Shown here: in pieces, positions 1-64,000 of the stretch
Layout: every line of letters begins with the position of its first letter
Numbering within the stretch: the first letter of the stretch is position 1
NCBI GenBank assembly: GCA_000004985.1
Contig: GG738869.1
Strand: one strand, 5' to 3'
Length of the DNA stretch: 64,000 nucleotides
Source of the DNA: Naegleria gruberi
Lineage: Eukaryota
Made by a program: the position numbers and the translations under genes
The notes under the pieces: model-generated
Told to the model about the DNA's origin: nothing
The model's database searches: none
Seen by the model: only the letters and a program-made list of their open reading frames with translations

Positions 1-2371
1 ATCAAAAGCATTACTTTCCTCTCCGTATGGAATTTCAATAGATCAAAGCAATGGAGACATTTATTTCACTGAACAATCAGGAAATAGAATACGAAAGATT
101 TCTCAAGGAATTTTAACAACAGTTTGTGGAAATGGTCAAGCAGGAGATTCTGGAGATAAAGGGGAGTCCATTAAGGCACTAGTGAATAATCCAAGTGGAA
201 TTCAGTTTACACAAAATGGAGAGATTTATTTCGCTGATTCAGGTAATAATCGTATTCGAAAGATTGTGAACGGTACCATTAACACAGTTGCTGGGGCAAA
301 TGTTTGTAATGCTAAGGAAGGATCAAAAATGGCCACTGAAACGGTGTTGAGAAATCCAACTTTCGTTTATGTCTATCCGAATGGTGATTTTCTCATAACA
401 GAAACAAACTCTCATTTGGTGAGAAGAGTTTCAAAAGGATTTATTTACACTATTGCAGGTACTGGACTATCTGGAGAGGGACCTGATTCAGTTCTGGCTC
501 TTCAATCAGCTTTAACAAGTCCCAAGTCAATCATTCATTCATTTTCAATGAAACGAGTTGTACTAGTTGATAAGACCAATAGAGTGAGAATCTTAACTCC
601 TTATTGTGAAGAGGGATATGTATTAGATGTTTATGGAGCATTCTGCATTCCTTTCTGTTTTGGAATTCTTGCAAATGATACAAATACTTGCTCTGGAAAG
701 GGAGAATGTTCTTCATTCAACAGATGTAATTGTGCAGCATCCTATGGAGGAGAACAGTGTAATATTTCTAAATGTTTTGGAGTATTGGCAACTGACTCAA
801 AGACATGCAGTGGAAGAGGAAAATGTTTGGATGGAATTTGTGATTGTGGAGGTAAATTCATTGGAACTAATTGTGAAATTCCCATTTGCTATGGAAAAGC
901 TTCAAACGAGAGTGAAGTTTGTGGCGCTCATGGAAAATGTTCTAATTGGAATACGTGCGAATGTTTGGATAAGTATTCAGGCAGTTCGTGTCAATATCCT
1001 ATTTGTTTCGGCATTGCTTCAACCAGCCCTACTGTTTGCAGTGGAAGAGGAGTATGTACAGGACCAGATTCTTGTAATTGTCAATCTGGATCTTCTGGTA
1101 CTATTTGTGAAGTATCGAGAGAAGAAATTGACAAACAGAATCGAGAGAGAATAATCATAATAATTAGCTCAGTTTCAGGCTCCTTATTCTTATTATTCTG
1201 CTGTATTATTTGGACAATATCGGTATTCATATTCACCAATAGAAAGCTCAACCAACGACACAATGCAGAGCTAGATATGGAAAAGAAACTTCTTGAATTT
1301 GAGTTCAATGATTCACAATCTTCAGTCAGGGAATCAGTCTACCTCTTTTCACAACACCAGAAACCATACTTGATACCAATAGAAGATATTACATTTGTTA
1401 AAAAGATTGGAATTGGAGGATTTTCAAATGTTTATTTGGGAAAGTGGAACCAGTCGTTTGTGGCTGTCAAATCTGTTGAAAATCAAGACGATAGAGCTGA
1501 TGATGTATTTGAAAAAGAAGCACAAACTTTGTGTGCCCTCAAACATCCAAATATTATCACTTTTTATGGAATTTCATTTTCAGAGAGCAGAAAATTGCTG
1601 ATTGTGGAATATTTTGAAAAGGGAAGTTTAGATAAGTACATTGAAGCACTCACTACAAGGAAGATTAATTGCTCTCTAGAGAAAAAGATCAATTACTTGT
1701 TGCATATTGCTAATGGAATGGCCTATCTTCACTCGTACAAACCTAATCCTATTGTTCACAGAGATTTGAAACCAGCCAATGTTTTAATGTCAGAGAATGG
1801 AATTCTCAAGATATGTGATTTTGGATTGAGTAGAAGTTTGAATTACGAAACCAAGTCAGCCATGACATCCAATATTGGAAGTTTCTATTATTTGTCTCCA
1901 GGTAAGTTGTTTTTGGGTAGTTTATAATAATTTGATCTAAATCTGAAAGAAATGTTAAATGGAAGCAATCAAAAGAAATATGCAACTGCTTTGGATGTGT
2001 TCAGTTTTTCAATCATTGCTTGGGAATTACTTTTTGAAGAGGGAAATCCATACGATTATTCCAACAGAACAAAAGTATTTTATACAATGAATGAGGAAAA
2101 ACAGCTTCGATATGAAAAACTCAGTCCATTTAATGTTCCAACTCTTGTTTCTCAAGGCCTGAGACCACCAATTCCATTCGATTCGTCCGAAAGTTGTAAA
2201 GATTGGTGTAGCTTATTCGCAACCTCTGAAAAAGAACATTATCTCATTATTTTACAATTAACTGATTTGATTAAGCGTTGTTGGGATGAAAGACCCGAAC
2301 AGAGACCTTCATTTATAGAGATTGTGAACATATTATCTCAATTCGAAACTTATTTCTCACATGATTTGTAA
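1..2371 (+). CDS. Receptor-like protein kinase with an NHL-repeat and EGF-like ectodomain. It is 5'-partial and continues upstream of the window. Exons are <1..1901 and 1950..2371.
   Basis: The frame is open from nt 2. NHL-type repeats (YGISIDQSNGDIYFTEQSGNRIRKI; IYFADSGNNRIRKI) are followed by about eight Cys-rich EGF-like modules (CxxxxxCSGxGxC, e.g. PFCFGILANDTNTCSGKGEC). Then come a TM helix (IIIIISSVSGSLFLLFCCIIW) and a kinase domain (GxGxFSNVY, VAVK, HRDLKPANVL, DFGLS). The domain is split by a 48-nt GTAAGT..AG intron (1902..1949) after YYLSPG. Exon 2 supplies subdomains IX-XI (ATALDVFSFSIIAWELL ... RPSFIEIV). Confidence 0.75.
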
Positions 2372-2670
2372 GATAATGGAAGAGTTTCGTTGGAAATAGA
2401 GTCAGGACTTGTATGTTGTGCTGGCCCTTTCACTGGAGTAATATCTCTAGTAGAAAGTTCCTAATAAAAATTGGTCTATTTAGTCTTTCTGTTGACAGTT
2501 GTGTTTTCTTCCCATCTCAAAAATTCTAAAAGAGGGCAGTTATCTTCTGTAAAAATTCAAGAATCATTAAGCTAGCGGATGTGGTTCGTTTGACATTTGG
2601 AATATTTAACCTAAATTTGACAGAATATTAAAAACAAGAAAATTCAATAAATAAATTCTAAAAAAGTTAT

Positions 2671-4725
2671 TTAATCAGATAAATCTTCAAAGCATCTGCC
2701 TTCCTTTCTCATCAAATCAATGTGTGAATCAGCAACTCTGTCATCAACACCCTCAATATTCTTAATGATATCCTTGATGACATTGTAAGCTCTTGTTCCA
2801 AAACCTGAAACACCTCCACACAAATATAAATTTCCTTTTGATCTACTGAGCATTTGATAAACCTTTTCCTTGTTTTCATAAATGGCATCAGCAATCATCT
2901 TTCTGTCAGTTCCAGAGTAAGCAAAATGAGATTCAGAAATGAGACCATCCTTAACAGCTTGTTCAATTTCCTTCTTGTAAATAACTTCTTCAGGTCCTCT
3001 AACACCATAGAACAAAATTGAAGGACCGAATTTGATGTTTGGATTTCTCATTTGTTGAACTCTTCTTTCATCAATAAATCCTCTGAATGGAGCAATACCT
3101 GTACCACCAGCAATACAAACGATTGGTGTTTCAGGATTTTCTGGAAGTCTGAATGAAGAAGTTCTGATAACAACAGGACATGCAATAGATGGTTTGCACT
3201 CTGACAAGTAGTTGGAACACAATCCAAAGAATGTCTTGGTATTATCAATTGGCTGTACAAGTGGACCGTAGGTAATTCTCAAAATTTTTCCTTCTCCTCT
3301 CTTCTTTCTTTCTTCATTTTCTAATCTAGATGAAGAAATTGAATAGTATCTTGGTTGATTCTTTGGTAAGATACCAATGAGATCTTGCCATGTCACCTTA
3401 ATGGATGGGAATTTCTCTAACATATCTACAATATTTAACATTTTGTTCTTGACTTCAGTCAAGTATTTTTCACTCTTCCAAGATTCCAATGTAGCTTTTT
3501 CTTCGGCATTGGTTGCCTTGTCTGCCAAGAAACCTAATAAAGAAGGAGAAACGACACCATTCAAATCAAAGAATTGAGACATGGCCTGATATAAAGTAAT
3601 TGGGCTATCTCTAGTGGCAATAAATGGTGGCAATTCAATACTACATGTTGGTGTTTCAAGAGTAAAGATAATTTCCTCCATAGGCAAATCCAATTTCAAG
3701 AAACTTTCCAATCTTTTAACAAGAGATGATGGATTGGTTGGGAAAATGCAAATATGGTCACCAGTCTCATAATCTATTGGAGTTCCTTCAATATCAAACT
3801 CAATCTCAAGACGTAATCTATTGGATTCTGGACATAAATTCTTTACGGATTGAATCTTCAATGGGAATGGGTTCTTTGGTGAAACTGGTGAGCTGGCATC
3901 ATAGGAACGAACAAATTGTCTTAACTTGTCTCTATATTTGGCTTTATCTAGAAGACGAAAAAAATGCTTGCCATTTGTTGTCACACCTTCTCCCATTTGA
4001 CTTGTTTCACTTTGAGATGGTACTTGGCATGAAGATGCAGTAGATGAATTGGATGTTTCATTTTCCTTTTGTTTCAAGAATTCAATAAATTCATTCTTCC
4101 AATTTTCAAAATCAGTTTCAATACCTTCTTCACCACCATCGTCTCCTTCACCTCTCTTGAATTGTAAATCACTTCCCAAATCCTTTAAACGTTGTTCCAT
4201 TCTTTTACCAACAGCTTGATATCTTTCAGGGAAGTTGGCAGAATTTCCCAAACCAAAAATTGCATAATTTGGTGCATTGTTTTTGAAATCCAAACTCTTA
4301 GTATTGTCACTCATAAAAAATTCATAAAATGGTTTAGCATTGTCAGTTGGTTGACCTTCACCGTAGTTTGACATGATAAATAATACAATATTATACAAAT
4401 CATTTTTTTGTAAGCCAAATGACAAGGCCCTTTCTGGTTCAATATCACTCAAATCAACAACTTTAACACTTGACAAGAATGATGGATTTTTCTCCATCAA
4501 TTCGCTCTTCAAACCTTCAGCAAACATTTGTGCAGTTCCCGTTTGTGACCCATAACAAATTAACAAGTTTGTCTTGGACATGTCGACAAGACTTGCATGG
4601 AACTGTCTCATACATGCTGCTTTAAAAACACTTGTATTGGTATTCATTCTATGTTGACCAGAGCATGCATTGCGAAGTAATACACTGCAAGCATTCATTT
4701 TCAGTTTATTCATCATCATCTTCAC
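2671..4725 (-). CDS. Diflavin (FMN/FAD/NADPH) oxidoreductase of the cytochrome P450 reductase / sulfite reductase flavoprotein family, with an N-terminal presequence-like extension.
   Basis: Flavodoxin FMN motif [19 protein letters not shown]. FAD-binding [8 protein letters not shown]. NADPH-binding [15 protein letters not shown], then ...LYLCGG. The N-terminal ~50 aa are K/R/S-rich with no acidic residues ([31 protein letters not shown]...), which resembles a mitochondrial presequence. Single exon. Confidence 0.8.
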   Translation of the reverse strand: [684 protein letters not shown]

Positions 4726-5359
4726 TTAGTGGATGTAGTAACAGATGTGTGTGTGGATGTATTTTTTTTGAATCTTTAATTGTTCCTTCATCAATTATTG
4801 ATTCTTTTCATATAATATTATCATCGGGATGATGATTCATTCCTTTTGAGCAATTATGAGAATATTCAAATGCATGTATGTGTTTTATCTGAACGCACTA
4901 ATGGATTCTGAACTCTATTAATTTCTTTAATTGGCACTCGTAAAATCTTTAAATCTGTAGAGGGAGATGAAGAAAAAACAAGTCCCGTTACCCCTCATCT
5001 TCAATTTATTACCATCTCTTGTGTGAGTCATAGGCTGTCATCCGTTCAAGCAATTCTAATGAACAATGTTGTAGAAACAAGCAAAAATGAAGACCATTAA
5101 AGGAAACTAGTAATTTTTGGCGGGAGGTGTATGAAAGCTCTATTGGTACGCACAAATGGGTTTACCACCAATTCTGAACAAAAAAACATTGAAAAATAAT
5201 AAAACTCACAAATGGTGAATCTATTTCAATTAGACAATAAAGTAGCTGTCGTTAGCTGGATGTGTCGTAAGAGAATCTTTTGTTGGCTTTAAATATTCAC
5301 ATTTCTTCTTGTCACTTTGATCAACTAATAACAAAAAAACAACAACACACAACAACAAG
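4726..5359. promoter_or_regulatory. Shared divergent 5' intergenic region between the diflavin reductase (-) and hcp (+). A putative bidirectional promoter.
   Basis: A 634-bp spacer lies between two head-to-head start codons. Both genes have strongly biased, highly-expressed-type codon usage. No specific motif was identified. Confidence 0.3.
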
Positions 5360-7297
5360 ATGATCAGACAATCTGCTTCTAAGCTTTTCTCTAGAGTTGC
5401 TTCCAAATCCATGCAAGTTAATGCTGGAAAGAATTTGGCTGCCTGTTCCATGATCAAGATGAATCATCAAACAACCACTCAAGCTAGAATGAATTTCTCA
5501 CAACAATACAATATGAATAGATCTGATAAGATGTTCTGTTTCCAATGTGAACAAACACAAAATGGTACTGGTTGCACAACTGTTGGTGTTTGCGGTAAGA
5601 CACCATCAGTTGCTGCATTGCAAGATTTAACCATTTATCAAACTCGTCAATTGTGTGCTTTGGCTACTTTGGCCAAGAGACAAGGATCTGTTGTTCCTTC
5701 ATTGATGGAAAAGGTTGATGACTTTGTTTTGAGAGCCATGTATAGTACTTTGACTAATGTCAATTTTGATGAACTCAGATTTGTCGAATTTTTGAAGGAA
5801 GGTTCTGAATTGACTCAACAAGTCAAGAAGGAAATGTTAGGTGGAAAGATTCCACAAGAATTCTCTGAATTGCTCACTGTCACTGAAACTGATGCTCAAT
5901 TCGATGCCATCTTGAGTCAAGCTACTTCTGCCACAGATGAAGCTACTGGAAAATTGATTGATATGGGTAAATCTGTTGGTGTTCAACCACATCACAAACA
6001 TTATGGAGCTGATACTAATGCTCTCCGTGAATTGCTCCAATATGGTCTCAAGGGTTTGTGTGCTTATACTAAGGAAGCTTCTCTCTTGGGTAAGAATGAT
6101 GCTGCTGTTGTCAATGAATTCATTAGAACTGCCATGTGTACTTTGGCTGGTGTTTCACCTGATGGTAAGGTTGACCCATACAATGCTAATGATATCATTG
6201 GTATGGCATTGAAGTGTGGTGAAGTCAACGTTAGAACTATGCAATTGATGGACGAAGGTGCTTTTGAACGTTTTGGTCAAATGGCTCCAAACAATGTTAG
6301 AACTACTCCACTCCCAGGTAAATCAATCTTGGTTTCTGGTCACGATATGGGTGATTTGTTGGCCATTTTGAAGCAAACTGAAGGAAAGGGTATCAATGTT
6401 TACACTCACGGTGAATTGTTGCCAGCTCATGGTTATCCTGAGCTCAGAAAGTTCAAACACTTAGTTGGTAACTATGGTGGTGCTTGGCAACAACAAAAGA
6501 TTGAATTCTCCAACTTTAAGGGTGCTATTGTCATGACTACTAACTGTATCATTGAACCAAGAAAGCAATATAAGGATAGAATCTTCACTACCTCAGTTGT
6601 TGGTTGGCCAGGTGTCACTCACATTAAGAATAGAGATTTCTCTGCTGTTATTGAAAAGGCTTTGGCTACAGAAGGTTTCCCAGAATCATTTGCCAATGAA
6701 AAGGTTGAACATGTCACAACTGGTTTCGGTCATCGTACAGTTTTGAGTCTTGCTGATGTTATTGTTAATGCTGTTAAGAGAGGTGATATTAAGAGATTCC
6801 ATCTTATTGGTGGTTGTGATGGTACTGAAGGTGAAAGATCATACTATAAGAATATTGCTACATCCCTTCCAAAGGATAACGTTATCCTCACTTTAGGTTG
6901 TGCCAAGTACAGATTCAACAAGATTGACTTTGGTACTATTACTACTCAAGATCCAAAGACTAATTCTGATGTTGCCTTGCCAAGATTGTTGGATGTTGGT
7001 CAATGTAACGATGCTTATGGAGCTGTAGTTATTGCTAGTGCTTTGGCTGAAGCTTTCGGTACTAAGGATCTCAACCAATTGCCACTCAACTTTGTTATTT
7101 CTTGGTTCGAACAAAAGGCTGTTGTTATTTTCTTGACAATGCTCCACCTTGGTTTGAAGAATGTCAGAATTGGTCCAAACTTGCCTGCCTTTATTCCTCC
7201 ATCCACTCTCCAATTCCTCGTTGAAACCTTCAAGTTACATCCAATCAATGCTAAGGATCCTGTTGCTGATATGGAAATGATGCAAAAGGGACTTTAA
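5360..7297 (+). CDS. hcp: Hybrid-cluster protein (prismane / hydroxylamine reductase, Hcp) with a ~55-aa N-terminal extension.
   Basis: Collinear with bacterial Hcp from MFCFQCEQTQNGTGCT onward (the N-terminal Cys cluster). Diagnostic blocks are INVYTHGELLPAHGYPELRKFKHLVGNYGGAWQQQ, IVMTTNCII, HLIGGCDGTEGERSYY, LTLGCAKYRFNK and LDVGQCNDAY. The extension (MIRQSASKLFSRVASKSMQVNAGKNLAACSMIKMNHQTTTQARMNFSQQYNMNRSDK) is basic and hydroxylated, with no acidic residues. Confidence 0.9.
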   Translation: MIRQSASKLFSRVASKSMQVNAGKNLAACSMIKMNHQTTTQARMNFSQQYNMNRSDKMFCFQCEQTQNGTGCTTVGVCGKTPSVAALQDLTIYQTRQLCALATLAKRQGSVVPSLMEKVDDFVLRAMYSTLTNVNFDELRFVEFLKEGSELTQQVKKEMLGGKIPQEFSELLTVTETDAQFDAILSQATSATDEATGKLIDMGKSVGVQPHHKHYGADTNALRELLQYGLKGLCAYTKEASLLGKNDAAVVNEFIRTAMCTLAGVSPDGKVDPYNANDIIGMALKCGEVNVRTMQLMDEGAFERFGQMAPNNVRTTPLPGKSILVSGHDMGDLLAILKQTEGKGINVYTHGELLPAHGYPELRKFKHLVGNYGGAWQQQKIEFSNFKGAIVMTTNCIIEPRKQYKDRIFTTSVVGWPGVTHIKNRDFSAVIEKALATEGFPESFANEKVEHVTTGFGHRTVLSLADVIVNAVKRGDIKRFHLIGGCDGTEGERSYYKNIATSLPKDNVILTLGCAKYRFNKIDFGTITTQDPKTNSDVALPRLLDVGQCNDAYGAVVIASALAEAFGTKDLNQLPLNFVISWFEQKAVVIFLTMLHLGLKNVRIGPNLPAFIPPSTLQFLVETFKLHPINAKDPVADMEMMQKGL

Positions 7298-7469
7298 ATT
7301 GCGCCTATTTCTCTATTTCTGTAAAATATAAAAATAAAACATTAAAAAAAATTAAAAATCACCAAGTTTATTCTTTTGCTCTTTAACTCATTTCTAAACT
7401 AAATCAGAGAATTATGTAGCAAAAACAATGAGGAATATTTGAATTTTTTTTTGCAAAGGTTAAAAGGTT

Positions 7470-7542
7470 ACAGCGAGCGGGGCTTGAACCCGCGACCTTA
7501 AGCGTGTTAGGCTTACGATCTAACCAACTGATCTATCGCTGC
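7470..7542 (-). tRNA. tRNA-Val (anticodon AAC).
   Basis: Reverse complement is GCAGCGATAGATCAGTTGGTTAGATCGTAAGCCTAACACGCTTAAGGTCGCGGGTTCAAGCCCCGCTCGCTGTA. It folds as a cloverleaf with anticodon stem TAAGC/GCTTA, loop CTAACAC, T-arm GCGGG-TTCAAGC-CCCGC, and discriminator A. An oligo-T Pol III terminator follows immediately on the transcribed strand. Confidence 0.85.
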
Positions 7543-7712
7543 TTACATTCATTATGAAATGTTTCTTAATATCGATTTACTAAAATACTCAACAGGTCTA
7601 TGGAGGTGCTTTATTTCTAAATTGAAATTTAGTTGCTCAAACGCTGAACCTAAACTAAATGGTTGTTTGATTTTTGTAAGAGACATTAATATTGATATTG
7701 AAACTCTAAAAA

Positions 7713-10700
7713 ATGGCGAAACGATCGTTCACTGATTTGCTAATTGTTACCTTGACTTCCGATGATCATTTCGAAGATATCACCATACCAGAGCACGATT
7801 GTGATTTATTGGCATTAAAACATTTTCAAAAAGTTGCAGCAGAACGTATCGAAAGAAATGAACAAATTTATTCTCATGTTTCCCATCTAAAATCAAGAAA
7901 TCACTCAAATAATTATGAAAAAATTACTAAAAATCCATTTCCGGACAATGATTGTAAATTAGCTTTTTTCAAGGTTTTAAAGTATGATGGCTTGTTGTTG
8001 CAGTTTGCATCGAATGAATTGAGAAATGATCGTGATGTTGTTTTGAGAGCTGTTAAAGAAAATGCAGGTTCTATCGAGGTGGTGAGTGAGGAATTGAGAA
8101 GTGATAGGGAATTTGTGGAGAAGGTTGTTATGATTGCTAAAGATAGAACGAGTTTGTCCACAAAAAGTTTTTTCAAATTTCTTGACAAGTTTCATGATGA
8201 TGAGTTGATTGTTAGAAAGGTGGTGGAGAAACATGTAAATTCTCTCGAGTTTGTATCACCAAGATTGAGAAATGATAGGTAGGTTGTTTAAATATCATTA
8301 CCAAAAGCAAATTCATACACAGAGAGATTGTTTGGAATGCTGTTAAAAGAAATGGATCATCTCTTCAATTCGTTCCAGAACATTTGAAAGATAGAGAATT
8401 GGTTATGCTTGCTGTGAAAACTGATTCCCAGGCACTTCTATTTGCACCAATAGAGTTTTTGAAAGATAAAGAAATTATTTCAAGAGCTGCTAAATTATCA
8501 GGACTTGCTATTAAATATGCCCACACAGAACTTAAAAACGACAGAGAGTTTGCTTTAGAGATGGTAAAGTTGAGAGCACTTGGTTATAATTATCTTTCGG
8601 AAGATCTAAGAGGAGATCGGTAAGTTGTTTGTGAAACTGTTGCAACAGTAATGAACGGAAAATTAGGGAAATTGCATTGGCAGCTATGAAGTCAATGCCA
8701 ACTTGTCTAAGAATGGCACCTAATCACATCAAAGATGATTTTGAAATTGTTTCCATTGCGGTTACGAAAAATTTATCAGCTCTTGTGTTTTCCTCACAGA
8801 GATTCAAAGATGATACAGACTTTATCTATAACTGTGCTTCAACTGCAAGTCAAATTATTTATTTTCTGAATAATCATGAATCTCTATTAGTAACTAATCG
8901 AGATTTCTGTTTACGGCTCATAGAAAAGAGTTGTGGATATGATTGTTTTAGAAATGCTCGAGATTTTGTGAAATTGGATAAGGAACTATGTCTGAAATTC
9001 ATACAAATACATCCAGATTGTTTGGAAGATGTTAAATGTGAAGATATTCTAAATGACAAACAACTCTTAATGGATTTATTGCCACACAGTGAAAAAATTC
9101 TTCTTCAAATTCCAAATGAGCTTTGTAATGATAGAGAACTCATGATGTGGGCATCGAAAATTCATGACAATGCTCTAAAATTTGCCTCTGAAGAGCTTTG
9201 TGCTGATAGAGAGTTTGTAAATGAGGCATTGCTTTGTGATTTTGGTAATTTTGAGTATTTATCAGAGGAGTTGAGAAGTGATAGAGAGTTAGTGGAAAAT
9301 ATTGTAAAAATTGATGGTTTCAATGTTCAATTTGTACCAGAATTATTTAGAAACAATAGAGAACTAATCATTACTTCAATCAGAAATGCATTCTCAGATA
9401 TTTCTCCATACTTAGGATATCAGTTGAAGGAAGATAGAGATATTATTTTGGAATCTGTGAAAAGATCTGGCATTATAGAAAATCTTCTACACGAGTTTAG
9501 AGATGATAGAGAAATTGTAATGATGGGAATTCAACAATTTGGACCAGAATTTCGATATGCTTCCAAGTTTTTACGTAGCGATAGAGAATTGGCATTAATT
9601 GCCATTAGAAACTTGTGCACTTTAGAGCATATTCCCAAGGAAATATTAGATAGAAAACTTGCCTATGAAGCTTGTAAACGTTCGGCCTTTAATTTAAAAT
9701 TTGCCTCTGAGTATAGAGAGGATGAACTAATTGTTCTTTCTGCATTAAGCAATGAAAATGGGGGTTTATATACCAAATATGTCGGTGAGCGGTTGAAGAA
9801 TGACAGAGATTTTATATTGAAAGCTTCCAAACTTCAACCTAGTATTATTGCTCATATTTCGACTGAGCTTCTCCAAGATAGAGAAATAATCATAAATGCA
9901 CTTTCGCATGATGGAAATGTACTTGCTCATCTACCAGAGGAATTCAAGAGTTGTAGAGAATATGTGGAAATAGCTGCTAACTCAAACCCACATTCACTTA
10001 AATACGCATCAGAAGATTTGAAGCAGGATCCAGAGTTGTTATATAAGGCAATTGCAACAGGGATTGCCAACTCTTTAGTTTCTGAACAATTTTTGGAGGA
10101 TGCTGATGAGTCAACTATACAAAAATGTATTGAAAATGGAGTTTCACTTCGTAGTTTTCCTAAGTCTTTAACCAGTAATAGAAACTTAGTTATTAAGGCT
10201 GTAAATATTAATATGGAGAATCTTAGATATGCATCCAAGGATCTAATTAACAAGGAACTGATTATGGAAATTTCACCAAAAAATTTTGATATATTACTAC
10301 TTCCAATCAAATGGAGAAGTGACAAAGATATTGCTTTAAAGGCTTTGGAAATGAATGGAAAATCAATAATATATATTTCTGATGAGTTGAAAAATGAATT
10401 TAAGCACAACAAGGAAATCCTATTGAAAGCAATGAAAACAGATAGCATTCCATTCCTTTATGCGAGCGATGATTTACAAAACGATCGTGATTTTATTTTG
10501 GAATCTGTTTCAACAAATGGCTTGGTATTGAGATATGTTGCATCCCATTACAAAGAAGATAGGGAAGTAGTTTTAAAGGCAGTTAAAAATCATGGAAATT
10601 CAATTCGTTACGGAGCCAGACATTTCATGAATGATAGAGAAATCATGTGGAATGCAGTTCAAAACTTGGGAGCCAAAATTCTTCCGTGCAATCCATTAAT

Positions 10701-11019
10701 TTATGGCTCCTTTGAAATACGAAGTGACCGTGAGCTAGTTCTAGAAGCCGTTCGCCATGATTATCACTCCCTTGAATATGTTGTCATTGAATTATTAAGC
10801 GACGAAGAATTCATGACGAAATGCGTGGAAATTAATATTAATTCTCTAATTTATGCTCACTACCAATTAAGATACAATGTAGATTTTCTGAAACGATTGA
10901 ACAAGACAGATATGATCAGAGAAGACACTGATTTACACAACAAAATAGATATTGAAGGACTATTAGGATACAATCCAAAACTTAAAGATTTGAATATTAT
11001 TGATAGAGCTGAAATTTAA
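7713..11019 (+). CDS. Large protein built almost entirely of ~36-aa tandem repeats of the DUF4116-like type (LRNDREfVLeAVkqNGxaLqYASeEL). Three exons: 7713..8278, 8323..8619 and 8667..11019.
   Basis: Three consecutive ORFs in different frames each end in LR(N/G)DR immediately before a GTAGGT or GTAAGT. They rejoin in-frame through a 44-nt intron (8279..8322) and a 47-nt intron (8620..8666). The joined sequences read LRNDR|EIVWNAVKRNG and LRGDR|EIALAAMKS. More than 25 repeat units have a conserved RxDRE(I/L/F)V...A(V/L)...G..L.(Y/F)AS..L core. Confidence 0.7.
8000..10760 (+). repeat. Intragenic tandem array of coding repeats of about 105-115 nt. These are the DUF4116-like units of the gene above.
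   Basis: The motif ...GATAGAGA(A/G)TT... / LRxDRExV recurs about every 36 codons across the ORF. Confidence 0.6.
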
Positions 11020-11134
11020 CACAAACTATCACGTGATACCAGCTGGTAATGAGTTTACTAACAATGTTCCCATTTTCCAAGTTGAGTTTGGAATGTTGTC
11101 TTAACAATGAAACAGAAAAATATGTAAAAATTAT

Positions 11135-13111
11135 TTACTCTCTACTCTGTATCATGTTATTTACAATACGTTTGTAATTTGCTCTTGATAGAGAGACCAA
11201 ATCATCCAAACCAAATGAATAACTTGAATTATTATCGAGACAATATTCCATCATGCTAATGAGTTCCAAAATCTGTTCTCTAAACATTGGTATACTCACA
11301 ACAGTATCCTTCTTTGTTGTTGCATGTAAGGAGAATCTGGAAACGAGTGTAGAACGACATATTATAGTAATAGGAATTGTGGTTGACTTGATGAGTTTGT
11401 TTAGCTCTTTTAACACTCTCTTACAATCCATTGATGTTGGAAATAAGAACATGGCCCAATATAACTGAAAGTGTATACTCTCCTTTAACAATCTAGATTT
11501 GGATGTCAGATCTTGAATTGCTTGTTTTGTAACTTGGTGATAATCTAATGTATTGTCTTTCAGTACATTCATCCATCCAATTAACAACTTAGTGGCAAAC
11601 AGAATTGGAGAATTCCCAAAATTGAGCATTAAGAAATTCAAATCATTTCGAGCCAAATGAAATTCTGCTTGTTGGGCTAGAAAGATTGATCTGTTTAGAT
11701 AGGCATTGAATCTATCTCTAGCATGAGTTGCATTTGTACATGCCATATCAAAATATTGTCTAGCCCTTACATAATTTCCATTCAGTTCCATAACAAAAGC
11801 AACATTGACCATTGCACTAATGTACCTAGAATCTATTCGAATGGCATTTAGAGAATTATCCTTAGACTGTTTCCTCAGATTTAGAATTTCAGTTGCTTGC
11901 TCCAAATTAGACCTTGCCTCAAGTTGACGAGAAAGAGCCAACTGTACAAGTGCCTTATTATTGAGAGCTCGTGTATCATTGGGATTTAAACTATCTAATA
12001 CATACTGAAATTTAGAAGCAGCCTCATGAAAGTTTTCTGAAAACAGTAAATAATAGCCATGAAATTTGTATGAAAAGCTGCGAACATCATCCCAAATTCC
12101 TTTGACGATTGATTGACACATACGAACCAAGGAGAATTCAACTTGGTTATATCGAATTTGACCAACCTTTGTAACTTGAGAAAATTTGTTTTCACTCTTT
12201 GCTAATTGTCCAACAAAGTCAACAAGGTCTGGATTCGGATTGTTGGTGGGGTTTGTTTCAGCTCGATCTTGGAACATGTAGAGCCGAATAATAATTTCTT
12301 CCATAGTTTCGTATTGAGGAATTCTAGTTTCTTGACTTTGAAAACAACTCCATAACAATGGTACAAGATTACTCTCCTCCAATCTGTGTCTAGCTTCTTC
12401 AGAATCATTTTCGTATAGAATTGCCGCAATTTCATCATTCTCCAAGGTTGAAAATGTTTGATTTAGATTTCCTGTAATTAATTGAAATAAAATTGACCCC
12501 AAGGCAAAGACATCATAGGTTTCACTACTTCCTTCACTTGGATAGTTGTTTCCACAACTGTTTGAAAACTCATCATCATCATCAAGAACATCTCCAACAT
12601 GTTGCATCTTTTCAAAATCTGCAAGGACTATTCTAATCACATCGTTTTCATAGCTTTCAACAAGAATATTCTTCAATGTTATATCTCTGTGCACAATGTT
12701 GTTATGATTCCTCAATTCGACAAGAGCACTCGCTAGTTGATAACCTATTTGATATATGATTGGAAATGGAAGTAATCTCATTTGTTTAGTTGTCTCATCA
12801 AACAACATTGAATACAGATCACACTTATAGAATGGCATTTCAATTACCAGTGCATTGTTTTCAAAGTAAGATCGGTAAATTTTCACAATGTTTGGATGGT
12901 CCACCTTTTCTATCATTTCTGCAATTTCCTTTTGTTTTTGTAAATGTTCATCAAGTTTCTCACATTTCATATTATTTTCTTCCCTCTCAATTCTATAAAC
13001 CTTATTTGTGGATATTTCACGAATGACGTGGATTAGAATAGGGGAACGACGACTAGTGTGCAGTAATTGATAGTTGACTTTGTCTTTTTTCCATTTTTCA
13101 GTAATAGACAT
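11135..13111 (-). CDS. Protein [10 protein letters not shown] protein, probably a pseudokinase, fused to a C-terminal TPR-like helical-repeat domain.
   Basis: Contains HPNIVKIY, HRDITLKNILV and a DFE (not DFG) motif (LADFEKM). There is no recognisable Gly-rich loop or VAIK lysine. The C-terminal half has helical TPR-like repeats (YFDMACTNATHARDRFNAYLNRSIFLAQQAEFHLARNDLNF...). Single exon. Confidence 0.6.
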   Translation of the reverse strand: MSITEKWKKDKVNYQLLHTSRRSPILIHVIREISTNKVYRIEREENNMKCEKLDEHLQKQKEIAEMIEKVDHPNIVKIYRSYFENNALVIEMPFYKCDLYSMLFDETTKQMRLLPFPIIYQIGYQLASALVELRNHNNIVHRDITLKNILVESYENDVIRIVLADFEKMQHVGDVLDDDDEFSNSCGNNYPSEGSSETYDVFALGSILFQLITGNLNQTFSTLENDEIAAILYENDSEEARHRLEESNLVPLLWSCFQSQETRIPQYETMEEIIIRLYMFQDRAETNPTNNPNPDLVDFVGQLAKSENKFSQVTKVGQIRYNQVEFSLVRMCQSIVKGIWDDVRSFSYKFHGYYLLFSENFHEAASKFQYVLDSLNPNDTRALNNKALVQLALSRQLEARSNLEQATEILNLRKQSKDNSLNAIRIDSRYISAMVNVAFVMELNGNYVRARQYFDMACTNATHARDRFNAYLNRSIFLAQQAEFHLARNDLNFLMLNFGNSPILFATKLLIGWMNVLKDNTLDYHQVTKQAIQDLTSKSRLLKESIHFQLYWAMFLFPTSMDCKRVLKELNKLIKSTTIPITIICRSTLVSRFSLHATTKKDTVVSIPMFREQILELISMMEYCLDNNSSYSFGLDDLVSLSRANYKRIVNNMIQSRE

Positions 13112-13236
13112 GATGATTTTTGTTTAGTGTGTAAGTTTTGCATGATGGTTGTTTACAAGGAAAAGACCAGATCAAAATCCAAAATGGAATTATTCCAAAA
13201 TAATAATTTTAAAATTTCATATCCAAGTTAACTCGT

Positions 13237-14739
13237 TTATAATACAATTTGTACAAATTCATTGATCAAGTGACTGTCATGCATTTTGTATCTTGTCATG
13301 GTATCATTTCCAATTCTTTCCAATTCAACTAAGCAATCATCTAAATCCTTCTTTGTGTGAGCACTAGAAATGCAGAATCTTACTCTGGCCAAAGCAGTTG
13401 GACAAGCAGGAGCACCAACAATAACAATGGCAATTCCTCTCTCGAGGCAAATTCTAGAAAATGCAATCAATTTTGTCAAGTGATAAATCATCATGACGAT
13501 AACAGGTGAATCTCTATCTGAAATAATTTCAAATCCAAGTTTTTTCAAAGAATCCCCAAAGTAATTGGTATTGAAACTCAATTGGTCTAATTTTTCCTTT
13601 CCAATACTTGTGTTATCTTCACCCATAATGCAAGTGAGAGCTGACAATGCCTGTTGGGCACAAGGAATTGATATTGAAGTACCATAAATCAATCCAAAGC
13701 AAGATTTTTTCAAATAATCAATGACCTCAGCATCTCCAGAAATGTATCCTCCCACAGAATTAAAACTCTTTGTAAAGGTTCCCATCAAGATGTCAATATC
13801 CTTTGGGTCAACATTTTGCTGTTCACAAACACCTCTTCCAGTTTTACCCAAAGCTCCACACGAATGAGCCTCATCCACATAGAGATGGAACTTGTATTGC
13901 TTCTTCAATTCAACTACTCTTTTCAAATTGACAATTTCACCTTCCATACTGTAAATTCCCTCAACAATGACAATAATCTTCTTCCATGGTTTTCTATTTC
14001 CTGGTCCTGGTTGACCATCAATAATGTTCTTTCTCAATAATTTCTCCAAATGATCCATATCATTGTGTCTGAAACGAAGAACTGTTGGAGTACCTTCTGA
14101 AGCTCTAGTTCCATTCACAATACTTGAATGGTTCAAAGAATCGGACAAGATGAGACAATCTCTAGTTGGAGCCAATAATGGAATAACTGTAGAATTGGTT
14201 GCAAATCCCATGGACACAACCATTGCACTTTCCTTTCCAATAAATCTAGCAACTCTCTTTTCCAATTCTCTATGAATTGGAGTATAACCATATTCAGAAT
14301 ATGCAGAACCAGAAGCAACACCATATTTATCAAAACTCTCCAAAACCTGATCAACTACATGTGAAGGACTTTCAGAAAATCCTAGATAATTATAACTAGC
14401 CATATTTAAACAACTTTTCAATTTACCATTCGTGTCAATATTTGCAACTCTTTCAGTGTTTGGATTTCTCATCATGACTTGAATATGTGAAGATGGTCTG
14501 CTTGCAATCGGTCTGTGGAAACAATCAGAACATTTCCCATAGATTCTTCTCACAAAGAAATCATCATCTACGAGGGGTTTCTTACTAGCTTCATCAGGAA
14601 ACCTTTCATAATTTGTTTTATCGATCGGACCAATGAAGAGAATATGAAACAAATCGCTGATCTTTCCCAATATAAATACAATTAGTAGATTTGTATGGGT
14701 TAGAAATAAAGTCAACGGGGAAGGATCACAATGCGTCAT
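13237..14739 (-). CDS. Serine palmitoyltransferase, LCB2/SPTLC2-type subunit. A PLP-dependent alpha-oxoamine synthase.
   Basis: MASYNYLGFS near the N-terminus. The PLP-lysine motif MGTFTKSFNSVGGYISG (GTFTKS) is the AONS/SPT/KBL family signature. The upstream DFFVRRIYGKCSDCFHRPIAS matches the eukaryotic LCB2 N-domain. Confidence 0.8.
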   Translation of the reverse strand: MTHCDPSPLTLFLTHTNLLIVFILGKISDLFHILFIGPIDKTNYERFPDEASKKPLVDDDFFVRRIYGKCSDCFHRPIASRPSSHIQVMMRNPNTERVANIDTNGKLKSCLNMASYNYLGFSESPSHVVDQVLESFDKYGVASGSAYSEYGYTPIHRELEKRVARFIGKESAMVVSMGFATNSTVIPLLAPTRDCLILSDSLNHSSIVNGTRASEGTPTVLRFRHNDMDHLEKLLRKNIIDGQPGPGNRKPWKKIIVIVEGIYSMEGEIVNLKRVVELKKQYKFHLYVDEAHSCGALGKTGRGVCEQQNVDPKDIDILMGTFTKSFNSVGGYISGDAEVIDYLKKSCFGLIYGTSISIPCAQQALSALTCIMGEDNTSIGKEKLDQLSFNTNYFGDSLKKLGFEIISDRDSPVIVMMIYHLTKLIAFSRICLERGIAIVIVGAPACPTALARVRFCISSAHTKKDLDDCLVELERIGNDTMTRYKMHDSHLINEFVQIVL

Positions 14740-15170
14740 TGAAAAACTGTACTGTTAGTAATATATATTTGTTATTATTGTTAAAAACTGTTGAAGAATA
14801 TTTTGAGTGGTTGTTTTTGTGGCTGTTTTGTGTGTGGCTATGAGGAAATGCACGGTGAGTGTGTTGACCTTTTTTTTGAGTAATACTTGAATAAGATTCG
14901 ATGAGCGAATTGAAATATTTTTGAGAATCGAATCTTTCTCATTATCCTTCAAGAAGAAGAGGAGTTGCTGCTTGTCGCCGTTTGTTCGTTTATTGCTGTT
15001 GGTGTTTGGGCAATTGGAAGATAGAACGAACTTCGGGTGTACACCATGTCGTTGAATGGTTGTGTTTTCCTTTTAGATGGAATTTGATCATGCAATTTCC
15101 TGAACACTCCCTGACCAAAGGTAAGTTTTAGAAGAGTTGTTACGTTTGATTTTTTTGAAATGGATGTGAA

Positions 15171-15251
15171 GCAGGGGTTCCCGAGTGGTCAAAGGGGGTA
15201 GACTCAAGTTCTACTGCGCAAGCTTCGTGGGTTCAAATCCCACCTTCTGCA
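15171..15251 (+). tRNA. tRNA-Leu (anticodon CAA), a class II tRNA with a long variable arm.
   Basis: GCAGGGGTTCCCGAGTGGTCAAAGGGGGTAGACTCAAGTTCTACTGCGCAAGCTTCGTGGGTTCAAATCCCACCTTCTGCA. Anticodon stem GTAGA/TCTAC, loop CTCAAGT, T-arm GTGGG-TTCAAAT-CCCAC. A T-run (GCTTTTTTA) follows. Confidence 0.85.
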
Positions 15252-15438
15252 GCTTTTTTACAAAATCAACTTATAAGATGTATAAACTTTTTTTATATCT
15301 GCATGTTGTATTTGATGTCTACCATCATATCTGAAAGAATCTATTTTTTATTTACTATTTTAGTTCGAAGAATAGCCTCAGATCAAAAACGTTGATATTT
15401 CACTTGAAAAAATCTCATCACTTTACAATTTTAAAAAA

Positions 15439-17445
15439 ATGTCTCAACAACCTTCAAGCTGCCTTTTATTGTCTCTACCCGACGAATGTCTATCACTGGT
15501 TTTTTCCAACCTCTCCATACAAGAACTATTCTTCCGAGCCAGATCTACCTGTAGAAATTTTCATGAAATTATTGTGGGTATCGCTTCACCATTTCAACAA
15601 AAGGAAAACAAGAATTGCTTGATAAGAAATCAAAAGTTGAAAATTTTGTGTTTAAATAATAATCCAATCAGATTAAAATCACTGTGGGAGTGTATTAGAA
15701 AGGGTTATTTTGAAGAATCAGTAACTAAATTCAGTATTACTGCTAGAAGAACTGAATTGTTGGAAACTTTGCTTGACAAGAATGATTTCTTTGTAAAATA
15801 CTTTTCAAATTTGGAATGTTTAAAATTTGGATCAAAGAATTTGTGCAGTGAACATATTTCTGAATTGTTTAATCCTGATAATTCCAAACATTTAAGAAAG
15901 TTAACAATATTGAAGTTGGCAAATAATAATTTGGATATCAAAACAGCAAGGAGCATAGCCAAGTGTGAAAACTTAACTAATTTGACATCACTAGATTTGA
16001 GCACTAATGTTATGGAAGGTGACTGTATAGAATTACTAACGAGTCCATATTTAGAAAAGTTAACAAATCTCAATTTGAGTGGTAATTATATTACAACAAT
16101 ATTATGGAAAGAAAAATTCAAATTCAAAAACTTGGAAAAGATATCAATTGAAAATCCATTTGAGTTCGTTTTCAATAATCAATCTGAAACATATTTATTT
16201 AGCAAGCTCACATATCTAGATGCTTCTGACTCAATTGAGGAGGAAAAAAGATTCTCTGCTATGAAAAAGTTTGATTCCATACCAACAATCACATATTTGA
16301 ATTTAAATTATGTAGAATTAACACAAGAATCCATACTATCCCTTATTGCAGATAGTAGATGCCTTTCCAAGTTGGAAAATTTAGAATTAATCGGTTGCTC
16401 ACTTACTGGAACTGGATTTGCAATCTTGACTAGAAGCAGATATTTATCAAATTTGAAAAATCTGGTTGCTGAAAGTAATGACATTGATTTTGAAGGTTTT
16501 GTACACTTTGGAACAGATTCGTTTACTTTGAAGAATCTAATTACTCTAGATTTAATTTCAAATGACTTTAGCGTGAAATCTTATGAATATTTATTAAGAG
16601 AACCCTCTTTAACAAAATTGGAGAAACTTTATTGTGATAATGTTGATGAGGTTGAGGCAAAATACATTGCAGAACACCAAGAAAATATTACAGGAATAAC
16701 TGATTTGGTATTTACTGGCTATTCTGAAATGGAAGATGACAGTATGAAATATTTGGCCATGTTAAAATTACTCAAACTCAAGAAATTGAAATGCACTGGC
16801 ACAGGAGGCACCTTTTCAGGATTGATTTACTTTTTAGAAAATTGCACTTGTGAAAATTTGGAAACATTAGAATTTGGTAGGGTAAAATTTACAAATATTG
16901 ACGAGCAAATGAAGGCCATCTCATCACTACTCTCCAATAAGCACTTCTCCAAGTTGGAAACCCTAACTTTGGATGGACTTGCTGATGAACCTTTGAGAAT
17001 GTTATTGGATAATATGGACGACGATAAGTTATTGAGCAAACTTTCAACTTTATCAATTTCAGAAATTAATGACGATGCATTCAGAGTTCTAACAAGTCAT
17101 CCAAATAGTTCCAAATTGAAAATGCTTGCTCTTATGGAAGGAGAGCTTTCAGATGAGTCAATTGAACATTTTGTTAATAGTCCACACTTTCATGAGCTTA
17201 ATTATTTGGATTTGATTGGAACTGAAATATCACGTGAATCGAGTAAGCGTATTGCTCACAGTACCAACATTCCAAATCTCGAATATTTATTTGGTTCTTT
17301 TATTTTGGCTGATTTCGAACAGGAAACTAATTTACCGAAACTTTCTCATCTCTATTTAACAGAAAATGGTTTGGAAACCCCAAAAGATGATGATGATGAT
17401 GGATTGTATGAAGCAACAGAAGTGGAAGATCAACTTTCAAATTAA
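15439..17445 (+). CDS. F-box / leucine-rich-repeat (RNI-like) protein.
   Basis: N-terminal F-box (LSLPDECLSLVFSNLSIQELFFRARSTCRNFHEII). It is followed by many LxxLxLxxN-type LRRs (LTNLTSLDLSTN, LTNLNLSGNYIT, LENLELIGCSLTG...) and an acidic tail (DDDDDGLYEATEVED). Confidence 0.7.
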   Translation: MSQQPSSCLLLSLPDECLSLVFSNLSIQELFFRARSTCRNFHEIIVGIASPFQQKENKNCLIRNQKLKILCLNNNPIRLKSLWECIRKGYFEESVTKFSITARRTELLETLLDKNDFFVKYFSNLECLKFGSKNLCSEHISELFNPDNSKHLRKLTILKLANNNLDIKTARSIAKCENLTNLTSLDLSTNVMEGDCIELLTSPYLEKLTNLNLSGNYITTILWKEKFKFKNLEKISIENPFEFVFNNQSETYLFSKLTYLDASDSIEEEKRFSAMKKFDSIPTITYLNLNYVELTQESILSLIADSRCLSKLENLELIGCSLTGTGFAILTRSRYLSNLKNLVAESNDIDFEGFVHFGTDSFTLKNLITLDLISNDFSVKSYEYLLREPSLTKLEKLYCDNVDEVEAKYIAEHQENITGITDLVFTGYSEMEDDSMKYLAMLKLLKLKKLKCTGTGGTFSGLIYFLENCTCENLETLEFGRVKFTNIDEQMKAISSLLSNKHFSKLETLTLDGLADEPLRMLLDNMDDDKLLSKLSTLSISEINDDAFRVLTSHPNSSKLKMLALMEGELSDESIEHFVNSPHFHELNYLDLIGTEISRESSKRIAHSTNIPNLEYLFGSFILADFEQETNLPKLSHLYLTENGLETPKDDDDDGLYEATEVEDQLSN

Positions 17446-17516
17446 ATAAATTTCTGTTCGAATCAAAACTAATTCTAATTTGGTAATTCTCATAGTTTTA
17501 CAAAGTCGAAAAAAAA

Positions 17517-20035
17517 ATGTCCTACTTACTATCAGTGCTTCTGCCAGATGTCATCCTTTCAATCGTGCTCATTCTTTTCTTTATTGTCGTTTCTAGACAA
17601 TTGACACTCTTTAATAATTACAAACAAAGAATATTGAGAGAGAAGGTTAAAACTTCAAGAGAATACAATCGGAAGAAAATTATGGCAGATACAGAAGAGG
17701 GAAATGGTCAGGAGGAACGTAATTCGAATACAGACGAAACTCAGACAAATCAAGAAGAAGTCGGGACGAATTGCTTGTGGATCCACAAATTGTTTCTACC
17801 ATGTCTTATTGGGAGAAATCAATGAGAGAGGGTGTTGCGTCATCATTTGTGTTTTTCATGGAATTAATTAGAAATTTATATGTTTCAATAATTAGTTTAG
17901 TTTCGTATGGATATAGAAGAAGGAATTTATACAAAATTTATAGAAAGTTCGGAAGAGAAAAGGCTATTTACTTGAGTTTCCAGCTTCATTTATTGTGGAT
18001 TAGTCTATTATGCTCAATTATTGTCTGTGCTGTCTTGTTACCTTTACATTTGACAGGTAGAGAAATTGACAACTCGGAATATGCATATAATATCGTTGCT
18101 CTTACCTCTGCTCTCAGAGCAGCAACTTCACCAGTCAAGATGTTTGCTCACGTAGCCATTCTAATTGTGTTTATAATTATTACATTAGTTTTCATGGTTT
18201 CTTTCAATAGAAATAGGTTTAGTTCTTCACTTCTTTTGGTAGGTGAAGATTCTAATAGCACAGAACAGGATTCTACCCTTTCCAATGACGAAACTGTTAT
18301 CATTTCTCCATTTACAATAGTTTTAGATGGAATTCCAAAAGAATCATCTCAGAAAAGTGTCGAACAATTCATTGAAGAAAATTTTAATGGTGGATTGAGT
18401 GCGAATGATGAAAATAGTAAGATTGTAAAGATATTTCATGTGCCAAATCTTGTGGATCGGTTAAATCTCAAAGAATTGGAAGAACATTTGGAAAGAGAAT
18501 TGGAACATTTCATGCATTTAAAAGGAAAATCAAATTATGATGTTGCCAAACGTCACATAGTTCATGAAATGAGACCATTGTACTCGGATGATTTGAGATT
18601 CAAATTGTGTGGATGTACTACATATAGTACCAATTTGAAAACTATGACTACTGATGAGGCAGTAGAATATTTAAGATTGGAATATTCAGATTGTAAAAGA
18701 ATGGTGGAACAATGGGATGGAGAATATACTTCAATGTTTCTTACAGATGAAAGACAATCACAAGATGAGGAATATTTATCTCAAATCAAACAAGTGAAAT
18801 CATCTGGAAAGTGCTTTATAGTTTTTAAAAAGGTTGAACATGTTGATGAAGCAATTGAAAAGAATCGAATAATGTTCAATGATTCTTCAGTTTCCTTGAT
18901 GAAACTATTAATTGAACCGCAAGATATCAATTGGCACTTTATTGGCGGTACCTCCAAATACTTTTCCTTGAGAAACTTTTGCATGATTAGTTTAATATTC
19001 TTTGTATTGTTGGTATTTTCTGGACCACCATCCATTTTACAATCACTTCAAGCATTGGGATCTCCTATTCTTAAAGCTGTCAAACTTGGTGACTTGTCTG
19101 ATTTACTATTTCACTACTGTCCTTCTCTGTTGATTTTCATTTTCAGCAAATTGTTTCCAATATTTTTCAAAAAGATTACTCAAACAGAGAAGCACCTTTC
19201 CAAATCATTTTACAGTAGGATATTATTAGTGAGATTGTTTACATTTTCCATTTTGAATATTCTCATTTTACCAGGATTGTGGATTATCTCAGCTTTCCTC
19301 TTTTTAGTTTTCGCAAATGATGGCAAACATTTGGATATCATGTTCTTGCCAAAAACAATTGAAACAATGATTTCTACATTGCTACAATTCATGGTTATGG
19401 AGAATGTTTACGAATTGGTCAGATTTGGCAAAACACTTTATTATATTTGGAAGACAACATTTAATTGTTACAGAAAAGCAAGAACTCCCACTCAAATTTT
19501 AAAACTAATTAAGGAAACTAAGGAATTCGATATGGAAGAGAATGTTTCAAACATGTTGGGTATATTATGTATGTCGATGGTCTATTCATTCTGTTGTCCA
19601 CTTGTAATGCCATTGGCATTCCTTTGCATCTTTATCAAGCACTGGTTTGATAGATGTGTTATTGAAGAGGAATTCACTCATCACTCCAATATCAATGAGA
19701 AGGATGACAAACTCGATTTTACCAGTAGTTTGAGATTATCCAAGCTATTGATCGTTCTTGTTCTTACAACATTGAGCATTGTTGGAATGATTGTAATTTT
19801 AGGATTTTCTTACTTGTTTTTTACTAGTCTAATGTATATTATACATTTGGGAGTTTGTGGAGCTTGCTTAGCTATTCTTCTATTAATTACCTTGGCGTTG
19901 ATTTTCAAACAAAACTCAAGTGTCAGATCAAATAAGAAAGATATTGCAGAACAGCAAGAACGAATGCTTGATCCAAATTCATTCTCACAACAAGTTCAAG
20001 ATATTCTCAATGTGGAAAATATTCTCAAGTTTTGA
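17517..20035 (+). CDS. OSCA/CSC1/TMEM63-like (DUF221) stress-gated cation channel. The 5' structure is unresolved: the exon-1 ORF 17517..~17700 and the main ORF from ~17745/17801 are in different frames.
   Basis: The N-terminal ORF encodes a TM0 helix plus an RQLTLFNNYKQRILREKV segment like the OSCA N-terminus. The main ORF has AIYLSFQLHLLWISLLCSIIVCAVLLPLH and the cytosolic block CFIVFKKVEHVDEAIEKNRI...LIEPQDINWHFIGGTSKYFSLRN, which matches AFVTF...AP.P.DI.W.NL. A multi-TM C-terminal half follows. No canonical intron of more than 38 nt could be found to join the two frames. Confidence 0.55.
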
Positions 20036-20082
20036 TTTTTGTTTGACAATCAACACTCAATTCTGTAACTCTTAAGGCAATC

Positions 20083-21252
20083 TCAATAAAAAATGGAAAT
20101 ATCAGAAAATGTTAAATTATTCAATTGACCTTTCAGATGTGTAAAGAATATTATTTCTTCTGAAGATTTAGTTTCAAAAAATGTTCTTTGATAAATAAAT
20201 CCATGAAAACGTCCAAAAACAATTGTTTCCTTTTCATTCTCAATTGCTATTTGAAGGGGTTCCTCTTTAAGCAGATGAAAATGTGTGGCAGATCTTACGG
20301 CAGTTGACATACTGGAGCAGCAGACATCACTGAATGATCCCTCAATTTTAATAGGTTGAAATTCTTTGACTATTCTTGGCGAAACTAATCCAGTACATTG
20401 CTTTGAATTGTTTAGTCCTGCACAATAAATTTTACCATCCTCTAATAGTAAAGCTAGATGAGAAAATCCACCAACCATCTTTTTAATTCCACAATTGATT
20501 GATAATTTCAATTCATTCAACTCTCCACTAACATTGCCAAATCCAATTCCATTCTTTCTAATAAATAGACGATTGTTTTCCAATAAGATGAATTGTGCAT
20601 TATTGGTGGAACAACATGCAAATTGTTTCACTCTATATTCCGGAAATGGAAAATGAATATTTTCAACCATTTCCTCTTTTTCATAAATAGTTCCATCAAT
20701 TGTCTGAACTAACCAACAAGTTGACATGATTCCACTTCCAACACAATTAAGTAATGAAGTGTGTGAGATGAAGAATTTGTGCATTTTCAATGTTTGAGTA
20801 TCAAATTCAAACAAAGATCCATCCATCATTTCGAATAAAATAAATCTTGAATTATTCGAAACAACTCTCTTCATAGATTGCCCTCTTTTTGAATTGCTCA
20901 ACTCAGACAGCAATGAACTAAACTTTTTTTTCTCTCCTTGAAATACGAAATATTCACTCTCACTCCCTTCGAACAGAAACATTGAATAGGAACCATCACT
21001 ATTCCCACCACAACAAATATACGAAACATGTATTGTTGCATTTTCTTGAATCTCGGAGGGTGAAAAATTATTTTCTTCAGCTTTAGGAAAATTTGAAGGT
21101 TTAATTTCCATCTTGTGCCAACGAGCAGGAAAATCCAAACCTAAATTCTTAAATTTGGTGTGAAAGATTTCACCATAAACTTTGAGCATTTTTTTTGTAA
21201 ACTTTTTCTGAGAGAAACGATAGACTTTGAGAATGTGGAAAATTTTCTCCAC
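20083..21252 (-). CDS. RCC1-like repeat (beta-propeller) protein.
   Basis: Repeated blades of the form ...CGGNSDGSYSMF..., ...LLLEDGKIYCAGLNNSKQCTGL... and ...NAQFILLENNRLFIRKNGIGFGNVSGEL... recur. Single exon. Confidence 0.5.
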   Translation of the reverse strand: MEKIFHILKVYRFSQKKFTKKMLKVYGEIFHTKFKNLGLDFPARWHKMEIKPSNFPKAEENNFSPSEIQENATIHVSYICCGGNSDGSYSMFLFEGSESEYFVFQGEKKKFSSLLSELSNSKRGQSMKRVVSNNSRFILFEMMDGSLFEFDTQTLKMHKFFISHTSLLNCVGSGIMSTCWLVQTIDGTIYEKEEMVENIHFPFPEYRVKQFACCSTNNAQFILLENNRLFIRKNGIGFGNVSGELNELKLSINCGIKKMVGGFSHLALLLEDGKIYCAGLNNSKQCTGLVSPRIVKEFQPIKIEGSFSDVCCSSMSTAVRSATHFHLLKEEPLQIAIENEKETIVFGRFHGFIYQRTFFETKSSEEIIFFTHLKGQLNNLTFSDISIFY

Positions 21253-21495
21253 TTTTATTGGATACTATTGCAAACTCTCAAATTACAGTAACTCCTCCAA
21301 ATGAATAATTTACTTTCCAATAATTATAGATTATTAGAATTGATAACAAGATGGAATTATAGAACTATAGCAGGTGAAACAAATTTCAAATCAACACATC
21401 CTTTGCCTCCCAACTACTGATTTTCAATATTGTAAATAAACTTTTAGAAACTTTTCTCAAATTAAATAATTTTAGTTTTTAGTAAACAAAAAAAA

Positions 21496-22431
21496 ATGTC
21501 TCGAGTTGTTGTGGAACTTGTTGATTTAAATGTCGTTGAAAATTCATCATCAGATCATATTATTTATTTAATTAATTTATTGAAGAGATCATTTACAAAA
21601 AAACAACATCAATTTTCGTTGAATTTTAACATGATTGGTCAATTTGATCAACTTTCTCCACAAGATCCTGTCTTTGATATTGCCATTTCCAAAAAGTATG
21701 ACACTATACTCATTCCACAGAAGGTTGGTATATCAATTTATAATAGACCAAGTAGTAGGGAAACTTTCCATCTCGAGCAATTATTCAAAGTAGAGAAACC
21801 CAATACTGAGCTTCGTTGTATGAAATTGGTTGATGAGCAAGGAGAGGAATTTATCTATGCAACAGATTACTCAAACGCTGTTGTTAAATTTAGTGTTTCG
21901 GATATTATGATACGAAAAGTTTTTTCAATTATTTGGCAATCTGAACCATTTTCTAATTTGTGGGGATTGGATGTTTTGAATGGAAAAGTTTATGCAGTTG
22001 ACAATATGACATCAGTTAAAATTTTGGATTGCAAAAGTGGTGCAACTATTTCAGAAAATGCTCCAAACGTAGCAGAAGGATACGGTATTCATTTCTTGTC
22101 AGAGAAACAAGCAGTTATAAGCAACTCAAAGAAAGTGGAAATATTCGAAAGGGACAAATTTGGTAATTGGAATTCCATCAAACAAACTCAATTTCCAATG
22201 GAAGCTGCCTATGCAATTTTCTGTGAAGAATCATCCGGATTAATCTATGTTTGTGAGGATTCTCAATTACATGGATTGAATATTCATGTGGTAAGACAGA
22301 ATGATTTGACATTGGTGAAATCATTTCCAATTCCTTCCTTGCATTTTGGTGTTATGGTGGACGATAAAAGTGGATTGCTATATGTGTGCCATTATGAAAG
22401 TTCGAAAATGAAGGTTAATGTTTATGAATAA
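21496..22431 (+). CDS. Hypothetical protein, possibly a beta-propeller fold.
   Basis: A 311-aa ORF preceded by an A-run before the ATG. Recurrent ...LYVCE / ...LLYVCHY blade-like segments. No family assignment. Confidence 0.4.
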   Translation: MSRVVVELVDLNVVENSSSDHIIYLINLLKRSFTKKQHQFSLNFNMIGQFDQLSPQDPVFDIAISKKYDTILIPQKVGISIYNRPSSRETFHLEQLFKVEKPNTELRCMKLVDEQGEEFIYATDYSNAVVKFSVSDIMIRKVFSIIWQSEPFSNLWGLDVLNGKVYAVDNMTSVKILDCKSGATISENAPNVAEGYGIHFLSEKQAVISNSKKVEIFERDKFGNWNSIKQTQFPMEAAYAIFCEESSGLIYVCEDSQLHGLNIHVVRQNDLTLVKSFPIPSLHFGVMVDDKSGLLYVCHYESSKMKVNVYE

Positions 22432-23046
22432 TTATTGAAATAAGTGGATTTTAATTGACATTCAAATATTTGAAATATGAATAATCACGTTTTAGATAAA
22501 AAAACAGTCAAGAGCTAGTTCTTCACTTTCTGATAAGCAAAAATCGTGACTAGTTACATTTCCGTAATGGTAGGTCCATATTTCACTGGAATACTTGTGA
22601 ATTTTATTCTTAACTTTACGAATACCGGTCAAATTGCTGAGTGGAACAGAAAATCCTTGATTGGTCTTAATGATCTAAGGAATAACGCATTGTCCAACTT
22701 TGCACTTCCTTTATCCCTCACCAGTTGAGACTCTGTATGCATTTGATATATCTAAATTCAATCATGAATGAAGAGAGGAAGAAATATCAATGATGGTTAA
22801 ATCAAGGTTGCCATCAGCACTAGGAAATTTACCAACTTGTGAAATTTCACATTTCTCTTAATGTAGGGATCTCGGCACTCCTCTAACTTTGCGCTTTTTT
22901 AAATTGTTGTCGCGATATTTCCATATAAGAAAAGAATGATAATTTCAGCCTTATTACAATTTGAATCTAGTACACGTTGCAGTACAACACTTCATTAAAT
23001 TAGAATCAATACCATTCACATTTAATTTAATAATTAAAATAAATAA

Positions 23047-24533
23047 TTATTGAGATTGTTTTACAGCTCTTACAGTTTGAGCTAATCTTTTCATCTCACT
23101 TAATTGATTAGAACATGATTTGATAATACTATTCTGTCTATCAAAAATTCCTCTCAAAGTCATATCACGAGCTGGTGGCAATGGTTGTGAATATTCGGTA
23201 ACAATTGTTGGTTGAGGCTCAAATGTATTGAAATGTTGAGAAAAGTAGGATGGTTCAGTGGTGATGGTTGGTTTATCATCCAATTCAATATCATTTGATT
23301 GTGGAATTGATTGTGACTCAAATGAAATTAAATCAACATTTGATTGGGCTTCACTTGGAGCTTGTGAAATGGCATCATCATTATCAATGACATCAAATTC
23401 TTCATCTTCAAAATTTACATCACCTTCCAATTTTCTCTTACTCAACATTAATTCATATTCACCCAAAAGTTTACTGTAAATTCCACCAATAACCATGGAA
23501 GGCAAAGCAACAATCACAATACCAGACAAGATGGTCATGATAGCAATAATTCTTCCCAAAACTAAGAGTTTGGTTCTTAATAAATGTTAAATTAATGAAT
23601 TAACATACCTGTAACTGGAGCCATGTCACCATAACCAACTGTAGCAATGGTAACAACGCTGTACCACATACAAATTAAAATATTTGAAAATGGTGAAGGT
23701 GTACCATCTGGTCTTAACCATTGTCCAGATTTGAGATCATATTTTCCACGTTCAGCATAATAAACAAGAGTACTACAAATAAGAGCACCCATAAATATTA
23801 AAACAGAGATTGATAAGAGCATATCCATAGATCTTCTCAATGAAACAATAAGCAATTGAAATTTAGCAGAATATCTTGTCAATTTGATAAGTTTTAAAAG
23901 TTTTAAAACTCTGAAAATTGTCAAAACTTGAAGATTGACATTTAACCAAGTACTGGCATCTGCCATATAAATTATTAAATCAAAGTAAAATGGAACGAAA
24001 CTAGCAATATCAATTAAATTGGCAGGAGCTTTAACAAAATGTCTAAAATCACCCCAAGTATTTACATAAGCAGCCATTCTTGCAAAATATTCAAGCATGA
24101 AACAAACTGATAAAAATCCAGTAATAAGCAGCCACATGATTTCGAATGGGAAAAAGAATGGAAAAGATCTCAAAATTAAACATAGGGTTTGAATAACAGT
24201 CATGAGTGACGTTATCACTGTAATGATCATGGCTACATATGATGATCTAGGATGTTCCAATAATAAATATAATTTTTGTTTCCATGTTCTTTCCTTATTA
24301 CTTTGTGGAATACTCTTGATAATATTAATAGTTCTTCTACTTCGGAATAGTCTTGAATTTTCAATTACTTCCAATGTTTTCTTTTTTTCCTTTTCCTCTA
24401 ACTTGAGTTTTGCTTTGATTTCTTTTAAAGTGGTTGGTGGTTGTTGTTCGATAGCTTCCTTTTCATGCTGTGATGATGAGGAAGGCGATGCGGGTGTTGC
24501 TGTTGTTGTAGGTGTTGGCGTTGTTGTACTCAT
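23047..24533 (-). CDS. Six-TM voltage-gated-type K+ channel without a T1 domain. Two exons: 23609..24533 and 23047..23561.
   Basis: S4 with basic residues every third position (LKLLKLIKLTRYSAKFQLLIVSLRRS). K+ selectivity filter TIATVGYGDM. A 47-nt GTATGT..AG intron (23562..23608) lies between APVTG and the S6 helix (VLGRIIAIMTILSGIVIVALPSMVIGGIY). Confidence 0.75.
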
Positions 24534-24783
24534 TTTTTTAATATTTTAATCATTTGTAAAAATTATTAGATAATAAATATTAATTTGTTTTCATAAACAT
24601 TTCTGTTACTGCTTCCAAATCGAGATTATCCATGGAAATAGATGGAAGAAAGTCTTTGAGTGACCAATTCTTGCAGATCCAATAAACATGTCCTTCTTCA
24701 AACGATGGTGAAATCTTTAGGTTAAAAAAGATGACAATAATTTATGAATTAATTTTTTTTTATATTTTAAAAAGGAGAATAGC

Positions 24784-25487
24784 TTATTTCTTGGACTTCT
24801 TTTGTTGGATTCTCTTCAAGTAGAAAGCCAATTCAGCACCTTCCAAGACAATACCGTCAGCACGACCAACTTGACCTGGTCTAGATCTAATTCTAGCCAA
24901 CAATCTACCAGTGGACAATTGTTCCTTGAGGAGAGGATCAACTTCTGGAGCCTTCTTTCTATTTTCCAAAACCTTAGCCTTGGTCTTTTCGTCCATCTTT
25001 TCCAAGAGGTCTTCCTTCTTCTTACCCAAGGAGATACCGTAGGTCTTTTCGTAGAATTGCTTGAATGGAGAAGCATCAACCAAAACAACAGCACCCTTGA
25101 CGATAGCCTTAGTTCTGACCAATTCGTTGTTAGTGGCGTTGTAAACAACGTCCATGATTCTGGTTGGAGTAGACATAGCTTCAGAACCCCAAGCGAAGTT
25201 ACCGCTGTTCAATCTGAGGGCTCTAACCTTGTAGTTACCACCTCTAACTCTGACCATGGAGATCTTAGTCTTACCCATCTTGGTGTTAGCAGCAGCTCTA
25301 CCCAATTCGAACTTTCTCTTCTTTCTGTGGATCTTTCTCTTACCACCGGTAACACGCTTCTTATGGAGATCGCTCTTGGTAATACCTGGTTATTGATAAA
25401 TAGTAATGCGATGTTAAAATTGTTTATATGTTGTTGCCAGCAACAGTTGTTATTAATATTAGTAGCGAACCTCATCTACGTACCCAT
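24784..25487 (-). CDS. RPS8: 40S ribosomal protein eS8 (RPS8). Two exons: 25484..25487 (just ATGG) and 24784..25385.
   Basis: MG|ITKSDLHKKRVTGGKRKIHRKKRKFELGRAAANTKMGKTKIS...QQKKSKK matches eS8 along its length. Exon 1 is the 4 nt ATGG, followed by a GTACGT donor. A 98-nt intron ends at CCAG|GTATTACC. Codon bias is extreme (GGT, AAG, AGA, TTG, ATC, AAC, TTC), as expected for a highly expressed gene. Confidence 0.85.
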
Positions 25488-25764
25488 TTTGACTTTGATG
25501 TATTTTTTTTCAACAAATTTTTGGTTAACTAGCAAAGAAGTTTTTTACAACCAAAACCTTCAATAAAAATTTCTCAGCTGTTCGAAAAAAGACAAGTCTG
25601 CTTCAACAAAACACTTCCCAACACCATCAGTGCATGTCTTTGAGCAAACTATCAACAGATCACATGCATCAATATTGTACTACTGGATTGACATAGTATT
25701 CACCTTCGTCTATGCAATGAAAGTATCTTCTCTTTAAAAAAGTCTTTAAATTACAACAAAAAAT

Positions 25765-26458
25765 ATGAGCAGCACCATCTTCTCCGAATCATCACCATAT
25801 TTTAAATCACTCTTCCATTCATTTAAATTCCCATTTGCACCAATTAATGGTGTTTTTATCGGAAAGAGAAAGGATGATAAAACTGTGGAAATTACCGATT
25901 GTGTTCCTCTCTGTCACTCTACTTCATCAATATGTACCACTCCTTTGGTGGAAATGGCTCTTATTCAAATTGATAGAATTATTGGAGATGATTTAACAAT
26001 TGTTGGATATTATTTTGGTACTGATTATGCTGAATTGTCATCAGATTTTACCGTACCATCAATTCATACTTCAATCTTTACTAAAATTTCTGAAAATTTC
26101 CCTGGAGCTTTACTTTGGATGGTATGTGTGTTTTATAATTTTCAAAATTCAAATTATTGGATTTAATATTATTATGTCTTTTGGATTTGACAATTTACAT
26201 CAATGACATTATAATGATGACAAATAGCTTGAAGATAAGAAACTCAATCAACTTTCTAAATCTATGGTATTCAAGACTTATCAATTAAAATCAAGCAAAT
26301 TAGTACCATGTGATTGTGATATTAAGGGTTTACAAGAATCAGATTTCCAAACACTTGCTGATCACTTAGAAAAGTCAACCTTTGATTCTCTTGTCGATTT
26401 TGAAATACACACAGACAATCCTTCACTTGACTATTTCAATAAATCCTTAAAATTGTAA
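25765..26458 (+). CDS. ER membrane protein complex subunit 8/9-like (UPF0172 / Mov34-like). Two exons: 25765..26121 and 26228..26458.
   Basis: NGVFIGKRKDDKTVEITDCVPLCH...PLVEMALIQIDRI...VGYYFGTDY parallels EMC8's AVNGLLV...[35 protein letters not shown]. The C-terminal exon (SKLVPCDCDIKGLQESDFQTLADHLEKSTFDSLVDFEIHTDN) matches the EMC8 tail. A 106-nt GTATGT..AG intron separates the exons. Confidence 0.65.
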
Positions 26459-26587
26459 ATTTATATTAAAATAATACCAATTTAATACTTTTTATTGACA
26501 AAGACCAAATAATGTGGTGAGAGAAAATGTGATGTGATAAAATTCGCAAAGTTGTGTTGATAAATATTACTAAATCAATTAAAGAAA

Positions 26588-27046
26588 TTAATGTTTTCTA
26601 ATATATCTAACTCCGCAATATTTGCAACGTTCAGGGGTAGTGTGGTTAATTCTAATGTATTCTGTTGGGTGACCCATTCCGTTTGAGTGGAATCCATTAC
26701 AAACAGCTGTTTCACCATCAATTTCGATTGGTGGAAGAGAGTCCAAATCCAAACCTTCAATAGATTCAGCAAAGTGTTCATCAATCATTTTCCAATGTTG
26801 TTCAGAAGCAGCATCTAATTTATAAGATTCTTCTTCAGCAGTATTGTGAATATATGCAGAGTTACCATGACCACCACTTCTGCTCACGGAAGATGAAGAA
26901 AATGAGCGAATCAATGGTACAGAAGGAAATAAGTTATTGTTGTTTTTGACGATGGAAGATACAATACGGGAGGTTCTTTGAAGAGAAAACATTTTTTTGT
27001 TTTTTAATATTTTTAAAAAATTTAAAATGATGGTTTTCTTGGCCAA
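26588..27046 (-). CDS. NADH:ubiquinone oxidoreductase (complex I) 13-kDa Zn-finger subunit NDUFS6, with a mitochondrial presequence.
   Basis: C-terminal zf-CHCC motif: ETAVCNGFHSNGMGHPTEYIRINHTTPERCKYCGVRYIRKH, compared with [36 protein letters not shown]. The N-terminal region is basic and Ser-rich. The true start may be the internal Met (MFSLQRTSRIV, at about 26992). Confidence 0.7.
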   Translation of the reverse strand: MAKKTIILNFLKILKNKKMFSLQRTSRIVSSIVKNNNNLFPSVPLIRSFSSSSVSRSGGHGNSAYIHNTAEEESYKLDAASEQHWKMIDEHFAESIEGLDLDSLPPIEIDGETAVCNGFHSNGMGHPTEYIRINHTTPERCKYCGVRYIRKH

Positions 27047-27446
27047 AGCTTGCTTTCGATAAATATTGAAAACTCAGCAAAGATTGAATGATGACAATAA
27101 GCAAAGATATTATTCAAACTTAACGAATAGAATGAAGTTTTATTTAAGAAGTAGTATTATTTTTGAAATGGCGAAAATCCAATCCGCTTCGGATGAGTTC
27201 TATGTCATTTCGTGCCATTTCGTTCCATTAATATGATGAAATCTTAATACACAAAAACTGTAAAGAGAATAGTGGATAACTATCCAATAAACAAATCGCT
27301 ACTTTTTAAAACCCAATCACTATAATTGTAAATGACAAGGATCCCTCCAACGTTCTATTAGCTTGGAATAAATTTTGCATACGTCCTCTTCTTTCTATCA
27401 ATTTGCTTTGTAGAAACAAAATTCTAAATTTATAACAGTCAAAAAA

Positions 27447-28152
27447 ATGCAATCATCTCTCCGTGCCTTTAAGTCCCTCTCGAGAAGCAGAAGCTCCTCC
27501 ACCCTCTCATCATCCAGTAAGTTTAAAGTTTTATGGAGCGGATTTTAATCCTTGTATATTGTTTTGTTTTGTATAATTTTCTCTCCACTCTAAAATTTAA
27601 TCATGAATTTTCTCTTTAGTAAAACACAATAGAAATGCCAGTATTTTGGACCAGTCCATTAACCAAGTACGAAATAGACAAAAACTTCTCATCATTGAAC
27701 ATCCGAACCAAGAAAGAGTATTTTTCATTCCTACTTGCAGTAACGGAAATACAATTTCAATGAATTTGCTCATGTCTGATATCCAAGAGTCATTGCTGGA
27801 TCATGATCTTTTCAGACATCCTCATACCACTAGTGGTGGATTTTCAGAAAAGGTTCACCTCATGTATCCAAAAGAACATCACAAACGTGTTGTTAATATC
27901 CTTTCTCAAAGATCATTCAAAGATGAATCTAAGGACCCACTTGACGCCTTGTATCATCAAGCAGACTCCAATGTTAACCCAGTAACAAAAAACAAACAAC
28001 TCATCAAGATGGAATACATAATACCACGTAAAGAAGTGTCTCCAAAGAAATCAACTCAATCAAAATCATCCTCCCTCAAGTCAAGCTCTCCATCTAAAGT
28101 TTCATTGAATAGACAAACTACAAGTGAACCTTCAGGTGAAGAAAATCAATAA
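27447..28152 (+). CDS. Hypothetical protein with a presequence-like first exon. Two exons: 27447..27516 and 27620..28152.
   Basis: Exon 1 (MQSSLRAFKSLSRSRSSSTLSSS) ends at a GTAAGT donor. A 103-nt intron ends at TTTAG. Exon 2 continues in-frame (IKHNRNASILDQSINQVRNRQKLLIIEHPNQERVFFIPTCSNGNTISMNLL...). No family recognised. Confidence 0.5.
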
Positions 28153-28345
28153 TTTCTAACTTTTGACACATTGTGTCTGTATCTTGTAAATTTTCAATTA
28201 TGTGTGGGTTTGTACAGTTTGCTCACATGAACAATCCGCGGTATCTTGTACAAAAATTGAACGTTAAGTTAAATAAAGTTTTTATTCTCTTCCAATATTA
28301 CAAATGTTACAACCCTAAATAATATTATTCAAAGGGCAATTCTAT

Positions 28346-28915
28346 TTACTTTTTGAAAACAACCTTTCCATCGACAATCTTCCATTCCATTTCCTTCAAA
28401 TAGTCTACTTCAGTAACTTGATCGAAACTCAACTTCTTTCTAAGAGGAGTATCCAACCAGAATGGCGACAAGGTTTCTCTAACAGAATTCCATTGAGAGA
28501 AAACTGCCTTCATATCAACTGGAGTAGCACTAGTATCAGCCAACAATGGTGAAGCAGATGTATCTTTAGCGTGATTGAACTATAAAAATCCAAACAATAA
28601 TAATAACAACAATAAATTCAACAATGTTCCAATTCATCCATAATAAATAAACAAGAATAAATTATATCAATATCATATTATCACAAAGTTCCGCAAACAA
28701 GTTTTAATTATCATCACACCATCATAAATCCATCATCAAAAAATTTTAATCATCACACAATTTCCAAATATTTAAATATTTTACTACTTATCCAATATAC
28801 GTACCAAGTAAGCAATACCAAAAACTGGAACGAAAATCAACACTAACTTGTTTACCTTGGCAAGGATTTGATTGGCAGTAAAAGGACCGAGAGAGGCAGA
28901 AGGGCGGATTGGCAT
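28346..28915 (-). CDS. Small hypothetical protein of about 97 aa. Two exons: 28856..28915 and 28346..28579, separated by a 275-nt intron.
   Basis: Exon 1 (MPIRPSASLGPFTANQILAK) is followed by GTAAAC. Exon 2 follows a TATAG acceptor (FNHAKDTSASPLLADTSATPVDMKAVFSQWNSVRETLSPFWLDTPLRKKLSFDQVTEVDYLKEMEWKIVDGKVVFKK). It might be a small respiratory-chain accessory subunit, but it is unassigned. Confidence 0.4.
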
Positions 28916-29037
28916 TTTTTTTAAACTTGAAGTTTTATTTTTTTAAATGCATTCGGCTTATTCAAAATCTGAGAGAATTGAGGCGAATCGATTGTTATTG
29001 GAATTGAAACAGTTTGATTGGGAAATTGTTTGGAAAT

Positions 29038-30228
29038 TTATTTAAAAACAAGAACAGTTTCATAGGAAATATCTGGAATTCTATTGGTAAGAAGTAATTG
29101 TCCAGTAGTTGAGTTGATTGTGAGGTCCATGTATGTTCCTTGGAATTTGTGTTGATTTTTGGCCTTTCCAAGATTTGGAATAGTGTTACCATTAAACATT
29201 GTTTCTGATCCATCTGGATGTACAATAACAATTGCATTACTTTCACAAGTGTTCATATTTCTATAACCTGCATAGATACAATTACTATTCTTGTCAAACT
29301 TCAATGATTCAATAGCACCAAGCTTTGGCAATTGTTGAGTACCAACAACTTTTCCATTTGGCTTCAAGATGGTCAACTCACTTGTGTATGAATTGGAAAG
29401 GCAAATATTACCATCCTTATTCAAACAGATGCAACTAACTTTCTGAGCTACACAATAGCCACTCATATCTTGACCAACATTGGCAAGAACTTTACCATTT
29501 GAACTATCAACTACACATACAGAAGGTTGTTGAATTCCAGAATAGAGAGAATCTCTTGCACAGTAAATTTTACCATTCTCATCAATGGTGCAATCTTTCA
29601 TATCTGAATCCAATGTTACTGCCCATTTTCTTTGTCTTCCATCGATGGATATCTTGTGAAGCTTGGTTTTCTGAAGAACAATAATACCATCACCTTTTGG
29701 ATCGACTTCCAAAGCATCGATTGCAAAGTCCAATTCTTTCAATTCGAAATTGTAAAGGAAATCCAAGGTTGTGGCATTGAACACAAAAATTCTAATAATG
29801 TGTCTATTCTCAGCTACAAAGATGAGGTTATTTTGTCTGTCGTAGGCAATTTTCTGTGGTTGTTGCATGGTAAGATTGAAATCTTCACGATCACCCAAAC
29901 ATTCAACAAAATCAAAATCTCCAGAGAAGTCAATTGGGTCTTTTGAGAGATGTTCAGTAGTTTTAACAAACTTTCTCTTGGTCATGGTTGAAGAGCTACT
30001 TGAGGTTGAAGTGCTTGATTGACTGGTCTCGTAGTCATCTTTATAAGATGGTTTTTCATCTCTTCCACGATTGTTACTTCTGACATTTGGAAGCAAATTC
30101 TTGATACGGCTTGCAGAACGAAGAATATTCTCAACATTGTTTAGAATTGAAGACATTTTGTTTTTTAGTGTTTTGATTATCATAGTTTGACCATTTTCTC
30201 TTTTTAAAATGTTTGATCTTAATGTCAT
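29038..30228 (-). CDS. NHL-repeat beta-propeller protein with a basic, Ser-rich N-terminal region.
   Basis: NHL-type blades (LIFVAENRHIIRIFVFNATTLDFLYNF; KIYCARDSLYSGIQQPSVCVVD; GKVVGTQQLPKLGAIESLKFDKNSNCIYAG). The N-terminal ~90 aa are low-complexity (SSTSTSSSSS). Confidence 0.55.
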   Translation of the reverse strand: MTLRSNILKRENGQTMIIKTLKNKMSSILNNVENILRSASRIKNLLPNVRSNNRGRDEKPSYKDDYETSQSSTSTSSSSSTMTKRKFVKTTEHLSKDPIDFSGDFDFVECLGDREDFNLTMQQPQKIAYDRQNNLIFVAENRHIIRIFVFNATTLDFLYNFELKELDFAIDALEVDPKGDGIIVLQKTKLHKISIDGRQRKWAVTLDSDMKDCTIDENGKIYCARDSLYSGIQQPSVCVVDSSNGKVLANVGQDMSGYCVAQKVSCICLNKDGNICLSNSYTSELTILKPNGKVVGTQQLPKLGAIESLKFDKNSNCIYAGYRNMNTCESNAIVIVHPDGSETMFNGNTIPNLGKAKNQHKFQGTYMDLTINSTTGQLLLTNRIPDISYETVLVFK

Positions 30229-30419
30229 CCATCAAGATAATTAAGAAATTCAAGGAACAGTTAGGAACTGAGTCATACATTAATAAATCTATTAGATCTG
30301 TATCAACCCCCTGGTCAAGAAACAATAGATCAACATGAAACGTTCAAAAGGAGTTAATCAAAGTTCTTTTGCTTTCATTCATTTGTCATTATTTGGATTT
30401 TCTTTATCAAGTTGTTTAT

Positions 30420-31835
30420 TTACACAAATGAAATATCAGAAAACTTGTTGTTCAAGCTGGAATACAACTTGTTGATGAATTTTTCATCTTTTCTCTTCAA
30501 ATTATTAGAAATGAAAGGTTGGGAGTTATTGGAAACAATTCTTTGCATGCACGATTGTACTTCTTCTTCATTGGTCGTATTACACACGTGATAATCAAAC
30601 TTGGAGTCTTTACAATATTGTTGGAATAGGTTTTCATACTCGTTAATGGTTGAATTGAGTACACTTCTTTCCAAATTAAGATTGGACATGGATTTCAATT
30701 CTTCTTTCATAGAATCACAAACTTGTCTTTGATAACGAGCTTCTACTGAGAGTTTTTCTTGGAGAATATCTGGTTTTGAAAAGATTACAACCTTTCTGCT
30801 ATTCTTCAATTGTTTCTTGGTCAATAATTCTTTAAAGGTCTTTAAGCTTTCGTCCATTCTATTGGTTTTGGAATCTTCTATGGATTGCTGATTGAATTCA
30901 GAGAGGGAAACAAAGAGTAACAAGACATTGGTTCCTTCCAAATCGAGTGAATTCCATCTTCTTCTTTCCATCTTCTTTCCTCCAGCTGTAACCAAATTCA
31001 ATTCATGACTAGTGGAAAATCTTCTAATGGTTTCTCTTTGTGTCGAATTCGTGCTATTATATAATTGATATTTACATTTTTGAAGGCAGAGTTTACCATT
31101 CTTGAATACTTGATTCATATTTTCTGTGAAATGCTTTGCATCCTTATTCTTTTCATAGTAAGATTTCAGGCAAGTTGACCAAATTCTTTCAAAATCTGTG
31201 ATAATTATTTGAATTTCATCATCTTTCGGGGAGCTAACATCTTCTGTTGATTCCTCCCCACCAAAGAGAATCTTATTTGTCATCTCTGAACATTCTGGCC
31301 ATCTCTCATGTCCATCTTGTCTGTAACTCTTTGCTATCTGACTCATATGTCTACACAAACACTCAAAGTGTTCAGAAGTCGACACAGCCTTTGAATTGCT
31401 CTGATATTGCTCTGTCAATGTATTTACAAACGTACTCTTTCCACTATCTGAACCCCCCAAACACAACACATTCATTCTCTTGTTATTCATCTGCTGTTCA
31501 GTAATAGCACTGGCAGCAGCAGTAGTAGCATCAACACTCTCAATATTTACACAGTTCAAATTATCTTCATCATAACCATCACGTTCCTTTTTCTTGTTAA
31601 CATCGGATTCAACATTCACTTCATTAAGAATGCAACAATCACAATCAGAATCCTTATCTTCTTTAGCGGTGATTGCTGTTGAGAGGGACTGAGAAACACA
31701 CTCTATTAAACTCATTTGTTTTGTTTTATATATTGAATTGTATCTCGAGTTCCTAAAGTATTTAAATGAATTGCAGAATTGGTCTCTTGCTTTTTTGTTG
31801 TCCACCTTATTTGGAATTTTTAAAAAGATGCGCAT
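30420..31835 (-). CDS. Divergent heterotrimeric G-protein alpha-subunit-like protein with a long N-terminal extension.
   Basis: Motifs line up with G-alpha. The P-loop is LCLGGSDSGKSTFVNTL, compared with LLLGAGESGKST. The segment RWNSLDLEGTNVLLLFVSLSEF corresponds to DVGGQRSERKKWIHCF..IIFCVALSDYD. VVIFSKPDILQEKL corresponds to the NKKD box ILFLNKKDLFEEKI. VCNTTNEEEVQSCMQ corresponds to TCATDTxNV. The switch II residue is Thr, not Gln, in DLEGT. About 110 aa of acidic, Cys-containing N-terminal sequence precede the GTPase domain. There is no N-terminal MG. Confidence 0.55.
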   Translation of the reverse strand: MRIFLKIPNKVDNKKARDQFCNSFKYFRNSRYNSIYKTKQMSLIECVSQSLSTAITAKEDKDSDCDCCILNEVNVESDVNKKKERDGYDEDNLNCVNIESVDATTAAASAITEQQMNNKRMNVLCLGGSDSGKSTFVNTLTEQYQSNSKAVSTSEHFECLCRHMSQIAKSYRQDGHERWPECSEMTNKILFGGEESTEDVSSPKDDEIQIIITDFERIWSTCLKSYYEKNKDAKHFTENMNQVFKNGKLCLQKCKYQLYNSTNSTQRETIRRFSTSHELNLVTAGGKKMERRRWNSLDLEGTNVLLLFVSLSEFNQQSIEDSKTNRMDESLKTFKELLTKKQLKNSRKVVIFSKPDILQEKLSVEARYQRQVCDSMKEELKSMSNLNLERSVLNSTINEYENLFQQYCKDSKFDYHVCNTTNEEEVQSCMQRIVSNNSQPFISNNLKRKDEKFINKLYSSLNNKFSDISFV

Positions 31836-32794
31836 TGAATAAGTTGATTAGAGAGGAGATGATTGAATATATTCTCGTAGAGGAATGGAGAATGACCTAT
31901 TGTGTAAAAAACTATTCATGAAAGTCAATATCTCTTGGCATAAAAATTAGTTCAATAGTTGAGATTGAAGCATGTTTTGAAGATCGAACAAAAATGGAGC
32001 TATTGAACAGTGAGGATTCAATGATATGTTATTGGATGTGGAACTTGATTTATGGACTATGGATACTTTGAGGTTTTGGGGTGTGGAAAAGTTGAATGTA
32101 ATTGGAATGGATTCTTGGTTGAGTTCTATTGCATGAATTGAAATTCGAGTAATATAATTAAAAACTGTTTTTGGGACAATGGCTGATAGGAGATTTGAGC
32201 ATAAATAAACTTTAAGAAAGTTGTGTTTCCAGAAATGGCTTAAAAACAAAGTTAACATCAGCAAGTGTCATGAAGAGATTTTGAAATATTCCATTCCAAT
32301 ACAGAATTTGGGGGAGGGATTCCCTAGAAATTACATAGCCTTTCAAATAGCAGCCAACTAAATGATTCAATAATAATTTAAAAATGTTCTAGCAAATTTC
32401 TTACTTGGGTTAATAATCAAACCACTTCTAAGAAACTGCATCTTTCACATAGTGTCAAGTTTAGTATTTTTACTTGACGTGAAGAACCTGGTAATTACAA
32501 GAAACGAAAACAGCTGTTTAACAACATCTGAAGATTTATCATCACTGCCAATATCTCTCTTTCATCTGAGCTTAGAGCGCACACGATATCAAAGAATGAT
32601 ATCTCTCTAATGTTGTCAAATTGGCTCAATAAATTGAAAGAGTTCCATCATGAACTTAAGATCTTTGCCACCAGAAAACTTATTGCTATTATTTCTTTCC
32701 CCTGCTTCTTTACAAAATGTTTAATCTTTTAAATTCAGATCAAAATCTTGGTCAATAAACTTGAAAATTCAAGTTAAAAAAAAGCGCTAAAAAA

Positions 32795-33709
32795 ATGAGA
32801 AAACTCTTGAACGCACAAACAATCAAATCGGGCAGCAAATTGTTGAGAAATAATTCATCATCATCATCAGCCTGTTTATATCATGAAAGTAAACAAGTTT
32901 TAAATAACAGCAGCGCTGCTGAACAAAATTCAACAACACATTTTGGATTTAAAACTGTGCTTGAATCGGAAAAGGAAAAATTAGTTGGAGGTGTTTTCCA
33001 CAATGTTGCTAGTCGTTATGATATTATGAATGATTTAATGAGCGGATCATTGCATCGTGTTTGGAAGGATCAACTTATTGAATATCATTATAAACCACAA
33101 GCTGGTGGAACTTATTTAGATGTTGCTGGTGGTACAGGTGATGTTGGTTTTAGAATTGTAGAAGCTTTGAGAAGAAATTCTCCTCCTGGAGTTAAGAGTA
33201 AAGTTATCATTAGTGATATCAATCCATCAATGTTGCAAGTCGGAAAGGATAATGCTGCTAGATTGAAATTGTCTGAATCTTCTCCTAATGTTGAGATTGA
33301 TTGGTTGGAAGCTAATGCTGAAGATTTTACTTCAAAGATTGAAAGTAATTCTGTGGACGGATATACCATTTGTTTTGGTATTAGAAATTGTACTCATATT
33401 GATAGAGTTTTGAAGGAAGCTTATCGTGTATTGAAGCCAGGTGGCTGTTTCTGTTGTTTGGAATTTAGTGAAGTTAATGATGTCATTGTTAAACAAATTT
33501 ATGATTGGTACAGTTTTAATGTCATTCCAAAGATGGGTGAATTGGTTGCAAATGATGCTGATTCATACCAATATCTTGTTGAAAGTATTAGAAAATTCCC
33601 TAATCAAACTAAATTTAAGGGAATGATTGAAGAAGCTGGCTTTAAGAATGCCAGATATACCAACTTGACATTTGGTGTTGTTGCTATTCACTCTGGTATT
33701 AAGCTCTAA
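32795..33709 (+). CDS. COQ5: 2-methoxy-6-polyprenyl-1,4-benzoquinol methylase COQ5 (UbiE family), mitochondrial.
   Basis: HFGFKTVLESEKEKLVGGVFHNVASRYDIMNDLMSGSLHRVWKD; SAM motif LDVAGGTGDVGFRI; ICFGIRNCTHIDRVLKEAYRVLKPGG; YQYLVESIRKFP; GVVAIHSGIKL. Nearly collinear with human COQ5. The N-terminus is presequence-like (MRKLLNAQTIKSGSKLLRNNSSSSS). Confidence 0.88.
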   Translation: MRKLLNAQTIKSGSKLLRNNSSSSSACLYHESKQVLNNSSAAEQNSTTHFGFKTVLESEKEKLVGGVFHNVASRYDIMNDLMSGSLHRVWKDQLIEYHYKPQAGGTYLDVAGGTGDVGFRIVEALRRNSPPGVKSKVIISDINPSMLQVGKDNAARLKLSESSPNVEIDWLEANAEDFTSKIESNSVDGYTICFGIRNCTHIDRVLKEAYRVLKPGGCFCCLEFSEVNDVIVKQIYDWYSFNVIPKMGELVANDADSYQYLVESIRKFPNQTKFKGMIEEAGFKNARYTNLTFGVVAIHSGIKL

Positions 33710-33800
33710 ATAAAAGGGTAAAAATATGAGGTTGTTCTGAATTTTAATTTTCCACACTATTGTCCTGATATATTCATGGAAGGTCACTTTCCAATTATTG

Positions 33801-36305
33801 TTAATTCCCAGTTCTGCCAAGTGAGGCTGTTTTAGTTTGAGTTTTATCACTTGATAAACTGAGTGATGTTGCTGTATAGAAAAAGGAAGTTCTAATCAAT
33901 CTACCCAGTAAACTCTTTCTTCCATTGATCAAGGCAAAAACAATTGAGACACTTAATAGGGTGACACCTAAGGCAAGTGGAATACTTGTCATTAAACCTG
34001 CTGTTACAATGGTCATCTCTGCGTAGGTGATGATGGCCATATTGACAAGGAATACAATGACACTGAATAGGAAAAACAATGTAAATACGCCATCTATCAC
34101 TACCCACTTGTCTTTCTGATTCGATTTCTGAATGTGATTCTTCAATTCAAAACTCAATCCAAAAATGTTGATTGTGCAAATCATTAATAACAATAAAAAA
34201 CCAACACTCATAAATCTGAATAGCAAATCCATTGCAACTATACTAATAGAGATGGAAAAAACAGATGTATGTAAGAAGTAGACAAAGGCCATTGAGTAAA
34301 TGTGCTTTCTGTGTGAAACGAAAATATAATGAATCATTACTCTATTGGAAAGTAAAAAGTATGTCAGCGAAGCAAATGGTGAAAAGATAAGTAAGGGTGA
34401 AAAGATAAAGAATCCATTAGAAAGGAGAACTCTTGCCTCATAAACGCTTGCAAATTCATACTTTCCAAAAGCATAGTAATTTCTTGCGAGTGGTAAAACC
34501 ATTCGAAAGCAATATAAAATCAGTGTTAGTGAGGTGCCAATTATTGTAAACAGAACACCGCCATGTATCAGTATCCTTCTCAATATTTCTCCAATATAGG
34601 TATGCTTTTTAATTCTCAAGAAAAATTCCAAATTCCTCGAATGTTTAAAGTACTTGTCTCTAATTCCAAATTCCTCTCGTACTGTTTTCAAATCCTTAAA
34701 AAGTTGAAAAATTACACTCAGTGGTATGTTAGTGAGTAGTGCACAAGCAATCAAAAGAGGTGCAAAGCAAATTAACCAAAAATAATCATATTCAGGTAGC
34801 TCCAATGATTCATAACCTAATGCATGTAGATTATTATCAATGAATGCAAATTTTAAGAAAATTAGTAGAGTAGATATTAGTATTAATAGGTAGGATAATG
34901 GAAAATATAGTGATCTAGTCAATTGATACATTCTATCCATTGACACTCTTCGATCTTCCAGAAACTCATTAAATGATAAATATTGATTCCTCACTTTTGT
35001 ATAAATATTGAACCAGTTGAACCCCTTCTTCTTTTTTTGTGATACAATTGAAATAGTTGATGGAACTCTGCTGATCAAACTCTTGTTCATATTCTCAGAT
35101 TCCACAATATTAACCGATGAGGATGCAGCAGTACTGTTCATTTCCTTCTCTTTTGAAAATTCATCAAATTCCAACTGTTCCTCATCACTAATAAACTCGT
35201 ATGCTATAGCTCTCAAAAATAGGAAATCCACACTATCCTTCCTCACTCCCAATTTATCCCAAACCTGAGATGGAGGTTTAATAGGGTAAGGCAACTTGGA
35301 TATATAACTTTCCTCAGCAGCTCTAAAATTCAAAAATGTCTGATTTACAAAATCCTTAAATCCCAACACGTATGATTTATACTTTTTCAGTAAAATTCCA
35401 TTCAAAACAAATGAGAGTAAATTCTTTTTCACTCTCAACTCCTTCTGTTCATCAGTGAGGAGTAAATAATCTGCCATCTGTTCAGCACTATTTCCATTAG
35501 CAGCAGTAGTAGTAGCATCAGTTGAATTATTTTCTGATTCATTTGTTGCATCAATGTTAACCATGGTAGAACTCGAGCCAACACTAGGTGCTCCAGTGGT
35601 GGCAACAGTAGTAGTAGTACCAGCAACAGTGGCAGCACTCGTAGTAGTAGTGGTCGATTGATTCTTTTCATTTTCTTTTGCTTTTAAAACTTCCAATTCT
35701 TCACTTTCCTCCAAAATTTCATAAAGTATTGAAATAGGTCCAAACATGAGCTCTTCCTCAATGATTTCCTTCCACCTCCTACAAACCAATCGAACAGAGA
35801 AGAACAATGTCTCATAATCAACATATAAGAAAATGTTTGAGCATACTTCAGGTGGTAGATAGGACTTGGCTGGTGTGTTGGAATTTAAATTCAATTTCTG
35901 TTGAATCCAATTAATGATAGAGATGGGCGAAAAGTGGTTGATATTATTGCTAGGGATCGGAATAACAACTGAGTGATGATCAGCATCAGTGTAGTGTTGT
36001 TGATACTGTTGCTGGTAATGCTCTTGTTGTACTCTCATGTTGGATGAGTATGTAACAACAGCAGTTCCATCCTCTTCATCCTCATCCTCTATTATTGTCG
36101 TTGTTGTCGTTGTATTATTATTAATATTATTATTTATATTGTGATGATAGTGAATTGATTCTTCTTCTTCCGCAAGTGATGATGGAGGTAGGGTTGTTAT
36201 AGCAATTCCAATTTCTTCCAATTGAATTGTTTCCTCCTGTTGTGACAATGCAGATGATTGTTGCTGCGAATTTTCCTCTTCCTCTATGGTCAATTCTTCA
36301 ATCAT
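33801..36305 (-). CDS. F-box protein with a C-terminal polytopic membrane domain and poly-N / acidic low-complexity regions.
   Basis: F-box: LPPEVCSNIFLYVDYETLFFSVRLVCRRWKEIIEEE. The C-terminal ~400 aa hold 8-10 hydrophobic helices. Poly-N runs (NNINNNINNN) and T/A-rich stretches are present. The start is taken as the Met at 36305 (MIEELTIEEEE). The ORF caller's upstream extension would overlap the previous gene. Confidence 0.5.
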   Translation of the reverse strand: MIEELTIEEEENSQQQSSALSQQEETIQLEEIGIAITTLPPSSLAEEEESIHYHHNINNNINNNTTTTTTIIEDEDEEDGTAVVTYSSNMRVQQEHYQQQYQQHYTDADHHSVVIPIPSNNINHFSPISIINWIQQKLNLNSNTPAKSYLPPEVCSNIFLYVDYETLFFSVRLVCRRWKEIIEEELMFGPISILYEILEESEELEVLKAKENEKNQSTTTTTSAATVAGTTTTVATTGAPSVGSSSTMVNIDATNESENNSTDATTTAANGNSAEQMADYLLLTDEQKELRVKKNLLSFVLNGILLKKYKSYVLGFKDFVNQTFLNFRAAEESYISKLPYPIKPPSQVWDKLGVRKDSVDFLFLRAIAYEFISDEEQLEFDEFSKEKEMNSTAASSSVNIVESENMNKSLISRVPSTISIVSQKKKKGFNWFNIYTKVRNQYLSFNEFLEDRRVSMDRMYQLTRSLYFPLSYLLILISTLLIFLKFAFIDNNLHALGYESLELPEYDYFWLICFAPLLIACALLTNIPLSVIFQLFKDLKTVREEFGIRDKYFKHSRNLEFFLRIKKHTYIGEILRRILIHGGVLFTIIGTSLTLILYCFRMVLPLARNYYAFGKYEFASVYEARVLLSNGFFIFSPLLIFSPFASLTYFLLSNRVMIHYIFVSHRKHIYSMAFVYFLHTSVFSISISIVAMDLLFRFMSVGFLLLLMICTINIFGLSFELKNHIQKSNQKDKWVVIDGVFTLFFLFSVIVFLVNMAIITYAEMTIVTAGLMTSIPLALGVTLLSVSIVFALINGRKSLLGRLIRTSFFYTATSLSLSSDKTQTKTASLGRTGN

Positions 36306-36360
36306 TTTTTCATTAATAGTTGAAATTAGGAAACGAATGTCAAATGAATGTACAATTGAT

Positions 36361-37860
36361 TTATTTCTTCTGTTGTTGTTGTTGAGGAGGTTGTTGTTGT
36401 TGTTGAGGTTGTTGTTGACCTGGTTGGAGGAGTTGGAAATAAGGAGGACCAGCAAATTGGGTTGGATTACCTGTAAATCTTACATTTGGATAACCTGATG
36501 GTGTTGGATTACCTCTTGTCATGTTGGCAACATTCATTTGAGGTCTGAAAACCATTGGAGAAATTGGGAAGGAGCCAGGAGTTGCTCCAGCTCTTAACAT
36601 TTGTTGTTGCATGTTAAATAATTGATTTTGTAAATTAGCATTAGGTGATGCTTGTGGTCTACCATTACTTCCAGGAGTAGGACTTGCAGTTGTTCCCATA
36701 TTGTTTACAGACATGGCTGGAGGACGAGATTGAATATTCTTTGGTGTAGTGGTTGCAGATTGAGGTGTTTGCCTAGCACGAGCAGCAGCTGCTGTTGGAG
36801 TTTGAGGTGTTATTGGAGGTGTAATACCTTGAGGAGGAATGAATGAGGGATTGGCTGTTGTCGAAGGTGATGGTGTTTTAACTGTTGGAGATGGAGCTGT
36901 AACACTTGGTGATTTTTTGACAGGTTGTCTACTTGTGACTGGCGTGGTCTTCTTTTGGGTAGCTCTTTTGGATTCTTGACCAGGTGTTTCAACTTCTTTT
37001 TTAACTGGAATAGATGGATTATGAACTGTTGAGATTTTGATCTTTCCTGATGGAGGAGGTTGAGGCATTTGTGTTGGTGGATTATTGTTATTGGCAGTAA
37101 GAACAGGTAAATTAACTTTGAATGGTTCTTCCTTTCGTTCAGGTTTCTTTGAAACGTGCATAATGGCAAAACTCTTCTTTTCAGCGTCTTTGAGATGAGC
37201 AATATCTGTTTTGTCATCATTTTGAAGTCTAGTTCCCCTTTGCATTGAAAATAACAGAGTATTATTCCTCATTTTTGCTTGCTTTCTTATAGATACATCA
37301 AATCTTTGTTGGTCAGCAGTCAATAACTCCTTACATTCTCCAAGTTTTGAATAAGGACGTTGTTGAGTATTTGCCTTCTTATTACCAGCGCTACCATTCG
37401 GCAATGGAGTATTACTTTGTGTAAATTTCCAATTCTCTTTAATAAATGCAGAACATGATGAAATGATATCATCATGATTAGATCGTTTTTCTATTTGTTC
37501 GGAAGGATTTAATAATGAATATGCAAGTTGATTATTACTAGTTATTTGAGGGAGTTCTTTTGTCTCCTTTGTTTTTTGAAGATCATTTGTATACACACTC
37601 AAAATATTTGTTATTCTAACAAGATTATCTACATTTTCATCCTTCGGATATAATAAAGCCATCCTAAAATTTGAATCATCCTTCTTGATCAATGACTGTA
37701 TAGTCTCCAAATTCTTATTTAAAACACAATACTTGTTCAGTAATGTTTCCCAAGAACATAATTTAATGTCAAACTCGCAAATTTTATCCAATGTATCCTT
37801 TGCAGCTCTTTCTATTTGTTCGTAGGTTCTTTGCGATTCATGGAAAGCTGTTGGAGGCAT
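36361..37860 (-). CDS. Hypothetical protein with an N-terminal helical domain and a long Pro/Thr/Ser/Gln-rich tail ending in poly-Q.
   Basis: 499-aa ORF. The N-terminal ~150 aa have normal complexity (MPPTAFHESQRTYEQIERAAKDTLDKICEFD...). The remainder is PTPS-rich with a terminal QQQQQPPQQQQQKK encoded by (CAA/TTG)n. A Mediator-Med8-like architecture is conceivable but not supported by specific motifs. Confidence 0.45.
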   Translation of the reverse strand: MPPTAFHESQRTYEQIERAAKDTLDKICEFDIKLCSWETLLNKYCVLNKNLETIQSLIKKDDSNFRMALLYPKDENVDNLVRITNILSVYTNDLQKTKETKELPQITSNNQLAYSLLNPSEQIEKRSNHDDIISSCSAFIKENWKFTQSNTPLPNGSAGNKKANTQQRPYSKLGECKELLTADQQRFDVSIRKQAKMRNNTLLFSMQRGTRLQNDDKTDIAHLKDAEKKSFAIMHVSKKPERKEEPFKVNLPVLTANNNNPPTQMPQPPPSGKIKISTVHNPSIPVKKEVETPGQESKRATQKKTTPVTSRQPVKKSPSVTAPSPTVKTPSPSTTANPSFIPPQGITPPITPQTPTAAAARARQTPQSATTTPKNIQSRPPAMSVNNMGTTASPTPGSNGRPQASPNANLQNQLFNMQQQMLRAGATPGSFPISPMVFRPQMNVANMTRGNPTPSGYPNVRFTGNPTQFAGPPYFQLLQPGQQQPQQQQQPPQQQQQKK

Positions 37861-39116
37861 TTTTTTTGTCTTTAGTTTGTATTAATAGCCAAGCTAACAT
37901 ACGATTCAGAAAAGCAAACATTAGGAATACCAGAAGCAATTCATAACAAAAAATATTTGCATGTTGAGCTGTGAATTGAGATTTTGTATCAAATTCAATG
38001 TTGGTGAGCCAAGGACTCATAAGAAAACTATGATTAATATGATATGCGAAGACAATGGTGTTTATTCTGTCATCCACTGTACGGAATACAGAGATGTGGT
38101 TTTTGTTGAGGTTGAAAACGTCTCTGGAAAATCAAAAGAATATCCAGATGAGAAGGCTAAAGAAACCATTCGACAAATTCTTCAGCTCACTTTTGTGGAA
38201 GAAGTTTAGTGCTTGACATTGGAAGCTAGAAATCAAAACTTGCCCATGGGACCTTCCCTGATGTCTCATTCACTTGAGATTGAAAAGGAGGATGAATTTG
38301 AAAATCTATGGAAGCAAGCTAATGATAAATTTAAACCAAAGGCCATCAAGAAGAAACCTTCCTCTGTTGTTTCTAATGCAAGCAATAGAAAACAAAACAA
38401 GTAAACCTCATCTGAAACTGTACTAATAGTGGTGTAAGTTTGAAAAAACAATGCCCAGGTAAGTGGTCGCCACGAGAGAATTATTGACCATTCATCAAGA
38501 AGGACCTGAAATTAATGATCTTCCTAATCACCTTCTAATTAAGGGAACTTTAATAGATAATATAAATTTTTATTTTCTCCAAAACGGAGATGAAACAGAG
38601 GCAACTGAAAAGGCAATAGCAAAAATCTCAAATTTAGGGTTAGAGTCTTATGTAGCAACATATCTGGTGAGTTGGATTTATGAACATCTGCTAGTTCGTT
38701 GTTAATAACAACATGCAAAACTCAATTTCCCTTACATCTAGCTGTTGAGTAAATATTACTTCAAAATTGATAGAAAATGACAATCACACCTTCTCAAACA
38801 GGGGACTTGCCAATTTTTCATGATAATAATACTAAAGGGTCAAGTGAACGTGTACACATTATGCAAGATTTTCATCACCATAACAGATAATAAACATGAT
38901 ATCAAAAGTTTATTAAATTCTTTTTAAACAAAATTTTCAAATCTCTAAGAATGTCCACTAAAATAATAGCCTAATAATTATGAACCTAATAATTATGGAA
39001 TAAATTCATTTCACCTCTTTTCGTCATAAATTCCAATATCCAATAATAATAAATAATAATCAAATTATTAATGATATTTTCTAAAATCAATAATTTGTGA
39101 TCGGAAAAGAAGATGA

Positions 39117-39917
39117 TTATTGTTGTTCTCTGTATCTTCTTTCTTGTTCCTTTTCTTGTTGAATCTTCTTTTCCAAAGCCTTTTGTCTTCTCCTAAGTTG
39201 GTCTGGTGTAATTGGACCATAGAAATTGAAGTTTCCTTCATCAATAGATTGACCTTGTTCTGGGTGTTGTTTAATGACTTGTCCTAACAAGTAGTACTTA
39301 TCAAAACATCTAATTAAATCTGATTGAATATTGGTACAATGTTTTTCAAAGGATTGTTTAGTTTGAACATCTTGTCCTTTGAAGATATACTTCCAAAGAG
39401 AGTCATTTTCCATTCTTTCGTTTTCATTGAAACATTCACTAGAAAGTTTGTGTAATTCGGAACAAGCAACTTTTGAAATACAGGCAAATGTCTTTTCCTT
39501 GATTTGAACACATTCATTTCTTTCAGGGAATGCATCACATAATAATTCTTTAGCTTTTGCAAAGTTATCTTTGCATTGATTGATAGAATTTTGTACTTTA
39601 ACAGTGTTATGATAGTCAAAGAAAATATTTTCTTGTAATTCCTCATTTCCGATTTGTTTAACTTGATTAATTTCCGTTTCACATTTTGAATAATCTTCAT
39701 CATTATTAATTAAACAATTATTTAAATTATTTCTAACTTCCGCATGCATATCCTTGTTTAAAAAAGGACGATATAAACAAGTATGGAATTTAAGATAAAG
39801 TGGATGATTGAGTGGTAATTCTTGATCCTTCCTATGTTGTTTATGAATTTCTCTTCTCAAATCTCTATAGATGTCTGCGCATCTGTTTCCGTATGCATTA
39901 TTAACAAAATCGGTCAT
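39117..39917 (-). CDS. Hypothetical Cys-rich protein (12 Cys) with a C-terminal coiled-coil / basic tail.
   Basis: 266-aa ORF. It starts 37 bp from the stop of the giant subtilase gene. No family assignment. Confidence 0.4.
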   Translation of the reverse strand: MTDFVNNAYGNRCADIYRDLRREIHKQHRKDQELPLNHPLYLKFHTCLYRPFLNKDMHAEVRNNLNNCLINNDEDYSKCETEINQVKQIGNEELQENIFFDYHNTVKVQNSINQCKDNFAKAKELLCDAFPERNECVQIKEKTFACISKVACSELHKLSSECFNENERMENDSLWKYIFKGQDVQTKQSFEKHCTNIQSDLIRCFDKYYLLGQVIKQHPEQGQSIDEGNFNFYGPITPDQLRRRQKALEKKIQQEKEQERRYREQQ

Positions 39918-39954
39918 TTTTTTTAAATTAAATTAAAATTATTTATTTTCACAA

Positions 39955-42900
39955 TTAATATCTAGGAGAGGTAAAATTAGCTGGTCTTGGTGAGTTGTTA
40001 TTACTGTAAGAAAGAGAATAATTGGATGGAGGGCGAAGAATGTTTTGGAATTTTGTAACTTCAATAGTTTGCAATTCCATTTGTTTCTTGGCATCCTTTC
40101 TTCTCTTCTTTCTACTAAGCAATCTTGATAGAATACAGAACAGTAAAGTTATAGAGATGATTGAAATTAAAATGACTGCTCCAATAATTGAACCTGCAAT
40201 AATGATATAGGTAATACTATAATCAATATTAGATGCCATTGGTACGCTTGTTGTTGGGTTAACACTTGTTGCAGGTGTTGGTGTTGTATCTTGACTACTA
40301 ACCACCAAATAAATACCAGTACTTTTAACAGAAATTACTATGGTATTTGAGTTTGATGAATTAATTGTGCAATTTGACGCCTTTGAGAATATACCTGAAG
40401 ATGTCTCTACTCTACATTCAAGAACTGTTCCTGTCTTAGCTGATCTAGCTCCGGATACTCTCTCCAAAGATAATTGAGCAATATTAGAACTTGAAATAAT
40501 GTTTTTTGATGTACTATCAACTAGAATCTTGAAATCTAATGCCTTAGTAGCAAGTAAGAGTGAGGTATTAGACATCTTGTATGAATTCATTGACAATGTA
40601 ACACTTTCAACTCCTTGTAATTCACTAAGTGAGCTGAATGTTGAACTGAGAGTAAATGGTTGAGCACTTGATTGTGTAACATTTTCTGATAATCCATTAA
40701 GTGTAATTGTACTGACCAGTCTGGCATATCTGTATGAATTAACACCTGTAACTCTAACAGCAGGCATATCAGCAACCAATGTCTTTAGTTTAATGTCTAC
40801 AAGATTGTTGTAAATTGTTTGAATAGTCTTCAAGTCAGAGGAAGAGAAAGAATTTAAAGATCTTGTAGAGACCTTGGCAGAAATATATGTCTTGAAAGTA
40901 TCTACAGATTTAATACTTGAATCAATATCACTGGACTTCATGATAATACTGTCCTTTTCATTAACTTTTGCCATTGATTCTGAGAACTTATTAATACCAT
41001 ACGAAACAGCAGTATCTTCCAAGTAGCTTAGTGAGTTACTAATTGAAGATACAACAGATATTGTTGAAGAAATAGAGGCTGGAGTGACTGATGTAAATGT
41101 TTCCTCTGATTCAATTTGAGTAAAGAATTTTTGAATAAAGGTGGTACCAGATTGTGTCAAAGCTTGCTTTTGTGATTCTGTTTGAGTTGTGGTAGTTTGA
41201 ATCAAAGATAACACTGATGAAACAGTTGAAACTGAAACTGTTCCTTGTTGAATTATTTTGAGAGACTCAATAGTGGAAGCCACATCTTGAGGTTTTGTAA
41301 CAGTTACCTCTGAAATGGATTCTGATGTTGCACCATAGTAATCAGAAACTAATGCCTTTACTTGCCAAATGCCAACAGGCATGTAGGTGGAAATGCTATT
41401 CTTTTCTGAAAGAGCAGATAAAACCATCCAGTCATCACTGCTACCCTTCTTCCTATACATAAACTTATAGCCTAGAGGTAAGTGTACATCAGTCCATCCA
41501 CTTGCACAATTAAGTTCAAAAAGATCTACCAATGTTACACCTGTTGAAGGAAGGATTGCAAAGGTTCCAGCAGTTGGAGGAGAATTTGTTGTAAATGTAA
41601 GAGAAGTTGATCCAGACTTGGAGCCATCTGTTATCTTCAAATTGACAGTGTAAGTTTTTCCTGCAGAAAGTAATGATTTGGAAATGACAAGGTACTTGTT
41701 GGAGGTGGATGGTAACACAAGATTTGAACTTGACCATTGATAAGTTCTGGAAGATGAAAGGGTATCCTTTGAAGAGGCTTCTAAGGTGAGATCACTAGTT
41801 GGATCAATGACAGAAGTAGAGACATCACTTGGAGTTACAATGACAACACGTAAAACAGTTGATTTGGCCACATTAAGTACCTTAACTTTTAGTGAAGCAG
41901 CCATAGTTCTTGTTCCCTTGCTGAATTTAGCAGTAAAGTAATAATTACCAGGTTGCATAGCACGATTAAATGTAATACTGGAAGCAAATTTGTAACTTGC
42001 AGAACTGAAACCATCACACGATCCAGAGGTGTCCACTTCATAACAAGTGAGAGCCAAAGAACCTGTAGTTCCAGTTGAATCACTTGGATCTTGTAAATAA
42101 ACAATAAAGTTAACATCATCTTCATATGATTGAGACATATCCCCAATATTGAAAGAGACCTTAAGAGGTGTTGCCTTAGCAGTCACTTTGAATGAAATAG
42201 ATACACCAGCAGCATAAAGAGTAAAATAATAGTCTCCTTCTTTTGTAAGTTTAGTGAAACTATCACTGAATACCAAAAATTGTCCATCTTGCTTAATTAC
42301 AACGTTATCAGCTGAAGTTGTAGTATTCAACTTATAGACATAGGTCACAGTTTGGGATGCATCGTAGCAAACAGGGAATGTAATATCTGGTGTGATAATA
42401 GCTGTACTTCCAATCATGAAACTAGTTTCAACACCTTCTTTAATTGTAAGTTGAGGTAAAGCCCTTTCCGTTACAGTTAAGGAAACAATAGCTGTTGAAT
42501 AGTTTCCAGAGAATGAGCTTGTTACCTTCACTTGTGCTTTGTAAGTACCCACAATTAATGTATCAGGTGAGAATGTAACACTAGATGTTATTGATTTGTT
42601 GATGAGATTATTTAAAGTTGAGCGTGAACTTTCGCTTGGGGCAGAAATTGCATACCAAGAATAAGTTAACTTTCTACCATCTGATGAAGTAGATGCAGAT
42701 GCATTAAATGTTACAGTTCCACATCCTATTCCAATAGAGCTCTTATCAGATTTTACACTAGCAACAGGTGGAACAATTATATAATCTTTTTGGGTAACAT
42801 TGACACTAACAATGCTTGCTGATCCTGGATATGTGCGAAGCAAGATTGTGTCTCCAATTACTATTGTTGGAGAAGATCCCAAGTTAATTTGAAGAGTACT

Positions 42901-45900
42901 CTTTGTGCCATTCAAAATACAAGTTGGGTTGCTTCCAAGCATAGAAATATCAATAATCACATTACCACAAGCAACTTGTTGATTGAAAGTTGAGAAAATT
43001 GTACCATAAATAATATGTCCCTTAGAATTAAATCCAAAGGAATTGGAGTCAATACCATAATTGCAATCATTTCCATACCATCCCTCCTCACAAGAGTTAC
43101 AGCTGTCACCGATTGTGTGAGGATTACAAGAGCAAGTTCCCTCATCATTACAAGTACCCCTATTACTACATGTTTTGCTTGCAAGACATTCTATATTACA
43201 GTCAGCACCAACAAATCCTTCCTTACAACGGTCACAATTGGATCCTGTCCAGTTACCGAAACATTCACACTCAGCCTCAATATTACAAGCACCGTGTGAG
43301 TTACATGTTACGTTATCATAACAAACACTGTGATTACAATGGGTACCAGCGAATTCTGGAAGACACCTTTCACAATATTGTTGAGGATCATAATTTCCTT
43401 TACATGTACATTCTTCAAAATTAACACATTTTCCTCTTCCACCACAAACACTTGGTCTTGAAGAATTAACATTATTGCAAGAAGTAAACTCGCAATTCAA
43501 ACCAGAATAACCATTAGTACAATTACATTCTGGCATTAAGCTCAAACCAACATCACAAGTACCACGAGAAGAACAAACAGCCTTATTAGTGGACAATAAC
43601 CCATTACAAATAGGAATATCACAATTTGAGCCATTGAAACCTGCTTTACATCTCGAGCATGAAACTCCTTCAAAGTTACCATCACAAACACAAACATGAC
43701 CAACACAAGATCCATGATGGGTGCAACCTCCCTCCTCTTCAGATTTACCATTACAAGTAATAACAGAACAATCCTCTCCTTTGAAACCACTATTACATCT
43801 ACAAGAATTAGCAGCTATACAAACTCCCTGTCCAGAGCATGACTCAGTTTGATTATAACTTCCAAAGCAAATGGGGAAGTCGCAATTATCTCCATAATAT
43901 CCATCGAAACAAGAACAATTATTCTCTGCAATACACAACCCATTAGATGAACAAACATGACGACTTGTGTCAGCATAACCATAACAGTGAGTAGCATTGA
44001 CATTATCTATTTCTGTCTCATTGAAACTTGTGGAATTTTTCAAATCTGTAGAGTTCACAACACTGGTAGCATTATCTGTTGTTGTAGTGTTTGTAAGTGT
44101 ACTGTTATCAGTGTTTGTATTATTCAAAGTGTCTGTACTATTCAAATTTTCTGTACTGTTTAAAGTGTCTGTAGAATTTTGGAAGATTTGAGTAGTATTA
44201 TCAGTAACTGTAGAATTTGAGAGAGTTGAATTGGTTGTTGACGTGTTTGAAGATTCTTGTGGAACAACTTCAAAAAGGCAATCTTCTGTTGGAAGAGTTT
44301 CCCAATATTCAGCCACAAAGGAAGAAAGTAAGGTAAATGGTTGAGAAGAACCTGTGATACCACTATTCAACACTTGAACACTCAGCATGATATTGCTTTC
44401 AGGATCTTGAACATTTTGAATTGATTGCACTGTTACTCTCTCTACATTATTCTTTGTATCAATAGAGGAGCCACCATTTCCGTATAATACACGTGAAGAT
44501 GAGTATTCTGAGGTTTCACTATTCAAATTGTATACATTTACAATCAAATCCAAGTTATTGATAATGTTTGGCAATACTGAAGTACTTGAAGAATAGTCAT
44601 ACCAAGTAAGGGTTGATCTGAATGTTGATGATTCAGTTACGTTCTTCTTCAATCTATAGCACGATCTTAATGTTTGGTTTGACTTGGTAAATGATTCTTG
44701 AGAAATAGATAGTGTTACATTTCTTCCTTTTTCATCACTAAAAAGACTTCCGAGTTGAATTTTTCCAAATCCTTCATAAAAGTTTGGTGTTCCAAAGGCT
44801 TCACTAATACTGAATCTTTGGAATTCATCGTCTGAATAAGCAACACTACCATTCAGAGGAACTGAGCTATGAATCATTGCAGCCTTAATTAAATGTCCAC
44901 TTGGAGCTGAAATTCCAAGCTTCTTGATAAAATATTCTCTCAATAATAGAGCACCTCCAGCCTTTTCCACACAAAGAGTATCATATTTATCAAATTTGCA
45001 TTAATTCAATATCATTTCAACAGCAAACAATATTGTAATTAACAATGTAATTAATAATAATAATAATAGATAATAATGATAATAACGTACGGATATCGGT
45101 GTTGCCATTGATGTGCCACTTTTTGTTATAAGGGCAGCATTGTTTGAAATGGATGGGGAACCAGCACCACATTGAGATGTTGAAATAGAACCGTCTGAGC
45201 GAGCTGAAACAATCTTGAATCCAGGTGCAACAACTATGGGACCAGTAATATTTATCCAAAATCAAACCCAAAAAAAACTTACAATCTGGTTTAATTCTTC
45301 CTCCAATAGCTGGACCTCTGGAAGAAAATGCAGCAAGGTTATTTTCATTATAAATATTTGTATATTGCAAATAAGAGCTAACATAACTATTTGCTGATGG
45401 TTCGTAGGTGGCACTGTCCACAAAACCAGCGTTTGAATTTCCATGAGCTCCAACAGAAATACCATTTTTACAAGTGGAAGGGGCTGTTAAATGTAAACAT
45501 TAAACTACTAGTTCAGTTGAATACTTACTACCAAGGTTTCCAAATCTGGATAATTGCCCATCATTTCCTTGGGCAATCAAAACTGTTGCATCTTGATGGC
45601 TCCAAATAAATTGATCAAACTTTTGGGCATAATCATCATAGGTATTACAAACATCACAACAAGTGTCAACTCCAAACAGGGTTTTACAATCATCGTTTGT
45701 AACAGAATCACCAGCACTAAAAGGAGCTTTATCTGCAGTTAGTGTGCATCCAGTACAGTCATAAGAGCAATCCACATATCCACCAATAGAACATCCCCAA
45801 CTGTTCGAAAATACTTTTGGTGTTGCGCTGCTTGTGTATGGAGTGCTTAATAGGTCAGTAATATCATTAGGGAAATATAATCCACTTCCATCTGCTGGTG

Positions 45901-47378
45901 CCAAGTCCGTAAAATATAATTTGGCACTTGGTGCAACACCATGAAAGGCATTTACGCCAGTTCCAAGGTTTGTGGCTTCCATAGAGCCGACAACACTACC
46001 AGCTGCATTGAAAACAAGTAAGAATGTTAATAATACAAATAAAACTTACCAACATGAGTTCCGTGTCCAGCAGTAACATCAGTAGCATCACCAGAATAAG
46101 CGGTTCTAATCCTAACTACCTTTCTTCTATTCAAATTAAGGGAGGTTGGAGCCCCTGAATGATTGTTATCAGTAAAAAAACAATGATCATAGTCAAGCCC
46201 AGTGTCAGCAACGGCTACAATCTGATCAGCTCCATAAATACCCATATTGTAAAATGGAGTTTCGTGAGGAAGAGATGGATGAGCAGATTGAACAATCTCG
46301 AGGGAATGTTTGTTAGAAATACTAAGGGACAACTTTCTTTGAACAAAGTGAATATTAGGATGAGAAGTGAGAATATATCCAACATAGGAAGCAATGAATG
46401 GTGAAAATGCAATTTCACACACATTTTCAGAAACAAGGATCATTGGCGCAAAATCAACATCTTTCACATACTTTTTAGAAAGTATTGTATTGATTTCATT
46501 CACCAATTTCTCAGTTTCTTGTTGTTGAGTTCCCAATGTGATAGATTGAACAGATGGAATGACTGAAATAACAAATCTAATCAGGTTTGATTGCTCGAAT
46601 GTTTGAGAAATTCTTGTCGAATTACTGACATTTCTCAACGATCTTTTTGGAGGGGTTCTTTTTCTTTCAAAAGCCAAAGACTGCAATTTTTGGAAATCAA
46701 AAGTTGATTTAAATCTAGATTCATACTCTCCAATCCACTCAATTTCATTATTATTGACAATTTCTGTAACATGACTTGCTGTAGTAACAACAGAGTAAAT
46801 GTTAGCAGACAAGACGTTATTTTCTCTTATGAACGTATTTTCAATAGATGATCCATCTTTGATTTTTACAATAAATTGATAATTTGGTTCCTCCAAAACA
46901 TCCCTTCCATCAATTCTTCTCTTCACTTTTCTAGAAAGATGTCTTAAACGTGAAGGGTTATTTAACAGATTTCTATCATTGGTTAGTTCATATCCATTCT
47001 TATCAATAGAAATACTTCTAAGATTATTTTGATTTTTCAAAGCTAGAAAGGCTACTGATGGAATAGTATCTTTTGAGTAAAGTTTTTCCCAATCTTGTTT
47101 GCTTACTGATTCAAGCTTACTGGAAATACTAAGAATGTGATGATTTTAATAAAATCGGAATAAAGAGATTAAAAATCAATACGCTCATATTCTACATACT
47201 CTTTGCAATATACTCCAATGTTGAAAAGAATAATTGCCATCAAACATAAACCAATCAATGATGTTCTTAAACACCATCTCCTCTTATAGAATGGTGCAAC
47301 ACCATCATTAACAACAACAACACTATGCATCATATTTTTCCAAGCCTTACACTTAAACTTCTCCAATACTACCCTCAC
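39955..47378 (-). CDS. Giant membrane-anchored subtilisin-like serine protease of about 2360 aa with EGF-like repeats. Six exons: 47200..47378, 46050..47128 (or ..47119), 45529..46002, 45283..45483, 45091..45233 and 39955..44961.
   Basis: The catalytic triad is split across exons. Asp is in VAVADTGLDYDHCFF. His is in GHGTHV|AGSVVG, which spans intron 2 (GTAAGT). The Ser motif GTSMATPIS|AGGALLLREYF spans intron 5 (GTACGT). SSRGPAIGGRIKPD|FVAPG spans intron 4. All exon phases sum correctly, giving a 7083-nt CDS. The N-terminal exon has a hydrophobic signal-anchor (LIGLCLMAIILFNIGVY). The long C-terminal exon has about 10 EGF-like Cys modules (CDFPICFGSYNQTESCSGQGVC...), Ser/Thr-rich mucin-like regions, one TM helix (IIAGSIIGAVILISIISITLLFCIL) and a short cytoplasmic tail. 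Confidence 0.75.
43100..43990 (-). repeat. Intragenic array of EGF-like Cys-rich modules. It is similar to the modules in the receptor kinase at 600..1120.
   Basis: The pattern C..G..G..C....C.CxxG(Y/F)xGxxC repeats about 10 times. The consensus ICFGxxxxxxxxCSGxGxC is shared with the gene at the window start. Confidence 0.55.
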
Positions 47379-47909
47379 AAACGTTGTTGTTCTTTTGTAT
47401 TTTCTTTGTGATTAAAATATTATTTCATTTTTCCCCAGTGCTTCTACCTTACTACACTATTATTGACGCACACAAGCTTAGAAGCTGTCGAACACAACGT
47501 TCATAATACAGCTTCATTTGGGCACATAAAGAGTAAGTTTGCAGCAACGGTAGAAGGGCATGTTTGGTGAAACTTTACCCAAACATGTAAAGTTCAAACT
47601 TCTTAATACTGGCTATCATGAACAATGCACAAAGCTTCTATTTGCTAGAAAGAATACTCATCCTCTCTAGAACGCCAACCGGAAGCAATTATTCTTTGCA
47701 CTCTTTCAAATTGTATAAATGTTTATCATTCCCAAGCTTGGCTTGTCAGATGAAAGTTCCAAAGTTGTATCATTAGAAAACAAATTTTAAATAATATTTA
47801 AATGAATATTTAAATAATAATATTTTCATGATTTAAATTATTAATTTCATGTCAATCTCCTCACCTATGGTATGATGGATAATTTGTTTTAAAATTCATT
47901 TAAATAAAA

Positions 47910-49912
47910 ATGCTTCCATCCACGTCAAATGGCAACCCATCATCATCGGGTGATGAAGCAAATCAACAAGGAAAATTAAAGAAACCTGTAAAATCAGTCA
48001 TTCCAAAACTTCAAAATTGTACAGTTAATTTATCATTATTTAGAAAAGTAGCTGCCGATGAATTGAGAGAAATGATAGATTCGGTGGTAAGTCTTCTTAT
48101 TTCATCAAGACTTTGATCATCATCAATTATTAATTTAATTTTACACTATATAATCATGATACAATCAAATGTAAATAATAGCAAACTGCAAATCCTCATA
48201 AGGCCTTTGTTTTTGATCCGGAATTGATTGGACCACTTTCATTAATTGTTCCGTATAGTTTTTTCATTGCTAAAGGAACAGGTGCTACTGAACCAGAGAT
48301 TGGATTAATCAAACAAGACAAGATCAATTTTAAAACTAATGTTGGAAGTGTATTTTATGTGACAAGACCTAGAATTGATTTAATCAAGATTATGGCATCA
48401 CAAATTAATCATATTGTTTCACAACCATCACCACCAAATATTTACATTGTATTTGTGCCAAGAAGAACTTTGATTTGTGAAGTTTTATTGGAAAAGATGA
48501 ACATTTTACAACACATTCAAAAACCTTTATTAGAATTTTCTCTTGATTTTATTCCATTTGATAATGATCTTCTTTCTATGGAATTACCATATGCATTCCG
48601 TGAATTTGAAGTTGATGGTGATTATTCAGCTCTTTACAGTGTTGCAAGATCTATAATGAAGTTACAATCTGTGTATGGCATAATTCCAAATATCAAATAT
48701 GTGGGAAAGAGTGCTAAAATGGCCTTTGAAATTTTGCAAGAAATGACTCACAAATCTGAAACTAATCTAAATCAAATCAATCCAAGTATTGGAAATTTAA
48801 TATTCTTTGATAGAAAAGTTGATTTGGTGAGTCCTCTCGTAACACCATTGACCTATGAAGGTCTTTTTGATCTGTTTTATAGAATTCAAAATAACTTGGC
48901 AACTATTCCTTTCTTAGCTCAACCAGTAAAGAAAGAAGAAGGTGAGGAAGAATCACAACAACAGCAGCAACCAGTTAAAAGAGTTCCAACAAGATTGCCA
49001 CTCAATGATGATGACGAAGTTTTCAAACAAGTTCGTCACATGAACTTCCTTGGTGTTGGTGCTAAATTGGGTTCAATCACTGAAGAAATTGATAGGATCT
49101 ATGAAAAGAGAAAAACACTCAATGCTGTAGATGAAATCAAAAGCTACTTTACTCTATTGCCTGAAGTTCAACAAAAGCACAAGGATTTGACTGCACATAT
49201 TACCATTGCTACAGAAATTAAGAAGGAAACCTTAAAGCAAGAATTTAGAAGAAGAATTCGTACAGAACAAGATATTTTGTCAGGTGAAGATCCAAAGGCA
49301 TGTATTGAGTATATAGAATCATGTATCATCAGACAAGACAGTATTACCTCTGTTTTAAGATTGATTTGTTTGTATAGCATTGTGAGAAATGGGTTGAGTC
49401 AATCTGAGTATGATCATTTGAGACAAGAAATTGTACACAGTTATGGACATTTTGCTGTTCTTTCTTTAAAGAATTTGGAAGAAGCAGGTCTGCTCAAAAA
49501 ATCTCAATCTAAAATCAATTGGTCCTCATCTCCTTTTGCCACAATGAAGAAGGGATTGAATTTAGTTGTGCAAGAAATGACAGATGAAACAAACCAAAAG
49601 AATATGGCTTATGTGCACTCGGGCTATGCTCCAATGAGTTGTAGAATTATTCAAGAATCACTTAATAATTCTAAATGGGAATCTTTGAAATCATTATTCA
49701 AAGGAACTGAACATGTAGAATTCATAGGTGAAAGTGTTTCTCCAGGTATGCAAATTTCTAGTCAAGATGTTACTGTAGTATTCTTTTTGGGTGGTTGTAC
49801 GCTTGCTGAAATCAGTGCTCTCAGATCAATTACCAATCATCGTTTCATTGTACTGACAACCAAGATTATTAACTCTGATAATTTCATTTCTTCCATGTTG
49901 GAAAAACTTTAA
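47910..49912 (+). CDS. VPS33: Sec1/Munc18-family protein VPS33 (HOPS/CORVET). Two exons: 47910..48086 and 48182..49912.
   Basis: VNLSLFRKVAADELREMIDSV|QTANPHKAFVFDPELIGPLSLI..., where | marks a 95-nt GTAAGT..ATAG intron, parallels VPS33A [63 protein letters not shown]...FSLDFIPFDNDLLSMELPYAFREFEVDGD matches [22 protein letters not shown]...[29 protein letters not shown]. Confidence 0.8.
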
Positions 49913-51855
49913 TTTATTGAATCAAAATACACAAGTCTATTATCAAATTCTGAACAAATAATTTTTTGATTTGGTGCATGAGGATGCATAACCCTTACTT
50001 GTGAGATGTTGTTTTTACATGTACCTGTAAACATTTTACAAGAAAGTTTCATCGACCTATGAATATCGGCAGAGTTCTTCCTAATGCTTACATTATCAAC
50101 AGTTTCCCATTCACAAATATTTGGTCTACTCCAATCCAATACAGCTACAGAAGTGCCGTATGGAGCTAACACAAATAATCCATTATCACTCTCTATCACA
50201 TCACCTTTCTGATTGAAAGAACCCAAGCTAAATGATCGTGAGTCTTCATAAAATTTGCTTACTCTCCTAGTTAAAGGATCCAATAAACCAACTCCACCAC
50301 TCGTAGTCAAGAAGTGAATATATCCACTCTTTGTTGTACCAAATGACTTAATGCCCTTTGAAGGAGCACTACTACTTGCAGCAAATTTTTGCTTAGGACC
50401 TCTAAATAATTGAGTTACCTCAGTTATTTGGAGACCTGTTTCAGTTCGGAATTCATTATTAATAGAAGGATGTACAGGTAGTTCAAGATTGATAATTGAT
50501 TTTTCAAGTCTATTGTTCAGCTCTTGAACGCTAGACGAAACATTAATGCTCCTAACTGAGTCGTTCATACTCTTTCTGATATCAAAAATTTTGAGATCCA
50601 TACTATGAAAGGATGATGCATAAATGTAATTTGAATCATTCTTATCAATAGAAATGCAATCAAAAGGATCAGAATAAAACATGGGAGCAGAAGTATTGTG
50701 AATGGTTGTTTTCTTTTTTGCACTCTTTTTAGGAACCAAAACACTAACTCCCTGTGCTGTAGTTTTTGGAATTGAGCTGTTTGCAGTATTAGAAGCAGTA
50801 GTGGTACTGGCAGCACTGCTTGAACTGGTCATTGGCACATTAACTGGAATTTTCTTAGTATTTTTTGTCCTTACATCAATGATATCTAGTTTACCACTCT
50901 TTTTTGATAATATCAAAGTATTCATATCCCTATTTTCAAAATCTAGTACACTATCATTTAGAACAGTACTCTTGATTTTTCCTGTTGTCATGTCAAATAA
51001 GCAAAGAGCTCCTGTGTAGGATGAAAGTGTTGAAACTGAAAGCTCATCTGAAAAGTAAGGGTTAATTCTTACATTTGAAATCCTTGCATCATAGAATGAA
51101 TGCCTGAAATATCGTTCTCTATCTACAAAACTACACATTGTTACATTTCCCTTATGTGTTCCATATACCATTGAATTTCCACAAACATCCATACAAGTAA
51201 CATATTCTGTAGCTTGTGTGTCTGCCATATCTACCAATCTAGCCAATTCTGATGGTTTGTTCTTGAACCAATTTTGAGTTTCCTGTCTTTCGTAAACCTG
51301 TCCCACATGTTTAGACAAGGGAATACCTGTCAATTTACGATAAAAGAGTTGTGATGTTGTTGGAGGTTGTGCTTTTCTAATAGCATGTTGATAAATCTGA
51401 TCATGTGAATAATGTGAATGGTACGGATAAACACAAGTACAACCCACAGGTGTAAAGGCAAGTGAAGCAATTTGAGTACTTTTAGGAGCACTTGAAATCT
51501 TTCTCACCACATTAAAAGTACTAGAGAGTGGTTTAAAGTGATAATCATTGTTTCCTAACATTAAAATATCATCATCTTCATCATCAACTTCTATTGGATC
51601 ATCAATTATTTTCCTCTTGGCTGATGATGGAGATTTTGTTAGAGAGGAATCTAGCGATTTTCGTTTAATGGTTGAAGTTGATGATGTGGATGAAGATGAC
51701 CTATTGTTAGCATTGTTGTTATTGGTTGTGTTGCTCACAGAGTCTCGGCTTGACGATGCTGGATTGTTGATAGTTTTTGCTGTGCCAAAATATGAAGCAA
51801 GTGTTTTTTGTGATTTTTCTTCTTTTCTTTTTTTCACCATTTTTTTTGGCGCCAT
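49909..51855 (-). CDS. WD40 beta-propeller protein with an N-terminal PIP-box-like motif and a low-complexity basic region.
   Basis: The start is taken as MAPKKMVKKRKEEKSQKTLASYFG. QKTLASYF fits the PCNA-interacting Q-x-x-L-x-x-(F/Y)(F/Y) consensus. There is a Ser/Asn-rich linker. The C-terminal ~400 aa are WD-like blades. The stop codon overlaps the VPS33 stop on the opposite strand. Confidence 0.5.
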   Translation of the reverse strand: MAPKKMVKKRKEEKSQKTLASYFGTAKTINNPASSSRDSVSNTTNNNNANNRSSSSTSSTSTIKRKSLDSSLTKSPSSAKRKIIDDPIEVDDEDDDILMLGNNDYHFKPLSSTFNVVRKISSAPKSTQIASLAFTPVGCTCVYPYHSHYSHDQIYQHAIRKAQPPTTSQLFYRKLTGIPLSKHVGQVYERQETQNWFKNKPSELARLVDMADTQATEYVTCMDVCGNSMVYGTHKGNVTMCSFVDRERYFRHSFYDARISNVRINPYFSDELSVSTLSSYTGALCLFDMTTGKIKSTVLNDSVLDFENRDMNTLILSKKSGKLDIIDVRTKNTKKIPVNVPMTSSSSAASTTTASNTANSSIPKTTAQGVSVLVPKKSAKKKTTIHNTSAPMFYSDPFDCISIDKNDSNYIYASSFHSMDLKIFDIRKSMNDSVRSINVSSSVQELNNRLEKSIINLELPVHPSINNEFRTETGLQITEVTQLFRGPKQKFAASSSAPSKGIKSFGTTKSGYIHFLTTSGGVGLLDPLTRRVSKFYEDSRSFSLGSFNQKGDVIESDNGLFVLAPYGTSVAVLDWSRPNICEWETVDNVSIRKNSADIHRSMKLSCKMFTGTCKNNISQVRVMHPHAPNQKIICSEFDNRLVYFDSIN

Positions 51856-52741
51856 GTTTGTGTAACGGTTACCTTGGAGAAACCAAGCATTATTAAATAA
51901 TAATACCAGGTTCCCAATATGCTTTGAGTAAAAGCCTGCCATCTTTTGAAAGATGGCTTTCGTTATTAATATCATCAAACTTTAGTCAAAATCAAAATAA
52001 TAATTATCAATTCAAACCACCACCAAATAAGATTATTTAGAAGTTTATTCACTACAGTTTTAGTGCATTATTTTACTGTAATGATTGGACACCTTTTTGC
52101 GCCAAAAACTTACCGTTAGACGTTGAGCAGCAACTACTCATGTTCAGTTGAGTCGAGATAGAATACATTGAAAGGTAGTGATATCTTATACAATTTTTCA
52201 AACCCCCTAAGAGAGAAGAGGATGAACATTTTCAAAATATAAGGAATTTCCTACTTTATCTATTGCATAAGAATTTTCTTCATTTTCAGTTTATGATGAT
52301 GACTTGTAGCAACGAGAGCATGCTTCATATCGTTTGACCATTTTGATAGTGTGCAGAGCTGAAGGCGCTTAAACATTGAATGACGTCTTTCGACTTAGTA
52401 TCAGCACAAGCTTTGAAGAAGGAAATTCCTTATATTTTGAAAGCTTTGGCTGTGGTGCTCTCACTTCAAATCTGCTTGTTTGGAAACCAAATCCAAAAAA
52501 ATATCAGAACGCACGCGCACTGGTTGAAACACTCACCTGTTTCCCACCAAATAATCTACGATTAATTTGTTCGTTAAAGTTTACTTGAATTTTTATCGCG
52601 GTGCTCTCATTGTTTGACATCATCGGCATTATAGGCGAATAAAAATCATCAACTCATACAACTTGTATAATCATCAACTTCATCAGGCAACAATATTCCT
52701 CATCATTAATTATTATTTGGAAAAGAATACAATTGTTTTAG

Positions 52742-54649
52742 ATGGGTATTATTTGTGTTACAGATAAAAACGTGGGTTCCAGGAGTCATCAGCCTCTTCC
52801 AACACCTGCAATTCTTCACCCTAAAAAAGCAACAGGAAATAAACAAACAGGGAATACAGAAAATGGAGGTAATCAAGGTGCTGGAGAACTTGTCTTAAAA
52901 GCTCAAACTAGTGTCTCATCATTGATTCACAAGTTTAATAGTCCTATCACTACTAAATATGCTATTAAGTATCATGAACCTTTGCGAATAACAGCAAGCA
53001 TGTATTCCTCAATGTACAAAAATCAAAAGTATTTACTATGTACAGCCATACCGCCTGAGATACCATTCTATCAAACTGATATTAAGGTAGAAACTACACC
53101 AACAATAACATCTTTTATAACTTCCGTTTTTCAGGAAAGACCTACTAAGAAAAAACAAAACAATCTCTTGCACATTGTATCTTCGAGTGATAGCTTTGAT
53201 ATAGCAATGGGTGAAGATTTTAGAAATCATCCAGAAAAGAAGCAAGAGTATATAGAATCACCTCTTCCGTTGTTTTTGTGTAATCTCGTAAAGTATAATG
53301 AAAAACAAGGAGAGGACGAGTTTTCTGTTCATGAATTTACCTTTTCATGGAAATATACTAAGAGAGAGCTAATTCCAATTAATAGTGAGTCTGAAATCAA
53401 TCTCGAACCAGTTAAAAGACTTGAACCAAAGGAAAGTATATTCTATACATCAGAGACACACCACTATAACTATAAAGATCCTGGCTTCGTTAAATGGCAA
53501 AAGAAACACGAACTAGAGATTAAGGAAGATGAGGATGCAATTGATTTCCTTCAAAGATCATTGAATGCCATATGGTCCACAGTTGAGTATAAACCAAACG
53601 TATTCCATAGATCATCTGCTTCTGAGGTAGTTGAAAGTAAGGGAGAAGGAAGTATTGGTTTAGTCGTTTTATTCATTTCTGTATGTAGAGCAAACGGTAT
53701 TCCATCCCGAGCTCACTTTGGATATCTTTGCCCATCAGGTGATAAGAAGAAGGATCATAAAAAGTTAATGAAGAATGGCACCTCTCCATCTTTAATTTAT
53801 ACTGAATTCCATTCCAAAGCTGAAGTATGGATTGATAACTTGGGATGGATTCCAGTTGAACTTTCCGACAAAGATAAGGGAATTTTGAATGCTGAACCAA
53901 TACCCTTCCTGACCTCACATTTCTTTGATAATATAACAATGGATATGAGACCATTCACATCTAGATCATCAACCCTAAATTATTGTAATTCATTAGAGTA
54001 TAATGGAAGCAATGAAGAAATCAAAACACTGTTTCGTACTCCTGAGGAAGAGAAGTTTGACGGTGCAATTGTTAAATTGTGTAACGACTTTTTAATGTTG
54101 TGGCAAACTGCAAGAAGAAAAAGATCAATGGATTTATTAAGACAAACATTTGCCAAATTGTCTTCAGGACTTAAAGACGAGTTCCACCAAGAATGTACAG
54201 TTTTTGACTCTGTTTTTTTCCAAGGTTATGACATAACTTTCCTTCCATTCAAGGTGACGTCTAGAAAAACCAATAAGGATGGAATTTGTCACTCAACGAT
54301 TATGTTTACAGATCTTCAAACAATGGAAACAGAAGAATACATTGTATCTTTGGACATTGAGGATGACCTAATTGCAGATATCAACATAGCCTCGATACCC
54401 TACCTTCATGAAGAAGACAAAGTGGAAGAAAGAAAGTTGAAAATTCTTGGATCCTATGTAAGGAAAGAATTCAGCTTTTTCCCTCCTGTTTTTTCTTTCG
54501 GTACTCATAATCAGTCATTGCATACTACAGTGAAAACCCAAGTACATTACTGGCATGCTCAAATACATGAAATAGAACCTAGGAAAGAAGATGCCACTAA
54601 TAACACTACCAATAATAATAGCCATTCCAACTTGAATACTGGAGAATAA
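52742..54649 (+). CDS. [20 protein letters not shown] (TGc) domain protein, probably catalytically inactive, with an N-terminal MGxxC dual-lipidation motif.
   Basis: TGc core: LVVLFISVCRANGIPSRAHFGYL, compared with alCRalGIPAR.vsGY. His and Asp follow (EFHSKAEVWIDNLGWIPVELSD). The upstream Gx(C)xxfA catalytic Cys position reads GEGSIG, with no Cys. The protein starts MGIICV, with Gly2 for N-myristoylation and Cys5 for palmitoylation. Confidence 0.55.
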   Translation: MGIICVTDKNVGSRSHQPLPTPAILHPKKATGNKQTGNTENGGNQGAGELVLKAQTSVSSLIHKFNSPITTKYAIKYHEPLRITASMYSSMYKNQKYLLCTAIPPEIPFYQTDIKVETTPTITSFITSVFQERPTKKKQNNLLHIVSSSDSFDIAMGEDFRNHPEKKQEYIESPLPLFLCNLVKYNEKQGEDEFSVHEFTFSWKYTKRELIPINSESEINLEPVKRLEPKESIFYTSETHHYNYKDPGFVKWQKKHELEIKEDEDAIDFLQRSLNAIWSTVEYKPNVFHRSSASEVVESKGEGSIGLVVLFISVCRANGIPSRAHFGYLCPSGDKKKDHKKLMKNGTSPSLIYTEFHSKAEVWIDNLGWIPVELSDKDKGILNAEPIPFLTSHFFDNITMDMRPFTSRSSTLNYCNSLEYNGSNEEIKTLFRTPEEEKFDGAIVKLCNDFLMLWQTARRKRSMDLLRQTFAKLSSGLKDEFHQECTVFDSVFFQGYDITFLPFKVTSRKTNKDGICHSTIMFTDLQTMETEEYIVSLDIEDDLIADINIASIPYLHEEDKVEERKLKILGSYVRKEFSFFPPVFSFGTHNQSLHTTVKTQVHYWHAQIHEIEPRKEDATNNTTNNNSHSNLNTGE

Positions 54650-54677
54650 AATTGTAATATTTATATCTTTGTACAAA

Positions 54678-56476
54678 TTATTGAACTTGTTTGTAAACCT
54701 CAAAATTACCCTCTGTAGTTGCTGAAACAATGTATGAACTGGTAAGTGCTACATCGTTCACTCTACTTTTATGATCTAAATGCTCACTCGAATTGTTATT
54801 AATATTGAAAATGAAAAGTCCGTTACTACTGTTTTCAATAAATGAGTTAACATTAGAGGGAACACAAATACTATTATTTGAGAATGGTTTGAAATATGCC
54901 TTGGTAAGATTATCAGAACTGCAACAAAGTTTAGGGTGAGAAAGCGTAGTTAATTCCTTATTAGTTCTGCAATCAAATACTTTCAAAGTATTATCCCTAG
55001 AATTGGTAACAATATAATTTCTATCAAATGATACATCCACAGAAGTTATAGATTCATAGTGAGTTGTTTCTATTTCATCAACATGTTGTTGTATTCTTGT
55101 ATCTGTAAATCTCAACTTTTTATCAAAGTGAGCTGATATAATTACAGAATCTGTAATCTTATCCATTGAATTACATGAACTTCCAGTTAGAACTGTTTTA
55201 GTACATTTCAATTCATTCAAATCCCAAAATTTCATAGTCTTATCATGACTTCCGCTAAGGGCAATATTATTATCTACAAATATACTACTATTTACATGAC
55301 TAGTATGACCTTTCAGAGATGAAAAATGAAAGTTTTTAGAGGAATCATAAATCCTAATAATTCCATCTTTAGAAGTTGCCATTATTTTAGATCCATCATC
55401 TGAAAAGCACACTGAAGTGATTGACCCTAATGAAGCTTTCATAGTATAAATATTTGTGAAGCTCAAATCTTCATTAAACTTCCATAATTGTACAGTATTT
55501 TTCTCATCTCCTGATAATAATAAATTATAATTTGTATCAAATTGTACACAGTTTACAGAACAATCATGGGCTTTCTGTAATACAAATAAATAAAATTGAA
55601 AATTATTTCACTTACAAATCCATATTGATATTCATATTTTTCTCTTACAATTTCCTCGACTCTATTTACATTTGATATTTCCGATTTACCATTTACATAT
55701 TGATTTAACTGTTGTTCAAGTGAATAACTTCTTTGTTGTTCATGTTCCAGTTCATTACAAACATTCATCATTTGTGTCTTGTATTCATTATTTAATTTTT
55801 GGATATAATTTGACATGTGATAGAGTGATGCTTGTAATTGTTTGATTTGTTCATTAAGAATATAATCCTTAGATTTAATAGAATCCACTTCCTTTAAATA
55901 TGTTTTTTGATAATTATCCATGTTTTTAATTTCATCATCTCTTCTTCCAATTTCAATTAAAAACAAATCTGCTTCTCTTCTATGTATTTCCACTTGTTCT
56001 TTACATTGTTTGTTTTTCTCTTCTAATTCTTTATTCTCCTTTGTTAGACTTTCAATTTTTCTATTATAAAACAATAGTAAGAAATTATCATCAACATGAT
56101 CATTACTTACTTGTCTGCTGATCGGAGAGCAGAATTTAATTCCGTAATTTGATCCATTAATCTTGCTATATAATCAATATGATAATTTTCATGTTATTAT
56201 TATAATTTAAATATAATAATAATAAATAAATTTAAATCTAATTAAAAACAAACCCTTGTCTCGCATTACTTCTAAAAATTGTGATTGCAAAACGTCATTT
56301 CTCACATCGGAATTTTCATTAGTAGATACAGGTGGTCTTGGTGATCTGTTCCGTTCCTCTTGAATTTGTACCAAATATTGAAACATTGTATTATTCTTCT
56401 CCGTTTCATCACGTTTTATCAGCAGGTTTGAAAATTCATTTCTAAATTGGATATTGTTGCTGATATTTATTTGCAT
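54678..56476 (-). CDS. ATG16: Autophagy protein ATG16 (N-terminal Atg5-binding region, coiled coil, and C-terminal WD40). Four exons: 56254..56476, 56111..56165, 55616..56060 and 54678..55574.
   Basis: The WD region is nearly collinear with ATG16L1. SGSHDKTMKFWDLNELKCTKTVLTGSSCNSMDKITDSVIISAHFDKKLRFTDTRIQQHV matches [58 protein letters not shown]. The N-terminal part is coiled-coil. Introns are 88 nt (GTTTGT..TATAG), 50 nt (GTAAGT..AATAG) and 41 nt (GTAAGT..TTACAG). A 55-nt exon 2 is present. All phases are consistent, giving a 1620-nt CDS. Confidence 0.75.
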
Positions 56477-56515
56477 TTTTTACATAATGATTTTACCATT
56501 TGAAAATGGATCACA

Positions 56516-59500
56516 TTAAACATCTAAACTGAAAGACCACTGCAGTTTTGTTGTTGATCCATTAAAAGCAATCTCTTCTTCATTTCCTGATCTAAATAAT
56601 TCGAAAATTCTTTCGATAGTTGTACTTAATTTCATCACTTCTTGTTTGTTGTGGCAAAGTTTGATCTTTAACACATTGTCTGGTTGGATAGTCTCTAAAA
56701 TGTTGAAAGATAACTTTTCATTGATTGGAAATTGGCCAACTGTACAAGGCACTAAGCCAGATTTAGCTTTTTCATTATAAGTTCTTTCTTCTGATCCCTG
56801 TGAAAGAGAAACTTTGAAATTTACACAACCATCTCCATACGGACAATTGGTTAATGAAATAAAGTTAACAATCAATATACTATATGAAGATATTGAAGTT
56901 GCTTGAGGTGGTATTACGGTTTTGTTCTTAGATGGTGATGGTAAGCCACCAATGGATAACCTTCTTATTCTTGCTTTCAAAATTTCATTTTCTTTTATCA
57001 ACTCACTAGCATTAGAATACGTATCAGATGTGTCTAAACTATGATTCAAGTCGGAATTTGCTGGAGAAATTGGACTTGTTGGTGGTGTAAAGTTTGGTAT
57101 GGCTTTTCTCTTTGGAGTTGTTGACCCACCAACTGATCCATTTTGAGAACTATTCATGGTTGAATTAGCAAAAGCTTCTTGCATCAAGCCACCATAACTG
57201 GAAAGACTCTTTCTTCTGAGAGAATTCCATTTTCCTTCTTCTTGCGTTATTTCTCCTACCAAATCAAACTGAATAAAGCCATCTTCCAAGTATTCAATTA
57301 AATCCTCGTTAACTGTTCTTACACAGTATCTTCTATGGAAATTGAACAAAAGGTTTGTTCCTGTTTGCTTGGAAGTATGAATTGGTTTCTCAGTATAAAA
57401 CTTGAAACGAACATAATTGTCCTTGGATTGTGAGTCCAATTCCTTAACAGCTTTAATCTTGAGCAGGAAATGAAGAGATTGGCCCATCAAATCATCCGGA
57501 GTTTCAACAGGTAATGGTGTTTGTTTCATGGTTTCATCACCTGGAACCAATGGAACGATTGCTGCTAGCAAGTGGCCCCTTACCTCACCATCAACATCAA
57601 GAAGAGGAAGCAACTCTTCTTTTGCTGTTCTTCTGGCTAAATGCTTCAGTTCCATTCTGGCTGTTCCTACTACTTCGACAGAACTGCCATAGAAAGGATC
57701 TTGAACTTCTTCAGTCATAGAAGTGTTAAGATCATTTTGGACTGGTTCTCTAATGATGAGAACTTTTTCTCTCATCTTTACAAGTCTAGTTTCAAACTCC
57801 TCAACCGACCACATTGTTGTCTTCTTCCTTTCCTTATCAACTGCTTGTATACCCAGAAGAGGTTCAGAATTTTTAACCAGAATTTTCAAGTCATATCTTA
57901 TATTCTTATTGAAATCCTTTACAATATCATTTGCTTCCTTAATCATTGGCAAAAGCCTAACCAAATTTTCATCGATTCTGTTTCTCGAAATATTACCAGG
58001 AGGAGGCTTTACGACCTTTTCTTCTTTGTGGACAAGCTTGTTGTGAAGACCTTTAAGAACACCCCTAACAGTGTCTCTAAAACTTCTTCGTTTCTTCTTC
58101 TTTTTTTCATCCATTTCCTCAAGCTTTTGTTTATGTTCCTCTAACTCTTTGACTTGTCTTTCAATAATTTCTTGCTGTTTGTACTTTTCTTTTTCATATT
58201 CTTTCTCTATCTCCAATAGTTTTGCCTTCATTGTTTCTTCAATTTCTTTTTCTTTTTCTTCTACAGCATATTCAATAGCTCTCTTTTGTTCTTGAGATAA
58301 CTCTTCTTGAGCAAAAGCCCAATCGATATTTTCATCCACTTGTGAGCTTGTTTCTGTAAATCTGAAAACGTGATTATTACCTAAAATTATTCTGTCATTA
58401 CACTTCAGTTCTGTGTCCTTGGTTATCAATTTACCGTTTACATAAACAGTAGCAGAATTGATTGGAATGATTATTATATTCTCGGGAGTTCTGGAAACTA
58501 TACAATGTTGTGGTTTGATTTGAAGACCATTCAGAACAATATTATTAGACTTATCACGACCTAAGAATGTATCACCAATTTTAAAGAAATACACAAGCAT
58601 ACCACTCATCATTGGATCTTCATTCAAGTTGACCAAACTTGGGGCGTCAGTTGATTGAACAATATCTCCAATATCTGTGAACACAATACCAGCTTCTTCA
58701 AGAACTTTTCTTCTTGCCTTTTCAATTTCGTGTGTTCTTCGTTCCTTTTCTTTCTGAGTTGTTTGCAGCTGTTCTATAATTTGTTGACTTGAGGCAAGCT
58801 GTTCTTTCAGTTTAATTTTTTCATCGTCATCGACAACCTTATTTGAAGGTGTAAGAAGACATTTAAGTCTTGAAATTTCATCTCTCAGCTCTCGAATTAC
58901 TGTTGCATTTGGATCTTCGTTGATTTTTGCCTTATTTTTGATACTTTTTGCTCTGTTGGCATATCTGAGGGTGGAAAGAGTTTCTTGGTAATTATAATCG
59001 CTAGGTGAAAGTGTTGCAATCATTATCTTTTGGAAATTAGCTTGTCAACTTTTGTTGAATTACATACCGTTTTGCTATTTCCTCCCAAACTTTCTTTAAG
59101 TAACCAAGTTCTGTAACTCTATTAGTAAAGAGAATTCAACCTTCATACTTACAAAACACTGTTTCTGTAAGGAACAAAAACTTTCTTATTTGGATTTTCT
59201 GCTTTCTCTGACAATTTGTTGATTACATTACCTAGGGCTGTGAGAGAAACGTTAATAGATGATCCTTCCTTTAGTCTTTCGCCTGTTGCTCCTGTTTTAT
59301 CTGCTCTTTCAGAACCAGCTAAATCTATCAAGTTAATGATTGAAACTTTTTCAGAAAAGGCAGAAGTTCCATTGTCAACAATAGATTCAGTAGAAGAAGC
59401 GAGAATAATTTGGAAAATAGTGTGAGCTCTTGATGATGTATCATTCATATTTGTTTTGGCAATAGTTCTTAACCTATTACCTTCATCCATTAACCTCAAA

Positions 59501-60252
59501 ATGTCGTCCTCATTATGTACAATACAAGATTCCATTCCCTCAATATAAGGACCTGTTTGAGGATTTTCTCTAATCTTCAAACCAGCCTTATTATTCAAAG
59601 GATTTGTTGGGTTGAAAAGGTCTCTAACTTGTTCATTATAGATTTCAATCATTGAGGTTTCAACTCTATAATTTCTTGTAATTCCATCATTCTTATTTCC
59701 ATCTTCTCTAATTCTATGAAAGATCGCTTTACAAATTCTAGGAATCAACCCCATATGTTCTCCTTCTCCAACTCCCATCATTGTATACTATATAGTAAAA
59801 ATACAAATACTATTAAAATCCAAACAATCCTCAAATAGACACATACCGTTTTACCACTATCAACAGTTTGAATTCCTATTGTCAATCTAAAACTTACCTT
59901 CCTGTTTGACCATAAGCAAAAAGTGAAGTATTATATCCTTGGAAAGCATTTTCAATGATCCTCACACCAATCTCATCAAACACTTTTTCTTGTGGGGTGT
60001 GTCCCTCACTCTTTTCATCATGACTCCAAAATGAATAATCAAAGCTAAATGGTCTATCTTGTCCATGAGTATCTGGGTCTCTTATTATTGTTTGAGGACC
60101 CTCCATATTAATAATACATTGTGTTCCTCCTTTAATACGTTTTTCTCTTTCATTGAAAGGACGAACACGAACAGCAACCTTAGGAGATGATATTGTTATC
60201 CATCATTGTTCATACTTCTTCTAATACATACCAGCACCGAATCAGACGACAT
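56516..60252 (-). CDS. Kinesin-3 family motor (KIF1/Unc-104-like) with an FHA domain. Six exons: ~60231..60252, 59898..60178, 59847..59856 (a 10-nt micro-exon), 59153..59787, 59068..59110 and 56516..59026.
   Basis: MSSDSVL|[27 protein letters not shown]...SFDYSFW...FAYGQTG|S|GKT|[18 protein letters not shown]...SSRAHTIF...[10 protein letters not shown]...LGNVI...PYRNSVL|[14 protein letters not shown]|[30 protein letters not shown] domain: [36 protein letters not shown] long coiled-coil tail follows. Introns are 52, 41, 59, 42 and 41 nt, all with GTAAGT or GTATGT donors. Phases are consistent, giving a 3501-nt CDS. Confidence 0.8.
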
Positions 60253-60534
60253 TTTTTCGTTAGGAAATATAAGTTTGGCGCAAAGATAAGATTCTGGGAT
60301 TGTTGTACAACAGTCACCTAAAGCTTAGAATCAACCAACATCATCGTAATTCATGAAAGAAACTTACAACACAAAGTTGATGGTGATTGAAAGGGCCTTG
60401 GTCATTGAAATAAAAGCGATAAGGCATAACGTTCAAAAACATTGTTTTACCTCTGAGATAAAATAATTGAACAAGAAATCATAAAAACACCCGCCAAAAA
60501 TTTACGCATTTAACCTCTAAAATTAAAAAAAAAG

Positions 60535-63389
60535 ATGGACTCTCTGCCTTTCGATCATTTTCCACCAGAGTTGCTCAATGACTACAACAAGGAATTGAGT
60601 GCAAAAGTTCATGAATTGCAACAATCACTCAATGAAAAACAAAAGAAGGTTAAATCGGAGGAGGATAGAACTTCAACATTAAAGGAGCACTTTAAGAATG
60701 CAACTGTTGAAGCACAAAATACTCAAGCATTGTTAGAAGCTAAGAATAGCGAAACGGAAACAGAGTTGCATCTTAAACAAGTTGCTGAAAGAGAACTGGG
60801 AAGACTCCAAATAGAAATACAAAAAATTGATAAGCAAGTAAATGATATTCAGGATCAGGTAAGTATTCAAGAAATTTAATTTCAAAATTAATTAATTAAT
60901 TAAAAAGACCAACTTGGTTCAAAATGAAATTTTCAGAACTAATGAAAAAATTGATGAGCTTAAAACAAATATGGGTTTTGATCAAGAAGAATTGGAACAA
61001 TGGACATTAGCCGAAAAACAAAAAGAGGAAGATCAAGAAATTATCGAACAATATTCCAAACAAGATGAAAAGAAAATTAAGGATATTAATTTGGATAGTG
61101 AGAAGTGGACTAAACTTACTGAACTCAAAAAAACAGAATATGAAAAGGAAATTACTGAAACACAATCTGTTCAAATTGAGTTAGAAAAAACTGCAGAAGA
61201 TTACAAGGCCCTCCATAAGGAAAGACAAGACCTCATCCAACAATGGGAAGATACAATTGAAGCTATGAATAAGAGGGATGAAATGATTCAAAAGGCTGGA
61301 GAAGCATTGACAAATGGTAAAGACGATATTCAAAGAAGACAAGAGGACTTGTATGAGCATACAAAGAGATTTGAAGATAGAGTCCAAGATAACAAAAAAT
61401 TGGAACAACAAATAGATAAATCTGGAAGAGTTTTGGAAGGACTACGTGACCAAAATGAAAAGCTCAAAAAGCATATCAAGTAAGTATATTAAGAAATGCA
61501 TTCTAACGTTCGTTTAGAGATTTGGAAGATGAACTTGAAGTTATTAGAAACACTCTAGCTAAGAGCTCGAGTGATTTGAACAACAAGAGAATTGAAAAGA
61601 AATATTTACAAGACCAAATTAAAAAGAAGGAAGAAAAACTTGAAGCTTTGACAACACAATTGAAGGAAACAACCACAAGATTGGAAGAAAGTAAAGTTTA
61701 CATGGGAGATCTGGAGTCTAGATCCAAATACGTTTCAGATGTCCTAGTTTCAGAGGAAACCAAGCTTAAAAACATGGACAAAAGATTGGAAGAACTAAAG
61801 ACTCAACTTTATCACCAATCCCAGGCTTTGTTCAAGGAACGACAAAAGGAGGCAAACATGATTGCAGAAATAGGAGGAACAAACTCTCAAAATAAGAACA
61901 TGGTATCAAAAATTTCACAACTTGAAAGTGTGGTTCTTAAACAACAAGAGTTGCTCTATAACATTGAATTCCAAGTTCAACAAATGGAAAGAAGAGTTAA
62001 CAGAGCTCAAGGCGAAAGAACTGAGGAAGAGAAAATCAAGCTTAATCTTCAAATTGAAGAACTTCAAAAGACTTTGGATGAACATGAAGCCCAATTTGAT
62101 ATGATTAAGGGTGAATGGACTAAGGTAATTGGTGAAGTTAGAAAGATTAAAAAGGAAGTTGACATCAAAGAAGATGAAAAAGCTAAACTCACAGAAAAGG
62201 TTCATGATCTCACTTTAGAAAACAATTCACTTGAAGAAGAAATGAAGTTGTTGTCCAGAGAAAAGGAAGACTTACTTGTTCAACACGATATTCAAAAACT
62301 TCAAGTTAAGAGAATGAGAGACATGCTGAGAGCAAGAAGCGATGAAGTATCTGGTTTAGAAAACAGAAAATATCAATTGGAAATGCTCTATGTTGAAAAG
62401 GAACAAAAGGTTAAAGCTCACAAGGAAATGTTAGGAGCAGAATTAAAGGCTTACGAAGATGAAAGAAGAAAGCTTTCTCTTGAATTGAGTAATAGAAGAG
62501 TCCATATCGACAAGCTTAAGAATAAGTATAACATTATGATTCAGAGAATGAAACCAGACGAGGATGGTGAAGAAGTTTCTCAAGCACAATTCTTGATTAG
62601 AGCAATTCAAGAAAGAGAAGAACTTCAAAGAATTGGTGACAAGTTGGATGAAGAAATTCAAAAACTTGAGAGTCATGACAGAGGATTGGAACATACTCTC
62701 TCTTTATTCAAGAATCATAATATTAGGTAAGTTTGAATGATTTCTTTATCTTAATTTCATTTAGCCATAACGAGCATTATAAGAAGGTTGATTTGAACGA
62801 TCCAGACATTAGACAGAAAGTTGAACTTGAAAATAAGTGTAAGGACTTGGACACACTTACCAGTAGAAGAATTCAAGAGCAACACGATTACGAGGAAAGT
62901 GCAACAAGAAAACAAAAGGAATTTGAAGCTGTTATGATCGAGCAAAAAGAAATTCAGATAAAACTAGATGCTCTTAAGAACTCAAAGCAATTGTTAGAAA
63001 AGGATATCAACAAATTGTTGACCTCCCTTGCAACTCAAAAGACGTTATTTAAGAGTCAACTTAAGGAAATTAAGAAGACGCCAGATGGGGAAGTCTTTAC
63101 TCAAGATATTAATTGTACAGATGCCAAACTTAAAATCAAAAATAGCTTATTAACTTTAGGGCAAATAACTGAAGGAAATCCAGTGATGCGAAATACATTG
63201 GAAAAGTACTTGAAAGAAGAAGGGCTCTCAATGCCAATTATCAGTAGACCTGCATCTGGATTATCTGTTCTCTCTTCCAGAACCAGTGTAAAGAGCTCTG
63301 TAAGGAGTGTAAATAGTTCGACAAATAGAAGTACAACTTCTAGTACTAACAGAAAGGTAGCAAACACATCTATAATTTCTTTACAGTAA
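60535..63389 (+). CDS. CCDC39: Coiled-coil axonemal protein CCDC39 (96-nm ruler / dynein regulatory complex assembly). Four exons: 60535..60858, 60908..61479, 61518..62726 and 62765..63389.
   Basis: Collinear with human CCDC39. LKQVAERELGRLQIEIQKIDKQV matches IAQRELGRVKDEIQRLENEM. ELEKTAEDYKALHKERQDLIQQWEDTIEAMNKRDEMI matches [55 protein letters not shown] matches FHIQQVERRMSRLKGE. QAQFLIRAIQEREELQRIGDKLD matches [23 protein letters not shown]. Introns are 49, 38 and 38 nt with GTAAGT donors. Phases are consistent, giving 909 aa. Confidence 0.78.
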
Positions 63390-63440
63390 ATAATTATCCT
63401 ACACAGATTTAGAAATCAATTAAAATCTTCAATAAAAAAA

Positions 63441-64000
63441 ATGAACAGAATCTTGATCGCAACTTTTGCAATTTTGGCTCTCGTTATTAGTGCTCAAGCA
63501 TTTACTATTGGAGGAATTAAATTCAATGCTCCAAAGGATAACGAAGAAGTCTGTAAGTCCTTTGCCAATAGATATGAACCATTCGACTACTTCCTCCTCA
63601 GGTAGGTAAAATAATCATCATGATGAACTAATTCATTTACACAGTATTCAATGGCCAGGTACTGCTTGTGTCGGTAAGAAGCCAGGTGAATGCACTGTCC
63701 CAGATTTTGTCAATGATTTTACTCTCCATGGTAAGTATTTTCTATTTGATAATAGTAGAGAAATTTAAACTATTATTTAATGCATGCGATGAAAATTTAT
63801 GAATTTTTCAATCATCACGTCATCAATTATTATAACAATATATTATTATTATTATTATTAATAGGACTCTGGCCACAATACAACAATCCATCTACCTATC
63901 CAGAATGTTGTTGGAATATTGATTTTGATGCCAATGCCATTGCTCCAATTAGAGACCAAATGAACAAGTTGTGGCCATCTTTCTATCACTCCAATGAACA
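63441..64000 (+). CDS. Ribonuclease T2 family protein with a signal peptide. It is 3'-partial at the window edge. Exons: 63441..63601, 63645..63730 and 63865..>64000.
   Basis: The signal peptide is MNRILIATFAILALVISAQA. The CAS I active-site motif FTLHG|LWP spans intron 2 (GTAAGT...AATAG). Exon 2 reads SIQWPGTACVGKKPGECTVPDFVNDFTLH. The sequence continues ...QYNNPSTYPECCWNIDFD. An A-run precedes the ATG. Confidence 0.75.

Follow-up and report, generated by a model that had tools for sequence, protein, structure and literature searches.

A reading frame within a 64,000-nucleotide stretch of Naegleria gruberi DNA (the window) raises the question of whether its product, a divergent G-alpha, binds GTP yet no longer hydrolyses it. 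A preliminary description of the locus, made from the letters alone, had reasoned from a missing catalytic Gln to a G-alpha that may be constitutively GTP-bound, non-canonical in some other way, or a pseudo-GTPase, and had remarked on a missing lipid anchor as well. The frame itself is as described, running uninterrupted for 471 codons on the minus strand, and the probability of meeting no stop codon over that length in DNA of 33.7% GC is ~2e-16 (~1e-15 to 1e-16 over 431-471 codons). It contains one annotated gene, NAEGRDRAFT_49275 (EFC44299.1 / XP_002677043.1 / UniProt D2VG73), identified in the database as N. gruberi. We conclude that the frame is a real, intact gene for a divergent N. gruberi G-alpha paralogue. 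The search of the 64-kb window for further G-alpha copies returned none. The reading frame of the next gene begins ~190 bp downstream.

30420..31835, minus strand: maximal open reading frame, 471 codons plus stop, the interval first described
30420..31715, minus strand: annotated coding sequence of NAEGRDRAFT_49275, single exon, 431 aa, 100% identical to sequence P0001 of our survey
31533..31715, minus strand: acidic N-terminal extension with a CDCC cysteine cluster, residues 1-61 modelled as disordered (pLDDT 32-39)

The choice of start codon determines how the N-terminus is read. The database model begins at Met41, the second Met of the frame, which is preceded by A-rich sequence (AAAACAAAACAA ATG), while Met1 of the 471-aa frame is preceded by TCAACTTATTCA ATG. 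The intervening residues 1-40 of the frame are basic (11 basic, 2 acidic) and are probably 5' UTR. An acidic N-terminal extension is indeed present, but the ~110 aa first claimed for it overstates its length: with Met41 as the start, the protein has ~47 aa more than G-alpha-i1 ahead of the P-loop, and with the upstream Met ~87 aa more. Nor does the acidity span that whole length, being a property of annotated residues 1-62 (16 acidic, 6 basic) and not of the first 40 residues of the frame. The absence of an MG lipidation signal holds at either start, as neither MSLIEC (annotated) nor MRIFLK (upstream Met) supplies an MG(C) myristoylation/palmitoylation signal. Inspection by eye of the 465 bases upstream found no ATGGG, and hence no sign there of a further 5' exon beginning with MG.

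Assignment to the G-alpha family was borne out by each approach taken. The protein scored 145.3 bits (E=3.2e-42) on Pfam PF00503 (G-alpha), for which the gathering score is 48.8, with the match spanning positions 9-330 of a 333-position profile, and it scored 136 bits on a profile HMM built from 85 canonical G-alphas. G-alpha chains were the best matches in a phmmer search of PDB sequences, accounting for 60/60 among the matches listed. The AF2 model has a pLDDT of 76 and a pTM of 0.74, with the Ras domain above 90, and Foldseek aligned it to Gq, Gi, Gt and G13 crystal structures at E ~1e-15 and TM 0.7-0.8 (normalised to target length). These alignments cover whole G-alpha chains over ~330-360 columns, helical domain included. 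Modelled helices at 93-219 fall between beta-1 and beta-2; the sequence of this helical domain is very divergent. Elsewhere in the protein the fold-critical motifs SLSEFNQ..ED..TNRMDESL are kept. Profile matching and modelling together show a predicted G-alpha fold comprising a Ras-like and a helical domain. The features on which the remaining argument depends are as follows.

31431..31457, minus strand: G1 / P-loop, GGSDSGKST (alignments, profile HMM)
31059..31430, minus strand: all-helical domain (annotated residues 96-219), inserted after G1 and ahead of switch I (AF2, Foldseek)
31035..31061, minus strand: switch I, YNSTNSTQR (alignments)
30954..30989, minus strand: true switch II / G3, TAGGKKMERRRW (phmmer, MAFFT, profile HMM with posterior '*', AF2)
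30930..30944, minus strand: DLEGT, the alpha-2/beta-4 connection (phmmer, MAFFT, profile HMM, AF2)
30768..30779, minus strand: G4, SKPD in place of NKxD, with Lys and Asp kept (alignments)
30573..30584, minus strand: G5, CNTT in place of TCAT, part of the H-[IV]-[IVC]-N-x-T signature of the subfamily (alignments)
30423..30533, minus strand: subfamily-specific C-terminal extension, SNNSQPFISNNLKRKDEKFINKLYSSLNNKFSDISFV, replacing distal alpha-5 and the receptor-contact tail

Motif positions were assigned by phmmer against PDB chains, three MAFFT alignments and the profile HMM of 85 canonical G-alphas, all of which agree. The P-loop, SKPD and CNTT boxes lie where they had been placed before. Switch II does not. 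It reads V-T-A-G-G-K-K-M-E-R-R-R-W, where TAGGKK pairs with DVGGQR of the canonical motif and the ERxxW core of the switch II helix is kept together with the Trp211 equivalent. DLEGT, which the preliminary description had taken for switch II, falls after that helix: it pairs with (C)FEGVT 214-219 of G-alpha-i1 with one residue inserted. In the AF2 secondary structure (beta-3 at 237-243, alpha-2 at 248-256, beta-4 at 264-270) the true switch II lies between beta-3 and alpha-2, and DLEGT between alpha-2 and beta-4. The catalytic Gln is lost, as claimed, but what stands in its place is not Thr but a Lys, numbered K247 in the annotated protein and K287 in the 471-aa frame, and no alignment method brings a Gln to the position. 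Since the replacement is a Lys within T-A-G-G-K, the analogy with the 'Thr61' of Rap collapses. Gly202 and Gly203 are both present, so the account of one Gly fewer is wrong as well. The Asp200 of DxxG is replaced by Thr243. The original reading of DLEGT as a switch II with a missing Gly and a Rap-like catalytic Thr has nothing in its favour beyond a passing likeness of the letters to D-x-x-G-x. It is refuted by every alignment method, all of which place the segment at (C)FEGVT 214-219, and the AF2 secondary structure agrees.

Inspection of the other nucleotide-contacting motifs reveals further departures. The P-loop keeps GxxxxGK[ST], with Ser89 at the Gly42 (Ras Gly12) position and Asp for Glu43. 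The register of switch I is ambiguous because of its NSTNST repeat: Tyr219 falls at the Arg178 finger position and Thr222 at that of Thr181 (Mg2+ ligand) in the profile HMM and in the large MAFFT alignment, while in the subfamily alignment and in phmmer against 4FID these places are taken by Ser221 and Ser224. The segment is modelled with poor confidence (pLDDT 56-63). A hydroxyl is kept at the Thr181 position either way, and the Arg finger, a point raised alongside the original claim, is absent in every register, with no Arg or Lys in either. In G4 and G5, Asn269 is replaced by Ser and Ala326 by Thr, with CNTT keeping small or hydroxyl character. The conclusion of a GTPase-deficient or non-canonical protein is accordingly strengthened by the loss of Gln, Arg finger and the Gly equivalent to Ras G12, although the basis given for it in DLEGT and its Thr was wrong.

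By sequence comparison, NAEGRDRAFT_49275 is one member of a heterolobosean subfamily and not an isolated curiosity. Members found so far come only from N. gruberi, N. lovaniensis and unassigned metagenome sequences, and probably from Willaertia magna. The subfamily is marked by a G4 of [TSV]KPD, a G5 of H-[IV]-x-N-x-T and a tail of the form F-I-S-x-x-L ... L-x-D-[IV]-x-[IL], typically TKPD, HIVNTT and FISPCL...LxD[IV]x[IL]. Another conserved segment, PEL..I....V[IV]NSI, lies on the way from G4 to G5. In NAEGRDRAFT_49275 the G4, G5 and tail versions are SKPD, HVCNTT and PFISNNL ... FSDISFV. We found no established name for the group with the TKPD, HIVNTT and FISPCL-tail marks.

A survey of 162 relatives (21 subfamily sequences and 141 other matches) separates the residues of hydrolysis from those of binding. 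Gln204 is kept in 1/21 subfamily members versus 126/141 of the others, Arg178 in 4/21 versus 116/141, and Gly42 in 1/16 versus 96/110 among sequences covering that position. Within the subfamily, binding residues are kept at far higher counts: Lys46 in 13/17, Ser/Thr47 in 16/17 and Gly203 in 18/21, alongside Lys270 (19/20), Asp272 (20/20) and Trp211 (18/20). The Lys and Asp of G4 are invariant or nearly so in the subfamily alignments, and in a 31-sequence alignment Lys314 and Asp316 of NKxD are the sole invariant columns. Subfamily members, whose paralogues the preliminary description had thought worth surveying, thus nearly all lack Gln204 (20/21), but they have no one substitution in common: K, R, S, T, V, Y, M, D, P and Q all occur at the position, with Lys or Arg in 8/21. 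That is to say, nucleotide binding is constrained while the catalytic positions are free, which is the pattern expected of a protein that binds nucleotide without hydrolysing it.

Placement within the subfamily was examined with an NJ tree, in which the nearest clade of NAEGRDRAFT_49275 consists entirely of subfamily members in 99/100 bootstraps; once the Willaertia sequence is set aside, the subfamily forms a single clade in 63/100. In the survey, Asp200 is replaced by Thr only in NAEGRDRAFT_49275 and in metagenome sequences P0012 and P0080, both of which also read T-A-G-G-K. Orthology with these two was rejected at a bootstrap of 7/100, and the common motif may reflect convergence or an unresolved tree. 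No orthologue above 34% identity was found among 1.8 billion representatives, 90% clusters and JGI metagenomes. N. lovaniensis, Willaertia and the metagenomes searched yielded no orthologue, and a metagenome scan for close relatives returned none. Word-index protein searches gave 14 matches with the full subfamily profile and 2 with the C-terminal profile.

The C-terminus departs from canonical structure as well. Modelled alpha-5 extends only over 383-394 and is followed by a 37-aa tail unlike canonical tails in both the AF2 model and the alignment. The tail is kept in 16 sequences, with its Ser and Asp invariant. Its AF2 confidence is 58-60 in NAEGRDRAFT_49275, and in the model of paralogue P0002 the FISPC segment reaches pLDDT ~84 while the terminal LTDIQII is disordered. 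A Pfam search of seven isolated tails matched no family. Because the K-L-T-D-I-x-I of the tail resembles the first strand of a BTB domain, we considered whether the gene runs on into such a domain after an intron. This was rejected: a TAA follows directly, there is no good 5' splice site, the next gene's frame opens only ~190 bp further on, all homologues stop 3-13 residues past the motif, and Pfam was silent on the seven tails.

The explanation we prefer, to which we give roughly even chances on the strength of these alignments, is that this intact, divergent paralogue of the heterolobosean subfamily would bind GTP and not hydrolyse it. Nucleotide-binding residues are kept in the P-loop GxxxxGKS, the switch I Ser/Thr hydroxyl, the Gly-Gly of switch II and the Lys and Asp of NKxD. 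All three positions that govern GTP hydrolysis in G-alpha and Ras are replaced (Gly42 to Ser, Arg178 to Tyr/Ser, Gln204 to Lys), and the Mg2+-linked Asp200 is Thr. GTP/GDP binding would thus persist with little or no intrinsic GTPase activity, and the protein would probably escape RGS action, for which the Ser or Gln at its Gly183 position also speaks. Its role may be that of a long-lived GTP-bound, or an exchange- or partner-controlled, signalling or adaptor subunit rather than a receptor-cycled switch. Partners would be contacted through the tail conserved at the C-terminus, and the acidic N-terminal region may contribute too. Known GTPase-deficient mutants include Ras Q61K and G12S, G-alpha-s R201C/H/S and Q227L, and G-alpha-i1 R178C and Q204L. 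GTPase-deficient G-alpha-i1 G42V and the analogy with Ras G12 have been described (PMC9283941). The wild-type N. gruberi protein is altered at all three of these positions, with Ser at G12/G42 and Lys at Q61/Q204, a likeness by sequence alone to oncogenic Ras and G-alpha mutants and one that, in contrast to somatic mutations, represents natural lineage-wide states.

Plant extra-large G proteins (XLGs) provide a parallel for one alternative. Like XLG1-3 (Arabidopsis XLG2), NAEGRDRAFT_49275 has a G-alpha-like domain lacking Arg finger and catalytic Gln behind a non-canonical N-terminus. XLG2, which carries G42E and K46A and a replaced DVGG and binds nucleotide 100-1000 times more weakly, is one for which signalling independent of a normal GTPase cycle has been put forward. 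By this analogy, Mg2+/nucleotide binding could be so weakened by three changes (Asp200 to Thr, Asn269 to Ser, Ala326 to Thr) that the protein is left empty. It would then be a nucleotide-independent pseudo-GTPase or a decoy, sequestering partners such as G-beta-gamma or RGS in the way suggested for XLG2, a reading we hold to be doubtful. At least four active-site deviations, these three among them, would fit it; A326S-type changes are reported to lower nucleotide affinity, the XLG2 domain keeps G-beta-gamma/RGS binding despite its weak hold on nucleotide, and the P-loop Lys is gone in P0037, P0074, P0011 and P0015. Yet, although Gly42 and the Asp of DxxG are gone here too, NAEGRDRAFT_49275 differs from XLG2 in keeping Gly40, Gly45, Lys46 and Ser47 of the P-loop, the two glycines of switch II, and the Lys and Asp that confer guanine specificity. 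These are the most conserved columns of the subfamily, which is hard to explain if binding is dispensable.

The Lys or Arg found at the Gln position in 8/21 members, where the Arg finger is usually missing, could represent a relocated positive charge, and such a residue might conceivably join in catalysis. Several GTPase families function without the canonical Gln; RapGAP supplies catalytic residues in trans to the Gln-less Rap, and HAS-GTPases are a further parallel. A functional GTPase with non-canonical catalysis, in cis through Lys247/Lys248 or an Arg elsewhere or in trans through a dedicated GAP, is nonetheless unlikely in our estimation: the position is too variable across the subfamily to suggest a conserved replacement residue, Lys or Arg at the equivalent Gln of Ras and G-alpha is established as strongly impairing GTPase activity, and no candidate GAP was identified. 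We also judge it quite improbable that the gene is a recently dead or unexpressed copy, without function, in the 44-member N. gruberi G-alpha expansion. Such a fate would suit its identity of at most 34% to anything else, the lack of an orthologue in N. lovaniensis, Willaertia and metagenomes, the missing lipidation signal, and its database name of just "predicted protein" with accessions that go unmentioned in the literature. Against it stand a frame open over 431-471 codons in AT-rich DNA, a Ras-like core modelled at pLDDT >90, and the retention of fold-critical and nucleotide-binding residues and of tail motifs (FIS, D-I-x-F). Sequence and model alike make pseudogene status unlikely.

Comparison with canonical G-alphas clarifies what the preferred, non-hydrolysing reading leaves in place. 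Both have a Ras-like domain with a helical insert, and both have the P-loop GxxxxGKS, the G-G and E-R-x-x-W of switch II, Lys and Asp in NKxD, and a conserved block reading SLSEY/F..ED..NRM.ES. In contrast, identity is only 14-23%, and NAEGRDRAFT_49275 differs in its Ser42, Tyr/Ser178, Thr200, Lys204 and Ser269 equivalents, in CNTT for TCAT, in a ~47-aa acidic, disordered N-terminal extension without an MG signal, and in a shortened alpha-5 followed by the non-canonical 37-aa tail. With the N. gruberi paralogue NAEGRDRAFT_59438 (P0002) and the rest of the subfamily it has in common G4, G5, the FISxxL tail and the general loss of Gly42, Arg178 and Gln204. Identity within the subfamily is nevertheless at most ~34% (28-30% to full-length P0002 and P0007), most members begin with a myristoylation-type MG[ST/Q]K..S that NAEGRDRAFT_49275 lacks, its G4 carries Ser in place of Thr, and its tail is more degenerate (FISNNL, FSDISFV). 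The XLGs, for their part, have a long, Cys-rich, NLS-bearing N-terminal half where NAEGRDRAFT_49275 has a short acidic disordered region, and because the latter groups with heterolobosean sequences in the NJ tree, its origin appears independent of theirs.

We tentatively extend this to a broader possibility, that the subfamily is an undescribed heterolobosean class, separate in origin from the XLGs, which systematically keeps guanine-nucleotide binding, has dropped Gly42, Arg178 and Gln204, and carries a conserved, partner-binding FISPCL...LxD[IV]x[IL] tail in place of the receptor C-terminus. Its members might act as non-hydrolysing, GPCR-independent GTP-bound adaptors or as GTP sensors. The Naegleria G-alpha repertoire is among the largest known. 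In the passages of PMC8584482 that cite Anantharaman et al. 2011, N. gruberi is credited with 44 G-alphas, some of which deviate in catalytic motifs and have lost N-terminal lipidation, and self-activating and exchange-limited subunits occur side by side among Naegleria G-alphas (PMC9283941). The practical value of NAEGRDRAFT_49275 itself is modest: the annotation is corrected to a G-alpha-like protein whose switch II reads T-A-G-G-K, and the biochemistry predicted for it can be tested; there would be some interest for pathogen signalling if N. fowleri has related subfamily members. If the proposal is true, a binding-only clade without hydrolysis machinery or receptor tail would be a natural experiment parallel to that of the plant XLGs, and one that could reveal what a G-alpha is capable of without a GTPase cycle.

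Alignment shows that the window protein, NAEGRDRAFT_49275, and the clade to which it belongs conserve the binding residues of G-alpha subunits and substitute the catalytic ones. The product of its open reading frame matches an N. gruberi "predicted protein" at 100% identity across 431 residues (EFC44299.1, XP_002677043.1, UniProt D2VG73; 747-kb scaffold), and an open reading frame of this length has a chance of ~1e-15 to 1e-16 in DNA of the same composition (window GC, 30-37%).

The window gene and its immediate neighbours
30420..31835, minus strand: maximal open reading frame, single, 471 codons
30420..31715, minus strand: likely coding sequence, 431 residues; the database model, whose first codon is the second in-frame Met at 31715
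29038..30228, minus strand: NHL-repeat (beta-propeller) protein
32795..33709, plus strand: COQ5/UbiE ubiquinone methyltransferase (PF01209, E=4.5e-81)

Because the 40 codons 5' of Met41 encode a low-complexity, strongly basic peptide (2 acidic, 11 basic residues) and an A-rich context precedes this codon, we take 30420..31715 as the likely coding sequence, with Met41 as the likely start; residue numbers follow the 431-residue protein and motif positions follow G-alpha-i1. The stop codon is genuine: TAA comes directly after ...DISFV, no credible splice donor is present, and the downstream NHL-repeat frame starts ~190 bp on. Neither neighbour has an evident functional link to G-alpha, and no second G-alpha was found within the 64-kb window. 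A Ser-rich stretch at the N-terminus of the methyltransferase could, at a guess, be a mitochondrial presequence. A 1,671-aa open reading frame (39955..44970, minus strand) combines a REJ domain (PF02010, E=4e-37) with teneurin-type EGF repeats, so that a heterolobosean amoeba here has a receptor of polycystin-1/REJ-like architecture. Further frames at 17771..20035 (plus), 23592..24533 (minus), 15439..17445 (plus), 33801..36455 (minus) and 13237..14739 (minus) encode an OSCA/TMEM63-type RSN1_7TM channel, an Ion_trans (voltage-gated-type) channel fragment, two F-box proteins and a class I/II aminotransferase, which is ordinary eukaryotic gene content.

Profile comparison and structural modelling assign the window protein to the G-alpha fold. 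The Pfam G-alpha family PF00503 matches with 145 bits (E=3.2e-42; cut-off 48.8 bits) over profile positions 9-330 of 333, and the best 60 PDB sequence matches listed are all G-alpha chains, led by Entamoeba EhG-alpha-1 (4FID, E=9.5e-14). An AlphaFold2 model built from a 31-sequence alignment (mean pLDDT 76, pTM 0.74) presents a Ras-like core above 90, a helical domain at residues 93-219 and disorder at residues 1-61. Foldseek aligns this model with PDB structures of G-alpha q, i, t, 12 and 13 (E ~1e-15, TM 0.7-0.8) over ~335-360 columns; both the Ras-like and helical domains are therefore present.

Inspection of the nucleotide-binding motifs by MAFFT and profile HMM alignment bears out the preliminary description at the P-loop (GGSDSGKST) and the NKxD (SKPD) and TCAT (CNTT) equivalents. 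Its placement of switch II at DLEGT does not hold, as all methods pair D-L-E-G-T (258-262) with (C)-F-E-G-V-T (214-219 of G-alpha-i1) with one residue inserted. Every method pairs V-T-A-G-G-K-K-M-E-R-R-R-W (242-254) with G-alpha-i1 F-D-V-G-G-Q-R-S-E-R-K-K-W, namely phmmer to three different PDB G-alphas, MAFFT with 7 and with 163 sequences, and a profile HMM made from 85 canonical G-alphas, whose posterior is maximal across the segment. The modelled secondary structure agrees, with beta-3 ending at Thr243, helix alpha-2 at 248-256 and beta-4 at 264-270. Both glycines (Gly202, Gly203), one of which had been reported missing, are kept, and the Gln204 position holds neither Gln nor the Thr first proposed: it is Lys247 (Lys287 in 471-aa numbering). 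Thr243 occupies the position of the DxxG Asp200. Also retained are P-loop Gly40, Gly45, Lys46, Ser47 and Thr48, the switch II helix core E-R-R-R-W with its Trp211 equivalent, the NKxD Lys and Asp, and the beta-4/alpha-3 block SLSEFNQ..ED..TNRMDESL.

In switch I, Y-N-S-T-N-S-T-Q-R, the repeated NST makes the register ambiguous. The profile HMM and large MAFFT alignment equate the Arg178 finger with Tyr219 and Thr181 with Thr222, and both the subfamily alignment and the phmmer match to 4FID equate them with Ser221 and Ser224. Neither register places Arg or Lys at the finger, and both offer a hydroxyl residue for Mg2+. The Gly42 position (Ras Gly12) holds Ser89. Substitution at Gly42, Arg178 or Gln204 is a classic GTPase-killing change, as in Ras G12S and Q61K, G-alpha-s R201C/H/S and Q227L, and G-alpha-i1 R178C and Q204L; all three are substituted in the wild-type window protein. 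According to an N. fowleri study (PMC9283941), Gly is the normal residue at Gly42, the G42V mutant of G-alpha-i1 is deficient in GTPase activity, and Nf G-alpha-1 owes its slow GTPase kinetics to its variant P-loop.

HMMER, run exhaustively against 1.84 billion representatives (E <=0.001), returned 1,899 relatives, none above 34% identity. The best matches include a coherent group marked by [TSV]KPD in place of NKxD, Y-H-I-V-N-x-T where the TCAT region would be, the segment (R)PEL..I....V[IV]NSI conserved between these two, and an extension of 35-50 residues at the C-terminus, FISPCL ... L-x-D-[IV]-x-[IL]. This subfamily comprises at least nine N. gruberi gene models (NAEGRDRAFT_49275, 59438, 66226, 73162, 52122, 67917, 50404, 52181 and 65329/65332), two from N. 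lovaniensis and one from Willaertia magna; the remainder are ENA, JGI and Logan metagenome contigs lacking organism assignment. When 135 sequences are joined in a neighbour-joining tree, the nearest clade of the window protein consists of subfamily members only in 99 of 100 bootstraps, and the subfamily minus the Willaertia sequence is monophyletic in 63.

Residues kept at G-alpha-i1 positions (21 subfamily sequences; 141 other hits; lower denominators are sequences covering the position)
Gly42: subfamily 1/16; others 96/110
Lys46: subfamily 13/17; others 108/108
Ser/Thr47: subfamily 16/17; others 108/108
Arg178: subfamily 4/21; others 116/141
Gly203: subfamily 18/21; others 138/141
Gln204: subfamily 1/21; others 126/141
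Trp211: subfamily 18/20; others 141/141
Lys270: subfamily 19/20; others 140/141
Asp272: subfamily 20/20; others 139/141

Subfamily members without Gln204 have K, R, S, T, V, Y, M, D or P at that position, and the NKxD Lys and Asp are the only invariant columns of the 31-sequence alignment. Replacement of Asp200 by Thr is rarer, occurring only in the window protein and in P0012 and P0080, two sequences from ENA metagenome contigs (1,572 and 787 bp); all three read V-T-A-G-G-K. The latter two share the P-loop G-N-T-S-S-G-K-T and have Lys where the Arg finger would be; P0080 begins MGVKQSK. They pair together in 99 of 100 bootstraps and join the window protein in 7, which leaves common descent of V-T-A-G-G-K unproven; the Asp-to-Thr and Gln-to-Lys combination may have arisen twice. 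A second subfamily member on the window gene's 747,259-bp scaffold, outside the window, is P0059 (NAEGRDRAFT_67917), with 559 aa, long Asn-rich low-complexity insertions and switch II L-D-L-G-G-R-G. Several distant matches of 550-670 aa (P0010, from a Caenorhabditis species, P0022 and P0013) contain either a tandem pair of G-alpha domains or switch segments in repeat; these have no bearing on the window protein and may reflect fused gene models or artefacts of assembly.

Judged from its termini, the window protein lacks a lipid anchor as well as the tail that contacts receptors. Most subfamily members have a myristoylation-type start, MG[S/T/Q]K..S; the window protein, as already described, has none, and its N-terminus is instead acidic, contains a CDCC cluster and is disordered in the model. 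No ATGGG for an MG-start upstream exon was seen by eye in 465 bases upstream. The modelled alpha-5 helix spans 12 residues (383-394) before the subfamily tail, where model confidence is low (pLDDT 58-60). In the model of the paralogue P0002 (NAEGRDRAFT_59438; pLDDT 83, pTM 0.81), confidence is fairly good for FISPC (~84) and lower for the short helix after it (~62), and LTDIQII at the very end is disordered, a pattern suggestive of a linear motif for partner binding. Seven isolated subfamily tails matched no Pfam family. Subfamily C-termini (e.g., window 30423..30533, minus strand; P0002 residues 327-376) carry the motif K-L-[T/S/C]-D-[IV]-x-[IL], which we take to resemble the first beta-strand of BTB/POZ domains, and stop 3-13 residues past it. 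Because AlphaFold2 leaves this motif disordered, it may add as a strand to a partner.

The reading we favour, at roughly even odds, is one in which selection maintained guanine-nucleotide binding and not hydrolysis, such that the window protein would bind GTP and either stay GTP-bound for long or be controlled by exchange, abundance or partners. With Ser or Gln at the Gly183 position and Asn or Thr at Thr182, it would probably not respond to RGS proteins. Cycling by a receptor is likewise improbable. A nucleotide-free decoy like XLG2 is unlikely, as XLG2 has lost far more (G42E, K46A, DVGG). Hydrolysis by non-canonical or GAP-assisted catalysis is distinctly unlikely given the extreme variability of the Gln204 position, which speaks against a conserved substitute. 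That the gene is a dying paralogue would fit its want of a known orthologue (closest relative <=34% identity), but the open reading frame is intact and its core preserved, making this very improbable.

A review of atypical G-alphas (PMC8584482, citing Anantharaman et al. 2011) credits N. gruberi with perhaps the most G-alphas, 44, and reports deviating catalytic motifs in some G-alphas of Dictyostelium, Naegleria and plants, some of which lack N-terminal residues for membrane tethering. Catalytically degenerate Naegleria G-alpha-like proteins are therefore already known in outline, and the window gene, whose accessions we found nowhere mentioned in the literature, is an uncharacterised member. 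The subfamily signature, above all the conserved C-terminal tail and the retention of binding alongside loss of hydrolysis, may already be on record or may be new to the literature. Tentatively, the subfamily might represent an independent heterolobosean counterpart of plant XLGs, acting as a non-hydrolysing, GTP-bound adaptor.

Follow-up and report, generated by a model that had tools for sequence, protein, structure and literature searches.

A predicted membrane-tethered subtilase on an EGF-PKD/REJ-GAIN stalk in Naegleria gruberi

The stretch of Naegleria gruberi DNA analysed here (the window; 64,000 nucleotides of contig GG738869.1) contains a single gene that lies on the minus strand, all within positions 39955-47378; the features described below are on that strand unless stated otherwise. 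Its six exons (47333-47200, 47119-46050, 46002-45529, 45483-45283, 45233-45091 and 44961-39955) are spliced in frame, with a sole stop codon at the end of exon 6 (39957-39955), and encode 2342 amino acids in 7029 nt from the ATG at 47333. The introns measure 80, 47, 45, 49 and 129 nt, and all five have GT..AG ends. The six exons in consistent phase that had been proposed from the letters were recovered, and the proposed coding length of 7083 nt and roughly 2360 residues was not reproduced. Position 47378 was rejected as the start, as it is a GTG supplied by a bacterial open reading frame rule and the first ATG is at 47333. Exon 1 encodes a 20-residue cytosolic N-terminus followed by a hydrophobic signal-anchor (residues 21-44, CLRTSLIGLCLMAIILFNIGVYCK). 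This exon was chosen for its hydrophobic anchor and by analogy with the homologues from N. lovaniensis and N. fowleri, which likewise begin with a cytosolic stretch and one transmembrane (TM) segment. It is likely, short of proven, because the deposited gene model has a different first exon.

Across junctions 2-5 the spliced sequence equals the N. lovaniensis and N. fowleri homologues in length. This includes exon 4, and at exon 3 the junction GNLG/TPSTCKNG (slashes mark junctions) is equal in length to N. lovaniensis GNVGYPATAKNS. In a tblastx comparison with the N. lovaniensis locus, high-scoring segments stop at the predicted ends of exon 2 (46051) and exon 3 (45530), and one begins exactly at the start of exon 6 (44961). 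The last exon matches N. gruberi XP_002677046.1 at 100%. The deposited model NAEGRDRAFT_49279 (D2VG77) is mis-spliced, skipping exons 4 and 5 and with them the catalytic Ser, and it carries no S8 annotation.

Since the last intron interrupts a conserved S8 helix after the catalytic Ser, GTSMATPIS/AGGALLLREYF, which runs unbroken and with identical spacing in the homologues from the other two species, the locus is read as one gene. A polyadenylation site at 44970-45090, named in the original prediction as a possible gene boundary, is excluded because this interval is intron 5. It is scarcely credible that exons 1-5 encode a secreted subtilase and the long 3' frame an EGF/REJ membrane protein of its own, with a terminator and promoter between them in 44962-45090: no other intron of the five is as long or as AT-rich as this one (129 nt, GTACGT...AAAAG, with AT-rich simple repeats), its acceptor GGAAAAG/G is weak and the long 3' open reading frame by itself has 1671 codons, but the S8 fold would break in the helix just after the catalytic Ser, exon 5 has no in-frame stop upstream of its donor, the long frame has no ATG near its 5' end (the listed start is a GTG), the junction is contiguous with the same spacing in both other species, and both parts are united in the deposited model as well.

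From its N-terminus, the protein is arranged as a short cytosolic segment, the signal-anchor, a propeptide region of ∼300 residues and a KP-43-type S8 protease with its C-terminal beta domain. An N-glycan-rich linker, seven EGF/laminin-EGF modules, a PKD/REJ region, a GAIN domain, one TM helix and a 53-residue tail follow. There are only two hydrophobic segments, the signal-anchor (Kyte-Doolittle maximum 2.24) and residues 2255-2289 (40117-40221, maximum 2.95), the latter preceded by a Pro/Thr-rich stalk (residues 2233-2254, 40287-40222). The predicted cytoplasmic tail and the stop codon occupy 39955-40116 (SRKKRRKDAKKQMELQ...SPRY; tail sequence KKRRKDAKKQMELQ). An N-terminal hydrophobic anchor and a single C-terminal TM helix with a short tail had both been proposed, and the placement of the two segments fits the suggestion of a cell-surface protease; the adhesin role and the contact with prey or matrix suggested alongside it are speculative.

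The head of the protein is matched by Pfam Peptidase_S8 (PF00082) over residues 342-715, with 127.4 bits against a cut-off of 21.8 and an E value of 8.6e-37. Exon 2 contains the propeptide region (residues ∼45-340) and then the first part of the S8 domain, including Asp350 (VADTGLD, 46206-46204) and His397 (GHGTHVAG, 46065-46063), exon 3 continues the domain with the oxyanion Asn548 (AQGNDG, 45565-45563), exon 4 continues it to RIKPD/F, exon 5 carries Ser668 (GTSMATP, 45111-45109), and exon 6 runs from the end of the S8 domain through the stalk, TM helix and tail to the stop. All four residues are invariant across an alignment of 32 sequences and align with those of KP-43. The subtilase is catalytically intact as judged by these residues, in line with the N-terminal S8 domain and complete D/H/S motifs expected beforehand. 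The same expectation had spread the triad over five exons; the triad sits on exons 2 and 5, and it is the catalytic domain that spans exons 2-6. Upstream of the catalytic residues, an exon 2 segment, YQFIVKIKDG...IEWIGEYESRFK, agrees with a consensus that prokaryotic relatives conserve ahead of their catalytic domain and that presumably represents the propeptide.

The best solved relatives of this head are KP-43 of Bacillus sp. KSM-KP43 (PDB 1wmd, E 1.4e-32) and SubHal (5fax, E 3e-32), both S8A subtilases with a C-terminal beta domain, KP-43 being an oxidatively stable alkaline protease. The phmmer alignment to 1wmd pairs the D/H/N/S residues and extends through the C-terminal domain, over chain residues 16-137 and 142-408 of 434; it reaches fragment residue 546, about residue 855 of the protein. 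Exon 6 would therefore begin with the end of the S8 domain and the KP-43-like C-terminal beta domain (residues 675-905, 44269-44961), and this alignment places the head among KP-43-type S8A subtilases with a putatively homologous C-terminal beta domain. KP-43 and SubHal are secreted bacterial enzymes of ∼430 residues. The N. gruberi protein differs from them in an 8-Cys insert of ∼50 residues between His and Asn (exon 3, residues ∼472-520), which is also absent from the non-Naegleria relatives, in the ∼300-residue propeptide region behind a signal-anchor, and in ∼1440 further residues to the TM helix. The Pfam scan gave no match to the kexin/proprotein convertase P (homo-B) domain (PF01483) at E<=0.1, and no kexin or furin chain was among the PDB matches at E<=1e-3. 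The earlier statement that this is not a standard proprotein convertase therefore stands. Besides the KP-43 type, the nearest relatives of the S8 domain are protist S8 proteins, S8-ABC fusions among them. Diplonema papillatum P0023 and Flectonema neradi P0005 likewise combine an S8 head with long extracellular extensions bearing teneurin-type EGF modules, but they have a PA domain inserted in S8, TIG domains and no REJ match.

Between the head and the EGF array lies an Asn/Ser/Thr-rich linker (residues 906-999, 43987-44268) with 15 of the 43 N-glycosylation sequons (NxS/T) in the protein and its only tandem repeat (18 nt x 3.6, 44110-44173). The EGF array (residues 1000-1307, 43063-43986) contains 50 Cys that were parsed into three 6-Cys (teneurin/tenascin-type) and four 8-Cys (laminin-type) modules, seven instead of the "about 10" counted previously. 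Pfam matches there are EGF_Teneurin (59 bits), EGF_2 (46 bits) and EGF_TEN (71.5 bits against a cut-off of 65).

The remainder of the ectodomain had been described as a mucin-like Ser/Thr-rich stalk, and this description did not survive: the C-terminal ∼930 ectodomain residues form a polycystin/suREJ-type PKD-REJ-GAIN module. The PKD/REJ region (residues 1309-1892, 41308-43059) has a weak PKD_4 match at residues 1405-1443 and a Pfam REJ (PF02010) match at residues 1667-1912, with 127.5 bits against a cut-off of 25, an E value of 7e-37 and coverage of profile positions 160-421 of 452. A profile of the whole C-terminal module found 2392 relatives at E<=1e-3. A mucin-like domain was rejected because proline is low (1-6 per 100 residues), there is one tandem repeat only, and the structure predicted for the GAIN part has high confidence. 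Low complexity is confined to two stretches, the linker and the ∼20-residue Pro/Thr stretch before the TM helix, and the S/T-rich blocks coincide with the PKD, REJ and GAIN domains.

Residues 1893-2236 (40276-41307) were modelled by AF2 with a pLDDT of 88.4 and a pTM of 0.82 as seven helices and a 13-strand sandwich. In Foldseek, the top eight PDB matches to this model are adhesion-GPCR GAIN domains (E 6e-10 to 5.5e-4, probability 1.00). Adhesion-GPCR GAINs (BAI3 4dlo, BAI2 8oek, CELSR1 8vy2, latrophilin 4dlq, CD97 and GPR56) are the only significant structural matches, with sequence identities of 7-12% and TM-scores of 0.36-0.50. By its predicted structure, the region between REJ and the TM helix is a GAIN fold. 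No Pfam GPS or GAIN model matches the protein, and a profile of the post-REJ part alone finds GPS-bearing proteins weakly, at 19-26 bits. In the hmmalign alignment the GPS is degenerate: the first Cys pair (Cys2190 and Cys2205) is retained and the second, CxC, is lost, ISVKSTGIY lines up with CxCxHLTxF, the canonical motif in distant members, and the turn K2220-S2221-T2222/G2223 stands in for HL/T. On this alignment the GAIN autoproteolysis motif HL/T is lost. An uncleaved state is also given in the description of the BAI2 GAIN entry 8oek.

PKD, REJ and GAIN follow one another in the order seen in polycystin-1 and the sea-urchin REJ family, with GAIN right next to the membrane. However, the N. 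gruberi protein lacks the HL/T triad and the second GPS disulfide, has no lectin or LRR domains, and, unlike in polycystin-1 and the REJ family, its distal head is a protease. A PLAT domain and the 11-TM/channel part are also absent: PLAT and PKD_channel have no match in the Pfam scan, and there is one C-terminal hydrophobic segment. Sea-urchin suREJ1 likewise combines an EGF module and REJ with a single TM helix and a short tail. In adhesion GPCRs the GAIN domain is followed by 7TM, whereas here one TM helix and a tail of 53 residues come after it.

N. lovaniensis P0002 and N. fowleri P0269 share the architecture of the N. gruberi protein. These homologues are only ∼33% identical overall and non-syntenic, and for these reasons they are called putative orthologues; they also carry a Frizzled (FZ)-like cysteine-rich insert that the N. 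gruberi protein does not have. Within N. gruberi, the EGF-PKD/REJ-GAIN-TM module recurs in at least seven paralogues with other heads, which agrees with the lineage expansion first suggested for the module. P0121, P0123, P0124, P0129, P0136 and P0138 have the module and no S8 domain, P0136 being a receptor kinase (NHL, EGF, REJ, TM and Pkinase). Among carriers of the module, the protease is limited to the N. gruberi gene and its two putative orthologues. The motif PICFGx8CSGxGxC also occurs three times in the receptor kinase on the plus strand at 2-2371 of the window, which has NHL repeats, EGF modules, a TM segment and a Pkinase domain, as the original prediction had noted of the shared EGF module.

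The combination of protease, EGF, PKD/REJ and GAIN is previously undescribed, while its parts are all known. At a probability of roughly 70%, we read the locus as one gene for a 2342-residue tethered subtilase on an EGF-PKD/REJ-GAIN stalk that acts as follows. On entry into the ER, both termini would remain cytosolic and the entire middle part would become lumenal. The propeptide would serve as an intramolecular chaperone and be removed autocatalytically, by analogy with other subtilases. This cut would release the enzyme from its N-terminal anchor and leave the C-terminal TM helix as the sole hold, so that an active protease would sit at the outer end of a stalk that is long, rigid and glycosylated. 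The membrane that bears it would be the cell surface or an endocytic or phagosomal one, and there the cell-bound enzyme would cleave extracellular protein substrates. Given the lack of GPS self-cleavage and the single TM helix, the stalk most likely acts in spacing and binding and not in signalling through a tethered agonist. A Naegleria-expanded family would reuse the EGF-PKD/REJ-GAIN-TM part as a chassis for other heads, and this gene would be its protease-headed member.

A different role, which we consider unlikely, is that of a signal-processing protease like TagC, in which a secreted precursor would be converted into a peptide signal for a life-cycle switch such as encystment or amoeba-to-flagellate differentiation, while the REJ/GAIN/EGF stalk would bind this precursor or a partner cell. 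S8-ABC fusions with the TagA/TagB/TagC architecture (P0003, 218 bits; P0006) are among the nearest S8 relatives outside Naegleria. The gene occurs as a single copy and is conserved across three Naegleria species, with paralogue heads that vary. In Dictyostelium, TagC exposes its protease domain at the cell surface, where it processes AcbA into SDF-2 (PMC3743828). This also gives the favoured reading a precedent for an S8 protease that works at the cell surface on a diffusible substrate. The Tag proteins resemble the N. gruberi protein as eukaryotic membrane-tethered S8 proteases at the cell surface (PMC3743828), but their tether is an ABC transporter, not an EGF-PKD/REJ-GAIN stalk with one TM helix. 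The Pfam scan found no ABC family (ABC_membrane or ABC_tran) in the N. gruberi protein, whereas P0003 has both, and identity to the S8-ABC relatives is 26-28%. KP-43-type enzymes, moreover, have broad specificity.

It is rather doubtful that the REJ-GAIN stalk of the protease-headed member, instead of being a passive spacer, senses a ligand or mechanical pull and thereby gates or positions the protease. In such a Naegleria chassis family, the heads plugged in may be an S8 protease, a Frizzled-like cysteine-rich domain or an NHL propeller, one member may have a cytoplasmic kinase, and touching prey or a substrate may be one such stimulus. It is improbable that the protein is mainly a receptor for adhesion or sensing, in which the REJ-GAIN-EGF ectodomain is the functional part, as in sea-urchin REJ1 or polycystin-1, and the protease serves only self-processing or shedding or is vestigial. 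The module is common to protease-less paralogues, including the receptor kinase P0136, and REJ followed by a membrane-adjacent GAIN is the polycystin-1 order (PMC4810088). However, the GPS cleavage triad is absent and the one TM helix leads to a tail with no recognisable signalling domain. An active enzyme is favoured by the conservation of all four catalytic residues, and of the propeptide, across three Naegleria species. Still less probable is a role in digestion, in which the tail would direct the protease to the phagosome or lysosome membrane and ingested bacteria would be degraded there. Naegleria is a bacterivore, and the many sequons and disulfide-rich modules would suit a hydrolytic compartment, but inspection of the tail by eye found no clear sorting motif and a stalk of ∼1400 residues is hard to explain in a lumenal enzyme.

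For the tethered subtilase favoured here, known parts are combined with a function that we infer, and no new principle is involved. Were the sensing and gating role true, the protein would represent a protease-coupled relative of the polycystin/adhesion-GPCR sensing principle in a deeply diverging eukaryote. Correction of the public gene model would add one intact surface subtilase, as predicted from its residues, to the Naegleria protease inventory. A putative orthologue, CAG4715060.1, is found in the pathogen N. fowleri, a species whose surface and secreted proteases attract interest as virulence factors. The REJ-GAIN module, best known from animal polycystin-1 and adhesion GPCRs, would, on the structural model, exist in Heterolobosea as a reusable stalk, without the autoproteolysis motif in the N. 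gruberi protein and in one case fused to a protease. This bears on the age of the GAIN/REJ pairing and on its role before 7TM or 11TM signalling parts were attached.

The minus-strand open reading frame at 39955-44970 is 100% identical to the N. gruberi predicted protein P0001 (XP_002677046.1, NAEGRDRAFT_49279, D2VG77), and the exons upstream of it were joined from the minus strand between 47700 and 44800 together with a three-frame map. Six exons resulted, at 47333-47200, 47119-46050, 46002-45529, 45483-45283, 45233-45091 and 44961-39955. The window is AT-rich (G+C about 33%) with short GT..AG introns, and all five introns of this gene (80, 47, 45, 49 and 129 nt) have these termini. The original prediction of six in-phase exons was reproduced, but its 7083 nt and ~2360 residues were not: the joined exons span 7029 nt and encode 2342 residues with a single stop at the end. 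The first ATG lies at 47333, and position 47378 is a GTG given by a bacterial ORF rule. An alternative donor for intron 3, located 3 nt upstream (GNLA/PST, the slash marking the junction here and below), was rejected because the chosen model agrees in length with the homologues. The predicted gene model is least secure at exon 1, which encodes a 20-residue N-terminus followed by a strong hydrophobic segment (residues 21-44). The homologues from N. lovaniensis and N. fowleri likewise open with a cytosolic stretch and then one transmembrane (TM) segment; no sequence similarity was found between the exon 1 product and these N-termini.

The best homologue of the 2342-residue protein is N. lovaniensis C9374_009380 (P0002, 2643 aa), with 33% identity and 95% of the query covered. 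The residue count across junctions 2 to 5 is equal in the spliced N. gruberi protein and P0002, with GHGTHV/AGSVVG facing GHGTHVVGTALG at junction 2, GNLG/TPSTCKNG facing GNVGYPATAKNS at junction 3, RIKPD/FVAPG facing RIKPDVVAPG at junction 4, and GTSMATPIS/AGGALLLREYF facing GTSMAAPAVAGSLALIREFF at junction 5. When the P0002 locus was compared to the window by tblastx, collinear HSPs ended at the window exon ends (46051, 45530, 45481, 45097 and 44961). The N. lovaniensis gene contains a single intron of ~125 nt, at a site six codons 5' of intron 4 in N. gruberi (L001, the PYSW02000038.1 locus, 8179-8303), and its protease domain is therefore essentially uninterrupted. Because splice lengths, collinear HSPs and this near-unbroken protease domain agree, the alternative in which the protease exons and the long 3' exon form two genes split at 44962-45090 is excluded; the interval is an intron within the helix that follows the catalytic Ser, and the locus is one gene. 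The N. lovaniensis intron coincides in position with none of the five in N. gruberi; this gene has therefore undergone turnover of intron positions within Naegleria. A search for synteny between the window and the N. lovaniensis locus found none.

The deposited model of this gene, P0001 (2129 aa), is wrong in the protease part. It has a different first exon, passes from HGTHV straight to DKAPFSAGD with the omission of 86 residues of exon 3, and swaps exons 4-5 for an out-of-frame piece, GNLGKVQLLEEELNQIAGGALLL; the stretch compared was 44961-47513 of the window on the minus strand. As a result of this mis-splicing, P0001 is missing the Ser motif, and its precomputed annotation shows no Peptidase_S8 match. 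It is a poorer model than the one put forward in the original prediction. The RefSeq N. fowleri model FDP41_001861 (P0122, 1869 aa) begins inside the Ser motif (MATPAVAG...), and its N-terminal part is a separate 761-aa model; this gene is split in RefSeq and whole in CAG4715060.1 (P0269, 2677 aa).

Pfam places a Peptidase_S8 domain at residues 342-715 (E 8.6e-37). The solved structures closest to the S8 region are Bacillus KP-43 protease (1wmd, E 1.4e-32) and SubHal (5fax), and the KP-43 alignment takes in the C-terminal beta domain, reaching about residue 855. D350, H397, N548 and S668 match the catalytic residues and are invariant in an alignment of 32 sequences. The triad had been described as spread over five exons; it lies on exons 2 and 5, with the oxyanion Asn on exon 3, and it is the S8 domain that extends over exons 2-6. 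The segment YQFIVKIKDG...IEWIGEYESRFK, which precedes the catalytic domain, fits a conserved consensus of prokaryotic relatives and, judged by position, is presumed to be the propeptide. The sequence is that of a zymogen-type subtilase with intact catalytic residues. No P-domain, PA domain or I9 match was found in a Pfam scan of the protein. An insert of about 50 residues with eight cysteines (residues ~472-520) is common to other Naegleria proteins, and KP-43 and non-Naegleria relatives fail to align over it. The nearest non-Naegleria S8 relatives are multidomain S8 proteins of protists, including two S8 plus ABC-transporter fusions (P0003 and P0006), one Guillardia CUB protein, and Diplonema/Flectonema S8-PA-TIG-EGF proteins.

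Downstream of the protease, the ectodomain is predicted from its sequence to be long, disulfide-rich and N-glycosylated. Residues 906-999, an Asn/Ser/Thr linker, carry 15 N-glycosylation sequons and the sole tandem repeat in the coding sequence (18 nt x 3.6). Residues 1000-1307 contain 50 cysteines arranged as three 6-Cys and four 8-Cys modules, giving seven EGF modules in place of the roughly ten proposed. The stretch previously taken for a Ser/Thr-rich, mucin-like stalk is low in proline and matches REJ (residues 1667-1912, E 7e-37) and, weakly, PKD in Pfam.

Several lines of evidence point to a GAIN domain between the REJ domain and the membrane. Only one paralogue came up when the C-terminal 1033 residues were used in a word-indexed homologue search, and an exhaustive profile search was therefore used with the C-terminal module of three Naegleria proteins. 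This search yielded 2392 relatives at E<=1e-3, the best ~150 of which were examined for the GPS motif and for S8. The canonical GPS motif CxCxHLTxF is present in 40 of these ~150, and the GPS of the distant full-length matches P0141, P0174, P0185, P0192 and P0197 shares profile columns with ISVKSTGIY of the N. gruberi protein. The first GPS Cys pair (C2190 and C2205) is kept there; the second pair and the HL/T triad (slash, scissile bond) are gone. A post-REJ-only profile gave weak, register-consistent matches of up to 26 bits among 275 sequences compared, and in about 15 proteins these end at the GPS or within about 10 residues of it. With E-values scaled to 1e6 sequences, the post-REJ-only profile of Naegleria sequences had zero non-Naegleria matches. 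In Pfam, the post-REJ region matched neither GPS nor GAIN at E<=10. Among PDB sequences the C-terminal module profile had no usable match, the best being a KIAA0319-like PKD domain (E 0.34).

An AF2 model of residues 1893-2236, built from an 18-sequence alignment (pLDDT 88.4, pTM 0.82), folds into a 13-strand sandwich with seven helices. The eight PDB entries that match it best, and the sole ones with E below 1e-3, are the GAIN domains of BAI3, BAI2, CELSR1, latrophilin-1, CD97 and GPR56. This run replaced a 3-sequence model of residues 1893-2300 in which the helical part was confident and the beta part had a pLDDT of ~30; Foldseek with that model found generic helical bundles only. In polycystin-1 and adhesion GPCRs, HL/T on a kinked turn drives cis-autoproteolysis (PMC4810088), whereas the modeled turn between the last two strands here is K2220-S2221-T2222, followed by G2223. 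The model thus predicts a GAIN fold that lacks the cleavage triad, and self-cleavage is unlikely because the His is absent and shifted registers bring in Gly or Thr. The GPS turn of N. lovaniensis is HR/T, which retains the His that N. gruberi lost. The GAIN domain is followed by a ~20-residue Pro/Thr stretch, a single TM (residues 2255-2289) and a 53-residue tail.

The top matches to the C-terminal module are all Naegleria proteins. In N. gruberi they comprise P0121, P0123, P0124 and P0129, with Cys-rich/Frizzled-like heads and EGF arrays; P0138 (XP_002680062.1), an EGF-REJ-GAIN-like-TM protein; and P0136 (XP_002678784.1, NAEGRDRAFT_66049), a REJ-containing receptor kinase that combines NHL repeats, many EGF modules and a REJ/GAIN-like module with a TM and, on the cytoplasmic side, a protein kinase. 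The record name of P0138, 'basal body protein NBP family', is ill-suited to a large extracellular single-pass architecture. N. lovaniensis contributes P0002 and P0126, with the S8 head on P0002, and N. fowleri the truncated FDP41_001861, whose full form, P0269, has a complete anchor-propeptide-S8-linker-EGF-FZ-EGF-REJ-GAIN-TM architecture. Among the best ~150 of the 2392 module relatives, S8 is confined to the N. gruberi gene and the counterparts from N. lovaniensis and N. fowleri (phmmer, S8 region against 274 proteins). Unlike the N. gruberi protein, P0002 (residues ~1290-1470) and P0269 carry a Frizzled-like Cys-rich insert between EGF modules. The N-terminal parts of P0121 and P0123 also bear such an insert, and the UniRef name of P0002 is 'FZ domain-containing protein'.

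As proposed, an EGF motif is shared with the receptor kinase that opens the window (2-2371, plus strand, running off the edge), where EGF modules with PICFGx8CSGRGxC accompany NHL repeats, a TM and a protein kinase domain divided by one or more introns (ORFs 182-1927 and 1952-2371). Upstream, at 48224-49912 on the plus strand, the neighboring gene encodes an SM protein of the Sec1 family (Pfam Sec1, E 1.7e-94). No Pfam match was found for the downstream neighbor at 39117-39917 or for ORFs 36364-37860 and 49912-51978, all on the minus strand.

A literature search found no paper naming this protein, its Naegleria counterparts or the domain combination. The original prediction is partly confirmed as an observation and partly supported in its interpretation, with length, EGF count and the nature of the 'stalk' corrected. 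The protein has hydrophobic segments at each end and may insert with both its N- and C-terminus in the cytosol. Autocatalytic propeptide removal is the rule for subtilases, and here it would cut the protease loose from its N-terminal anchor. A stalk made up of the seven EGF modules and PKD/REJ/GAIN would then carry the active enzyme at its tip, with the C-terminal TM as the remaining tether, and the enzyme would work on extracellular or lumenal proteins while staying cell-bound. Dictyostelium TagC, whose surface-exposed S8 domain processes a diffusible precursor (PMC3743828), is a precedent for such a surface-displayed S8. Generic cell-surface proteolysis is ranked first among the candidate functions, ahead of TagC-like signaling, a digestive or matrix function and one that is mainly adhesive. 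The protein is a new combination of well-known domains, conserved in the genus and present in public records in mis-modeled form.

Follow-up and report, generated by a model that had tools for sequence, protein, structure and literature searches.

The window analysed here, a stretch of 64,000 nucleotides (64 kb) of the Naegleria gruberi contig GG738869.1 (assembly GCA_000004985.1), carries on its minus strand a kinesin-3 gene that consists of six exons. Their lengths are 21 + 281 + 10 + 635 + 43 + 2511 nt, together 3501 nt, and the resulting ORF of 1166 codons and a stop encodes a protein of 1166 amino acids. With a probability of about 0.95 the locus is the annotated N. gruberi kinesin-3 gene, which has five short U2-type GT-AG introns and a constitutive 10-nt exon within the Walker A motif. 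That the window belongs to N. gruberi is borne out by a serine palmitoyltransferase ORF with 100% identity to the N. gruberi protein. The parts of the gene are listed in the direction of transcription.

60232..60252 (-), exon 1, coding part of 21 nt: ATG TCG TCT GAT TCG GTG CTG, encoding MSSDSVL
60179..60231 (-), intron 1, 53 nt: GTATGT...CCTAAG, phase 0
59898..60178 (-), exon 2, 281 nt: 3' end GGT CAA ACA GGA AG, encoding GQTG plus two bases of a Ser codon
59857..59897 (-), intron 2, 41 nt: GTAAGT...TTGATAG, phase 2, inside the Ser codon (AG before, T after the intron)
59847..59856 (-), exon 3, the 10-nt micro-exon: TGGTAAAACG, last base of the Ser codon (AG+T) and Gly-Lys-Thr of GQTGSGKT
59788..59846 (-), intron 3, 59 nt: GTATGT...TATATAG, phase 0
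59153..59787 (-), exon 4, 635 nt: begins with TATACAATGATGGGA at 59787; core of the motor domain from YTMMG to PYRNSV(L)
59111..59152 (-), intron 4, 42 nt: GTAAGT...TTACAG, phase 2
59068..59110 (-), exon 5, 43 nt
59027..59067 (-), intron 5, 41 nt: GTATGT...CCAAAAG, phase 0
56516..59026 (-), exon 6, 2511 nt with the stop codon: last part of the motor domain, then the neck coiled coil, Kinesin_assoc, the FHA domain and the C-terminal tail

All five introns have GT...AG boundaries and donors of the GTAAGT/GTATGT type, and the same donor types occur in the orthologous introns. The micro-exon itself is flanked by canonical splice sites, TTGATAG at its 3' splice site upstream and GTATGT at its 5' splice site downstream. 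By eye only, CTAAT/ACTAT-like motifs were seen 8–20 nt upstream of several acceptors. A preliminary description of the locus had proposed a Walker A motif built from three exons by means of a 10-nt exon between introns of 41 and 59 nt, and this proved exact to the base; the two later introns of 41–42 nt which it mentioned are introns 4 and 5.

The kinesin-3 gene and its public model

In every kinesin the motif GQTGSGKT forms the loop that binds the phosphates of ATP. The spliced product contains ...FAYGQTGSGKTYTMMG... around this P-loop, and its Walker A (GQTGSGKT), switch I (SSRAH) and switch II (DLAGSER) motifs are all intact, the stretches SSRAH and DLAGSE being carried by exon 4. The assignment of the predicted protein to the kinesin-3 motors (KIF1/KIF13/KIF16-like) is supported by its domains and its closest relatives. 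The kinesin profile of Pfam (PF00225) matches residues 11–359 over profile positions 1–327 of 327 (E = 4.6e-108), followed by matches to Kinesin_assoc (PF16183, E = 1.2e-17) and FHA (PF00498, E = 3.6e-11, residues 484–546). The solved structures with the highest scores are KIF1A, KIF13B and KIF14, whereas kinesin-2, kinesin-1 and kinesin-5 score far lower, and outside Heterolobosea the top annotated homologues are KIF13A and KIF13B. An alignment to kinesin-3 motors, which had been suggested as a check of the P-loop, runs without a gap through this motif both for human KIF1A (8utn, E = 9e-122) and for the KIF13B structures.

By exact look-up all 1166 residues of the six-exon product are identical to XP_002677049.1 (EFC44305.1; UniProt D2VG82_NAEGR), deposited as "kinesin-3 [Naegleria gruberi]", which bears out the earlier six-exon total of 3501 nt residue for residue. 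Because of this identity, the 10-nt exon is already part of the public N. gruberi model. The model has been public since the genome annotation of 2010; the finding is thus correct but ordinary and already known, and only the conservation of the 10-nt exon across species is new here. The gene at first seemed to be missing from the reference annotation, since neither the full protein nor the P-loop segment retrieved an entry of N. gruberi in homology searches; this idea was dropped when the exact look-up found the entry. What hid it in the homology searches is its 90% cluster, whose representative is an ORF fragment of 210 aa from a metagenome (P0125). In metagenome contigs, exon 4 is also called as this stand-alone ORF. 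The RNA-seq-curated N. gruberi microtubule set (10.1101/2024.01.08.573270) contains ten kinesin models that were corrected by hand (AKG0001–0010), none of which fits the gene in length or position. An RNA-seq dataset of N. gruberi exists under PRJEB23822.

A crude survey of the window puts the median length of its 22 candidate introns at 53 nt. The preliminary description had called such short introns unusual; they are normal for the organism, and the locus reveals no new element, no new mechanism and no unusual spliceosome. For N. lovaniensis the published intron median is 80 bp; its gene models were made by BRAKER1 with RNA-seq intron hints (PMC6125883). The expectation that almost every gene predictor would miss an exon of 10 nt was not borne out either, since at least four public annotations have captured it, namely those deposited for N. 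gruberi, N. lovaniensis, N. fowleri and Willaertia magna.

Conservation of the micro-exon among relatives

Five taxa were compared: N. gruberi, N. lovaniensis, N. fowleri, W. magna and an environmental Naegleria-like contig. Exact spliced mapping onto the genomes showed that the deposited proteins of N. lovaniensis (XP_044551633.1), N. fowleri (XP_044566399.1) and W. magna (ABK040_005494) require an exon 3 of 10 nt in this place; the phases (2 and 0), the division of S-GKT and the position of intron 1 are likewise the same in all three. The environmental contig carries the 10-nt exon as well. The micro-exon is always 10 nt long and occurs as four distinct 10-mers in the five taxa, TGGTAAAACG, CGGTAAAACT, TGGAAAGACA (two species) and CGGAAAAACG, which differ exclusively in synonymous third positions (exon positions 1, 4, 7 and 10). 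Intron 2 has the same position and phase in the five taxa at a length of 35–56 nt, and intron 3 the same position at 40–59 nt. Pairwise identity is 0.57–0.60 in these flanking introns as against 0.73–0.75 in the exons.

The remainder of the gene structure is more variable. Intron 4 is present in N. lovaniensis and N. fowleri, which also share the 43-nt exon 5 and a head-to-head CCDC39 neighbour, neither of which was seen in W. magna. Both also carry two C-terminal introns more than N. gruberi; in W. magna introns 4 and 5 are missing, and a different pair of introns lies in the C-terminal part. Exon 6 aligns colinearly and without inserts to the orthologue of N. lovaniensis (72% identity). The micro-exon arrangement arose before the split of Naegleria and Willaertia and has persisted since then through gains and losses of other introns in the gene.

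In other lineages the P-loop is interrupted elsewhere or not at all. In Lingula KIF13A a phase-1 intron splits the last Gly of GQTG; of two heterolobosean-like metagenome contigs, one (L013) has the Gly of SGK split by a phase-1 intron of 30 nt and the other (L006) carries a phase-0 intron after GAGK. The P-loop is uninterrupted in Acrasis kona and in several other heterolobosean-like contigs. Neither of the two Naegleria intron positions, nor an intron pair forming a micro-exon, occurs in Lingula KIF13A, L013 or L006. Given these other positions, or the lack of any, in the relatives, the intron pair is specific to the Naegleria/Willaertia lineage.

Splicing of the exon and alternative readings

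When both introns are removed in silico, AG/TGGTAAAACG/TAT are joined in the mRNA to encode S-G-K-T-Y, which completes GQTGSGKT; the predicted spliced 40-mer across exon 2, the micro-exon and exon 4 reads ...GGTCAAACAGGAAG TGGTAAAACG TATACAATGATGGGAG... Skipping of the micro-exon leads to GQTGSIQ and a premature stop, retention of intron 2 to GQTGR and a stop, and retention of intron 3 to a stop 22 codons past GKT. As each of these events ends the reading frame early, the exon should be constitutive and contained in every productive transcript. At the RNA level the evidence for it is indirect and comes from its conservation and from annotations in part based on RNA-seq. The likeliest mechanism would be ordinary splicing by intron definition with sequential removal of the flanking introns. 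Since the introns of this genome are about 40–60 nt long and the exons are long, the splice sites would be paired across each intron, in which case the size of an exon would play no part in its recognition. Between a 3' and a 5' splice site 10 nt apart there is no room for two spliceosomes, so that introns 2 and 3 are probably removed in turn. Both sequential removal and intron definition are probable on the grounds of general knowledge and of data from plants, where the downstream intron is usually removed first (PMC8831610).

That the exon might be an artefact, either of an assembly or sequencing indel or of a decaying pseudogene with a P-loop-like 10-mer surviving by chance, is favoured by the a priori rarity of 10-nt exons and by nothing more. 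The same species has been assembled independently from a metagenome (L008/L009); this assembly is 98.6% identical over 3.4 kb and identical in the micro-exon region, which rules out an assembly indel and speaks against the sequencing indel that had been raised at the outset. A site of the form AG, 10-mer encoding S-G-K-T/S, GT appeared in 36 of 2,000,000 shuffles of the 110-nt interval, corresponding to a chance probability of 1.8e-5 (about 2e-5), and the real site is the only one of its kind in the 64-kb window on both strands. A second closely spaced pair of GTATGT motifs, at 23671/23608, was inspected and rejected as a candidate; both motifs are coding sequence within a K+ channel gene, whose single intron is an ordinary one. 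Moreover, the same architecture exists in four other genomes, and the reading frame of 3501 nt is unbroken, its identity to the orthologue of N. lovaniensis being 72% from end to end. The artefact or pseudogene reading is therefore effectively refuted. More has to be said about a single intron of 160 nt from the donor at 59897 to an AG at 59738, which has canonical GT...AG ends and keeps the frame, yielding a product of 1146 aa; the former statement that only the micro-exon path keeps the frame was in this respect too strong. The AG at 59738 is present in all five taxa, but its conservation is explained by its position within the Arg codon of the conserved IPRIC. Such an intron takes out the micro-exon together with the first 50 nt of exon 4, 20 codons including SGKT that are conserved coding sequence in every orthologue, and as the product has lost the catalytic Lys-Thr of Walker A it could not hydrolyse ATP. 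It is absent from the public protein collection, in which the micro-exon product is present, and it leaves unexplained why the 10-mer changes only synonymously. As the true structure of the gene the 160-nt intron is very improbable, although a minor isoform without P-loop may arise through the in-frame AG 50 nt into exon 4. A further in-frame alternative with a single intron of 152 nt was discarded; it deletes a conserved segment of the motor domain.

A different question is whether the intron pair, correctly spliced as two introns, serves as a regulatory device. Inefficient or ordered splicing could gate kinesin-3 production by way of retained introns and nonsense-mediated decay, for instance when the amoeba switches to the flagellate. 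Both flanking introns are kept in the five taxa while the other introns of the gene come and go, early stops follow from skipping the micro-exon or retaining either flanking intron, and in three species the gene lies head-to-head with the axonemal gene CCDC39. Nevertheless, the five taxa belong to one family, and neutral persistence predicts retention of the introns too. The sequence itself gives no hint of regulation: donors have consensus strength and no intron sequence is conserved. Likewise, an RNA structure that would bring the splice sites together shows no excess over shuffled controls in four species (z +0.1 to +1.35). Gating of this kind is accordingly quite unlikely, and the same low expectation attaches to the proposal that an obligatorily ordered and slow removal of the pair tunes kinesin-3, perhaps together with the divergently transcribed flagellar CCDC39.

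Relation to other micro-exons and meaning of the finding

Neuronal micro-exons of animals are 3–27 nt long, depend on SRRM4 or PRP-40, are alternative, tissue-regulated and mostly frame-preserving, and lie between long introns. The Naegleria exon resembles them only in being so small and in the difficulty that this creates for exon definition; unlike them it is obligatory, its 10 nt shift the frame when skipped, its introns are short and its host is unicellular. Closer parallels are the ultra-short micro-exons of plants of at most 15 nt, which are likewise internal, coding, located in conserved domains, constitutive and long conserved, and whose flanking introns are thought to be removed consecutively and not simultaneously (Yu et al. 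2022, PMC8831610). The 4-bp exon of human MPC1 (PMC9929638) is also a constitutive micro-exon with a length that is not a multiple of three. In exons of the plant and MPC1 type inclusion is constitutive because skipping shifts the frame. Plant and animal micro-exons usually have much longer flanking introns and additional intronic signals, in contrast to the introns of about 40–60 nt in Naegleria, which are normal for the genome. A kinesin P-loop micro-exon is not mentioned in the plant study (PMC8831610). No discussion of Naegleria micro-exons was found in the literature that was searched; the sole paper there with both words is a study of diplonemid mitochondrial genomes, which appears to be unrelated.

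Beyond its use as a check, the micro-exon finding carries little weight: a difficult eukaryotic gene model was rebuilt from the raw sequence alone, complete with its 10-nt exon, and matches the curated public protein. In its weaker form, the idea of a splicing gate would make the locus a natural test of the minimum exon size that a spliceosome working by intron definition can manage. The exon could also be used to test gene predictors or to study ordered splicing under intron definition. In biological terms it neatly illustrates how a constitutive, frame-critical micro-exon can lie in an essential catalytic motif and be conserved across a family of protists with short introns.

Structure and identity of the kinesin-3 gene

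The gene is encoded on the minus strand, and its six joined exons form an open frame of exactly 3501 nt, i.e. 1166 codons and a stop. The numbers and the motifs given in the preliminary description are all correct.

Exons of the kinesin-3 gene (window coordinates)
60252-60232, minus strand, exon 1, 21 nt
60178-59898, minus strand, exon 2, 281 nt
59856-59847, minus strand, exon 3 (micro-exon), 10 nt
59787-59153, minus strand, exon 4, 635 nt
59110-59068, minus strand, exon 5, 43 nt
59026-56516, minus strand, exon 6, 2511 nt

Introns 1 to 5 measure 53, 41, 59, 42 and 41 nt, and all five are of the GT-AG type, their donors reading GTAAGT or GTATGT. The last bases of exon 2 are GGT CAA ACA GGA AG, the micro-exon TGGTAAAACG finishes the serine codon (AGT) and adds GGT AAA ACG (Gly-Lys-Thr), and exon 4 begins with TAT ACA ATG ATG GGA. 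In 2,000,000 shuffles of the 110 nt from the intron 2 donor to the intron 3 acceptor, a site of the form AG-[10-mer encoding S, G, K, T/S]-GT arose only 36 times; on both strands of the whole window the real micro-exon is the sole such site. An assembly indel is excluded, since the identical sequence stands at this point in a metagenome contig of the species that was assembled independently (L008/L009, 98.6 % identical over 3.4 kb). This contig comes from an environmental strain near N. gruberi (ERR1078381, PRJEB11402) which carries the micro-exon.

By its domains and structural matches the product is a kinesin-3, as had been proposed from the DNA. In Pfam the kinesin motor domain is matched in full (E = 4.6e-108, profile 1-327 of 327), with Kinesin_assoc and FHA domains besides, and the best matches among solved structures are KIF1A (E = 9e-122), KIF13B and KIF14. 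The alignment to KIF1A, the kind of comparison suggested earlier, runs without a gap through the P-loop (GQTGSGKTYTMMG versus GQTGAGKSYTMMG). The best full-length homologues are those of N. lovaniensis (72 % identity) and Willaertia magna (59 %). An exact-sequence look-up identified the spliced 1166-aa product as EFC44305.1 / XP_002677049.1 / UniProt D2VG82, 'kinesin-3 [Naegleria gruberi]'; the model including the 10-nt exon is thus the reference annotation. Homology searches missed XP_002677049.1 because it belongs to a 90 %-identity cluster whose representative is a 210-aa metagenome fragment (P0125), and the exact look-up alone finds it.

The window holds two copies in all of the 12-mer AAAACGGTATGT (0.01 expected), at 59841-59852 and 59062-59073 on the minus strand. 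Both copies span Lys-Thr|intron phase-0 junctions of this gene, one from the micro-exon into intron 3 and the other from exon 5 into intron 5. In N. lovaniensis the two junctions do not share this identity, and the repetition probably arose by chance from the codons and the donor type. Upstream of the kinesin ATG a putative 50-nt 5' UTR intron was noted (60318-60367, minus strand, GTAAGT...GCTTTAG); no counterpart was seen in N. lovaniensis in the approximately 100 nt read upstream of the start codon. The gene stands head-to-head with the axonemal gene CCDC39 (60253-60534, ATGs 282 nt apart), also in N. lovaniensis (locus L001) and N. fowleri (locus L007), an arrangement that may reflect a bidirectional promoter common to both genes and a role linked to the flagellum.

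Conservation of the micro-exon and turnover of other introns

At the orthologous loci each deposited protein was mapped to its own genome by exact spliced search. In N. lovaniensis, N. fowleri and W. magna, whose genes have 8, 8 and 6 exons in total, the protein requires an exon 3 of 10 nt at the corresponding position, with phases 2 and 0. It is also present in the environmental Naegleria-like contig L010 (ERZ27315067), which represents a second Naegleria-like species with 74 % protein identity.

Micro-exon sequences in the five taxa
N. gruberi (window): TGGTAAAACG
L010: CGGTAAAACT
N. lovaniensis: TGGAAAGACA
N. fowleri: TGGAAAGACA
W. magna: CGGAAAAACG

The five taxa differ only at positions 1, 4, 7 and 10, which are synonymous third positions, and the flanking introns (35-59 nt) share a pairwise identity of 0.57-0.60 versus 0.73-0.75 for the exons. 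At the sequence level, this combination of synonymous-only changes and more diverged introns is what purifying selection leaves on a coding exon.

The intron pair around the micro-exon is kept in N. gruberi, N. lovaniensis, N. fowleri and W. magna, while other introns of the gene are unstable. N. gruberi (56516-59026) is without the two phase-0 introns found in the C-terminal half in N. lovaniensis and N. fowleri; W. magna is missing introns 4 and 5 and has two other C-terminal introns instead. Unlike in Naegleria and Willaertia, the P-loop is uninterrupted in Acrasis kona and several heterolobosean-like metagenome contigs. Elsewhere single introns occur at different points: a 30-nt phase-1 intron in the Gly codon of SGK (metagenome contig L013), a phase-0 intron after GAGK (metagenome contig L006) and a phase-1 intron in the last Gly of GQTG (Lingula KIF13A). 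Since the architecture is absent outside the lineage, both introns are specific to Naegleria/Willaertia.

Alternative splice paths, intron length and annotation

Contrary to the earlier statement, the six-exon path is not the only one that keeps the frame. A 160-nt intron (59738-59897, minus strand; donor 59897, AG 59738) stays in frame and loses 20 codons including SGKT, and a 152-nt interval (59001-59152, minus strand; donor 59152), which drops exon 5 together with the opening 26 nt of exon 6, is in frame as well. Either might be chosen by a naive predictor. Both were rejected as real introns: each deletes conserved motor segments, and the acceptor AG of the 160-nt path is simply the Arg codon of IPRIC. 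Neither the product of the 160-nt path nor the exon-6-only ORF was found by exact look-up in the public protein collection. Likewise discarded was a tandem-donor micro-exon at 23480-23800 (minus strand), a K+ channel gene with the selectivity filter TVGYGD and a single 47-nt intron, where a coding GTATGT (Cys-Met-Trp) 63 nt upstream of the real donor mimics the pattern.

Nor are the short introns unusual. A crude window scan for GTAAGT/GTATGT...AG intervals joining long open frames gave 22 candidates (median 53 nt), including the 160-nt and 152-nt intervals, neither of which is a real intron. In the neighbouring CCDC39 gene the three introns measure 49, 38 and 38 nt, and the published median for N. 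lovaniensis is 80 bp (PMC6125883). The kinesin-3 introns are ordinary for the genus. The expectation that almost every gene predictor would miss the micro-exon also fails: at least four public annotations contain it, N. lovaniensis having been annotated by BRAKER1 with RNA-seq hints (PMC6125883), and only prokaryote-style ORF callers break the gene there, on metagenome contigs. The G+C content of the window (about 33 %) agrees with the published value (PMC8296547). The window also holds an ORF (13237-14739, minus strand) 100 % identical to N. gruberi serine palmitoyltransferase, which marks the window as N. gruberi DNA, and an RNase T2-like secreted protein gene (63443-64000, plus strand) running past its end; by eye, the latter has at least two GTA-type donors resembling introns, one putative intron being long and AT-rich with a (TTA)n run near 63840-63860.

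Standing and splicing of the micro-exon

The observation is confirmed and its structural interpretation supported; the claims of unusualness are not. GenBank and RefSeq have carried the gene model since the genome annotation of 2010, and the micro-exon belongs to the well-described class of constitutive ultra-short coding micro-exons, in a well-known family. In the library searched, no paper takes up micro-exons in Naegleria, the sole co-mention being a diplonemid mitochondrial-genome study judged unrelated; the cross-species conservation may therefore be unreported so far, a small increment.

On established principles of splicing, pairing of splice sites would run across the intron where introns of 40-60 nt separate long exons, so the smallness of the exon should pose no recognition problem. 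Two spliceosomes are unable to sit 10 nt apart, and introns 2 and 3 are thus probably removed one by one. Consecutive intron removal, as a rule starting with the downstream intron, has been argued for plant micro-exons (PMC8831610). The search for special RNA structure around the micro-exon was negative in four species (z-scores +0.1 to +1.35). That the intron pair serves as a regulatory splicing gate is highly improbable. The correctly spliced mRNA encodes GQTGSGKT; skipping the micro-exon would give GQTGSIQ*, retention of intron 2 GQTGR*, and retention of intron 3 a stop 22 codons after GKT. Since skipping or retention would lead to a stop, the micro-exon is, by these predicted products, constitutive and essential to any functional kinesin-3 from this gene.
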